Of a DNA stretch of 64,000 bases, positions 1-64,000 are shown piece after piece. Under the pieces are notes generated by a model, which did no database searches, was not told the origin of the DNA, and saw only the letters and a list, made by a program, of their open reading frames with translations. The translations under genes were made by a program, and so were the position numbers. This stretch comes from Phoronis australis. Taxonomy: Eukaryota > Animalia > Phoronida. The stretch is taken from the NCBI GenBank assembly GCA_002633005.1, contig NMRA01000168.1, positions 3,129 through 67,128 on the forward strand, read 5' to 3'. Every line of letters starts with the position of its first letter. The first letter of the stretch is position 1.

Positions 1-460
1 CAGTGAGCGGATTTCGCCTACCGCCCGTTTAAAATACACGGGACGAAATTAGTACAGAACGCGATAGAACGTATTGTAGTGCGAATCTGAAGTTCATTTG
101 CCATAACAGCAATGCTTTTGGACATTTTTCGAACTAAACGGCTAAAAACTCGAAGACAATAACAGAATACACTCTGCTACCGTATTGGGCAAATGACCAA
201 ACGACAAGCTTTTGCCCCACTTCCCGTGACGTCACAGTTAAGTCTCACATAATCTCGCGTTATTGTTATAAACTCGCAAAAGGCCTGATAGTACCGCTTG
301 CCTTCAACCCTCGACTTAGTGGTGTTACACAACCGACGTGAACTCATGTAACCGAGACAGTAAAACTAGGTTAATTTATTTGACCCTGTGCTTAGACGAA
401 TATGCATCGACACGCAAAGTGGCATCAGCCTGACAACCTATTACGCAACTGCTACTCTAA

Positions 461-632
461 CCTAAAAATAGCAGCCGACCAGTTGGTCGGCTGATGGCCG
501 GTCGGCTGAAGGGTCGGCTGAAGGGTCGGCTAGGGAGTCGCCTTATGCCAGTCGGCACTGCGGGCGGCTGCCGGTCGGCTAATTTTTAGCCGACCGGTCG
601 ACGGCTAGTCGTCGACCAATTTCCGACCGGGC
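461..632. repeat. GGTCGGCT-based foldback/MITE-like repeat
   Basis: Multiple direct and inverted GGTCGGCT/AGCCGACC units, e.g. ccggtcggctaatttttagccgaccgg. Confidence 0.6.
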
Positions 633-658
633 GGACAAAAATTCGTGATGTGTGCTGT

Positions 659-808
659 ACGTCTCATAGCTTTCGCATTGGCACCGCCACCTCTGCGGCC
701 AGCCGTGGCGTCCCAGAACCGGTGATCCAGCGCATGGGGCGCTGGAAATCTGACGCACTAAAAAACTACATACGCATGTCTGCTTTTCCTCTTCCCCAGG
801 CTTCTTGA
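659..808 (+). pseudogene. C-terminal fragment of a DIRS/Ngaro-type tyrosine recombinase
   Basis: Translates TSHSFRIGTATSAASRGVPEPVIQRMGRWKSDALKNYIRMSAFPLPQAS*. It contains the HSFR(I)G and GRW.S...Y catalytic motifs of retroelement YRs. The N-terminal part is absent. Confidence 0.9.
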
Positions 809-1581
809 ACTCCTGGTGAGCCTGTTGTTGCAGCTCCCCACTTCTCTCACTTTGCTTTTCAGCCCCTCCCACTCCTCTGGGTCTGTGGTTTCAGCCCCCT
901 AGGTCAGGTCTGTTGTTGCAGCCGGCCTCCTCCCGTTCGCAGGTCTGTTGTTGCAGCCTGTGGCCCAAGGTCTGTAGTTGCAGGCTTCAATTTCTAGTCA
1001 TTAGTCCTAGTTACCTTTACTTCCAGTTCGTTATGTTCTTGTTTTTTATATTTTAGACTTATGTATTCTAGTTTTCTGTTATACCGTTATTAGTACCGAT
1101 ATTTTATCATAGTCTAACTAGCTTGTTATTGCCCGGGTTCCGCTTCCTCGGATGGGCGATGTCAGCATTCCCGTGCTGCCATTATGGCGTTTTGTCCATG
1201 CCCATCTTGCAGAGTCTTAGTTAGTTTTTTCTATTTACGTCATAATAAATGACAATATTTGCAATCCTCCTCTTGTTTTACTCTGCAACATAGCTAGTGG
1301 AGTACCCCGAGTAAAATAGATTACGATAAATTAAATTTAGCTTGGTAAATGCATTTATCGTCATTATTTTGACATTTGTCTCTTTATTTTGAGACCAGTC
1401 CTTAGGGTTTATTTTGCACTACTCATCTCTTTTTATAGCCTCAAGGACCTACTTTTGTATTCATACATTTCTCTACGCGACACCTGATTGGTCGCCCATA
1501 TTTCCTATGTTCAGTTCAACGTGGTCTCTCCCATTCAGCCACCTACCTCGTCGTCTACAAGACCTACGTTCGTTCTCTGCA

Positions 1582-1898
<317 letters not shown>

Positions 1899-3241
1899 NG
1901 CCCTTCAGGCAGTTCTTTTGTTTTGTTCCCTCTTTCAGGGCTATTCATTGTACACGCCGGTGGGCGTTTTGTCCATGCCTATCTTGCAGAGTCTTAGTTA
2001 GTTTTATCTATTTACGTCATAATAAATGGCAATATTCGCAATCCTCCTTTTGTTTTACTCTGCAACATAGCTCGTGGCGTACCCCAGGCAAAATAGATTA
2101 CGATAAATACAGCAAAGAATTACTGGTGAAAATTCCGGACGGCGATCAGGCGACTATTTTAGACCGCGCTAGTTTCAATCTGGGTCATCATAAATAGATC
2201 AATTGCCAGCCAAATACTTAAGCGTTCCCAGCAATACCTGCAAAATCAAATCTAACGAAAACGTTTTGTTATTAATGCTACGCTGAGAACTAAAATGTTT
2301 TCAGAAAATTGCAACCCAACATCGGGTATGCATTTTTACTGACGCTGCGTTCCTCGACTCTCCCTCGCTGGTGGTATAAAATCTGCTTTTTGGGATGTAT
2401 TCCTTACATCAAATTCAACGAAGCAGCAAAGTTTCCACTGTTACTTTCCCGCTGATCTGATAAATACAAGGTAGAGCTCAGTCGCTGACTCGAGGATGCG
2501 AGAAAATCCAGCCAAAATCAGGCGCTCTCATTTGAAATACACGATAATATCTCTCGAAGTCTTGCTTTTCTCGAGAGTTCCTAACCCTATTGAACTCCGT
2601 CTACCCAGGTTATTGTCGGATGGCGGATGGTCACGTGGTCTCCTGGCATGAAAATACTCTGTCCTGGCGTGAGCTATTTTCGGTCCTTGCATAATAAATA
2701 TTGGCCTTGGCGTCATCAATTATTGGTCATAACGTGATGGATTCCGGTTTTGAGTTGTTTTTGGTCCAGCAGAGATAATTAAAATTCTTGATTAGAAAAT
2801 ATGTGTGCTGGAATTTTTTCCTCTTTGGTTGATGACTTAATCATCTTTATCGAGATTCCCCGTGACTGCTTATTGATTGATTTCTAGTGCCGCATCTCCG
2901 TCATCCCTTGTTTGGTTTTCGGAAATTAAAGTCAGAAGCGTCGTAAATGTTTCCTTTGTGGTGATTTCTGTTTGTGCACTGTTTCGCCTGTCTATTCATC
3001 ATTGTCTCTTGGACGTGCGCATAATGGTGACGGAGACGTATATTATCTCAGTCATGAATTAGTAATCATACACCGCTGGATAAACAGTGGTGGAAATTGA
3101 TCTACCAGTAGAGAAGGTTATAATTAGTGACAACTCTAATATTGATTGATATGTGAATATAGTTACAGTGTGCGCTCACATTGTAATTATAATAAAGATA
3201 TAGCTTTTGGTCATTTGTCTCGGACCTTAATCGCCAATAGC

Positions 3242-3305
3242 ATGGCACTTGCAGAAGCTTATCTTGTTCTCGCTTTTCTGATCTACGTCGATTGCGGTAC
3301 CACGC
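3242..3305 (+). CDS. Lectin gene exon 1 (signal peptide MALAEAYLVLAFLIYVDCGTT)
   Basis: ATG, hydrophobic core and donor C|gtacgt in phase 1. An alternative phase-1 donor G|gtacca lies after 3296. The exon is conserved in the paralogue at 56529. Confidence 0.75.
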
Positions 3306-4999
3306 GTACGTATGATATGTGTTTAAAATTCATGACATTTCTAGTAATTTTTAAGTAATGGTGCACGTGCAGAACGTGTACTAAGAACCTATTGGTCGTT
3401 GACAAATTCTAAAAAATTATTAAATCGAAAATCATGTCCAGCCTATCATTGTTTGCGCTTCGCTTTGGGCAAAATAACAATTACGTGTAACTCTGGCGCT
3501 CTTTGTAGACAGGTGTATTCTGTAGATTTCTTCTGTATTTATCTTTACTGCCATTATGATCAAAATAGTTCAATAAAGCTACGGTACTCTTGTGACACAG
3601 AAATTTGTAGTAAGTTTCCTTTTTTTCTGAACTTAGTGACATAAAATTGCAATATTCGCAATTATCGGTGTTTAATATTTCTAAATATGTATGCATGAGG
3701 TGTTTGAACGGACATCCTTTTCTGATTATTGCGCACACAGATAGTTATATCATCATCCCCGAAGCAGATGCTTAAAGCATTGGATTGAGGAAAATGAGTA
3801 GTGTTTCTGGAACAGAGCTATTTTTCCAAAGATTAAAATCATTTTAGAAATTGTAAACTGAAGTGCTTTCGATATTATATTGATCTTAACATGTGAAAAA
3901 CGAGTGCATTATCGTGCGCCTATAATTTGAGATCGGATGTGCATGTCAATTTTACGTTATTAGTTAAACAGGGACGATATGATGATTGCCCTACGTATCA
4001 CGTAATCTGGCACAACATCCGGGTGAAGAGTAACGGACATGTTTTTGCACGCACAACATAAACAAAAACCTTGACATTTCCTAGTGTGCGGTTGGAGGCT
4101 ATCTCTTGACAGATTACCAAATGTTTGTTGGAAATCTTAAAATAGGACTACCATTGGAAATAGGGTAAAGAAATTTGGTACCGTAGACTCCGCCTTATTC
4201 AATATGTGTAGGAGTCAAAGGTGTGATGCCCCACTGAGGAAATGAGTTGAATTGTAGGGTTTACAGTGCAGTTTAACGTGTTTAAGCTTCAAATATTGCA
4301 CATAAAAATACAGATCCCTATAAGTGCAGAGACTCGTCAAGGCCCCACGCAATGCTTGACTTTTTTTGAATTTGCAGTTTGGGCTTTATTGAAATACAGC
4401 AAAAATAAAATGTATTGATAATACAGTTGGCACAATCGCTGGGCTTCTGGTGTGTGAATTACACTGAAATCGTCCAATGCAACCAATAGCTAACGTTGCC
4501 CAGTGGACGCACTGCCTCAACAAAAGCCGTCTCAATTGCTCCCATTTTGCTTTTGCGTTGAACTAATCGTTGTACTTGAGCATTTGAGCAGGGACCTCGC
4601 GCTTCCACTTACGCTACGGGTCCCGCACTTACTTAATCAGGTACTGGTAACTGGTTACCATTGTAGCCCTATGTTCAAAATGATAGGGGAGACCCTGTTA
4701 CGATTGACCAGGTTTTAAAAATATATGGATTCATTGGGTATACAAGTATATATTTTAGAAAATAATTGAAAATGTGACCCTTGTAACGAAAATAAATCAG
4801 GTACCTTTGATATTTCTATTTCAGTGTACACACCTAAATGTACATGTAAATTTTGCTGTTTACCGAAAATTCAAAAAACCTCTGCTATACGAAACGGGCA
4901 CTTCAAAAATAGTTGCCTACTTACTTAACTCAAATATTCATCAACAGTTTCATCGACTCTGAAAACCCTGTATTAACATTCAGACTTTTCGCATACAAC

Positions 5000-5310
5000 T
5001 TTCTATACGACGTCGTATACTATTTAGGTCCATTACCACACGTTTTGATTAACCTCATACTACTATATAAATGTTTTAATAAATAGTATACGACTTTTGA
5101 ACCGCTGTCTACAAATTTTGAGAGGTCGTACACGACTTTCGGACCAATATCTACATATTTTAATTAATCGTTTACTACTTTTGGAGCATTATTCTTATAT
5201 TTTTACAAATTGTATACGCCTTTTGGGCCAATATTTACAGATTTTAATAAATCGTATATGACTTCTGGAACACTATCTACATATTTTTACTAACAGCACA
5301 CGACTTTTGT
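5000..5310. repeat. Degenerate ~42-bp minisatellite
   Basis: Recurring cgtatacgacttttg(g)ac...tctacanattt units. Confidence 0.6.
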
Positions 5311-5472
5311 GTTGTATTGAAGTTATTTTGAGAGTGATGTCGTGTTGCTGGTTGAAGGCTGGTACTGGTGATTGGTCGTGTAATCTATTCATACCATTTT
5401 ATTAAAAACAGGCGGTCCGGTACACGTTGTACCAGATGTGCGTAGGCCGCGCAGCGCTGATGACCTGGAAAT

Positions 5473-5619
5473 CTTTTTATTTTTTATTACTATGAAGTTA
5501 AAACCGAGCTGAAGAGCTACAGACTTCACTAATGGGTCTTGCAGACAGCCCCAGTGGGACTCGAACCCACGACTTCGAGCAAACGAAGCAGACTTATCGC
5601 GCTAAGCCACACTGCCTCC
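5473..5619 (-). mobile_element. tRNA-derived SINE
   Basis: Minus strand has A-box tggcttagcg, B-box ggttcgagtccc and an A-rich tail. Confidence 0.7.
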
Positions 5620-5955
5620 TCAACACCATTTCTTTAGGTGTCCTGTTCACACTAATGGACAGTGATTGGTCAGCAGCCTTGTTAATATCTCGAAAATACG
5701 AATAAAAAGTAGCCTATTCTATTTAATCAATAGACAAGTCGTATTAGACGGTTTAGCTTGAAAAGTCGAACTATGCAAACGTGCACCGTGAAGAATTGAT
5801 GCCATTTCTGGAGCGGTGGGGCTTTGCTGAATTAGAAAATTCACGGGTCGCCCCTGTGCGGGTACTGCTTATAGGTCGTGTAATCTATTCACACCATTTC
5901 ATTACTAGGTGTCCTGCATCAAATAAGGGCCAGTGATAGTCTAGCGGTCTCCTTA

Positions 5956-8900
5956 TAGACCGGCAGCCCAGAGCACTTAGCATAGATGAACGAGGTACTA
6001 ACATCTGACAACGGGAGCATTTAGAGTCCACCTCAGTATGTACAGAAATGGACGTCTGCCGTTGTCTGCACTCTGGATGTGACCCCTGGTGGCCTTACAA
6101 AGGGCCCAGAAAATGAGCTAGACTAAATTTTCGAGGTACCGGCCAAAACTGATTTAAAACGAACAATAGTACCGCACTGAAAATCAAATGACCCATGACA
6201 GACAAATTGCACTCTGCAATGGGTCCGGCAGAAACCAAAAATGACCCCCCAAAAATGAGCTAGCACATACATTCGAGGTACCACAAAAAACAATTACATG
6301 AGATTCAATACGTGTCACAGGTTACTAAATGCCCTATGACCGGCAGACAAAATACACTCTGGATTGTGCCTGGCAAAAACCCTCAAAAATCTCAACCATG
6401 GTATGCCATTTTTGAGACAGTTAGATTTTCATGGTATCGGCTTAAACTGAATTAAAACCAACAATCGTGCTGCACTGAACACCCAATGACCCGTGAAAGA
6501 CAAATTTTACTCTGGAAATAGTCGGCCAGAAACCCAGAAAGGACCTTAAAATAGGAGCTAAAATTGTGCATGCAGCTTCCCCCTGCTAGTTCAAGTACTC
6601 CGGTGGGAAACCCAATCCATTGGACAACAAGATGTTAAGAATTGCACCACGGAAATCGAAGTACACATATTCTCAATTGGTGACAATAGTGGTGTATTTA
6701 ATAAGTTAAGGTAGGTGNTAATGTCCTCCGTGATAAAATACAAATCACTCCTAACTGGTGCGCAGCCACGAGTTGGAGTCCCAATGCTATTTGAATAAAT
6801 ATATAAACAACGACGTGTTTCGGTGACCAACAAGGGGTCTCGCTGCAGCATTGCCTGGTCTGCATGCAATGACAGGGTGTGACGTCACAGCAGCACTGTG
6901 TAAGAAAGGGAAAGTGAGGCAACTGGAAATCCTGATGAAAGACTCATCTGGGACACTTATCAGCTTCTTCTCAGAGTTAATAAGCGTAGATGTCCCAGAC
7001 GAAAGAAAGTTAGAAGAATACATATGCCTCCTATTAGGGAGGAGTCAAAGATGTCAATGAAGCGAGGTATCTGAAATTAATCGAGATGACCGGAAAAATA
7101 AACAAGGTAATAACTGTAATTTATAGAATATAATTTATAAAAGCAATGAAAATAATTGCAAATGTTTTCATAGTATTAAACCAAAAGGCCCAGTTTCACG
7201 TCATACTTACAAACAGTAAAAGGTGGTGAGGTTTTATGTTTTTGTTAGTCAACTTTTGGAAAATTGGTCCCTCGTCAATAAAATTTTCTCACTATTTATT
7301 TCAGGAAAAGCCGATGTCCAAAATAAAAAAGATTGACTGCGCATTACTTCCTCCTTGCCGAAAGACACTATTGATCAAGTTCAAACGAGCCCATTATGTT
7401 GCCTTGCTCTGGGGTCAGGTGGATTCGACCAATCCGACCGGGAAACGGTTTGGATCCTCTTACCTACGGTTGGAAGGTAGGCCTACAAGTTGGATACTAC
7501 ACTCCCGAATGGTTTTGTGGATCTGCCGTTCCTGATGTCCTTTTTGAAGGTGGTGGTCTTTTACAAAAAACCAAGCCGATCAATAGGCAGAGGAAATGGC
7601 AAATGGAGAAAAAAGCGAGCCCAAAATCAAGCTGGAGTAGCAGTGACGAATCTGATATTGAACCGTATTAAAACTAACAGGAAACTATTGTTGACATTAA
7701 ACATATACATGTAGTAACTAGATGTTCTTGTCAATACAGTGATTTTAAATATCTGTTACTATGCTGTTTGAAAGTGTTGCTCTATTTCATGTAGTTTTTT
7801 TTTGGATTAAAGAAGGTTTTTAAAAGCACGTATGTTACTTTTCTTTCAACGTATTGTTTAGAAGTCAATGGGATGAAAGGGCTCTTTGAAAATAATTTTC
7901 GTGGTTCCTCGGGCGCTAATTTAGGGGCCATATGTTGTCCTTGACGTATCCTTTCTGTTGGCAATTTTGATAGCGTTTTATATTTTACACAATCTGCGTT
8001 CTTAAACTTCATTGAGTGGGTTGGTTTTAGACAGTTCCTGGTATCCCAAAGTTTTACTGTTATCAGGTACTTTCCAAAATGCTTATTCTCCGCTATCATC
8101 CATTTAACAGTTACCAGTGTGAGAGCTCAGTAGACGCAAAAGTATAAACTCATCATCTAATATATGTCGTATATTTTCAAAATTACTTACCGGTAGTTGA
8201 GATTTCTGGGCCTGGCTAGCACAACCTACACTGGGTTTTAACTGCCATAGGGTATTTGGTAACCAGTAACATCTACACTGTATTCGAATCACATGGAATT
8301 GTTTATTGTGGTACCCCGAAGGATGACCTAGCTGCTTTTACGGTGTAATTGAGTTTCTGGCGACGCGTTCCAGAGCACAATTTGTTGTCTGTCATGGGAC
8401 ATCTAGTGCGGCACGATTATTGGTATTAAGTCAGTTTAAGCCGGTACCTCGGGTATCTAATGTACCTCAAAGTTTAGATAGCAGATACTGTAGTTGAGAT
8501 TTTTAAGGGTTTCTGCCAGGCACCGAATCCAGAGTGTATTTTGTCTGCCAGGGCATTTAGTGACCTGTGACATGTATTGAACCTCATGGAATTTGTTTTG
8601 TGTGGTACCTCGAATGTATGTGCTGGCTCATTTATTTTGGGGGGCTTTTTGGTTTCTGCCGGACCCATTCCAGAGTGCAATTTGTCTGTCATGGGTCATA
8701 TAATTGGTGTCCAGTGCGGTACTAGTGTTCGTTTACAACCAGTTTTGGCCGGTACCTCGAAAATCTAGTCCAGTTCAAATTTTTGATGTCATACCGTGGT
8801 CGAGATTTTTTGGGGTTTCTCCCGGGCACAATCCAGAGTGTAATTTGTCTGTCATAGGGCATTTAGTGATCTGTGACATGTATTGAACCATATGGAATTG

Positions 8901-9744
8901 GTTATGTGTGGTACCTCGAATGTATGTGTTAGCTCAGTTTTGGGGGGTCTTTTTTGGTTTCTGCCGGACCCATTCCAGAGCGCAATTTGTCTGTCATGGG
9001 TCATTTGGTGTTCAGTATGGTGCTATTGTTCATTTTAAATCAGTTTTGGTTTGTACCTCGAATATCTAGTCTAGCTCATTTTTGGGCCCTTTGTAAGGCC
9101 TCCAGGGGTCACACCCAGAGTGCAGACAACGGCAGACATCCCTTTCTGTACCTACTGAGGTGGACTCTAAATGCCCCCGTGGTTACATGTTGGTACCTCG
9201 TTCATCTATGCTATGTGNTCCAGTGCGGTACTAGTGTTCGTTTACAACCAGTTTTGGCCGGTACCTCGAAAATCTAGTCCAGTTCAAATTTTTGATGTCA
9301 TACCGTGGTTGAGATTTTTTGGGGTTTCTCCCGGGCACAATCCAGAGTGTAATTTGTCTGTCATAGGGCATTTAGTGATCTGTGACATGTATTGAACCAT
9401 ATCGAATTGGTTATGTGTGGTACCTCGAATGTATGTGCTAGCTCATTTTTGGGGGGTCTTTTTTGGTTTCTGCCGGACCCATTCCAGAGTGCAATTTGTC
9501 TGTCATGGGTCATTCGGTGTTCAGTATGGTGCTATTGTTCATTTTAAATCAGTTTTGGTTTGTACCTCGAATATCTAGTCTAGCTCATTTTTGGGCCCTT
9601 TGTAAGGCCTCCAGGGGTCACACCCAGAGTGCAGACAACGGCAGACATCCCTTTCTGTACCTACTGAGGTGGACTCTAAATGCCCCCGTGGTTACATGTT
9701 GGTACCTCGTTCATCTATGCTATGTGCTCTGGGCTGCCGGTCTA
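5956..9744 (+). mobile_element. Academ-like DNA transposon (internally deleted) with long TIRs
   Basis: Termini TAGACCGGCAGCCC...GGGCTGCCGGTCTA and 3-bp TSD TTA (5953-5955, 9745-9747). TIRs run several hundred bp with ~120-bp subterminal repeats. Internal coding relic at 6851-7671. Confidence 0.8.
6851..7671 (+). pseudogene. Academ-type XPG-like nuclease C-terminal relic
   Basis: LHAMTGCDVTAALCKKGK ... LLPPC..TL....KRAHYVALLW ... YGW ... PEW motifs. Frameshifted, with a GT-AG intron at 7107-7304. Confidence 0.7.
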
Positions 9745-9885
9745 TTAGTTTCTCGAAAATCTGAATAAAACCTGACGTGTTCTCTTTAATCAATGGAGAA
9801 GTCGTATTCGACGGTTTAGCTCGAAACGACGATCTGTATAGCCACTCCGATAAGCCTAATGTGAAAAATCGCTTATCAGAAATCG

Positions 9886-10039
9886 CAGTGGCGGATTTAA
9901 AGGGTTCCAAGGAACCGTGTCCCCCCCAAATTTTCCCAGTTTCCACTTGGCAGTTTGGGGTGTGAATGTCTGACGGGCAAAATCCTGGCTAATGCTCTGT
10001 CTTGGCTCCCCTTAACTCAAAATCCTGCATTGGGGCCTG
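9886..10039 (+). mobile_element. hAT-like MITE family (CAG(T/G)GGCGGA termini)
   Basis: Further copies or relatives at ~17028-17155, 19034-19167, 53217-53370(-), 55265-55424, 36160-36306 and 36743-36889. Confidence 0.65.
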
Positions 10040-10066
10040 CATAACCAAACTTAAATAATTTTGCAG

Positions 10067-10215
10067 CTCGTATCCTGGATTATAATGAATCCCAGTATGT
10101 GTTAAGAGACAGTCGAGGAGTCGATTACGCCACCGCACAGAAGCATTGCCAATCATTCGGAGGTCACTTGGCTACACCGTTAACTGACACTGAAAATGAA
10201 TGGATTAGACAAAGG
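10067..10215 (+). CDS. Lectin exon 2 (CTLD1 N-part: ..YATAQKHCQSFGGHLATPLTDTENEWIRQR)
   Basis: Acceptor ttttgcag| and donor |gtatgg. Carries the CTLD A...C...GGHLA...EN.WI signature. Confidence 0.9.
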
Positions 10216-10466
10216 GTATGGACAGTTTTCAACAAAAGTGATTATGTGAATTGTTTCGTTTTTGTTAATCACTTGTTAATGGCTGTCATTCTGTACTATT
10301 CTTGAACAGGGTAGAGTTCAGTAACGCTAAGACCTCGCTAAGACTTCGCGAGGTTATTTGAGATGTTGCCGTGAATTTCAAAATGAGAGCACGAGATTTT
10401 GGTAAGATTTTGTAGTAGCGAGACAACCCAGATCGAAAGTGCTGCACGTGTTTATGTCCTAAGTAT

Positions 10467-11032
10467 TACTCCTTGGTTCCCTGCGTGCCGCTAGGTGGGC
10501 GGTAGCCGCGCCAGCACGCAGGTATCACTTCATTTTCATGGGGAATTTTTTTACACCGGCGTTTCTGATTGGTTAGTCAAATTCTCAACAGGGAGCGCTT
10601 TACACAAACAATCTGGCATGACTGATGGACTGCAGTGTAAATTGGCCTGTTGGGCAGACAAATCGGTGTTTAAAATTCATGTTCAGTAAATGTGAATCCT
10701 AGACATTGCGGTGGCGCCTTTTCGCCTGTCAATGACTTTTGTTTACGATACTGCCCTGTATTCACACACTATGAATAACACACCGTTATATCGGCCAGAT
10801 ATGTGTTTATTGTACATGTACATGTACGTGCTTCAAGCACGCGGCTTTTAAACATCACTGCAGAAACGAAATAGTTGCTTCGACGCAACTTGCATGACAA
10901 GGCTAAATATCGTTCACAGTCCGCCATTTTTTTCACGATGTTGTAAAGGTAACCAATGACTGCTGAGGTTAAAGCGCGTGCCACTGCGTGATACCTGCGT
11001 GCTGGCTAGGCACGTAGGGGACCAGCGAGCTA
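10467..11032. mobile_element. MITE with TIRs
   Basis: gccagcacgcaggtatcac (~10510) is inverted as gtgatacctgcgtgctggc (~10988), with matching outer ends. Confidence 0.65.
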
Positions 11033-11721
11033 GGTATTAGTGCTAGTAGCGCTAGAAGCATTAACAGCAACAGTTGTTGTAGCAAAAGCAATTTCATAAT
11101 CACGACACTTAGCGTTAGTGATGGTTCTAGTGGTCATGGTAGCTGTGCCATGGGCGGCGCAGCACTGAAAAAAGTGGGGGGCTAAAGCCCCCTGAGTCCC
11201 AGTGTGGTGCACTGCTTATGGACCATGTGCGGCGTAGCACTGAAGAAAGTGGGGGGCTATACCCCCCAGCCCCTTATGGTGCGCCGCCCGTGTGTGGTGG
11301 TTGGGGAAATCGCTTGCTGGTAAAGCGGCAGGAGGTCATGGTAATTCTAGTAGTGACACTGATAGTCCTCCAAAAACCACCAGTGACTGAGACGCGATAA
11401 ATCGTTTTTACCATTACAACTCGACTGAGTGAGAAACTCTGCCTCACAATGTTTGCTACCTTGAATTGTCGTTGTCATAATGGAGACAGCAGCAGCCCTC
11501 GAGGTAGCCTTGGTACAAAGATGTATACTAAATATTCAGCTTTGCACCTATGTGTGTAAAAAATGACACTTATTTGAGTAAATAATTTCATTTTCTGGCT
11601 TTGGAAAAATTGGCGTTCTACCGTTATTCTGCTGTTAAAGTTGTGGAGCGATCTTTTGTTTCAGCTTTCGGCGCCATGAAATATTGCGTCACCTGTTCCT
11701 TTTTTCGCGAATTCTTCAATC

Positions 11722-14700
11722 TGTTTCTGTTTCTGTTTCTGTTTCTGTGGTGACGTCAGAGGGTAGGCACCTGAATAGTCTCTTGCCCTCCTCCTTCGAG
11801 TATCGCACGTAATGTAAACTTGGAGATGCAACCAAGTTCTTGCTGGTTACACACTTTTCGATCTTTTCCCCTTATACGAGTTTTTGCTGCATCTCCGTAT
11901 TGCCATCCTTGCTCTATGAGGCGCTTTGTTGCCCATCTCTCCTGCTGTTGTACAATATCGGCATCTGTAAGCGATTCACGCACTCTGGAGATTACATCTG
12001 CTGGTGTGAAGAGCAGGTCGGCAATCGGTTTTGCAACGCCTGCAAGCTCATCCGCCTTGATTCTGAATGAGATGCCACAGGCTCCTGGTAAAAAAAAAAC
12101 ACTGATGAAGAGACTATTTATAGAGCAGAACAGAGGGATCCAGGAATCTTTCAGCCTGCTAATGAGGCTGAGGGAGTCTGTAAGTAGAAATGATCTGTCT
12201 GCAGGTGTTGTGTTCTGTGAGAGCCAGAATAGAGCGTCTTCATATGCTTCACATTCAGCTCTAAAAGACGAGGATTTTCCAACCCGTGCTGTTGACCATT
12301 CGAAGAGGCGCTGACCCTCGCGACTCCAAGCAACTGCTGCCAAAGCCGTAGTGTCATCTCTTAGTGAGCCGTCCGTTGCAACAATGATTGTGGGAGATTG
12401 TTCTTCAAGCCATTCCGATACTCTTGCTTGGTTGATACAGTCAGCTCTTTCCCGCCAATGACGGCCTCCAATCTCCATGGTGTTGATGACAAAGTTTGTG
12501 GCTTTGGACCACTCTATGCTGTTGATGTTCTCCACTGGACATACCACTTCGACAAGCTCCCTAGCTCCGACAACCCATGATTGAACAGTTTTCAGCCTCT
12601 GTGCAGTGTGCTCATCACTATGCTCTCTCAAGTCTAAGTACAGAGGAGGAGAGTTGGTTGTAGCTGCCTTTAAAAATGCTTGGGCTGCTAGTGTCTTCTG
12701 TTTAGTACGGATGCTATTGATACCTAAATAGCATTGGAGACTGTCAACCAGAGTGGGTCTAGCTGCACTGGTTACTATCCTCATGGCCTGGTTTTGAATA
12801 CTCTGTAGTTTGGTCATTGACTGTTGAGAGGCACATAGGCACAGATGGAGCCCATACTCAGTTCTTACGCCGACAGTTGCTACACCAGGCTCTTTTGTTG
12901 GATCTGCTGGGCTGCTGCATATCTCAACAGTGACAGGCTCTTGGCACCTTTCTCAGCTAGGAATTCGATATGGGAGTTCATCGTCATTCTTCGATCCATC
13001 TTAATTCCTAGATAGGTAACTTCAGGGACTTGAGGTATCAAGGCTCCCATATATCCCAGGGTGAACATGTTTGGGTTGAAATAACCTCGTGAGTCTAACA
13101 TCCATTTCCCTTTATCTGGTTGGATGGACATCTTGTTGTCTTCGGTCCAATCGGCCACACCATCACTTGCTGATTGCAGGCCCTCCACGGCATGTCTCGG
13201 AGACTTCGCTTCATTGGCGACTATCAAGTCATCAACATAGCTGTATGGTGAAGCTCCACCTACACTTGCTGCTTGTATGAGATCTGCTGTGTAGACGTTA
13301 AAGAGTACTGAGCTGAGAGGGGACCCTTGCGGGAGGCCTGAGCTTGATTCAGAAATGCTTCCACTTGCCGAATTTGAGTTGACACCTGAGGGTATCCAGC
13401 AAGACTAGAATCCAACGGATCATCATATCGGAAACCTCCATTTGTCTGAGATTGTTGGCAAGAATACCCACATCCACTTTGTTGTAGGCGTCTTCCAGAT
13501 CGAAGAGAGCAATTGTAGTGTGTTGCGAAACCTGCATTCCCTGCTGAATTTCATGCAGTATCGCTTCAACGTTGGAGACAGTGGATCTTCTTGGTCTAGC
13601 TCCTCCAAGTCTCGGTGACAGACATCCACGTCTCTCTAAGTCATATGCTAGTCGCTGCGCTACAATTTTTTCCGTAATTTTAGCCCAGGTGTTCGCCATG
13701 GTGATGATTCTGTATCCCTTCAGTTTGCTATGGTCTTTCATCGGCTTTGGAAGAACCACCATACTGCAGTCTCTGAGGTCCTCGTCCATGGTTCCATCAA
13801 CAAGTGAACTGTTTATGATCTGAAGGAGCTGGCTCTTCTCCTCTGGGCTCATGCTCTTCGGGAGTTGAGTCTTTAATTATCGACTGTAGGGTTGCATCTA
13901 GGTTTTTAAGTGAGACTGGTTGCTCATTGTTTTGGTCATTCTCCACGATATACTGGTTCACTGTGCGTAATGCTTGCTGGACAATGTCAGGGCCATCTGG
14001 CTGCAGTTGGTTCTGGTATCTTAGAAGGAAGGCTTCGCCTTTTCCCTGGTCTGTAGCAAGCGTCTTACCATTAAGTCCCTAGATAAGCTGAGGTGCAGGT
14101 CCTGCTCCGGTTGAGATTCTTTTCATTTCCTCAGCCAGATTCCAGAATTTGCTGGTGATTGATGGGTCTCCGGGGTCAGAACTCTGGCAGAAATCATCCC
14201 AAAACATTTGTTTGTTCTTCAGTGCAACAGCCTGAAAGTTAGCAACAGCATCGTCGAAGCCCTTGCGTCGCTCACAGATTTCTTCCTTCGACACCCCTTG
14301 CCTCTTGGTTGAGGTATACTCTTTGCTCCTTTGCACCTTACTACTCTAGGCATTGTCCACTTCATCTGTCCACCATTTAGGTTTGCGCCTTGGATTATTG
14401 GTTTTGTGCTTAGCTCTGGCCTCCTACAGCGTTTTAGGCACCTGCTGAATGACTGATTTCCCCTTGTCTTGTATTTGAACCCGGGAGGGTTCTTTGAGGG
14501 GGCTGGGTCCCTTGCTTGATTAATTTGAATATGAGCTGGTCTGTGATCACTGCCCATGAGGGGAAGAAGCTTCCAGTCAAGTTCAAGGACTACCTTAGGA
14601 GTGGCTAGAGTCAAGTCAACACATGAATCAGAATCTCCATCTCATTCTGCAACTCTGGTAGGTGAATCGTAGTTTAGGATGATGCAGTCCAGATTGGATA

Positions 14701-16045
14701 AATCTTTCTCCAAGGACTTGCCATTAATATTGGTGGTGGTATCTTTCCATAACGGACTACGTGCGTTGAAGTCCCACGAGATTATAACTTTGGGTTCCAT
14801 ACCAAGGATGGGCTTCAACAGCTTAATCCACATCTCTTCTGTAGTCATACAATCACATGGAACGTAGAGATTTACCAGAATGTAGGCTCTTTTGTCTATG
14901 TGCAATTTGATAGCTAGACCTTCTGCTGTTCCTGGGTACATGTATGGTGGGACTTTCAGTTGGCTACAATCTGTGGCAGCATCGGCCAGTGTAAGAAGAC
15001 CCTTCTTTGCTCTTCCACTCTCCTTGGATGGTTCAAAGAAGACTTTGATGTCTAGTGGGTAGGAGGGTTTTTGTTGCAATTTAATCTCCTGAATCATGAC
15101 GATGTTGTTTTCAGCCTGCAGTTTATCGATGGTTTCCCTCCGCTATTTGTGGCTTCGTGCATTCCATGAAACAATCCTAGTGGCTTTTTGTTTCATTCTC
15201 TCCCTTTTCTCTAATCTATGTTTCTTTCCTACTCTTCTACCTCTAAAGCCCTTACGCTTCGCTCTAATGGTGTTCTCGTGTTTGTGTTGTGCGATCTGGA
15301 ATCCAGTCGCTGCGTATTTATTACCGCGCTGTCCTGATAACGTAAGCCGCTAGTTTAACGTCCTAAATAACACTGATGGCTCAGGCGTGGTTACAGACGG
15401 GCCGGAGAGGATCCTTACTGACCAGGGGCTGCCTGATTTAGAGCGGGCGAAACCTCCCAATGAAACTAAATAGTCTCTCACACTGCCACTCGTGACGCAT
15501 GGCCCTCTCGGTTTACGGCCATAAAGAGAGGTTATAACCCGATCGCCGAAAGCCGCTACTTCTCTGTGCATTTCTGCCGGGCGGGCAGCTCACGCCCTTT
15601 TAAAAATTGTCAGCTAGCCGGTGGGAGTGTGACTCCTCCTACGCCCTTCGCCGTTGAAATATGATATGCAAGTTCCTTCCGCCGTTGATTACTGACATCC
15701 AACACTATTTAATCCATAGCTGGGGGTTTGAATGGTGAGTGCCACACGCCGGTGGGTCATGCACACTGCCCCTTTAGGTCTCCAACCTGCTCCAAGATCC
15801 CCTATGCAATTAGCCTGGAGTCGCAAGGGTATCCAGTTTATGTGTGTTACCACGGAGAGGTAAAACATAGAAGTCTTGGTGAGGGAGAGGCTGTGTACTG
15901 GCAGGGAAGACTGATGCACTCGACTTCCTCTTCGCTTGTGCTAGCCAACGGCACTTTACGGAGTGCAAGGTGCACAAAAGCAGATATACAAACGAAAGTG
16001 CACTAGACGCGTCCCATAACTCTATGCTTTACAACACCAACACAT
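11722..16045 (-). mobile_element. Full-length, decayed non-LTR retrotransposon with APE-RT-RNase H (I-group, Ingi-like)
   Basis: 10-bp TSD ttcttcaatc (11712-11721, 16046-16055) and 3' (ACAGAA)n tail. APE: RIVSWNARS, IQE, DFNA, SDH. RT: KPMKD..YRIIT, FDLEDAY, GLPQGSPLS, YVDD. RNase H: ATDGS, RAECEA, LTDSLS. No ORF1/gag seen. The uninterrupted host repeat is at ~48990-49660(-). Confidence 0.92.
15792..16045 (-). ncRNA. HDV-like self-cleaving ribozyme fold at the LINE 5' end
   Basis: P1 AUGUGUU (16045-16039) pairs with AACACAC (15848-15842). P3 ACC/GGU encloses L3 UCUCCGU. P4 is CUGGA/UCCAG, J4/2 is GCUAA and P2 is CUAUG/CAUAG. Confidence 0.65.
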
Positions 16046-16707
16046 TTCTTCAATCAACTGTTGTTCTTTCACGGGGTTGCGTTCACGTCACAACAAATTA
16101 TCGGAACTGGTTTCACTTCATTATAAGTTTTTAGAATTTCGATACTGTAAAACCGAATTTCGGAAGAAATTTTGCTGCTGCCAAACTATCATCATCTACC
16201 GAGAGATGTCACAAAAATTTAGGAAATGGCGCGTGCACGTCTCACAAGCGTATTGTTTTCAAAACGACGACATAACTTTTCTTTGTTAGAAAAGCCGAGG
16301 ATTACGCAAGAAAATGACGTTCATTCGATTGTTTTTCACTTAAACGGCTGTAACGGGCACGGTGAGTATCCTTTGATTCAAAGAATTTGCATGCACCTCG
16401 TCCGGTCTTTAGTTCTAGATGTTTATAGGGGTTTCACAGCGAGTTGACGAGCAGAACTACCCTGTCTGTGTGCAATTTCAGGGTCTATGGAAGAAAAACA
16501 CAGTGGTACCTAGCTGTATTTGGACTTTTGTCTTCATACAGCTAGCCGGCTGGCTACCCTCGTGGTAGTATTAGTAGTAGAAGAAGAAGTACAGTAGTAT
16601 AGCGAAGGCGGCGGTGGTGGCCGCGTAACGTAATCGAAAGAGACGGAAAGGTCCAGTATGTTTTGGCGAACGTGTTTTGTTAACATTCTCTATTTCTTGT
16701 CCCTCAG

Positions 16708-16810
16708 GCATCTTTCTTCGGATTGAAGTTTCCTGTCTGGATGGGTCTACGTAGTTCCCAACAAAACGGATCATGGGAAACACCATTGCAAGACACCGTA
16801 ACGTACACCA
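16708..16810 (+). CDS. Lectin exon 3 (CTLD1 middle: ASFFGLKFPVWMGLRSSQQNGSWETPLQDTVTYT)
   Basis: Acceptor ccctcag| and donor |gtatga. WMGL corresponds to the WIGL motif. Paralogous to exon 6. Not in the ORF track. Confidence 0.9.
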
Positions 16811-19800
16811 GTATGATTAAATAGTTAGAAGTATCGCTTGAAATCACTTTGAGGATGTGCTGCTAAAACTGTGTAATTCGTTGTCTGGATAGAACTCAGT
16901 AATGCAAGGACCTCGCTAATTAAAAGCAAGACTTCGGGATTGCGTGAGATATTGCTATGTATTTTAAATGTGAGCACGTGATTTTGAATAGATTTTAGCG
17001 AGGTCCTAGCGTAGGTCCTAGTGTTACCAGTGGCCATGCCCCCCTAAAATTCTTCCAGATTGAATTTGGTAATTAGGGGTGTAAGTGTCTGACGGGCAAA
17101 TTCCTGGTTAATACTCTGCCCCGCCCCCCAACTCAAAATCCTCGATCTGCCCCTGGACAAGGTTTTGCAGCACTAGCTGGAGCATAGAAAAGACATTACG
17201 TAGTACATTGAGTACGTGGGGCCAAAGTTAATAAAGTGATAAACTCGAACCAATCTTCAGTCTATCGTCGCACCGAAAGCTACTAAACACCGGTCAGCGA
17301 TAACCTGTGTCCGTCCGTCCAAGGAGTAAACCGCGTGTTCATTGTAAAATTTGCAAACAGATGCGTACGGACTAAGTACGTTTTATGAATAAAACGGATA
17401 AAAAGAGGAATATAGACGGCACACCCATATTAAAACCGCAATTTCTTGTTTTCTCTTTTCATTATTTTATTCATATCACGACTACAGTGCAATGAACGTA
17501 AGTTTTTCATAAGCTCATTCGTTCACACATTCCGATGAGAAAACCAACTAGACCAGTTTCCTATCTTAAAAGTTCAGTGCACTTCAGACCAGACAAAAAG
17601 CTGTAAGTGGGTGATATACCCTATGTCACGGATTTGGGTCGTACTATGCGTTGCAGTTTACTTGCTTATGATATATTACTAAAATGTAGTTTAATACAAT
17701 TCCTACTCTGATAAATGGTTTAAAAGTCGGGCATTCAGTTTTCGCTCAAAATCAGTGTCAAATTTTAACATAAAATCTCGTTTTTGTTGTATTGTAAAAA
17801 TTATAGAAGCTGCTGGACAGTGAAATAGTTTGTGTTATGGATTAACTCATCCATGGTCTCAGTAATAATAATAAATAGAAATTGGAAATATTGCCTGAAA
17901 TTTCTGATTATAATTAATGGGGTCAAAAAAGCAAAAACACAGAAAGCTGACAACAATTCTTTACCCAGCACTGTGAACAACAATTTCTGGGAATACCATT
18001 TCAAGCATTTTTTCATGACGATTCTTAGAAAGAACGCAAACTGAAACGCGACTATTGTAATATCAGTTGAATTGAATGAAATCAACCTTGTGTAGTACAA
18101 GAGAACGTTTGTGTACATGTGTATTTATCGGATATCGATTCTTTACCCTGCATTGAGAATAACAACTCCGAGGCAAAGTTTTCAAGCATTTTTTCTTGAC
18201 GACTGTTGTGATGTCGGTTGAATTAAATGTAACCAACCTTGCATGTATTTATCTGATAAGGATTCTTTACTCTGCATTGAGAACAACAATGTCGAGGCAT
18301 AGTTTTCCATGCATTTTTTTCATGACGACATTTAATACTTCGTTAGAATAGGAAGAACGAATAGAGTAATGCAACTGAGAAAAACTTGTTAAGAATCAGA
18401 CAATAAATAACATGTGGAACTCCAGTGGCTCGAAAACGAGGCAGCAAATGTGCCTGACGAATGTTTACGGCATTTTGGGTAAATACAGCGAGATTCGGGT
18501 GTCAATGTGTAATCCGGGACGGCCCTATTGCCATTAATCTCAAGTATATAGTACTAACTGTACGTTTTTAATTCTACTAGCTATGTGTGCTTCGACCGTA
18601 CAGTTAATAGCAGAAAGTGATCTAGAAACAATCTTAATCAACTTCAGCACGTGCATTATACTCAAGTAAATAACTCCGGCATAAATCCTGAAGGTTACTG
18701 GAGTGATAAGCCTACACTGACTTATTCAGTTCTGACAGTGGCGTTATTTTGAATTCGGGAGACGATTTGCGTGCGATAAAATATTGAGAGAGAGATTTTA
18801 TAGCTTACTTCTCCCCGAGCCAGTTCTAAATGTCATCTTGTCTTTTACGCTGTCATTTTCCTCCGCGATAATTCTACGTTTCAAACACTCACTGACTCAT
18901 TGCTACGCGAGGCTACCTAATTTTATAAGCACCTCCTCGTGATGGTCACGTGACACAACAACTCATTTCTCTGACTCCGACAAGTGTGCAAAAAAGCCCA
19001 TTAATTGGTCCAGTTTCATAAAGTTAACGTAAGCAGTGAGGGGTTTAGAGGGAAGGGGTCAAAGGGGTCATGCCCCCCCTAAAATTCTCCCAGATTCCAT
19101 TTGGCAGCTCGGGGTGCGAATGTGTGCCGTGCCCCCACCCCAACTCAAAATCCTGGATCCGCCCCTGGTTACCAACGCCGTATAATTTCAATGGACTAAA
19201 TCTGTGCTTTTCCGCACAACGTTACGTCATTGTTCACTATCTTCACTAGCGACACCTGGCCCAATTATCTGGTATTATTTCCGGCAAGTACGTCGTCTGC
19301 TTATCTTGGTCGGCTGTTGTGTGGTCGGGTGGTAGTAACATTGGTAAAAGTACTCACGATATCAACAGATTTTGAACAGCGTTTCAATACCGAAATTATT
19401 TATTTGCTTTCGTTGTACTGGACAGTAAAATAGATGAGAGAATTTCCCGTCGCAATACTATAACCGGAAAATGAACCAGATGATTGAGGAAAGTGGCGCC
19501 GCCGCTTGCATAGTAAGGAAGAATATGTCGGAGTTGCGAATCTGTTGCCTATAATCCATGATGTTACTGAGCTCAACCCTGGTCTTTAGATTTTAACTCT
19601 TTCACCATTTTGTTGGCACTGAAAAACTATCGCTGGAATCATGCTCGGTTTTATTTTACTTCTTTTCACTTCTTTTTAAGAAAATTCTATACAATGACGA
19701 ATAAAATCGTCTGCCCTCAGATACTCAGAGAGTTTAACATAATAACGTCATATAATAAGCAGTGAGCCGAATGCCAGCCAAATAAGCCAAGTTAATGCTC

Positions 19801-19936
19801 GTTCAGCACGATGTGAAAATGTAAATGGCGCAGTGAATAAATACTTTTGAAGGGATTGATTTCCGTGAAGTAATAATGGCAGCATCGTTTTTGCAGATAA
19901 ATGTCTTCATGGGATCGTAATTTGAACGTGTATATG

Positions 19937-22900
19937 TAGATTATTTCATGGCGAAATTGTTATCCCCCGTATACTAGAGTCCGAGTGGATTTTGGAGAAT
20001 TATTGCCCGAGGGGCGTTAACCCCTCTGGCGATAATTCTCCAAAATCGACGAGGGCTCTAGATAAGGGGGATAACGACTGAGAACATGTAATAATCTATT
20101 TTTATACCACAATATTAGCGTCAAACGGCAGATACAACCGTGTAATAACCCAGAAAGTTATCTCACTAGTGAGATAACGATTTGGCGGGAAACCGAGGAC
20201 GGGGTCGAACCCGGGACCCTAACATTGCTAGTCGCCGACTTTACCACTACACCACGCAGCGACTGACGTCTTCAAGAGTGAAAATAGAATACTTAAATGA
20301 GCACACGCAATAATCGCACGTTCAACAAACCACATTGTACTGTACTTATACGCTACAAAAAATAAGACACATAATTTCCATAAAAATGATATCTTAATTC
20401 GGTGAAATTTTTCTCTCATGTCCTCTTACTTGTAAATCACCGATCTCCAGTTTGAATGCGGGTATCGTCTCGTCAGGATCTTTGACTTGAGAATTATATT
20501 CAGTTACCAGTGGTAACCTACGTTAGCAGACGATAATTTCCCGGTCGAAGCTTAGCGTGAAAAAAACGTGTTTTAAGCTATAATAGTTGGTAAACCTTAA
20601 TTTATAAATTCAATTTATTTCTATAATATTTAAGTTTTCAATTGGTTTTGAGTAAAAGCATTATTTGACAAAAATAGCCGGGCTTTTCTTAAAAGGTCAC
20701 GACCTCCGACCCCGGGCCTCTGACATAGAAAGTGGTTACAAAGCCGTGGAGAGTCAGAAAAGGTAAATCGATTCATTGCAATGTTTCTCGTTTAGTATGT
20801 GGTATTAATAGATTATTACATGTTCTCAGCCGTTATCCCCCTTATCTAGAGCCCTCGTGGATTTTGGAGAATTATCACCCTCGGGGCTAACGCCCCTCGG
20901 GCGATAATTTTCCAAAATCCACTCGGGCTCTAGATAACGGGGGATAACGACTTCGCCATGTAATTATCTATATATACCACATACTGAACGAGAAAAATTT
21001 CAATGAATCGATGTACCGTTCTCGACTCGCCTCGGTTTTGTAGCTACTTTCTATGTCCGGCAGAGGCCGAGGGTCGAGGTCGTGACCTTTTAAGAAAAGC
21101 CGAGATACATGTATTTTGTCAAAAAAATGTTTTGTTCAAAATCAGTTGAAAGTTTAAACAAAATAGAAATAAAGTGAATGTACAAAATTAAGTTTTAGCA
21201 CCTAGTGTAGCTTACTACACATTTTATCACGCTAAGCTTCGACCATGAGAATATCGTCTGCTAAAGTAGTTAGTGTTAGTGAGTCTAGACCTAATTCACG
21301 CCGACAGGAGGCGGGTTCCAAAACGAGGCTCGCTACGATAGCTCTGTTGGTTTATCGGCATAGTTGTATTCCGCGTTGCTCGATCTACTGACACCCAACT
21401 GTATGTTTTACAATCCCTAAGGACGTTGATATTCGAAAGCGTTGGGTCGTTGCCATACACCGCGACGAAGTAAAATATGTCCGTGTAAAACTTTTAAATG
21501 TTTTTGAAAAGTTGGATCATATTTTGTCGCATTTCGGTTGCCGTGCATCATAGCAACCATTGGAGACTTTTCGGCCAGTCAGGTTGTGTTCTCATGACTA
21601 CAGTTTGAAACATGGTGCATTTATCTTTTCAAAAAGGACAGGGCCCTCAATCTCTCAATTTTGGGGCAGAATATCGGCCTTATTACCTTCTCAAAATATT
21701 GAAAAATCATACAAAATTCCCCTAACGAGGCCTAAAAATTCCCCTAGTGATTGAAAGTTTCTCTCGGAAGTTCAAATCACACAGGTGACAATTTGAACGA
21801 CCACAAAACGCTACTTGAAACAGAGCCTATGAGAGCTTGCAACAGAGCGGGGGTGCTATTGATGGTGATCGGGAGGCAGATTTTTCCCCTCACTCGGCAA
21901 AAAAATCCCCTCTGCAGAAGGCACAGGAACCTTTCCCTCGGATGGACGAGACCACTGAAGAAACATGATAACTGTGCTTGCTCTGTCCAGTTAACTGAAA
22001 TGGAGCTCTAAAGCGATGTTATGCTTTGTACGAACGAATTAGGTGTTTTAATTTTAGAATTCAACTTGTTCCAGATTGATATTTGAAGCCTAACACAGTG
22101 AAATAGATGTGAGTATTATTAAAAGCAAGAAAGAAGAATTTATGGTCAAATAATTTATTATTTTCAATTAGGAGCCTGGTTTTATATTTGAATAAAAATA
22201 TTTTTGATAACATCAATTATTCTTTCAGATCAATGAAAAAATACTTGTTAGTCCCGGTAGTCCCTACTTCACCAGGACCTAGACTATGCTTGATGTTAAT
22301 ATTCTTGATCAACAAATTAAATCTGATGTGACTACTTGCACATGATAGTAAAATGCGATGAGCCACCACTGTCGAATATATCTTCAACTCGTCAACAATA
22401 GGAGCAGATGACCTGGTTTGTGTAGCAAGCATTTTTATCAAACATTTACAAGAAGATACTTAACCCTGCATTCAGCATAATACCTAATCCGTAACACTAG
22501 GATCGCCGCAATTTCGTCATAGTTACTTTTCATGTTTCGAACCTAGTTTCGGAGAAAGTTATACCCTTTCGTCACACAAATCTTTGGTGCATTGACTTGT
22601 TCTCTAATGTATTTTTCTACGTCTCTGTGGTTAATTATCGACACATTTTTAAGATCTAATATCCAGGTTGTACTCGAAAGACCGGCCATTTAACTCACCC
22701 AATGTCAACTTCCGCTTTATATTTCGCAGTGAGCCTCGTTTTGGATTTCAGTGTACGCCGAGTGAATTAGGTCCATAATGCCCAAGTCAAAAGATTCCGA
22801 TGACACGATACCGGCATTCAAATTGGAGATCGATGATTGACATGTGAGAAAAATGAGAGATAAATTTCACTGAATTAAAATATTGTTTTTATTGAAATTA

Positions 22901-23640
22901 TGCCTCTTATTTTTCATAGCTCATATGTGTTATACAGCGTGCGTATTTGTACCAGTGGCTATTATATCGAGATTCTTGATATTCAAAAATATTTGAAAGA
23001 GAGCGAGTACTTTTGCATATCACTAGTGGAGTTATAATTACACACTGGTAAAAACACGTACGTTGTATACCATATTTATCCTATACGCCCCGCTGAGGAT
23101 TCTTTGAAGAAGCGGGTTTACACAGATTGCTCCGCTTGCTTTTCTGTCGTTTGTCATCTTTTATCAATGATGATCACAGATCACGTGTACGCAATATTTT
23201 TGTGAATGTATTTTTGCAGCCAGCGTAGTTTTTCCATACCAAACAACACAATACAACCCGTGTTTCATGGCCATACTATAACGCGTGTAGGATAAATACA
23301 CAAAACGTTCCGAGCGTGGCGTACATGAAATAATATCCCACGAGACATTGTTCCTCGTATCGACCGAAGTTACGATTGAGGCCTGGTTGCATGTTGAATG
23401 GTATTTACACTGCTACAATTGTATTACTTTAAGATATTTTCTGAAAGTTTGATGATCTAACCGGCTAACAGATTCAACACGTATGGGATAAATGTCGGTA
23501 CATTGCCGTTTCTTGCAAATATTGCGCGTGCTCATTTAAGGATTCTCTTTTCACGTTCTTCGTCAGCTGCTGGGTGGTGCAGTGGTAAAGTCGATGACTC
23601 GAAAATCTTGCCGAGCGGGTTGGAAACCGGCCTCGGTATC
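19937..23640. mobile_element. Two head-to-head copies of a hairpin-bounded non-autonomous element carrying a tRNA-like segment
   Basis: ~160-bp palindromes at 19937-20100 and 20810-20970. Body (-) at 20100-20810 and body (+) at 20970-23640 (interrupted). A third copy lies at 44354-45188. Confidence 0.7.
21288..22773 (+). mobile_element. THAP-bearing DNA transposon relic, TA-flanked, GACCTAATTCAC TIRs
   Basis: TIRs gacctaattcac..tccaaaacgaggctc. THAP relic CIPRC...IPKDVDIRKRWVVAIHRD...VRLCSH. The empty site is visible at ~44790 (gactataatg). Confidence 0.7.
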
Positions 23641-24153
23641 GGGTTGAATAACTAAATGGGTTCTTTAGAGGTTGTATTGGCCATTATAGGGTGACATTTT
23701 GGTATAAGAGACAATAGTTAATTATGGAATATGAGTGTTATTTGTATGACGCTAAATATTATGCTTTCAATGCAAAATTTCTGCCCTGTTTGGATTTAGG
23801 GTTGGTTTACTGACTACGTAAACGGTAAACCAGCTGTATGGCGCATTGGCTAGCAACTGTGATGCAGGTTTGCATTCACATAGGCGCTTATACATTTCAT
23901 GGTTCTTTAAAAACACGTGCGACGTCGGAATTCAGAAGACATGAACAGGCTTAAAACACTCGCTGGTGGCATAGTTGTATAGTAGTGGTTTGTGATTAAG
24001 AAGATCCCGAGATCGAATAGCGATGAGATCTGCATTGTGAATATTACAGCGGTCAATATGAAAACATGGGCGGTCAATGTGGAGAATTGTGAGCTAATAA
24101 CTTCATAAACTGTTCAGATCATGTAACAATCGCAATTATTCTTGGTTTTATAG

Positions 24154-24279
24154 ACTGGAATGAAGGAGATCCAAATCACAATGAGACCGATGAGCAATGT
24201 GGCTGTTTGAAAACAGATGGAACTTGGGAAAGCAAATCTTGCATCTCCGACCAAAAGAGTTATGTTTGTAAATTCAGAA
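24154..24279 (+). CDS. Lectin exon 4 (CTLD1 C-part: WNEGDPNHNETDEQCGCLKTDGTWESKSCISDQKSYVCKFR)
   Basis: Acceptor ttttatag| and donor |gtaaga. Has the W..G.P...C...W...C...YVC pattern. Confidence 0.9.
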
Positions 24280-26489
24280 GTAAGAAATTAACGGAAATAT
24301 TCAAGCTTGTGTATTTATCTCACGAAAGCAGGCATCCAGCTCAAACTGGAGTAAAACGTAACGCTGAACTTTGCGCAATGCAGGGGTTACATCTCATGCG
24401 CGCACCCAGACTTCAATATGGGGGGCTCAAATTCCTGACGTTGTGGACCTTGTGCTTACAAAAGAGGGGGCGGACTAAAAAAACGAGAACACCACTATGA
24501 AGTGCGCGTTTGCGATTATTTAGTGGACTTTTGTCCCATTTTCTCGGACTTTTTGTCTCCAGGGGTGGACCTTCTTGCCCNGGTGCGCGCATGCATTTCC
24601 AATGCTTCCGTCGTGTTTCAAATTTATTGCGAAACGGTTTTCTGTTGTAAACATCCGGTCACATCACAGGTAGCTTGTAAACATGTAACACTGATAATTT
24701 GTGTTTAGGTGGTAAAGTTTAATTCAGCGTGACCGAATGTTGCGTGCCTTGAGAGTTTTTGCGCAATATATTTGCTGATCGTCCGGTCAGCACGTTGGCG
24801 CAAAGTGTGGGGCATACCGTATTGTCTTGCCTTTACTCCTATGGGCCTATATCCGAAATAATGCCCTGTTAGCGGCCTTTTTTAACCTAACTTTCGCAAA
24901 TATGCGCAGTTCTGCACAGACGCTCGTGGGCTTAATAGCGCGGCGATACGGTAGTATTCGTGAATGACTGTCCGCAAATATTTGGACATTTGGGTTGGCA
25001 TAATGATTGGACAGAATTATTTAAGCCTTCCGATTGGCTGATGTTGAGGAATGCACAAGTATATTGCTCCATCTAGCACATTTTTACACAAGTACCCAAT
25101 TAATCTCACTGCACTCGATAGACAGTTTAATGCAAGCCCAGTGTGAAACACACGAATACATGCGTGCTTGCCTGGCTGTTTCCTTCATTATACATAACAT
25201 AGTGGCTCCTCTCTTCGCAGATTGATATGAAATCGGCGAACAATGAGTGCCTCCGCGTGATCGAACGCAAGAACGCACCGTGCGGCCATTTCCAATACAC
25301 GAGTTCACGGTTTGGAGTTGGACATGCACTGCACATGTGTAGTAGCATAAGAAATCTAGAAAGAGAAAAAAACGACTTTTACTTTGCACTCTATGGAGAC
25401 TCCACAAAAAGTGCATATATCTCCTTAAGTAACGAGTAAATGTCGAAAATTTAGTGTGAATGCGTGCTTCGATTGTGTAGTATGGTGATATGTCGTAAGG
25501 ACTCGTAAAGACTTGCGTGATCAAACTCTACAGAACCCAGCCAAATATGGAATGCCAAAGCGGAAAAAATCAAGGACACATATTTTCTTTTCAAGAATTA
25601 AATTTTCTACTGGACGCAAAATATTCCCAAAACTAAAACAAAACGTGTCATTTATCACGTCATGACTAAAATTTAACACGTCAGACCCGAAAGTTTATCA
25701 CGCCAAGACATAGAATTTCTTGCCAGGAAAAAATTTCTTGCCAGGAAAAAATTTCTTGCCAAGGGACCACGTGACAATGACGATCCGCTGTGTCTCTGTA
25801 ATACTCAGCCTTATACAAGTCTATTGTGTCCAAGTGTACATTGGCGTGTGATGTAAAATTTGGAACAGACGACAGAAATTTAACCCGATTGTCACGATAA
25901 TGTGACTTTCGTGTGCGAGACATTGTGTATCTCTACGTCATCTCCGCGCTTGTGGATGGTCACGTGGTCTCCTCGCATAAAATTTTCCTGGCGTGTGAAA
26001 TTTTAGTCCTGAAGACGTAATAAATTTTTGGTCCTGACATGATAAATGATGGATCGTCGCGGGAAAAAAATTTGGTTTACAGAATGTAATTATTGAATAG
26101 AAAATTTGTGTCCTGGATTTTTTTCTGCTATGGTTTCCGTAGCCAACCTTCATTGTTTATTAGGGCCGTCACTGAGCATCACATGACTGTCACCTAATAC
26201 TCCTTGCATGCGCGCACCCAGCCTTTAATATCGGAACTCGAATTTCTGGCGATTTGGACCTCTTGCTGACAAAAAAGAGCGGCAGGACTTAAAGAACGGG
26301 GTACCACCTTACCTTAAGAACTGTGTCTGCTCCTTTTTAGTGGACTTTTGTCTCGTTTTCTCGGACTTTTTGTTTCTCTGAGGCGGACCTTTTTGCCCAC
26401 TTCGCCCCCGTTCGTGCGCGCATGCCTTGGTATACCACACTCGTTTGTTTTATGTCCATGTCGCAACTGGCTGATTTCATGCCCTTCAG

Positions 26490-26644
26490 AGAGCTTTTTC
26501 ACTTACGGTGAAAATGGATACCTGTTCCTAAACAAAGTTATGGGGAGTTACAATTACTCAGATGTCCAGACGCATTGCCGGTCGTTCAATGGGGAGGTTG
26601 TGGCACCTGTCGATTATGCGGAAAACAGATGGATCCTGGAAACG
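26490..26644 (+). CDS. Lectin exon 5 (CTLD2 N-part: SFFTYGENGY...YSDVQTHCRSFNGEVVAPVDYAENRWILET)
   Basis: Acceptor ccttcag| and donor |gtaatg. Paralogous to exon 2. Confidence 0.9.
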
Positions 26645-27065
26645 GTAATGTGGTCATAAGAATTTGCATTCATCCTGCATTCTAGACTTAATTTAAATAT
26701 GTATTTCGGAATGCGACGTTCATTGTGTATCTATAGTAAATTTCCATATTCGTAAAAAATACAATGCTATAATTTTCAATTCTTCGGTAGCACTGAGGTA
26801 TAACATTCCGGTATTGTTTTACAATTGGGGGCATGCTTAACAAAATATGCGTAAGCTAATTAAATTCTATGTCAAAACGTGACACCTTAAAATTACTAGT
26901 ACTTCTACACATTGAATGTGAGTAAGATTTTTTTTGTTTTACAATTTGGGGCATGTTTAACAAAGTATGCGTTAGCAAATAAAATTCTCTGATGAAACGT
27001 GTCACATAAAAATTACTAATATATTTACACATTGAATGTAAATAGGAGTTTATTGTGTTCAATAG

Positions 27066-27171
27066 GTGACGTCACTTGGAATTACCTTCCCCATATGGAT
27101 TGGAGTTGATGACCAGGCAAACGAAGGAACATTTGTAGTGACAAGAAGTGGTGATCAACCGACGTACACAA
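27066..27171 (+). CDS. Lectin exon 6 (CTLD2 middle: VTSLGITFPIWIGVDDQANEGTFVVTRSGDQPTYT)
   Basis: Acceptor caatag| and donor |gtaaga. Has the WIG.DD...EG.F motif. Confidence 0.92.
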
Positions 27172-29789
27172 GTAAGAAGATGCTGTCGTCCAATACATGT
27201 CATTATTACTTCCCAAGACTCTCCCCCAGCAATTTCGGTAAAAATAGCGATTAGGGAATGCACACGGTGAATTCTAAGAATATTTTAACATTTAAACCTC
27301 ACCGCCCAATAAATTCAGTGACAGCCATTTTGTTTGGAACGCTAACAGCTTGAGGTTTGGAGCATTCTCGCCAAAGACTCATCTTTCATTCACGTGATTT
27401 TGCGTGAATTTGCCCTTTTTGTAGTTGCTTGCGTCTGTACAACGTACCTCTGGCATCATGCACCGCATGTAGTGTACATGCATATATGCGTCCACTTAAC
27501 AACTAATGGCAAGAAGTCCTGCGTTCAGAAATGTGCTTCGTTTTAAAAGTACTGTTTCCTAAAATTGATGTATATCCTTTAAAAGGACAAAAATCCAATG
27601 AAAGTCTGACTCACTTCCACTTTAATCTGTAAACAATCTTTTTAAATTAAGTTGAAATGTTAGATTGTTTATTTTTTTACCTAAACAGACGGGGGAGGCT
27701 TTTTCAAGAACTGACGTCAGGCGCTTTTTGTGGCCGTAATTTGGAAAATGCGGGCGAAAAATGACGTGTTTCGGGAATGGAGATTTATGGGACTGTGATC
27801 GAATTTCAACATTTGACATTGGAAAAAGGCCAAAAGAACTGGGAATCGGAATGGGACCCTGTTTCCCCCTCTATGAACAGGTTGATGATGAATCTATTGT
27901 CACCAGTTATCCGAAATCCGTAAATAAGGCGGTTATCTCGGTAAAATAGTTTAAACCTGCTACAAATCACGTTACTGAGATAATTTCTATTAATTAATTC
28001 TAGATTGGAATGTGCTCAGTATAACTTGGATAAAACATTATTGAGTGCCTGTAAAAATTTAGCGTAGGATCAAATTTCTATCTTGAGTCTTCAGACACTT
28101 TTCATAAAACAGACCCCTGGTATTCAAAACATTAACTTTCTTTACAGGCGTAATTACTCTTTCAAATTTTGTTCTTCCTTGGCTATAACATGGGGATACA
28201 ATTGAAGATAACGGTTTTATAAAATTCCATCTTTATTACAAGTACTCGAAGTTTCACATCTTCCACTGAGATGTATTATCAAGAGAATGATTACACACAA
28301 CATGCGAAACATACACTGTATGGCGGTAAAATTACAGAGACTGTGTGAATAGTTGGTTGTCATAGAATGACGACATTCCATTTGGTTTGGGTTTGTGTGG
28401 AAGTTGTTAAATGTTGAGTACCTGTAATAAACATGGGATTTTATATAAAACCTTGATCGTCAATTTTTTACTTTTTCAAAGCAACGTCATCGTGATTTAG
28501 CACTTTTAAGTGAAAAAGTTTAACTGACTATGTCGCTAATAAGTCGCCAGGAATCCTCTTGATGGTCGTGCTACCTTGGTAATTGCAACTAACCTGCCGT
28601 GAAAAACAACTTTTCATATGAATCTTAGCTGACCTGACCCATCAATTCTTCTCAAGCCTATCAATTATTTTTAATTTTAGCAAAGATAGCACCGAGTTTT
28701 GTTACAGCAAGTGGCGTAATTCAAAAGCTGTTTCCGCTGAATGCGCTCCTGTAAATATCCAGACATTCCTGACGTAAATATCCTACGTCTGCGCCAGAAC
28801 TGAAGTGTAATACATGTAGGTCACCAATCAAACGATGCGCTACTTTTTAAGCTTAGGAGTTAAATCTGGCGGACAGACTCCAACCAATAGGTCCGCAAAG
28901 TGCAGGTTTTGCTTGACAGTTTTGGAAAACAAAGGTTCACAAACAAGTTTGGAATTTACCTTCACAGTTGCTACGAAACATACATTTTGTCTAAAACATT
29001 CACCATCTGTTTTGTTCACGTGACTTTCACAACTATATGCAGTTCAAAATTATACAAATCATCCGTTAAATAACGCCTGCACTTAATCCTGTTTTAAATG
29101 TACTTCTGATTGTTGCTTGACCCTATGTCGTATTAAAAATAGTTCCATTCAACTGTATCGATAGCGAAACAGAATGTAAGCGTGATCGGACAACTTATTA
29201 TTCGATCAGGTGTGTGTGGCTACACTTCAAAGATGCTGCTCCAACAATCAACAGAAAATCGTGTACTGTTCTAATGGGCATATGGCGGACATCGAATTTC
29301 GGACAGTGGCAGCTAATGTTGGTAAACTAATTGAAATCGATCGTCATTCTGAAGTGAACTGTCAGTACTCGCCGATAGGTGTCAGTCGACATCACCCGAA
29401 GATCTGCCGATGTTCTGTGATATTCTGCCGGACATCGAAAATTTTTAACTTTGTTCAATCGCTCACCGATTTTTGCCGTTGCTCCCGATAATCTCCTGAT
29501 CCATAGGATAATGGCCCGAATGTTTACCATTTATCGCATGCCGCGAATTCGCAGCACCTGTGTCCATCGACGTTCTGAGTTCTGTCACCACGCCTAGAAA
29601 AGGCCCGTAGGTAGGGGGTGTGGCGGATTCTTCCTTAGTCAAACTGGGATGATTTCAGGGCTTCAAAAAACTGACATTTCGTTATTTCTTCAAACCAGGT
29701 GTGACCTGAAACTTAATTAGCTTGGTTTGAAAAAATATAAAACTGTCAGTTCTCCCCGAACCCAAAGATCACTTCTAAACTGATAGTAT

Positions 29790-30640
29790 CAGAGTGTTCC
29801 TCCGAAACGGGAAATCCGGTGAAAACAGACAGTCGAAATTAGACTACCGCACCTTCAAAACAGCTAACCAGCCCTGACGACACAAACCCCGAGGATCGGA
29901 CAGGACACTCGGTGATTGAAACACCTTTCCCGCACTTTCTGTCAAACATTGATGAAATATAAATCTTCCTACTTTAAATGTTGTTGCGATATATTGTTTT
30001 ACTATCTATGAGAATTTTAGACAACTTATGTCGGATTGGCGTTCAACGTTCTGCTGCTACGTAATATTGCGTCACTTATTGTCCAATTTCCTTTTCCACA
30101 CTTGAAAGTGGAAATTTTATTTTGGTTCTTCATTTTTAAAATATTTTTCAGAAACTATTGAATAATAAAAATTAACTAAGTATTCACGGAGATAACAACG
30201 TGTTGAAAATATAGATGTTGAAATTCGCCCAAAGTCAAGTTGCAGGAGTTTTATTGATAAAAATCAAATAACTAAGTCAATACAATATAAGTTACGTTTT
30301 ATAATTGACAATTTTTAACAAGCAAATGCAGAAACATGGGCGGCGCACCATAGGGGGCTGGTAGGCTATAGGTCCTATTTTTTTTCAGTGCTGTGTCGTC
30401 CATGAAAAACAACTGGAAAGTACTTAAAGATGTTGTAATTCAAAGTTTGAGGCTACGGACATCTGTCTCAAAAAAAATTAAATTGTTCGGGTTTCCTGTC
30501 CGTTCCCTGGGACTCATGTTTTTATTGTCGGGGTTCGTGTTTCTTCGCGCTAGTTAGCTGTTTTGAAGGTGCGGGAGTCCGTTTTCGACTCCGGGATATT
30601 TGATTTACACCGGGGTTCCTGTTTCGATGGAACACTCTGA
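29790..30640. repeat. Long imperfect inverted repeat (DNA-transposon arms)
   Basis: cagagtgttcc...cgcaccttcaaaacagctaac (29790-29870) is inverted at ~30550-30640. Confidence 0.55.
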
Positions 30641-31216
30641 GTAAGAGGACCCTGAGCTTTAGAAGAATATTTCAGGAGTACTGTCACCTGGCAATTTACG
30701 TTTTTGTTGTGTGACTAAATCAAGTGTTTCTAATTCATTATTTGAAAAATACATGCTTTTTAAAAGTTGTAAGTTTTTTAAAGAAGTTCATATAGATTTA
30801 ATTGTTATGAATGTTTAGCAACATAGTGTGTTGTAAATAACATCATTAACCAATCACAAACTGCGAAACCCATTTCTGGCAGCCGTGGTAGATTCAAAAC
30901 AGCTACCACGGGTACCAGAATAACAAATTCTTGGCTGGTAGCTAAAAGTACCGTTAATACAGTTTAGCCAAAGTTATGGAAATTTTTGATCAGATTTAAA
31001 AATCTGGTCATGACAAGGCAGTCCATTGAAATTTTCTTGCTTGAATAGCCTGCGTCAGAATTTTTTGTAGTGTTTCCAGGGTCTTGAAAAAACAATAAAA
31101 TTGTTGAGAATTTGATCAGTCATGTTTAGGTAAGTAATGTATATATTATGTTATGCTTATTTCGAAAAAAATGACGTCAGGTTGAAAGGGGATCATTTGA
31201 AATACCTTTCAGTTAA

Positions 31217-32816
31217 AGGAAAATGCCACCCGATTTAATTGGTCTTTTTTACGGTCGACCTTATCTTGCAAAGAGGTATCGCGTTAACCTGTGAGGAAGG
31301 TGAGAAACGACGCTTGCGACGTCAGTGGTTCATATGCAGAGTGAATGCCGCTATGTTGCGGTACAACGTTCCCGCTTGTCCGAACTAAGCAGCTGCGAAG
31401 AAAGCGCGTATATCGTTTTTTTTTCACTTCCTCGAGAGTCCGAAATGCTTAGGAAGTGGCTCATGGTAGTGAAGAATGAAATGAACGCTGTAAATAGCAA
31501 GTATGAGGCCGTGAAACATCTCCGTGTCTGTGGCCGTCGACAGTGCCTGACGAATGCCGGCTTACCAAATAACTCCATACGTTCCGTTGTCTGAGCTTGT
31601 GCTCGGCGCCTCTCTAGTATTTCTTCATCACTGTATTCCTGTTCGAATTGATAGCCTGTAAAACTTAACGATCCACCTGCGAAGTCGGGACTGATGAGCT
31701 CTAGCTCAGTTGTCCTAAGTCGGGATTGCGAGTTGCCATGTTGGCGTTTGTTTACTGAGCGTTCAGTTTCAAAATGAATTATTCTCACCCTAACCAAAAC
31801 TTATATAAAACCGAAACAAAGTGTGTCTCATTAGATGCAATTTGTAATGCCTTTGGAGTGTTCGTGAGTGCAAATGATTTGAGAAGCCAGCAATGAATAA
31901 ATCACAGCGTTACCGGCTTTATGTGCAATGAAAACTAATTGACGGGACACCTAGGCCGTGTGAGCTCATGCTAATTTAGTGTTTGCTGGCAGAAACTGTA
32001 ATGAAACAACTCGATTTCCATCCCATGGCCAGGTGTTAAGGGAACCTTTATTTACATTTACATTACTAAAATTTTGACGGTGCTGTGGCCAACTTAAAGC
32101 GGAACCTGAATTCGCGGCCCTCAACGAGTAAGTAGATTTGCAGTTTCGTGGCTAATTCACCAACATAATCAGTTGCACATTACTTTGGCTCACTAGTATA
32201 GTATTTTCTTGACTGAAAGTTTAGTTTCCACTGAACTTTGGCTGGTTTATGTTCGTGATGTCTGATCAGTTTCCGAGCCACTGGNGCCGGCCGCGACGGG
32301 CCTGATCGGGCTCCGAGCCACTGTCCAGGCTAACAAGCGTTTTGTGTTTAGAACTCAAAAAATCACAAGTCTAAACAGCACAGATCTAGGTTCTCCTGTC
32401 TGTATCTCACTGAAAATACTTCGAAATTATATCCGAACAGACCCCAAATTCCTGCTACGGACCTTATTGGCCGCCGAACTTTGTATGCTACGATGTATCC
32501 AAATACCAATAAATCCGTAAGAGCGAAATAAAACAAAACGTTCTTTATAAGAACTCGATGTATTTTAAAGGGTTTTACATCGAAGTTTGATGATTTATTG
32601 ATGTTAAACGATGAGTTCAAGCGATAAGCTGACACCAGTAACCTGTGTTGTAAACTGCTGAATAGACTGCGTGTGAAACCGATTACGTCACTGGATAATT
32701 TCAACACCTCCGTCTGCCGTCAGGTGTCAGGTAACGCAACCGTACGTGTCGTTTTGGAGTAGAACTACTCGATCTAAATTGATACAAATTAGGTTGTTTT
32801 TGGGTGACATGCTCCT
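31217..32816 (+). mobile_element. Kolobok-like DNA transposon (non-autonomous)
   Basis: TTAA TSD (31213-31216, 32817-32820) and TIR agga(aa/gc)atg(c/t)caccc. THAP relic FFSLPRESEMLRKW..RVC at 31345-31540 and an opposite-strand GYQFEQEYSDEE motif. Contains an N at 32285. Confidence 0.8.
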
Positions 32817-33504
32817 TTAAGCAGGATTGCGCTAAAATACATGTTTTGCTGATGCGAACAAAACGAACTGCAAAGAGTATTTAATTTGTCTGTGCGAGCA
32901 TCATTTGCATAGAGTTCTAAATGAATGAACCCAACAACGAGCAGTAATGAAACCATGTTTGACATTTCTTATGTTTTCCGAAAAACTTCCAACCATTTCG
33001 TAACAGATAATTGGTTGTTTGATATCACTTCTACACTGGAAAATGTAGGTATGACCAATCAATACTATGTAATGGAACTGCATCAGCCTTTGTGAAAGCC
33101 TAGAGTTCTGTTGTTGTACATATACTTCACCCAAACACTTTTAAAAACTTCGTTGCCAAAACCACTTTTAAGCAACTTTAACCTGAAAACGCACTTTTCC
33201 ACAAACAACTTCACTTGTACAAGTGAATGAATGGTGACATTGTATCATTCACTCATTTTACTAATTCATCATCGGCATATTACTATAAAATGTTCAACTT
33301 TAAATTCAAACAATACACATATGAATGAGATGAAAATCGTATTCATGAGACTGTTTTTAAGCTCCTCACTACATGCCAGGGCCCACTGTGAGCATAATAT
33401 TCCTGTCATATGAAAATTGGTGAAATAATCATTTATTTGATGACAATGCGGTAAAGTTTGCCCCAAAGTGAGAGGCAGTCATCAATTAAACTGTTATCGC
33501 GCAG

Positions 33505-33627
33505 ATTGGGGTGGCGGTGAACCAAACAACGCTGGAGGTGTTGAGGACTGCGCGACGTTAACTATTACAGGAATTTGGAATGACGTCCCCTGTTGGCTTG
33601 ATTACAGTCTTGTGTGTCAATTACCAG
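33505..33627 (+). CDS. Lectin exon 7a (CTLD2 ligand loop, EPN/WND: WGGGEPNNAGGVEDCATLTITGIWNDVPCWLDYSLVCQLP)
   Basis: Acceptor cgcag| and donor |gtaaag. Canonical EPN, EDC and WND Ca2+-site-2 motifs. Confidence 0.95.
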
Positions 33628-36600
33628 GTAAAGTACAAGTGTGCGTTCTCTGTAACAACGCAATAATAGCGTTCTTCATCTTTTGTCAAGCGACAGTGAG
33701 TTTTGTGTCTTTTAATTGCGAGAAATGAAGAGAAAATCAACGAAACCAAACCAGAACAGTAAGTCGAGTACGCCTATTTTCAAAACCCAAAGACGGTACT
33801 GGCGCAGGAATGAGGCACGAGATTATTTATTATTATGCGCTAACTGCGAAGCGATACTATATAATGTAAGCCTAACAGCAGACAACGGTATATTTTGGTC
33901 GATCGTCGTCTTTGTCTATTGTTACCTAAAGTTACATTATCTAATCTGTCTAAGTACCGACTGTACGGTGTCTTATCCCAAACTCAGGAATGGCCTACGC
34001 CCGTAACGTTTGTAATTTTTTTAAATAGATGTACTGATTGTAAGCTTGTGTTCGTTTACCTCAATTTTATGCGCCCACATGTTCATGTGTGGGTGCTTGT
34101 TGCCGTCATCACTGTCTGGCATCTGCTGCTGTATCTTGTAAACACTTTGCTGACGGGTTCTTAATGATATTTGGCAGACGGTTTCTAAGCCTATGAAACT
34201 GACGACCGACAACGACGAGTTTCGGACCCATCGGACTACCGCTCTTCCCATAATAGTAATTTTAGCTTTTTTACATTTGTCTCTGTATCTGTGGAGTTCT
34301 TTGATGGATTTTTATGAAATTTGGAAATATGTTTCTGATAAGGAGACAACGGCGCTTTTCCGTTTTGCGGGCGGATTCTGCGTGGCCAGTTTAAAGGTTT
34401 TTGAGAATGTTTGTAATACCACTGTATCCGCCAAACCGCCCAAGAAAGCTCATTGTGAGAAGTGTTTCTGACGAGAAGACCGTGGCTCACGCTGATTTTG
34501 GACAGGGGCCACTGCTCTGGCTACCCTAATGGCAATTTCGTGTTTTTGGCGCCCGTAGCTGTATCATCTCAACCTTTTGGCGATCTTTTTAGTGTTTGGC
34601 ACATGAGTGGCAACGGATGACGACGAGTTTCAGACCAATCCTACTGACTACAGCTTTGCTCACTAATGGCGATTATATGTATTCTACGTTTGTCTCTGTA
34701 CCGTTTTAAACTTAATTGGGGAATTTTCGTGAAATTGGACAAGCGCCACCTAGTGATTATTTCTGTTACTTCGTCTGCTTTTTTTATCCGCCATACTGCT
34801 CAAAGGATCCCTATGTAACTTGGAGTTGTGTTGCTAATGAGAAGGCCATGACTGAAGTTGATTTTACGACACGACTGACTACTGTGGGATACCCTAGTGA
34901 TGACTGCGTATTTTTGCGACCACGGTTGTAGCTCCTGATTCCTTTGCATGCGTGAACTATTGCACGAGTGTTTCTCAGTAAATATGACAACGGCTGCTGA
35001 TGGATCATGGCTCGGACTACCGCTGTACTCCCTAGTAATAATTTTAGTTCTTACGTTTGCTTCTATATCCTTCGAGGTCCTAGGCGGATATTTATGAATT
35101 TTTTCAGTTAGTTTTGTATTAGAAAGGCGACGATGATGAGGCTCTAATTTCTGACAGGTTAGACATATTCTTCACTAACTCGGTAATGGTCATTTTTATG
35201 ATGATGAAATACCTCTAGAATCACACCGTTTGCGGTGCAGTCGCGGTTACATTTCCACGCTTCGCGTTGCTCTTGTGCAACATTTTATTGTTCTGGTCGG
35301 TGAAGGTTACCTCTTTTTCATGCCAACAAAAACGGAAAACCATGTGTGAGGTCCAGTAGTATTAACCAAAAGGCGTTCCCCAGACAGAGCAACCATACGG
35401 GTTTCAGTAAGAAATTGAGAGCCTTGTCAAACCACAATAACAATGTAAATGGGCCTCCTCAGCTAATGCAGCAGAATCATCTTCAGAGCACAAACTATTA
35501 AAATTCTTCTTTGACACAATTTGTGGCTAAAGGAGTACCACAGGCTGCTGTAATCCTGAAATTGCGACAGCTTCTGCAGACCTTCGAACCTCAAATTGTC
35601 ATATTTTTTGTTGCTACACTCTTTAGGTTTGTCAATCTTTTACTAGAAGTACGCAAGTCGTCTCATGAGTATCAGATTTGTGGACACACTGAAGCTCAAG
35701 TGTATCCACTTCTCCAATAGCTTTACAGCTAACAGGTGGCGCTGCTCGGGCCAATTAGATCGTGTGACTTGTGAAAATAAACTACACACGTGGTAGTCTT
35801 TGTGGATGTTAACAACAAGAGAGTAAAAGCGTTTTTGTTTTCTTCGATACACTTCCACGGGGATTTAGGCTGGGGAAAGTTTTTCAATTTTAATGAACCG
35901 TCGCTTGGACGGTAGTGCGGAAATTAATTCTATTTACCAACCAATCTAAAATGTTTTCAAGGTTAGAAGTAGACTGAGCTTTCAACCTATGCATATTGTT
36001 TAAATCGACTTTCGTTTCAGTAGGCCAAATGTCATAGCATCGGGATCAAGCGCCTATGACACCTGACAAATTACTGGCAACAGAGCAGAAATACACATGC
36101 GCAGCTTTGAATATTTTTGATATTCAAAAGATAATACATAGGTCGCAATTTAGCATCAGCAGGCCGGGATGGATCCAGGATTTTTAAAAGGGTCGGATCA
36201 AGGATTTTTTAAAAGGGGGACCAAGTCAACAACTTGAAAATCTGATATCGCCAAAATCAAGAAAAAATGGGTGGCGGATCCCCTTGACCCCTCCCCGGAT
36301 ACGCCTATAAACAGCGAGAAAGAGTTATGTTTAAAAGACTTTGCCGTATTGTTTTCAAACTTGCATCATAAATATCCGAACAAAAATTGGTCAAATCGTG
36401 TGCCTTGGATTGCATTTGCGGGTAAAGCGCCATGTGATTTGTTATTACATGTCATGCCACGTGTTAGTGGTAAAGCTCTTGGTCGAGCGGTTTAATGCTG
36501 CTTCAAATTGGATAGAACTGAATAGAAAGTTAAAAACAGAAACAAGACGACCTTTCGATATTACTCAATATCATGATCAGGCATATATGTAATACAGTCA

Positions 36601-38742
36601 GTGCACAGTTGAAACAACACATGTATACATACAAAGTCGATAAAAATAGAATTGTACCCAATTATCACTTCATTGATGTCGATTATATTGCGGCAATTTG
36701 TGATTCGAACGTATACCCGAACTGCCACACCTTGAAGATCANCAGGCCGGGGTGGATCCAGGATTTTTAAAAGGGTCGGATCAAGGATTTTTTAAAAGGG
36801 GGACCAAGTCAACAACTTGAAAATCTGATATCGCCAAAATCAAGGAAAAATGGGTGGCGGATCCCCTTGACCCCTCCCCGGATACGCCTATAAACAGCGA
36901 GAAAGAGTTCTGTTTAAAAGACTTTGCCGTATTGTTTTCAAACTTGCATCATAAATATCCGAACAAAAATTGGTCAAATCGTGTGCCTTGGATTGCATTT
37001 GCGGGTAAAGCGCCATGTGATTTGTTATTTCATGTCATGCCACGTGTTAGTGGTAAAGCTCTTGGTCGAGCGGTTTAATGCTGCTTCAAATTGGATAGAA
37101 CTGAATAGAAAGTTAAAAACAGAAACAAGACGACCTTTCGATATTACTCAATATCATGATCAGGCATATATGTAATACAGTCAGTGCACAGTTGAAACAA
37201 CACATGTATACATACAAAGTCGATAAAAATAGAATTGTACCCAATTATCACTTCATTCATGTCGATTATATTGCGGCAATTTGTGATTCGAACGTATACC
37301 CGAACTGCCACACCTTGAAGATCACTATGTTGACAAAGACACCTTCCGGTAGTCAGTTTTATCTTAAGGTGCCTAGATGGGTGGTAGCCTCGGGACTTGT
37401 TTGTCTTTTGTGGATTCCTGGCTTGGCATGTATTAGAAAATGGAATTATTATCTAAACTTTTAAGCATGAACAATTGTCATGTGTTAAAAAGTAGACATC
37501 TGTTGCTCTTCAAAAGATATGCATGCCATAATTGCGTTTTTTTTGCTTTAACAGAAACTGTTTCGGCCTGGAGTTGACCGGAATTTGTTCGATGACCAAA
37601 CTGACTTTGCGGCGAAAGACGATATGACCCTGCCTTCGTCACAAACCAGTTTTTGATTTAGACCACTTATGGTTATGAAATTGGTCTCAAATCTTATAGT
37701 AGTTAAAATATGAATGATTTCTGGGTTCGGAAAGAACTGACAGGACTTTATTGTTTGATCAAAGCATGTCATTTCATTTGACGAGCACGGGCTGTAGGAA
37801 TAATGATCTGTCAAGTCTTAGCAAATACAAACATTGTTTCTCGTCTGAGTAAGGAAAAGTTGAGATCAACTTTATACTATTGAGAGGACTAAATCAAAAG
37901 AATGCGGGTTTGTTTGTTGCAACTTATTACTCGCTGTGACCAGCAAAATTTAAAGTTCATAAACCCCTGTTTTTACTATTTCAGGTGGGCTTTAAATTGT
38001 TTGGAGTTTTAGGTCGAGAAGACCTAACGAACTTCCACAAAATTTAGGTTTTTTTGACAAAGGAGTATATCTTTGATCGACAAAATTAAAGCTGTATTTC
38101 GTCCTGTTTAGCCGGCTGAAAAAAATGTAGCCTCATGATGCCGTCATATTGCTGTTCGTGGATTCCATATCCATTACCAAGAAGAACGTTCAAACCACCA
38201 GCGCCTCACTTCGGACTTTACTGGGGTTTGCAAACCCTAAAATTGTGCATTTGCGTGCACGTTTTGCCTCTTACTTCAGTTACCGGCTCGTTTGATTGGA
38301 TTGGCGTGGCAATGTTTTTAACCTCAGAGCCCTTTAGTTACGAATTCAACATTGCGAAATGCCGCTTTAACTATTCCATGTTCCGGAATCATGGTTTATG
38401 GCAGTGGTTCGTCTAATTCCAATTATATCCCCACCAGCGTGATGGGTTATAATTTATTTTGTCGTTTATAGCTCAAAACCGAATTGTCTGACATTGTATA
38501 GCGGTGCTCTTGGTGGTAGACTCCAAGTATTCTGCATTTGCCTTCTGTGATTTCTGGTACTGTCAATGAGAATGGAATTGTGATCTTAAAAACAGAATTG
38601 CGGCTCATAGAGATGAACTATAGCTCGTGGGCAAAGAAGTATTCTCATGAGTGAAGGACGTCCATACGGTCTATGAGGTGAGGACGTTTGTCTACCTCAG
38701 ACTTGCCTTGCCAATGAAACCAATTTTTATGTTTTTGTATAG

Positions 38743-38999
38743 GTCAGTGCACATTGGAAGCGCCGAGCATGGAATATGACAGCTATATACTCCAAACTGA
38801 AGGCATTCGGATTTTTGCGCGGTTGTCCTCTACGACTTTTCAAGTTGTTAAAAATGTGACGGGGGACGTGAAGATAATTGGCGGACCTCAACATTTCCAT
38901 CGCGAACTGTTCTGTCTGGAGTTTTGTTCGCGCCTCGACTGTTGTGCGTTTGTAATTTATTCACTCAACAAGAGTTGCACGTGCCTGAGGAAGAATTGA
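38743..38999 (+). CDS. Lectin exon 8a (terminal; Cys-rich PAN/Apple-like module)
   Basis: Acceptor tgtatag|. Phase fits exon 7a. Reads ...FCLEFCSRLDCCAFVIYSLNKSCTCLRKN*, with AATAAA at 39249. Confidence 0.8.
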
Positions 39000-39248
39000 G
39001 AAAATCGCAATCGCTGAAGCCACTTTGCTATTAATGCTGAGAAGATACAGTTGTCACCAAACCACACTGGGTACTTAAAGCGAAATGATCGGAGAGAAAA
39101 TAGTAGCGTGGATTCGCACGCACTACCTCTGTTGCAGCCAAATGTTCTAACGCTAAGCCAAATCCCACGCTCTTATCAGCAGGGTATTTTACGTCGGCCT
39201 TGATTTCAGCGAATGTCTTGTCGACAACGGCGAGAATTGACGATTTGT

Positions 39249-39254
39249 AATAAA
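39249..39254 (+). promoter_or_regulatory. Putative polyadenylation signal of exon 8a
   Basis: AATAAA ~250 nt after the stop, followed by a GT-rich tract. Conserved in the duplicate at 48539. Confidence 0.55.
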
Positions 39255-40303
39255 ACCACAAAACAACGGATTTTGGTGTTTTATGGCGTATCTCATCCCA
39301 AAAATGTGTTTTTCGGTCGTAAAACCGATAACGTCTCTTTGAGATTCTTGTCGCTTTTATGCAAAATTGGGGCCATATTTTAATTCTTGGCAAGACATAG
39401 AAACAGTTTTTATTTTGATAGGTTTCTCAATGTTTCGTCTTTGCTTCAGTATAAAATGAACACGTTTCTTTTGTCTATTAATGTTCTTAAAGTTAATTTG
39501 CAAGAAAGCACCTTTTTCAAAATCCTTCTTCCGGTGCTCGCTGGATATCATCGAACTAGAATGTATTTTTAACAGATATGATTTTGTGTTCATTGTTTAT
39601 TTCATACATGTTTAATTTACATAATCTATTTATTTTAAACTGTAAATAAATTCCGCATTATAACAGATGACCGTTTTAATGGGAGTTCGTAGAAACGACT
39701 TTTTTACATTCAACATGTATTTCTATCTTGTATATCTGTAGCGGATATGTACGACGATAACTAGACATCCTGAGATCAGTTATTCGGTTCAGGTTTACTT
39801 TTATGTTCACGTAAACATGTGGCTGTTGCGAAACCCCTTTTGGTAACTGTGACGGGAATCTGCCCCCGCAATTATATATTCGTAATACATAGATTTCAGA
39901 CTTTAAGTATGTTACCATGGACACCGACCTTTTGTATTCTCTGCGCTAGAGTTCTGGTGGTGTATGTTTTACCCAATCACTTATTAAAATATCGTTACCA
40001 AAACAACTTAAGCAAAATAAAACTGAAAACACACTTTGCCACAAACAATATCAATTTTACAATTGAGTGAAAGGTGGAAATGAACTCATTAACCAAATTC
40101 ATTGGCAAATTACCATAAAATGTACAGCTTTAGATTCAAATAATACACCTATGAATGAGATGAAAAACGTATTCATGTGAGAGTTTAAAGCTCCCACTGT
40201 GAGCATAAAATTCCTCTCATATACAAAGTGGCCAATTAATCATTTAATTGCTGGAGATTCGATAAATTCAGAGGCAGTCATCAATTTAATCGTTTACGCG
40301 CAG

Positions 40304-40426
40304 ATTGGGCTGGACGTCAACCAAGCAGCTCTGGAGGTGGTGAGGACTGCACGACGTTGTTTTATACTGGACTTTGGAATGACGTCAACTGTGAGCTTGA
40401 CCACAGTCTTGTGTGTCAAATACCAG
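40304..40426 (+). CDS. Duplicated exon 7b (QPS/WND: WAGRQPSSSGGGEDCTTLFYTGLWNDVNCELDHSLVCQIP)
   Basis: Same length (123 nt) and phases as 7a. Acceptor cgcag|, donor |gtgaag, no stop or frameshift. Confidence 0.8.
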
Positions 40427-40651
40427 GTGAAGTACAAGTGTGTGCTCTCTGTGACAACACAATAATCTCGTTGTTCGTCTTTTGTCAATCGTGTGATTTT
40501 TGTGCAACTACGCAAACGACTTTAGCTACCAGCAATTAAGAGAAAATCCAAATAAAACAAACCAGAACACTAAGTCGGGTACGCCTATTTTCAAAAGCCA
40601 CAAACGGTACGGGCGCAAGCCCATCATCAGTGTGGAATGAGACACAAGATT

Positions 40652-41290
40652 ATACAATGTAACAGGAGGCAACAGAAAATTTTACATTAAAGAAAACAAC
40701 AATGGATTTAAGTCGACATGTTTTGGTGTCATTTATTAAAACACCATCATCAGAAGAGAGAATGCCGTGGAGACCCTAGCTAGGCCCAGCAACAAGTAAT
40801 GAAGCACAGATACAGTCAGTTACAGGGAGTGACAATGAACTATATCAACAATGACAATCTGTGGTGTGCCAGTTGCCTATTGAGATTGGGCTTGCACCAA
40901 CTGATGTGTAGAGCTTCACGAATTTCAAGCTCCTTTGTTGTTACTGCCTGGTCTATTATTGCAAAGTCATTGAAAGAGCACTGCTGATAGCAATGATTGG
41001 AGCTCTGTAGGTGAATATTTACAAGTGAACCTCTGTCAGAATTTAGATGTTCCTTGGTCCTGGTTTTCAAATGGCGAACAGTTTCGCCTATATAGCTGGA
41101 GCCACATCCAGCACAGATAAATTTGTACAGTACCCTAGACCGTAGACTCATAGGAATTTTGTCCTTAGGATTAAATAAATTCGACGGTTTCAGAGACTTG
41201 AAAGTTAATACAACTCTTAAGTTTTCACAGTAATCATTCACCAATTTGTTGAGTTTTCGTTGATCAATCTTGGCGTAAAACCCAACATTG
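40652..41290 (-). mobile_element. 5'-truncated Penelope-like element (GIY-YIG endonuclease plus 3' pLTR)
   Basis: VLYKFICAGCGSSYIGETVRHLKTRTKEH...LEIREALHI...KPNLNRQ (40840-41244). Hammerhead-like motif downstream. Absent from the paralogous intron 7a. Confidence 0.9.
40712..40758 (-). ncRNA. Degenerate minimal type I hammerhead motif of the PLE
   Basis: CUGAUGA, stem GGUGU/ACACC, then AAAAC-AU-GUC. The G of the conserved GAAA is replaced by A. Confidence 0.55.
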
Positions 41291-42060
41291 TTCTAGCTCG
41301 TGACTCCTTTGCATGCATGATCTTTCTGAACTTTTGCAGTGTTCCTCAAAAAATAGTGGGTGCCAACGGATGACTGACTACTGCTGTAACCCTTCTTTGT
41401 AATTTTAGTTTTTCATTTGCCTTTGTATTCTTAGACGTCATGGGCGGACTTTTATGAAATTTGGAAATTAGTTTTGTGTTAGACAGACGGCGATGTGGCT
41501 CTTATTTCTGACAGGTTGGACGTATTCTTCGCTAACTCAGTGGTGGTCATTTTTATGATACTATAAACACCCCTATAATCTCACCGTTTGTGGTGCAGTC
41601 GTGGTTAGACTTCAACGCTTCGCAGTGCTCATGTATAACTTTTTATTGTTTTGGTCGGTAAAATTTACCTCCTTCTCCTGCAAACAAAAACGGAAAAACT
41701 TGTGTGAGGTCCAGTGTTATTAAGAAAAAGGCGTTCCCTAGACAGAGCACCCATACGGGTTTCAGTAACAAACTGAGAGCCTTGTCATGTCCCAATTGCA
41801 CTGTAAATGGGACTCATGAGCTAGTGCAGCAGAATCTGCAGATTTTCACAGCATAAACTATTGCAATTGTTCTTTGCCACAGTCTGTGGCTTGAGGAATA
41901 CCACGGGCAGCTGTAACCCGGAAATTGGAACAGTTTGTGTAGACCTTTGAAGCACAAACTGTCATAATTTTTCGTTGCCACACTTTTTAAGTTGATCAAT
42001 CCCTTACTAGAAGTACTCGAGTAGTCTCGTGAGTATCAGATTTGTGAAAACACTGGCCAT

Positions 42061-44300
42061 TGTATTGTTAGTATTGTTCGTAGGACAGTGTTTGGTTGGA
42101 ACTCTTCCGCTTGCGTATCGCGGTTATTAATGCCTTCTGTGTAACAAACCCGATAAATCTTCGATTCACTATTTAGTTTATCTCGCGTGGTGTCAGCGAA
42201 ATGACTACAACCCGAGCTCCGAAACAGTTTCCGCTCACTAAAAATGAGACTATAACCTCATTTGATGATTGGAGGCAGAATTTGTTATACATCTGAAGGC
42301 ACCCCAGAACCGCAGCGACGTTCTGTTTTCGTGAAATTGGCTCATTTAGAACTTACTCTGGGACAAATTATTAACTTTTGTTCAGTCATATACCGTAATT
42401 CTATCGTGAGATCATGCAATTTCGTCCAGGACAATTGGCAGAAAATCCGCCAACATTTCAACTTCGCTTCCACAGGAGCACACTTCTTAGACCTAGAGTT
42501 CATCTCATTGGATCTCAATGAACGTCCTTAAGCCCTATTCTAGCGCCTCACTGCTTTTTTCAAAGACAATTTACTTATCGTTGGATGTGGCGTAACGTAT
42601 CATGCGGAAGCTGTCGACATTGGCGAAGACATGACTACCCTTCCCTCGAAAATACTGTCGTGTTTTTATGGTTATAGCTGGTCAACCCAGGACTACCCCC
42701 AACTTATTAAGCAACGATACGGCGCAAAGTTACGCAACAAGTCTCTCGCCTCCATCAAGCCTGACATTTCTATGAACTCACTTCTTGATGAGCTTAGGTG
42801 CATCGAGAACAACGTTCCCTGCGTATAACCAGCACTAAGACAAACCCCCCTCGCCACCGTAGAACGCCGTCGTGCGTCTTATACACCACCTCCCGCCGCA
42901 ATACCTCAGTCTCGGTGCCAGTTCCTCCTGCCTGACGACAAGCGCGCATTTCTCAAAGCACGGTCCACCGACGTTGACGACTCCACTAAGGAAGGCAACC
43001 CACAAGACGCAACATCTTACGACCAGTACTGTCCTGACTCTGCTGTCGCGCTTCACGTCCACATAGTTCTGTCTCCTTATCTTGACACGTTTGTGTCAAA
43101 CCATCGTGCGTTTGACATTTGACTGTGACAAGAAACATGATTAACGCATCATGTGCACGTTTGTTGAGCGCGAAAATTCGAAAAAATTCCCAAACCGCCT
43201 TCCATGCCAATGGTACATATACTTTACAGGTTGTGGGGGAAACTCGACTTGTCTTCACACGTGACAAGCATTCCTTCATTTTCGATGGTCTTCTTATCGA
43301 ATTCCTTGACGTAGACGTATTGGCAGCAACCATATTTATGACTTATCATCAAACCTCGCTCGGACAGCATTAGCATCCGCTCTAGGAGTGTTTCCCAGCT
43401 ACGGCCACAACGCGCCATTCTTGTCCCTGCTGATGGCAAGGTTCGCTTGTTCAACAACACCGATGAAACAGTATTTTTGCGAAGAGATGAGCAGTTTTAC
43501 CAGATGCACGCCGTGTTCACTCCTTCAAAGGTTACAACTGGATCCCCGACAGCCATCCAATGCACCCCTATCAACCCAAACTACCTTGCAACACCATCGT
43601 TTTGTCGCTGCTGATCCCCCCAATAGTTTGCATGCTACAGATCGGGACAAGTTCCACACCCTGCATCCCTAATTCGCCCACGTGTTTGATCCGTAATTCC
43701 CCGGGTACAACGGCGCCGCATGCCCGTTCGAGGCATTTGTCAACACGGATCCTACGAAACCCCCCGCAGAGGAAAGGTCGCCTCCCACAATACTCCAAAG
43801 ATAAGCTCCTGGAATTGCAACAAAAATTCAACGAGTTGGAGCTACTTAGAGTATTTGCTAGTGCAGAAGATATTGGTATTACAGTAGAATATCCCAATCC
43901 TTCGTAGATTCCGTGCTACGGAAGATTGCTCAAAAGAAGTTCATCATCAAGACTGATCTCAAGAGTGTTTTGTGTCAAAATCCTTTGTCACGAGATTCCG
44001 TGAAATATTGTGGCGTATCCATGCGATTCCGAGGTATCCCTGTGTACGAACGTTGCGCCATGGTTTTGCCCGGTTCGGAAACCGCTTTGAAATAGTAGAC
44101 GTGTCGTGTGTTGGGCGAGTTTTTGGAGGAAGGGGCGACGACCTCTACTGTGGTGGTCAGACTATCACAGATTTGTTGCCTGCATTGTCCACAGCCGACC
44201 TCCGTCTATCTTTAATGAAGACTGTCATATGCCCACGACGCACAGAAGTCCTCGGCTGGATTTGGGAGATGGAAGTGGCGCGGAGGTGAATACGGAAAAC
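42061..44300 (+). mobile_element. Decayed, 3'-truncated Ty3/Gypsy element
   Basis: TG-start LTR-like segment, PBS-like tggtgtcag at 42188 and gag start MTTTRAPKQFPLTKNETITSFDDWRQNL at 42201. RT pieces: [36 protein letters not shown]. Confidence 0.85.
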
Positions 44301-44353
44301 AGTATCACATAGCCGTATTTCACTCGACTGATTCAACGCGTATGGGATAAATA

Positions 44354-45188
44354 TAGATTATTACATGGCGAAGCCGTTATCTCCCGGGTAGATTTTGGAG
44401 AACTATCGCCCGAGGAGCGTCAGCCGCGAGGGTGATAATTCTACAAAAATCCACGAGGGCTCTAGATAAGGGGGATAACGACTGAGAACACATAATAATC
44501 TATTTATACCACATACTGAACGAGAAACATTGCAATGAATCGATCTACAATTCTCGACTTGCCTCGGCTTTCTACTTTCTATGTCAGAGGCCCGGGGTCT
44601 AAGAAAAGCCGAGCTATTTTTGTCAAATAATGCTTTTATTCAAAACCAATTGAAAAATAAAACAAAATAGAAGTAAAGTGAATCTGTAAATTAAGGCTTA
44701 GCAAGTATTATAGCTAACTATACATTTTATCACGCTAAGCTTCGACCGGGAAAATATCGTCTGCTAAAGTAGATTACCACTAGTAACTGACTATAATGCT
44801 CAAGTCAAAGGATCCCGACGACACTATACCCGCATTCAAATTGGAGATCGGTGATTTACAAGTGAGAGAAAAAAGATAAAAATTTCACTGAATTAAACTA
44901 ACGTTTTTATGGAAATTATGCGTCTTATTTTTCATGGCGTATAAATGTCGGTGCAATGCCCTTCGCTGAACATGCGGTTCTTGCGCGTGCTCATTTAAGT
45001 ATTCTATTTTCACGTTCGATGACGTCAGCCGCTGAGTGGTGTAGTGGTAAATTCGGCGACTCGAAACTCTTGAGGCCAGGGTTCGAATCCGGCCCCGGTT
45101 TCCGCCAAAATGTTATCTTACCAGGGAGAGAACTCTATGTGTTATTACACGGTTGTATTTGCTATTCGAGGCTAATATTGTGGTTTAA
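44354..45188 (+). mobile_element. Third copy of the hairpin + tRNA-like element
   Basis: Palindrome at 44354-44503, body, and a tRNA-like segment at 45031-45099 (tggtgtagtgg ... ggttcgaatcc). Confidence 0.7.
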
Positions 45189-46292
45189 ATTCTCTTACCA
45201 CAATATATTTGGGATTAGGAAAACAATATACATTACAAATGCATGCCCCCTTTTAGTCACCTATTGCACTACAACAGTTGAGGTCCTTTACGGTCAAACA
45301 TGATTTGTTCTCAAAAAATCAAAATACGTCGAGCCCAAAAGCAAAACTGAAACTTCCATAAACACTGTATTTTTGTCAATTTTACGATAAATTTCGGAAT
45401 ACTTTCTATCTAAAAGTTATAAGAACGCGCGAAGTGTCTGAACGTGCATCAGCCACAACGTCTGAGTTTCCTGCACAGATATTACTCAACGAAGTCAAGA
45501 AATGTAAGCAAACTTTAACTTAGAAATAGATTTAGCTCAAACTCTGACGAAAATAACGAAAATAGCAGATATGCGCCAAAAGCCAGTAGCTGCTGTAAAA
45601 TACAACTTGACTGCCGTGTCATGCACGCCGCAAAAATTCATTCATAAACATTTTGTGTGCTCGTATAGGCCTACTTGTCACACGATCTGCGATCATCATT
45701 GATAAAAGATGACAAACGACGCCAAAACAAGCGGTGCAATCTGTGTGAACCCACTTCTTTAAAGAATCCTCAGTAGGGCGCCCTCGTTCAAATACTTTTG
45801 CATCTCACGAATCTCGATATAATAACCACTGGTACAAACACGTACGTTGTATAACTTATATTTAATACCCAATGTAACATGTTTTCAAGGTTAGAATCAG
45901 GCAGAGCTTTCACCATATGCATGTGGTTTGAAGCGACTATCGTTTCAAATGTCATAACATCGGGATCAAGCGCATATGGCCCCTGACAAATTACTGGCGA
46001 CTGGGTAGAAATACGCGTGTATTAAAAATGAGCAGCCTATGATCATCGAGAAAGAATAAATTTTAAAGACTTTGCCGTTTTCTTTTCAAATCATGTACAA
46101 GTGATCGCAGTTGCCAGTAAAGCGCCACGTGACTTGTTATTACGTGCCATGCCAGGAGTTAGTGGTAAAGCCCTTGGTCGAGCGGTTTAACACTGCTTCA
46201 AATTGGATAGCACTGAATAGAAAGTTAAACACAGAAAAAAGACGCTGTGTTTTATATCGTCCTTTCGATATTACTCAATATCATGATCGAGC

Positions 46293-46295
<3 letters not shown>

Positions 46296-46325
<30 letters not shown>

Positions 46326-46453
46326 TGTATGTATGTATGTTTGCATGTATGTATGCATGTACGTATGCATGTAAGTATATGTATGTATGTATGTATGTAT
46401 GTATATATGTATGTAAGTATATGTATGTGTATGTATGTATTTATGTATGTATG
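46296..46453. repeat. (TATG)n microsatellite
   Basis: Imperfect TATG run. The paralogous intron has only atatatgt at this position (~36583). Confidence 0.95.
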
Positions 46454-48028
46454 TTACAGTCAGTGCATAGTTGTAACAGCATTAAGTACAAAGGCGAGAA
46501 AAATAGAATTGTACCTAATTATCACTTCATTCAACTGCATGTCGATTTGCGGCAAGTTGTGATTCGAACGTGTACCAAGACTGCCACACCTTGAGGGTCA
46601 CTATGGTGTCAAAAACATCTTCCGGTAGTCACTTTTATGGGAAGGTGCGTAGATGGATGGTGGCCTCGGGACTTGTTCGTCTTCTGTGGATTCCTGGCAC
46701 GGCATGTATTAGAAGATGGAATTATTTGCTAAAGTTTAAAGCATGCTGAAAAATAGACGTCTCTTGCCCTCTCAAACATATGCCATTGTGTTTTTATCGT
46801 TTGCTTGAATAGAAACTGTTTAGGCCTGAAGTTGGCAGGAATTTGACCATACTGCCTTTGCGACTGAATGCGGTATAGACCTGCATTTTGTCACAAACCA
46901 AAATTGATTTAAGTCACTTTTGGTTATTAAATTGTTCAAAAAATGAATGATTTCTGGGTTCGTGAAGAACTGACAGAATGTTAGTGTTTGATCACAGCGT
47001 GTCATTTCATTTGACGAGCATGGGCTGTAGGAATAATGATCTGCCAAGTCTTAGCAAATACAAAGATCACTTCTCGTCTGAGTAAGGACAAATTGAGATC
47101 ATTTTTATACTGTTGAGTGGCCTTAATCAAAAGTTAGTTTCTTTTGCAGAATGCAGAGTTTATTTCAACTTATTACTCGCTGTGACGAGCAAAGTTTAAA
47201 GTTCATAAACCTTTGTTTTTGCTATTTCAGGTGGGTTTTGAATTGTTTGGAATTTTAGGTCAAGAATATCTAACGAACTTCCACGTTTAGATTTTTTCGA
47301 CAAACGCGTCTATCTTTGATCGACAAAATAAAGCGGCATTTTGTCCAGTTGAGTCGGCTTAAAAAATAAGACCTCAAAATGCTGTCATATTGCTGTCCAT
47401 GGATTGCATACAGTGTTTCCATTACCAACAAGAACGTTTAAATCACCAGCGCCTCACTTCGTAGTTTACTGGGGTTTTCCAACCCTAAAATTGTGCACAC
47501 GAAAATTGCGCGTGTACGTTTATCCTCTGACTTGAGTTACCGGCTTACTCGATTGGATTAGCGTGGCAATGTTTTTAAACCTCAGAGCAACATTGTCAGC
47601 TTAACATCTGCGAAATGCCGCTTTAACTATTCCTTGTTCGAGAATCATGTTTTGTGTCAGCGATTCGTCTTATTCCAATTACTTCTCACCTTATTTTGCC
47701 GTTTATAATTCAAAACCGAATTGACTAACAATTTGTTCAATTTGGTGCTCAAGGTAGTAAAAAGCTTGTAACAGCAACATGGATTCCAAGTAGTCTGTAT
47801 TGGCCTTTTGATATTTCTGGTGCTGACAATGAGAATGGAATTGTATTCGTAAAAACAGAATTGCGGCATATGAGCAAAGAAATGCAGCTCGTGAGCAACG
47901 AAATGTTCTCATGAGAGAAGAACGCTGTCATTGAGAACGCCCATACAAGCCATGAGGTGAGCAAGTTTGTGTACAACGGATTTGTTTTGCCAATGAAACC
48001 GATTTTATGTTTTCATGTTTTTCTATAG

Positions 48029-48285
48029 GTCAGTGCACATTGGAAGCCCCAAGCATGGAATTTGACAGCTACATACTCCAAACCGAAGGCATTCAGATTT
48101 TTGCGCGGTTAACCTCTACGACTTTTCAAGTTGTTAAAAATGTGACGGGGTATGTGAAGATAATTGGAGTACCTCACATTCTCCATCCCGAACTGTTCTG
48201 TCTGGAGTTTTGTTCGCGCCTCGACTGCTGTGCGTTTGTAACTTTTTCACTTAACAAAAGTTGCACGTGCCTGATGAAGAACTGA
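48029..48285 (+). CDS. Duplicated terminal exon 8b (PAN/Apple-like)
   Basis: Same length (257 nt) as 8a. Acceptor tctatag|, all Cys kept, same stop position. Confidence 0.75.
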
Positions 48286-48538
48286 GAAAACCGTAATGGC
48301 ATACGCCATTTGCTATTAATGCTAAGAAGATAGTTTCACCGAACCATATTGTGTACTTAAAGGCATATTCTCGGAGAGAAAATAGTAGCGCGGAATCGCT
48401 CGCACTACCTCTGATCCCCTGTAGCAGCAAAGTGTTCTAACGCTGAGCTAAATCCCACGCTCTCATCAATAGGGTGTTTTACGCCGGCCTTGGTTTCAGC
48501 GAATGTCTTGCCGACAACGGCGAGACTCGACGACTTGT

Positions 48539-48544
48539 AATAAA
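48539..48544 (+). promoter_or_regulatory. Putative polyadenylation signal of exon 8b
   Basis: AATAAA at the position homologous to 39249, followed by a GT-rich tract. Confidence 0.55.
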
Positions 48545-48989
48545 ATCACAAAACAACGGGTTTTGATGTTTTATAGCTTATCCCATCCCAAAAATGTGTT
48601 CTTCGGTCGTAAAACTGATAATGAGTAAGTAGTGCATGATAAAGGCTTATCAGGTCTTTTAAGTGATTAATGTTTATGCCACATGCACCTTGATACGCTA
48701 GTGCAATAACTGCGTCTTGTGTGCACGTAATAACCTAGAAAGTTGTTTTACGGTCACGTGAGACGTTATTGTGCGGGAGTTGGCGAACAAAAGTGGGTTA
48801 AAACTAAAAAAAAATTATGCAAACATGCTGAACTTCACGCGTTTCGTATGGGTGAATGTTGTCAGCCTCGGTTGTTGTGCCGAGTAAGTATATTCACTCG
48901 GCCTTCGGTGTCCCGAAAATATTTACTTGGCACAGCAACCTCGTATGGGATTTGAAGCAGAATTCAAGTTCCCTGAATTCCAAAAATCT

Positions 48990-49660
48990 AGTTGAATGGT
49001 AGGCAGCCAGCTAGCTGTATGAAGACTGTCGTCAAAATACAGCTAGGTACCACTGTGTGTATTTCTTCCGTAGACTCCGAAATTGCACACAGCCAGGGTA
49101 GTTCTGCTCATCACCTCGCCGTGAAACTTGTATCAACATGTAAAGCTAAAGACCGGACGGGGTACATGCAAAATCTGGGAATCAATCGACACTCACCTTG
49201 CCAGTTGCAGCCGTTTAAGTGAAAAACAATGCAATAAATGTCGTTTTCTTGTGTAACTCTCCGCCTTTTCTAACAATGAAAAGTATGTCGTCGTTTTGAA
49301 AACAGTACGCTCGTGTTACGCGCACGCGCTATTACCTAAATTTTTGTGACATCTCTCAGGAGCTAGTGATAGCTTAGCAGCAGCAAAATTTCTTCTGAAA
49401 TTCGTTTTTTCGGTATCAAAATTCTAAAAACGTATAATGAAGTGAAACCAGTTCGGATAATTTGTTGTGACATGTATGCAACCTCGTGAAAGAACAACAG
49501 TTGGTTGAAGAATCGGCGAAAAAACAAACTGGCCAATAGGTGACGTAATATTTCTTGGCGCCAAAAGCAGTAGCTAAATATCGCTCCACAACTTTAGCAG
49601 CAGAATAACGGTAGAACGCCAGTTTTTCCAACACCGTTGAATAATTTAGTTTACTCAAGG
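48990..49660 (-). repeat. Uninterrupted copy of the repeat that hosts the LINE (11590-11721 plus 16046-16560)
   Basis: The reverse complement reads ...ttttttcgccgattcttcaaccaactgttgttctttcacg..., which joins both LINE flanks. Confidence 0.85.
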
Positions 49661-51989
49661 AAGACTGTAGTTTTTAATGACACTAATTTTGTGTCAGATT
49701 TTATATTACCACTTTTTTACCCACATCGGTGTACCAAGGCTAGTTGAATGGCAGCTCATTTGTGGAATCTGCAGAAAATTTGCTTTCAAAGTCTAGTGTT
49801 GGTTCACGTCGAGAATTGGTAGGGAAATGGTGATTTGGGGCAGAAAATAATCAAATAATTAATTATGTGTTTTTTTTTTTCTTTTTTTTCGGAGGTTGCC
49901 TTCCTTTTCCGGTTGAAGCGAAAGGGTGAAACATGAAACCTACTAAAGTTTCTTTGGTCATGTGGAGTGGTTTTGATGTGAAATGGCTCACAGCTTTTCA
50001 TTGTATTGGTAGAGTTTTCGACAGAGTAGAAGAAAGGTAGCAAGTCCAGTGACGTGTGCACTAGCTTCCAGGCGAAACCTAGTCAGAGAACTGTACTGTG
50101 CCTTCCATAAACGGAAGGTATACATTGCTAATACAGGGAGTTCGCAAGCGTGCCTGACGCATGCGCAGTAATGCACTAGAGAACTAAGTTGAGTCTAGTA
50201 TCTCAAAGACGAAAAAGACTCTGTCGAGTTACATACTCCTTTTTTAGAAATTTCCTGTTTACCCGGGGTTAACCACTCAAAAAAGTGTATAATATGACGT
50301 CACAGGGGCTGCAGTGACTTCAATCGCTGAGCTAAATAGGCATAATGGATAATGAAACGAAATCGAGGATTCTTGTATTGTTTTGTGCCTTACGGACATT
50401 GATCAGATGTAAGACAGTAGCTGTCTTTAGCATGTGAGACTGCAACCAACGAAATACACGATTCCAACTTCGCAAAATTTGTGAACTTTGTTTGCTTCGA
50501 GTCACTAGGAATTGGGCTACTATGATCTAATGTATTCATAATGTAGTGGGAGCGTATGACGTTTTGCTCTCTTATATCTAGGATTCAGCTCTCACATAGT
50601 AGATTGATAGTAACCAAGGGATCAGAGGTATGGACAATTAAGAAGACACTATCTACAGACAGTTGCAGGAACATTAGTCCTTCTCTGGGCCTGTATCCAT
50701 GCCTTTTTAAGTCAAAAACTACATAAAGAGAGCTTTACCGCAAGCCAATCTAGGTTTTAACAAGAATGACACTCTTCAACGCATATCGAATTTACTTGAA
50801 TTAATTTTGATATTTTCAAATATATTTTTAATTTCCCGTAATGTTCTATTAACAAAATGACCACTTCAGTTCAACGGTATTGAATCTCGTATTTTTGACA
50901 AAACGTACATTCGGCAACTTTCATTGACGAGATGTTCACGTTGGTATGATGTCTCTCGATTTGCGGAACTCTCTCAGTGTTCTAAACTGGCGAGAATGAA
51001 GGAAACGTTAATTTTGAGGCACCTGTGTTGATTTGTAGCAAATATGAGGCGATCTCAAATCGTGAAACTTTAATCCAAATTGACTGCAATTTAGCGCGTT
51101 TTACCCAAAAGTCAGGACTTGTTGGAGCTAACCTTTTACTGTCTGTAAAGCGTGTCCTGTCATTTGCCTACATTGGAGATCATTGTCATGAAATTATCTC
51201 AGTACTTTATAAATACTTGTTCCAAGACTTTATGTATTCATGTACTTAAGAGATTTCACCCAATTTCATATGACACTGTCAAGACATGGAAAAGTATGAA
51301 ATCTAGAGAATCACCCCCTGAATTGCTGGGATTTGTTGATGTCCTTATACATTCAGTATAAATTCAAGCAGAGCTGGAATGTTTGAATGTGAGAGTGAAT
51401 GTGTTTTTTTTTTCGTTGTTGTTTTTTTTTTCTTTTCTGTTGCATTCCATAGTTAATTTCTCTTTCTGCGAATAAACATATTTACAGCAAAAAATAAGTC
51501 AGGTTTTATATTTTTCATATTATCTGGTTTACAAAATGCGTTTGTCCTGTAGGAAAGTTGCTCATCACCATACACCGCCCGAGTCGGCCATGTCGCAGCC
51601 TGGGTTAATCTACAGTCCATATTATTTCGATTGTCTATACAACTCAACTTCGTAGTAGATGTCAGACCAAGACGCCGAGTGGTAGCCTATCCTTAAAAAT
51701 TTACCTCCATACCACGGTTATTTCGCAGAAGGGTGTGCAAAGTTTCTTTTACGATTTTTATATTTCTTAAGCCATTAGTAATGCATTAGTTTTTTTTAGA
51801 TCCGGCCGGATTATCTCCACATGTAACCGGATGCGGATTTTTCAGATGAGAAAGTATGACATATCATGTATCAGAACCAATACCAAGCGACCATTTCTGC
51901 TTTTGATAACTTCTCTCTCAATTGACCCTTTGGCAAACTATTTTTGAGGGGACTCGCGAAATGTTTTAGCACGGGTAATTTACAATTGA

Positions 51990-52278
51990 TTGAAAATTGC
52001 CAAAGGTGTGCCTGTATACAAAAGAAATGACTTGGAAGATGAAAACCATATTGACTACATGCCTATCTTTCTACTTTCTGCCTTCTCAAATTCGACAAAA
52101 AATGCCTATGATCAGCTTTATGACTACCTCACTCACTGCAAACAATCTCTTATATGAATATCAGTAAGGTTTTCAGAAATCAAGATCCACAAAATTTGTC
52201 ACACTCAAACTAACTGACAAAATTAAGGGATGTACGGACATCGGGATAAACACAGCAACCATCTTTTTGGAACTTTGC
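51990..52278 (+). pseudogene. CR1/L2-group LINE RT fragment (repeated at ~52654-52942)
   Basis: LKIAKGVPVYK...YMPIFLLSAFS..YDQLYDYL..NNLLYEYQ*GFQKSRST...IFLEL. Confidence 0.75.
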
Positions 52279-53458
52279 NGTCCATGTTATTTCGATTGTC
52301 TATACAACTCAACTTCGTAGTAGATGTCAGACCAAGACGCCGAGTGGTAGCCTATCCTTAAAAATTTACCTCCATACCACGGTTATTTCGCTTAAGGGTG
52401 TGCAAAGTTTCTTTTACGATTTTTATATTTCTTAAGCCATTAGTAATGCATTAGTTTTTTTTAGATCCGGCCGGATTATCTCCACATGTAACCGGATGCG
52501 GAATTTTCAGATGAGAAAGTATGACATATCTTGTATCAGAACCAATACCAAGCGACCATTTCTGCTTTTGATAACTTCTCTCTCAATTGACCCTTTGGCA
52601 AACTATTTTTGAGGGGACTCGCGAAATGTTTTAGCACGGGTAATTTACAATTGATTGAAAATTGCCAAAGGTGTGCCTGTATACAAAAGAAATGACTTGG
52701 AAGATGAAAACCATATTGACTACATGCCTATCTTTCTACTTTCTGCCTTCTCAAATTCGACAAAATTGCCTATGATCAGCTTTATGACTACCTCACTCAC
52801 TGCAAACAATCTCTTATATGAATATCAGTAAGGTTTTCAGAAATCAAGATCCACAAAATTTGTCACACTCAAACTAACTGACAAAATTAAGGGATGTACG
52901 GACATCGGGATAAACACAGCAACCATCTTTTTGGAACTTTGCGAAATAACATGCGCAAAGCAGAAGAACCAACATGTTACTTAGGCCTCCTACAGGCCTA
53001 TTGTAACAGACACGCTGCTTAAGTTTCACTACTCATACTCAGCAAGTCTATCAGACTGCTTGAGGAATTTTGCAAGTGTTTTAATGTTTTTGTTGGCTAT
53101 GACAGTTGTCACTGAGATTGCTTTACTTTCAAAGCATACTTTTCAAAGGCTATGGTAAATGAAACACCGATCGACATGGCATTCTGGTGTTTAACCTTCT
53201 ATCCAGCATTTCGGGCAGCAGGATTATTTTGCTCGACACAGGGTCCAGAACAGAGTATTAGCCAGAATTTTGCCCATCAGATATTCGCACCCCCGAATTG
53301 CCAAATAGAATTAATTGGGAAAGTTTTAGGGGAGGCATGGCTCCCTTGGCCCCCTTCTAAATCCGTCACTGCGACCTCACCTCTGTCGTTTTTTCATGTT
53401 TCTGCAGCTCACAGTGACTGTTATCACCTGTATTAGCATTTTTTCAGTTTGAGACCTG

Positions 53459-53697
53459 GCTCCCGTTCCAAGAATGCTGACTTAGATGACTCAGACTATT
53501 CTTGAATTTCAGGCAATTTTAAGATAAAACTTGAATCTTCCTCAAGTCCATTTCAAGAAAGAGACTTAAGTTCTTGTCTCAAGTTTTGTCTGAAATTTGA
53601 GTGACTCTCCGGATGTGGAAGTTATGAAATTGGAAGTTGAGACAAATCTTAGATTTAAGTCAAAAATAAACTTAAGTCAGTTTCTTGGAACGGGCGC
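53459..53697. mobile_element. Harbinger-like MITE
   Basis: TIR GC(T/G)CCCGTTCCAAGAA with 3-bp TSD CTG on both sides. Confidence 0.7.
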
Positions 53698-53824
53698 CTG
53701 GTCAGACTCAAAAGCTTGCTAGTAAGACTGCGAGTTATCCAGCTAACCACCTCTTTTGTTCTTCGACAGTCACTTCTGCTAGTCCAAGATGTTTTACATT
53801 GTTTTAATGACTAACCCTTTTTCC

Positions 53825-54007
53825 CTAAGACACATGGGCATGTAATATTGGTTCAGGTATTTGAAATTCAATATCTGAATCAAGTTTGGATAATCGATCA
53901 GTTGCTTCACTACCCTGGATGCCATTTTGACTGGGGGTCCAGGCAACTGTGATACGGTTATATTTACCTAAATTATTTAACTTAGTGTTAACATTGCCGA
54001 ACAACAT
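53825..54007 (-). pseudogene. LINE RNase H C-terminal fragment
   Basis: RITVAWTPSQNGIQGSEATDRLSK resembles the WVPGHxGIxGNExAD motif. Confidence 0.6.
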
Positions 54008-54684
54008 GTTATTTCACACTGTCTTGCTACATAAAATTTCATTTTACGGTATAACTGGAGTCGAACATTTTTTTTAAATAATTTAACCAGTCGGCAGAAA
54101 TGTGTTTTACTTGGCAATTAAGAATCCACAAAATCAATTATCATCAGTGGATCTACACTTTTCCCCCTCCATTTTCTTCGTTCTCAACGAATCCACTTCT
54201 GATGATATTTTGTCTTTTACAGTAATAAGCTATCAGGCATACTCATATGGTTATCAATTAGAAATTTGTTAAATGTCACCAAAACTAAACATACGGTATT
54301 CCACTGCCCTCAAAAAATTAACTTAAAAATTAAGGTCATGTAGGACCTTATGGCCATGTCTGCGTAATTTTCCAAATAGCTACAAAGCTATAGATTTTAG
54401 CTCAGTAAAATTTGATACTTTCTGAAAGCAGAAAGCCAATAGAATTTGATTTGTGACTTGTTACCATTTTTCTATGAATTGGGTCACGTGGTACATTCAT
54501 GGCAAAACAACGGTATCGACAACATGACTAAATTTCTGTTTTATCCTTTCGTTTTCATTTTATGAAACTTAATTTTTTCATAAAAATTAAATAATAAGTT
54601 TTATTTTGTAGCCCGTCATTCAGAAGTGGAACAATATAAAACAATTCCTAACAGAGTTCTTCTGAACTTCTGAAAGTTTCATAT

Positions 54685-54917
54685 GGTCCGTGTGCTGGTT
54701 TCCAGTTCAGTTTCCAATTTGAAATTGAAAAGCAAAACATGAAATAATAATTCATTGTTCGATTTTCCATTCTCAATTGAACCATGAAATACATGTAATG
54801 GTTAGTTTTTCACGGTTCAATTTTTCATTCTCAATTGAAACGTGAAATATTGACGATTGTTTCATGGTTTTTTTCAATTTCAAATTGGAAATTGAACTGG
54901 AAACCAGCACACGGACC
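54685..54917. mobile_element. Palindromic MITE
   Basis: ggtccgtgtgctggtttccagttca...tgaactggaaaccagcacacggacc near-perfect TIRs. Confidence 0.75.
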
Positions 54918-56528
54918 GGTATTTTTTCATACAAGTCAGGAAATTTACACTCAATCTCATTTTAGATTGAAATCTGACCCTAGCTTTCCCTGTGGTGGCT
55001 GGTTTATGAATTTTCACTTCCGAAATTTGGTATATGAATAGAACTCGTAAAGTACTATCTGGAGTTTTTCATCTTTGGAAAGTCAGACCGGAAAAAAACA
55101 GGACACATATTTTCTATGCAAGATTTAAAAACAGGCCAAAACAGTTACTTTTACTCTGCAGGACCAAAAGTAAATACCTCAAAACTAGATTTTTCACTTA
55201 TGCAAGAATTAAAGACCGTCCAAAACATTTAATTCAAATCAAACGAATACGTTTTGTTAGGGATCAGATGCGGTTTTCGAGGGGGGTCAAGGGGGCCATG
55301 CCCCCCTAAATTCTCCCCGATTCCATTTGGCAGTTCGGGGGTGCAAATGTCTGATGGGCAAAATCCTGGCTAATACTCTGCCCGGCACCCTCCCCCCCCA
55401 ACTCAAAATCCTAGATCCGCCTCTGGGGAAGCATACAGTATATCTACGCTGAGAACTTTACAGGAAATTGCCACCCAATATCGAGTATGCGTTTTTACTG
55501 ACAATCATTTGCTGGCAGCTTTCCTCTACTCTCCCTCGCTGGTTGCGTAAAATCTACTTTTAGGGATACAGTCCTTTCCTCAAGCTCTGCGAATCAGCAA
55601 AGTTTACATCGTTATTTTCCCAGTGCTGTGGTCAACACAAGAACGGTACATTCCCAGATGAAATGACTTATCGATAGGATATGGAAGTAATATTCCTGTG
55701 TATGTGGGATAACCTATATGTATTGCAGAGACAGCCGGGTAGAGTCCAGCAGCTGTCTCGCGCCGGCGAGAAAATCTAGCCAAAGTCACGTGCTCTCATA
55801 AAATGCACGACAATATCTTGCGAAGTCTTGCTTTTATAGCGAGGTCCTGAACTTCAACTACCCAGGTCATAGCTGGATAGAGAATGGTCACGTGGTCTTC
55901 TGGCAAGAAAATGTTCTGTCTTGGCGTGATAAATTGTCGGTCCTGGTCTGTTAAATTGTTATCCTGGCGTCGTCAATTACAGGTCGTAACGTGATAAATT
56001 ATGGTTTTGAGTTGGTTTTTGGTCCTCCAGAGATTTCAATTCTTGAATACAAAATATGCATCTAAGAATTTTTTCCTCTTTGGCTTACGACTTACCATTT
56101 TTCATTGAGATTACCCCATGACTGCTCTTTCATTGATTAATTCCCGTGCCGTATCTCCGTCGTCCCTTGTCTGATTTTTCTAAAATTAAAGTCTGCAACG
56201 TCGTAAATGTTCTGAGTTTGGTGAATCTTGGGTGTGAATTGTTTCACCTGTCTATTCATCACTGTGTCGTGGGCGTGCACTTAATAGTGACGGATATACG
56301 CATATTAGTATTATATTAGTCATGCATTAGTAATTATATACCGATGAACAAACAAAAGTTTACTCAGTGATAGAAATCGGTCTACCAAACAGCATCAGTA
56401 GAAAATACCATAATTGGTAATATTGATTAAAATTTGTTGAATAGTTGCAGTAGCGTTCACCGTTCCATTTATTATGAAGATATACATGTTGCTTTGGTCG
56501 TTTGTCTTGGACCTTAATCGACAGTAGC

Positions 56529-56592
56529 ATGGCAATCACGGAAGCTTATCTTGTTCTAGTTTTTCTGGTCTACGTGGAATGTGGTACCACAC
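56529..56592 (+). CDS. Exon 1 of a paralogous lectin gene (MAITEAYLVLVFLVYVECGTT)
   Basis: 64-nt homologue of 3242-3305 with donor C|gtatgt, inside a duplicated block. The rest of the gene presumably lies beyond the window. Confidence 0.75.
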
Positions 56593-56862
56593 GTATGTAT
56601 TTTTATGTGTATTTGAAATTTCATGGCAAATCTAGTAATTTTTAACTTATATGTGCACGTGCAAAACGTTTGCTAAGACCTTACGAGTCAGTGACAAAAA
56701 TCATGCCCAGTCTCGCTTAAGTGTTAGTATTTGAAGTTCACTTTGGCAAAAAGAAGAATTAACTCTGATGCATGTTAGGATCGTGCGCCCTTTTGTAGAC
56801 AGGCATATTCTGTACATTTCTTTTGAATTTATCTTTTCTGTTAGTTTTTATCAAAAAATATT

Positions 56863-57242
56863 CGATACAGCCACGGTACGCTTGAGAGACAAAAAATTGT
56901 CTAAGATTTTCTCCATTACGTGGTGGATTTACTTTTTTGTACGTAGCGATTCAAAACTGCGATATTCGCTGGTGTCGGTGTTTAGCATCTCTAACTATGT
57001 ATGCATGAGGTGTTTAAACGTACGCCCTTTTCTGATTTTTGCGCATGGCGATACAGCCACGGTACGCTTGAGAGACAAAAAATTGTCTAAGATTTTCTCC
57101 ATTACGTGGTGGATTTACTTTTTTGTACGCAGCGATTCAAAACTGCGATATTCGCTGGTGTCGGTGTTTAACATCTTAACATCTCTAACTATGTATGCAT
57201 GAGGTGTTTGAACGTACGCCCTTTTCTGATTTTTGCGCATGG
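56863..57242 (+). repeat. Local ~186-bp tandem duplication in the paralogue's intron 1
   Basis: cgatacagccacggtacg... repeated at 56863 and 57049, with no N at the junction. Confidence 0.85.
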
Positions 57243-57655
57243 CGATACATTATCATCACCGACGCAAATGCTTAAAACTTTAGGCTGAGGAAAATGGCTG
57301 GTGTTTATCGAACAGAGCTATTCCTCAAACAGTTGAAATCTCATTAGAAATTATAAAACTTAGACCTTTTTCGATATCATATCGATTTCAGTATGTGAAA
57401 AGCAAGTTCGTTTTCATGCTGCAATAACTTGATATCGGATGCGCGAGGTCATGAATTCAACTAAGGTAGTTAAATAGGGCTGAAATGATGTCTTTACAAT
57501 TTTTTCTTCGTTTTAGTTGTAACTATGATTTAACCATCTTCTGTGCGTTCAAATATCGAAATCCAAAAATTCGGCTTGTGACCAACTGCTGTGATGCCCT
57601 ACATACCTCGTAGTTAGGCACTGATAACATCCGGGTCAAGAGCAACGGACATGTT

Positions 57656-60600
57656 TCTCGGATTATTTCGTGGGTAGTTTGACTATAATCAAGTAAACAC
57701 AAGGCGAGGATGAGAACAGTGATCGTTTATTCGACTTCCGGCGATAAGAAACGGGAATGCCGGGAGCGTCACCTAGTACTGAATATAGATAATACAACAT
57801 CTCCCTCCTTCTAATGCAAAGGTATAAAAAAGCTCACGTGGCCTAAACTGCAGTCTCTGACTACACAGATATATCAAATTAGTGCTCGTAGTGTTCACCC
57901 AGAGCAGTCCACTAGACGAGATGGGGGTACACTGACTCGTCCTGATCTGGTCACATATGGTGCATCGCTAGACGTGCGGTTGCTGGCGGTTTCTGCAGTG
58001 CTGGTGGTCTCGTCAGAGACAACTTCACGAATGTGACTTCGGCTGCGGCCCACAGGTGGTCGACCATCAGTTGAAACTTCTTAGGACCTATGTTCTGGGC
58101 GTACACGTGTTATCTCAGCGGGCTTCCATGTTCCGGTCTGTACGTCACGAACAGTTACAGGTTGTCCGACATGCAGGGGTGGTAACTGTTTAGCAGAGTA
58201 CTTCTGATCATGGTATTCAGCCATGGTTTGACGTTTGGTCAGCAGGAGATGGTAATGAGTTGAGTAGTCTGGGGAACGGAATCCGGTGAATGGTAGTTAG
58301 GAAGTAATGAGCGAACAGGTCTGCCGAATAACATTTCTGCAGGTGATGGAAGATGTGCGTCGATTCGAGTGGTGCGAAAAAGCATTAATGCCATTGAGAA
58401 GTCTTGATCTGATTTGATGGACTTCTTCAGTATGCTCGTTACTGTTTTCACCATACGTTCCGCGAAGCCGTTGGATCGCGGGTATCTTGGGGATGATGTT
58501 ATGTGGTTGATCCCAAGTTCTTGAAACATCGTTGTGTACGCTTGCCAATGTATTGTGGCCCATTGTCAGTCACAATCCCTCTCGGTGTACCGAACAAACA
58601 GATGGTACGTTTGGTAACCTCTGTGACATAGTCACAGGATAATTTCTCCAACCTGTGCACTATTGAATATTTCGAATGGTAGTCTGCAAGCACAAGATAG
58701 CTAGTGCCTTGGTGTTCGAAAATATCGGATGCTAATTTCGTCCATGGCGTGGACGGTACGTCGTGTGGGTGCAAGGGTTCTGGTCGGTTTTGGTCCCGAA
58801 ACTAGACGCAGGTTCTGCATGATTTAACCATCTTCTAGATATCGTCTTTGATACGCGGCCAGTACACACTCTCTCTACCCAGTCGTCAAGTGCGATCTAT
58901 GCCTTGATGTCCTGTGTGGAGCTGCTTTAGTATATCTTCTCGCAGTGGTTTTGGGATCAACACTTGGCAACCTTTGAAGATTATACCACCGGACACACCC
59001 AACTCGTCGCGAAAGCTCCAATATGATCGGAGATCGGTAGGCAGCTCTGCTATTGTGTCTGGCCATCCGGTGATGATGGTTTGGTGGAGATCCTGGGGAG
59101 TAGGATCTTTGGTGACTTCGTCTCGTAAGGCATTACACTTGTGTGTGCCGAAGTTGATGAGGTCAATGCTGGTACCATCTACCGAGATGTCAAGAGGGGC
59201 ATCTTCCGTCTTAGTCGGGTTAGGTAGGCGACAGGATCATCTTACTACCTGGCTGGTTGACAATGTTGAAATCGTAGTCTTGGATCTTGACAAGCAGTCG
59301 CTGGAGTCTCGGCGGAGCACTAGTAAGTGGCTTGATTCAAATCATCACTAGAGGGAGGTGATCTATGACGACTTCAAAACTGCGTCCCAAAGAGATATGT
59401 ATGGAATATTGTTATGCCGAAAACAAGACAAAGGGTTTCTCGTTCTATGTTAGAGTAGTTTGATTGTGTTGGTGACAGTGCTTTAGATGCGAATGACACA
59501 CGTTTGCCACTCTGAGATAGGCAGGCTCCCAGCCCTTTCTGGGATGCATCGACTTCCAGGGTTAAGGGTAGGTTCTTGTCATAATATGCTAGACAGGATT
59601 CAGGTGATATGTAAGACTTGAGATTTTCGAATGCCTGTTCATGGTCTTCATGTCAGTCGAACGGGACAGTCTTCTTCAACAGCTCACGGAAAATGGCAGA
59701 TTTGTCCGCATATGATGGTATGTGGGCAGACATGTAGTTGAAGATACCCAAGGCTCTGGAGATCTTCTTTGTTCTAGGGTGTCGGTATAGCACGAATGTC
59801 TTCCACTTTCTGAGGATCAAGCTTGATACCGTCTTTCGTGTAGAGTGATCCAAAGAAATTAATGTGATCCACCTTGATGCCACACTTGGTGCTGTTGAAG
59901 ACCAATCCAAATTTCTCTGCAACATGTAGAAGATGGCGTAGACGCTCGTCATGCTCTTCCTCGGTCGCTCCAAAGACTGCAATATCGTCAGCAATTCCGA
60001 CACAGCCTGGGACTTGGCAGGTGATGTTGTCCATTTTCTGTTGGAACAGGTCTTGTGATACAGACAGGCCAAAAGGCAGTCGAAGGTAGCAATATCGCCC
60101 AAAGAGTGTATTGAAGGTGGTGAGAAGCTGCGAGGTTTCATCAAGGTGCACGGACCAGTAACCACTTTTTTTTTCATAATTTTATTCTTCAATAATATAC
60201 ATTCATTGATAATTTTTAAAGGGTGAAAGGGTGAACAAGGAAAAGGGGCAAGGACTTTCACTCACACACTCGCACACTCATTCACACATTTCATCATTTA
60301 ATGATAATACTACTAAACAATATATGAGTTAAGTATATTACAGATATTACAGATTCATTGCATGGCAGCACTGAGGCTCTCCCATATTTTACTATTAATA
60401 ACCACTTTTGGCATCAAGCTTCGAGAAGTATTTGGCGTTGGCAAATTCAGGGTTGGGCTCCTTGAGTGTGGGTATCTTGTGAGGACACCGCTTCAGGGCA
60501 TTGTTAAGTCTTCTGGGGTCAAGACATATTCGCATCGAGGAGTCCTTCTTCGTGGTTACGACTATTGAGCTGCACCAGTCCGTATGGTTAGTAACTTTGC

Positions 60601-62424
60601 GAATGACGCCTTGCTTCTCCATGTCGTCAAGCTGGTCCTTGATTTTGGGTTGAAGATGTACGCTGCACTTCCTCGTTGGGTCGATGGAAAGAATCGCGTC
60701 ATCCTTAAGATCTAGGCGCACTGGGTCTGGCATGTTTTCAATTTTGTCAAACTGATCAGGGAACATCTGAATGAGGTCATCAGTGGTATTGATCGGTGCA
60801 TCTGGGGTTGATGAGACGGATGTGTTAGGCGATGTCGCATCGACGTTGATAGTTATAAGCTTCATGGCTTCACACGCGGGTAGACCAATGATGGACGGGT
60901 TTTCCACGTCGTCAACATAGAATCTCTGCTGAAGCCAGTCGGGAGATTTGACGCGGCACTGTAAGTCGATGTAACCAAGGCAGGGTATCGACGTGTTGTT
61001 ATATGCAGAAAGAGTTCTGCTAGTTGGGTGTAGCTTGGCTTGCCAATTTTCGGGGTACATGGTTTTCACAGTACGTAGTGGTAAGGTGTTGCAACCTGAG
61101 CCGGGGTCAACCTTGGCATATAGGTGATGTTTACCTCGAGTGTCTGGACATTTGTTATCCAGTGTGCAGAAAACTTCCTCTCGAGGACGGGGCTTGATAA
61201 TTGCGTGTACGTCTGGGGATTCATCGGGGTCTGATGGGGTTATGGAGTGGAATGTAAACGCATAGCTGTCATCGTCGTTGCTGGAGTTCGGCTCAATGTG
61301 GTGTGTCTTCTTCTGGTGTGAGCGTCCCGTGCTCTGGTGTTGTTTTTGATGTGGGCGCTGGCGTTTTTGGCGTTGTCCATGTTTTTGGGGTTTTTGTTTG
61401 TCATGGGTGCCCTGGGTTTGTCGACGTTTAATTTTGCAGCATTTCTCCCAATGACCCATGTTGTGACAGTGAGAACACTCATCATGGAATGCAGGGCAGC
61501 TTTTGGGTGGGTGTTTTGTTCCACAGTTGCTGCAGTCTATGTTACGTGCAGGTGTGATGGCATCCACCGACTTCACTCCGTGTGTCATTTCTGAGATTGA
61601 CTGTTCAGAAGCTTTTATGGCTTCATACTTGCGCCCTTTCTCGATTATTGATGCGATAGGATGGCCTTTTTCTTTTGTTAGTAGCTGTTTTCGGAAATCC
61701 TCGAAAGGTGTCGAAAGTATTATCATCTCGGTTAGCCATTCAGCCAGTTCACCGTCAGGTAGTTCGCATTTGTTTGCCTTTTCTCGCAGGCGAGAAATGT
61801 AGTCATGATTGTTTCGTCAGGCTTCTATCGCATGGTTGATAGTTCCAAACGATGTACACGAAAGTTTACTTTGGTTGTTGCATCTACTTGTTGTTCAATC
61901 AGGTGGTACAGTTTCTCAGGTTTGTTCTGGTCGGCGGTGCTCATTCCCGAGTTGAGAATCCGGCGCATGCCCTCATCTCCAAGCGCTATTTTCATCTTGG
62001 TCGCTTTCTTAGTAGTGTCGGTGACGTCATTGTCTACTAAAAAGAGGTCCATTCGTGCTCGGAAGGAACGAAAACAATCGCACAGTGGCTCATACTGCCA
62101 ATTCATGACGGGCATTGGGGTTGTCATTGTCGATTTGTGCGCAGGCGGTGACGGCGAGGTGAGGTCACGGGTGAGGTCGGCACAACTTCCCGATAATTTT
62201 GACAGTCAAATGTTTTTAAAAAATCACTTTCAATAGTTACTTGAGTGTTCTATAATCCTACCGTTGCCACCATGTCGGATTATTTCGTGGGTAGTTTGAC
62301 TATAATCAAGTAAACACAAGCTGACAACGCGAGGATGAGAACAGTGATCGTTTATTCGACTTCCGACGATAAGAAAAGGGAATGCCGGGAGCGTCACCTA
62401 GTAGTGAACATAGATAATACAACA
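57656..62424 (-). mobile_element. Full-length decayed Ty3/Gypsy LTR retrotransposon (Mag-like)
   Basis: LTRs at 57656-57799 and 62273-62424 (5 substitutions plus an 8-bp indel) and 5-bp TSD ATGTT. PBS tggtggcaacggtaggatt resembles a tRNA-Leu 3' end; PPT at 57800-57812. Gag with two Cys/His knuckles, protease KVDPGS, RT (IADD), RNase H and integrase (TDNGPQY, SNGFAER). Confidence 0.95.
60170..60398 (-). mobile_element. Short poly(A)-tailed LINE 3' end (L1/Tx1-like) inserted in the Gypsy RT
   Basis: 11-bp TSD taaccactttt (60159-60169, 60399-60409). The minus strand ends in aataaa..aaaaaaaaa. The insert splits DAKSGY|WSV. Confidence 0.8.
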
Positions 62425-64000
62425 ATGTTCTTTTTGCCAGCGCGAACATAAACAAAAACACTGAACTTTCTTGTGCAGTTAGAGGGCTGTCACGTGACAG
62501 ATTAGTAGATGTTTGTTAGAAATCTTAAAATGGGACCACCATTGGAAATAGGGTGAAGAAAGTAGCTTTCCCAAGAAATTTTCATTATAAGAAATATTTG
62601 GAGCAACGCGCTCACAGGATTTTTAGAGGCTCCAATACCGTCCATAAACGTTTACGTTTCGGGTGATGCGAACCAGATTTGGAAAATTTGTATTGTGGGC
62701 CCCTCCATTTTCAGTATGTGGAGAAGCAAAGATACGGTTCTCCACTGAGTAAGTGATCAAAGAACTGTAGGTGTCACAGTACTGTTTAAAGCATTTAAGA
62801 GGCATTATCTGAGAAAACCTTCAGAGGTCGGCGGAGGCAAGTTAAAATGCATGGATTTTGACAATGGGTTTTATTAAGGATATCAAACAATAAAATAAAA
62901 GTTATTTTAAAAATCCAAAAAATGTTTTTGTATGGATTACTGCACATCCAATATTCCCATGTATTCCAATAGGGAAATGGGTAGTAAGTGTAGAATTTCA
63001 AAAGGCTTTTATTAGAAAGTGGTTCTTAACTATTTAAAGTGAGATATTTTCTTCTACCAAACTAAGGTGAAATAAAAATATTCCATCGTCAAATTTGTGG
63101 CAGTTCCTGTGAAATGCCGCCTAATACGCAGAATTTTGGGCAATTCTATGAAGCTCTCCAGCATTGGAGGTAAAATTGAACAGTTTACCAAAACAGGAAA
63201 AGTCGATAGCGTCTGTTTGTACAGCGATTTCCTTCGAAATTTGGCTCTTATTTATGTACGGATAAATGGTATTTATTTAATAATTAGTAGAACAATGTTT
63301 ATTTGTTGTTTTTTCTTCGCGTAGAATCGGTTGCTGTTATTACAATACCACTAAGCAGTGTTTAGTGATCATTAGCAGGCCCCGCCAGACTCGATTTCCT
63401 AGTCAATCGACGAAAGTTGCGATTGTGTTTGAAATTCTTGCTACATGTAGTTTGATAACGTATTAAGCAATTTCTAGTATTCACTCCTTCAACTGGCTAT
63501 TATTTCAAGAACTGGGTCGTGTACGGTGATTCCCTCATAAGTCGACGTAACTTAGGCTTAACAAAAGCTAGCCTTGGCACAAAGCCAGCTGGCTAGGCTG
63601 GCTAACCAAAGCCAACGATTCAGTCAAGGTGACGTTTTGATATACGCCTTTTGGATAATGGAGTGGAATTTTTGACAATAATCAGTACAAAATTGGCAAA
63701 AGAATAAAATTGCTAAAGAGGAGGGGGGGCATATTTTTGCAAATTAGATTTGTTGCCTCAACGTGAGCAAAATACAAATATTTCTTTACAAAATACCCAA
63801 ATATCAAGGAATTTGTATCACAACTACACACTTCAGTGCAAGTTGTCGAATGTAGAATATTCACTTTCAGTTACACAAGTTATGAAATCTTCAGACAGTT
63901 TTGAAAAAGCCGCCGACTTTGAAAAAGTGTTCTGTAAACAATTAAATCATTGTATACCATATATGCATAACCCCCAAAAATCGCACCAGAGTTTATTCTT

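What the first reader, a model, noticed from the sequence alone, without database searches (positions are those of the whole stretch)
33505..48544. Candidate splice-switchable lectin: duplicated terminal cassettes encode EPN versus QPS sugar-binding loops
Seen: exons 7+8 and the polyA signal are duplicated in tandem (7a 33505-33627/8a 38743-38999; 7b 40304-40426/8b 48029-48285). Both sets have identical lengths, the same phase-1 junctions, intact GT-AG sites, open frames and a conserved AATAAA, while the surrounding introns have many indels and different TE insertions. I saw no upstream exon or start codon for copy b in the 1.3 kb between 8a and 7b, so it could only be expressed by splicing from exon 6 (or 3). 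7a carries EPN...WND and 7b carries QPS...WND. Established: in C-type CRDs, EPN specifies mannose/GlcNAc-type binding and QPD galactose-type, and invertebrate variants such as QPS occur. Inference: one gene may make two secreted lectins of different glycan specificity by alternative last-exon choice, a compact pattern-recognition diversification system.
Basis: partly seen in the sequence, partly recalled or inferred. Interest (0 to 1): 0.85.

Follow-up and report, generated by a model that had tools for sequence, protein, structure and literature searches.

The report
Lectin gene with two swappable ends
An animal lectin gene carries two intact, tandem copies of its last two exons, one with a typical mannose-type binding loop (EPN) and one with a variant loop (QPS), so it could make two lectins that would likely prefer different sugars, but splicing into the second copy is unproven and that copy may be a leftover of a lost neighbour gene.

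Summary
The anatomy is real. A secreted-type lectin gene (signal-like exon, two C-type lectin domains, a PAN-like tail; 357 aa) ends in a tandem block holding exons 7+8 twice (about 33100-39331 and 39946-48621). Both copies are open, keep their splice sites and all 10 cysteines, and differ by 16-19% in introns, far above the roughly 1% seen at contig overlaps, so copy b is not a haplotype. Exon 8 shows purifying selection (dN/dS 0.30). Exon 7 changed 15 of 40 residues, including EPN to QPS, yet both versions match mannose-binding protein equally well. Copy b has no 5' exons of its own. The switch itself is untested: in about 19% of three RNA runs the gene was barely expressed, no splice junction of it was listed, exon-8 reads were mostly a-type, and only 3 reads were at least 95% like copy b. 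The 'duplicated polyA signal' is weak, because a-type reads run past it. The design is known (PGRP-LC, Pip, nematogalectin), and an EPS/QPS lectin pair is published. Best reading: a minor alternative 3' cassette (0.48); main rival: an orphaned end of a former whole paralogue (0.35).

The parts
3242..3296 (+). Exon 1: start codon and hydrophobic signal-peptide-like leader (18 aa), phase-1 donor
   Evidence: signal role judged by eye, no predictor run
10067..10215 (+). Exon 2: N-terminal part of CRD1
   Evidence: Pfam Lectin_C E 0.0043, below the curated cutoff
16708..16810 (+). Exon 3: middle of CRD1; same donor phase as exon 6
   Evidence: 34% identical to exon 6
24154..24279 (+). Exon 4: end of CRD1, with DPN and WES in place of EPN and WND; likely a poor Ca-dependent sugar site
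26490..26644 (+). Exon 5: N-terminal part of CRD2
   Evidence: 31-34% identical to exon 2
27066..27171 (+). Exon 6: last shared exon; phase-1 donor at 27171
32285..32285 (.). Single-N assembly gap of unknown size inside intron 6
33100..39331 (+). Duplicated block, copy a
   Evidence: 75-78% blastn identity to copy b
33505..33627 (+). Exon 7a: ligand-binding half of CRD2, EPN..EDC..WND
   Evidence: human MBP 1hup, 42.6 bits, ungapped
36155..37324 (.). Two 587-bp copies, 99% alike, around the N at 36742: unmerged contig overlap, an assembly artefact
38743..38999 (+). Exon 8a: 84-aa Cys-rich tail, PAN/apple-like (lead only), stop codon
   Evidence: sense a-type RNA reads in runs X1 and X2
39249..39254 (+). 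AATAAA shared with copy b; lies in a short dispersed repeat and a-type reads run past it
39332..39945 (.). 614-bp spacer with no homologue elsewhere in the window; holds a second AATAAA (39645) that copy b lacks
39946..48621 (+). Duplicated block, copy b, lengthened by repeat insertions in its intron
40304..40426 (+). Exon 7b: alternative ligand-binding half of CRD2, QPS..EDC..WND
   Evidence: MBP-A 1msb, 42.3 bits, ungapped; Pfam Lectin_C 22.7 bits
48029..48285 (+). Exon 8b: 84-aa tail, 72 of 84 residues identical to 8a, PAN-like (lead)
48539..48544 (+). AATAAA homologous to 39249
56529..56583 (+). Exon 1 of a downstream paralogue (13 of 18 aa identical); no further exon of it was found in the window

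Best explanation
This C-type lectin gene ends in two intact tandem copies of exons 7+8, and copy b is likely a minor or condition-specific alternative 3' cassette that would give a second lectin predicted to bind sugars differently. Shown: shared exons 1-6 encode a leader, CRD1 and the first two-thirds of CRD2; exon 7 supplies the Ca/sugar loop (EPN in a, QPS in b) and exon 8 a Cys-rich tail; copy b has no 5' exons; copy a is transcribed. Inferred: by default exon 6 splices to 7a, then 8a, and the RNA is cleaved after 8a. When polymerase reads through that site, exon 6 can join 7b, then 8b, skipping cassette a, as in Drosophila PGRP-LC and Pip. Because CRD1 lacks the WND motif, CRD2 is probably the only classical sugar site, so the choice would set the protein's specificity: mannose/GlcNAc/fucose-type for a, a weaker or galactose-shifted preference for b.
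For: Copy b looks maintained by selection. Exon 8 a/b: 13 nonsynonymous changes in 197 sites against 11 synonymous in 55 (dN/dS 0.30, Fisher p 0.007), with dS 0.23 close to intron divergence, so no sign of recent gene conversion. Open frame plus splice sites survive in 1.3% of neutral simulations, 0.2% with all 10 Cys. Exon 7 has three times the nonsynonymous rate of exon 8 (19/94 against 13/197, p 0.001) at equal synonymous rate. 15 of 40 residues differ, which decay of b alone gives in 0.4% of runs at d 0.095 and 5% at d 0.13, yet 9 of 10 core Trp/Pro/Glu/Cys/Asn/Asp positions are kept and both versions score alike against mannose-binding proteins (42.6 and 42.3 bits). The 7b acceptor is as good as that of 7a. 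No exon 1-6 copy precedes 7b on the same contig. Run X2 has 2 of 69 laid reads at 95% or more to copy b, on the sense strand, consistent with one b-derived fragment (pairing not shown). The architecture is common in animals (PMC6191721, introduction).
Against: No junction 27171>40304 or 40426>48029 was listed, though none was listed for copy a either. At 20 of 23 listed positions outside the repeat, the variant read letter is copy a's; in X1 nearly all covering reads carry it (for example 7 of 7 at three sites). Only 3 of 231 raw reads laid on the 8b region were 95% or more like b, against 25 at 90-95%. One b-like fragment could be read-through nascent RNA; the X1 depth profile implies unspliced reads crossing the exon-8 acceptor. 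Selection on b could date from a time when it ended a complete gene. Exon 8's amino-acid count alone does not reject neutral b (P 0.17). Copy b lacks the 39645 AATAAA region. No docking/selector pairing beyond 11-14-nt matches was found. QPS+WND lectin MmCTL5 binds six sugars weakly (PMC12842671, passages).
Confidence: 0.48

Rival explanations
1. Copy b is an orphan. It was the 3' end of a complete tandem paralogue whose promoter and exons 1-6 were deleted fairly recently, or a partial duplicate that has fallen silent. It is rarely or never spliced and has not yet decayed.
For: The locus is a lectin cluster: a paralogue starts at 56529, and its 5' region differs from this gene's by p 0.209 +/- 0.019, near the a/b divergence of 0.16-0.19, so whole-gene duplications occurred in the same period. 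This accounts for purifying selection on b without any splicing switch. Exon-8 reads are mostly a-type. A 614-bp unmatched spacer separates the blocks, so the junction is not a clean head-to-tail duplication. b lacks a's second AATAAA.
Against: It needs a recent loss, since no stop, frameshift or splice-site change has arisen in 380 coding bases. The deletion would have had to end inside intron 6, leaving an intact in-phase acceptor, and such an orphan would at once be available as an alternative cassette. One probable sense b fragment exists in X2.
Confidence: 0.35
2. Assembly error. Copy b belongs to a separate complete gene whose 5' exons were collapsed or mis-joined in a short-read assembly.
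For: The scaffold is fragmented: 7 single-N gaps, three flanked by unmerged 500-660-bp overlaps at 99%, and a 316-nt poly-C run. The gap at 32285 has unknown size. No DNA run was listed and no genome is held to check the join. Some X2 reads mix a-type and non-a letters, which hints at further copies or divergent alleles.
Against: 8a, the spacer, 7b and 8b lie on one N-free 15.5-kb contig. a/b divergence (16-19%) is far above the 0.9-1.2% at contig overlaps, so b is not an allele. Sequence hidden at 32285 would not change the 8a-7b adjacency.
Confidence: 0.14

Closest known systems
3' tandem cassette genes: Drosophila PGRP-LC, Pip, CG42235 (PMC6191721; abstract, introduction and passages read)
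   Same: Shared 5' exons followed by duplicated multi-exon 3' cassettes, chosen by splicing coupled with polyadenylation; in PGRP-LC the cassettes change microbial pattern recognition. [quoted passage not shown]
   Different: Here the cassette holds only the ligand-binding half of a C-type CRD plus a tail; use of the distal cassette is unproven; no docking/selector pairing was found.
Crayfish PcLec-EPS / PcLec-QPS (PMC9638144; abstract, two results sections and discussion read)
   Same: Two C-type lectins that differ mainly in the last exon, with EPS against QPS; recombinant proteins preferred mannose and galactose respectively.
   Different: The authors treat them as two duplicated genes, each with one CRD and no PAN-like tail; their second intron was not sequenced. 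Here both loops sit in one locus behind shared exons.
Hydra nematogalectin A/B (PMC4619090 and PMC4195985, passages; the primary paper PMC2972925 was not held)
   Same: [quoted passage not shown]
   Different: A galectin-like domain on a collagen stalk with a structural role in nematocysts; not a C-type CRD and no EPN/QP swap.
Mannose-binding protein CRD (PDB 1hup, 1msb)
   Same: Exon 7a aligns without gaps and keeps EPN, the Glu of EDC and WND; 7b keeps all but the EPN Glu and Asn.
   Different: No collagen region; tandem CRDs and a PAN-like tail. A sequence match over 40 residues is not orthology.
Prawn Rlec C-type lectins (PMC7536079, passages)
   Same: C-type lectin diversity from gene duplication plus alternative splicing in an invertebrate.
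   Different: Exon skipping and shifted splice sites in a multigene family, not a choice between duplicated terminal cassettes.

Membership tests
C-type lectin domain superfamily | Lectin_C profile or match to solved CRDs | tested here: met
   Exons 7a, 7b, 4 and 2 hit Pfam Lectin_C (E 0.0014, 0.00018, 0.00043, 0.0043; only 7b reaches the cutoff; exons 3, 5 and 6 gave no hit alone). 7a and 7b match MBP at E 4e-10.
Mannose-type Ca-dependent CRD (isoform a) | EPN, the Glu before the Cys, and WND | tested here: met
   Ungapped alignment to human MBP with all these residues identical.
Mannose-type Ca-dependent CRD (isoform a) | Ca-dependent mannose/GlcNAc binding | not testable with these tools
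   Needs a binding assay.
Galactose-type CRD (isoform b) | QPD motif | tested here: not met
   7b has QPS, not QPD.
Galactose-type CRD (isoform b) | Trp just after the QPD motif, lining the pocket | tested here: not met
   7b has Ser-Ser-Gly after QPS. CLEC10A has Trp271 two residues after Asp269 (PMC7404283, passages); its need for high galactose selectivity is recalled, not from a call.
3' tandem cassette (alternative last exon) gene | Duplicated terminal exons, same phase, open frames, no own promoter or 5' exons | tested here: met
3' tandem cassette (alternative last exon) gene | Transcripts joining the shared exon to each cassette | tested here: inconclusive
   Coverage of exons 6, 7a and 7b was about 0-2 reads per run; no joint of this gene was listed.
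3' tandem cassette (alternative last exon) gene | A working polyA site after each cassette | tested here: inconclusive
   a-type reads pass the shared AATAAA; no place where many molecules end was listed.
3' tandem cassette (alternative last exon) gene | Competing docking/selector RNA pairing (found in some members only) | tested here: inconclusive
   A single-genome inverted-repeat scan of 27000-40500 gave only 11-14-nt matches near either acceptor; no comparative data.
PAN/apple domain (exon 8) | Profile or fold match | tested here: inconclusive
   ESM Atlas: PAN clusters at 0.87-0.88 for 8a and 0.90-0.91 for 8b, with only 121-136 of 256 shared features. No Pfam hit. Single-sequence models of pLDDT 58 and 54 gave no significant fold match.

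The most novel reading that the evidence does not exclude
One C-type lectin gene flips the Ca-site-2 loop of its only classical sugar-binding domain from EPN to QPS by choosing between two tandem last-exon cassettes: the PGRP-LC design applied to glycan specificity, with the swapped loop under diversifying selection. My searches of the held library found no C-type lectin described with this layout.
Probability: 0.3. Interest if true: 0.65.

Novelty: new member of a known kind. Interest (0 to 1): 0.42.

Why it matters
If copy b is spliced in, the gene gives a natural matched pair: identical first 232 residues and two versions of the sugar-binding loop. That would test directly what QPS does against EPN, which the invertebrate literature leaves unsettled, and would show glycan recognition being tuned by 3' splice and polyA choice rather than by separate genes. 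It also suggests re-examining published EPS/QPS 'gene pairs' that differ mainly in the last exon. If copy b is an orphan, this is an ordinary birth-and-death event in a lectin cluster.

Tried and rejected
No whole genome is held, so flanks, further paralogues and the paralogue's 3' layout could not be checked. Run search with 8b: no RNA holder listed; four runs were added by species label and no DNA run was listed. Laying reads on 24100-40900 was swamped by repeat-derived reads and listed no joint of the gene; 37 joints were not shown. Homologue searches found nothing: exon 8a against longer proteins, exon 7a against longer proteins, exon 8a against 1.84 billion representatives, metagenome contigs, exon 8b against PDB sequences. 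So no outgroup, no lineage assignment and no polarised changes. Fold searches with low-confidence exon-8 models did not return a PAN domain above noise. Rejected: b as an uncollapsed haplotype (16-19% against about 1%); gene conversion as the cause of exon-8 similarity (dS 0.23); a private start exon for b; the conserved AATAAA as evidence of function. Exon 7 dN/dS of 1.36 is not significantly above intron divergence (p 0.40), so positive selection is suggested only. Earlier-finding look-ups by place and by sequence were empty. Literature searches returned 0 papers; searches were seen as listings, and only PMC3923563 from them was opened (passages).
Full report
Question and verdict. The anatomy holds. 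The switch is plausible but not shown, and an orphaned paralogue end explains the same data nearly as well.

Gene model. From the sequence I built eight exons on the + strand: 3242-3296, 10067-10215, 16708-16810, 24154-24279, 26490-26644, 27066-27171, then 7a/8a or 7b/8b. All junctions are GT-AG and both models give 357 residues without an internal stop. The product is a hydrophobic leader, CRD1 (exons 2-4), CRD2 (exons 5-7) and an 84-residue Cys-rich tail (exon 8). CRD1 has DPN and WES where MBP has EPN and WND, so I infer that CRD2 is the only classical sugar site. Exon 7 carries the Ca-site-2 loop of CRD2. The tail resembles PAN domains only by language-model features (0.87-0.91); Pfam, sequence and fold searches did not confirm it. 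The organism is an intron- and repeat-rich animal; I could not place it further.

The duplication. Self-comparison gives two blocks, about 33100-39331 and 39946-48621, 75-78% alike, separated by 614 bases with no homologue in the window. Aligned intron positions differ by 16-19%, while unmerged contig overlaps in the same scaffold differ by 0.9-1.2%, so b is a paralogous copy and not an allele. No copy of exons 1-6 lies before 7b. The scaffold has seven single-N gaps; those at 32285 and 36742 interrupt the gene, but 8a, 7b and 8b share one contig. No genome or DNA run was available to check that join.

Selection. Exon 8 differs at 13 of 197 nonsynonymous and 11 of 55 synonymous sites (dN/dS 0.30, p 0.007). 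Exon 7 differs at 19 of 94 and 4 of 26 (dN/dS 1.36); its nonsynonymous rate is three times that of exon 8 (p 0.001) but not above the intron rate (p 0.40). With b neutral since the duplication, no stop, no frameshift and intact splice sites occur together in 1.3% of 20000 simulations, and 0.2% with all ten Cys. The 15 amino-acid differences in exon 7 are more than decay of b alone gives (0.4% at d 0.095, 5% at d 0.13), and 7b scores as well as 7a against mannose-binding proteins. So b was under protein-level constraint for most of its history. That does not say whether it is used now. Against over-reading: the finding was selected for intactness, and exon 8's 12 amino-acid differences alone do not reject neutrality (P 0.17).

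RNA. The run search listed no RNA holder of 8b and added three raw RNA runs and one contig set by species label. About 18-19% of each raw run was read. On 24100-40900 the sense depth in the bins of exons 6, 7a and 7b equals 0-275 bases per run, that is 0-2 reads, and no joint of the gene was among those listed (37 were not shown). On the 8b region at 82% likeness, 231 raw reads were laid: 3 at 95% or more, 25 at 90-95%, and 203 below 90%, most of the last from a dispersed repeat at about 48484-48560. Depth outside that repeat was on the sense strand only, in X1 and X2, with none in X3. I compared 23 of the 40 listed variant rows with copy a, dropping the 17 inside the repeat (36 more rows were not shown): 20 carry a's letter and 3 sit beside indels. 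Copy a is therefore transcribed at a low level. X2 has two reads at 95% or more to b, and its allele counts fit one b-type read near the end of exon 8 and one running past 48660; this may be a single fragment and may be read-through. The X1 depth profile implies that two reads cross the exon-8 acceptor unspliced. These data neither show nor exclude splicing to 7b; they suggest b is the minor form in these samples.

PolyA. The shared AATAAA (39249/48539) lies in the dispersed repeat, has a 0.33-0.44 chance of surviving unchanged, and a-type reads cover the position about 60 bases beyond it (2 of 2 in X1, 4 of 5 in X2). A second AATAAA at 39645 is outside the duplicated block. The claim that the polyA signal was duplicated is therefore unsupported.

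Mechanism and rivals. The best reading (0.48) is a 3' tandem cassette: read-through of a's polyA site lets exon 6 join 7b and 8b. The two acceptors look equally usable; no docking/selector pairing stood out. The main rival (0.35) is that b ended a whole paralogue that lost its 5' part: a paralogue begins at 56529 and its 5' region differs from this gene by p 0.209, close to the a/b distance. A mis-join is third (0.14).

Specificity. Isoform a keeps the MBP ligand set. Isoform b has QPS, not QPD, and no Trp after it. Crayfish PcLec-QPS bound galactose better than mannose, and PcLec-EPS the reverse (PMC9638144). MmCTL5, with QPS and WND, binds six sugars weakly, and the same review calls the EPN/QPD rule simplified for molluscs (PMC12842671, passages). 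A change in binding is likely; a clean mannose-to-galactose flip is not assured.

Relation to known systems. Duplicated 3' cassettes are common, and PGRP-LC uses them to change pattern recognition (PMC6191721). Kassiopeia's authors warn that such clusters can also be tandem gene duplicates (PMC3923563, passages). Hydra nematogalectin A and B come from one gene by alternative splicing (PMC4619090, PMC4195985, passages; primary paper not held). Prawn Rlecs combine duplication and splicing (PMC7536079, passages). Four searches found no C-type lectin with an EPN/QP swap by terminal cassette, but the library lacks most subscription journals and I read no supplements. I rate this a candidate new member of a known kind, interest 0.42.

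Noticed in passing
window 55444-57490: Promoter region, exon 1 and start of intron 1 of a downstream paralogue (p 0.209 to 2278-3984). Both genes share the unusual exon-1 donor GTACCA. No exon 2 was found in the window.
   Followed up: partly
window 57658-62424: LTR retrotransposon in the paralogue's intron 1: 150-bp direct repeats 92% alike and an RT fragment at 59777-60181 on the minus strand; its frames are broken.
   Followed up: partly
window 11756-15142: Fragmented LINE-type element on the minus strand in intron 2, with endonuclease and RT Pfam hits.
   Followed up: partly
window 8710-9729, 36155-37324, 51615-52942: Three 500-660-bp tandem copies, 99% alike, each around a single N: unmerged contig overlaps that give an allelic divergence of about 1%.
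   Followed up: yes
window 1583-1899: 316-nt poly-C run ending at an N, probably a sequencing or assembly artefact.
   Followed up: no
window 30800-33075: Repeat cluster in intron 6 with by far the deepest RNA coverage of the stretch, from diverged copies elsewhere; it abuts the left edge of block a.
   Followed up: no
window 19930-21269 and 44340-45189: Two copies of an element with about 180-bp inverted arms, one in intron 3 and one in the intron of copy b.
   Followed up: no
window 40840-41292: 150-aa minus-strand ORF in the intron of copy b that looks by recall like a Penelope GIY-YIG fragment; no Pfam hit.
   Followed up: partly
window 48172-48188 (and 38886-38902): The a/b difference in exon 8 aligns as a 1-nt deletion and a 1-nt insertion a few bases apart, a locally compensated frameshift.
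   Followed up: no
window 48084-48341: Some X2 reads mix a-type and non-a letters, hinting at a third copy or a divergent allele.
   Followed up: no
window 50345-50394: A short ATG-started frame ending at a GTAAGA donor-like site, behind a TATA-like sequence; possibly the first exon of another gene, possibly chance.
   Followed up: no
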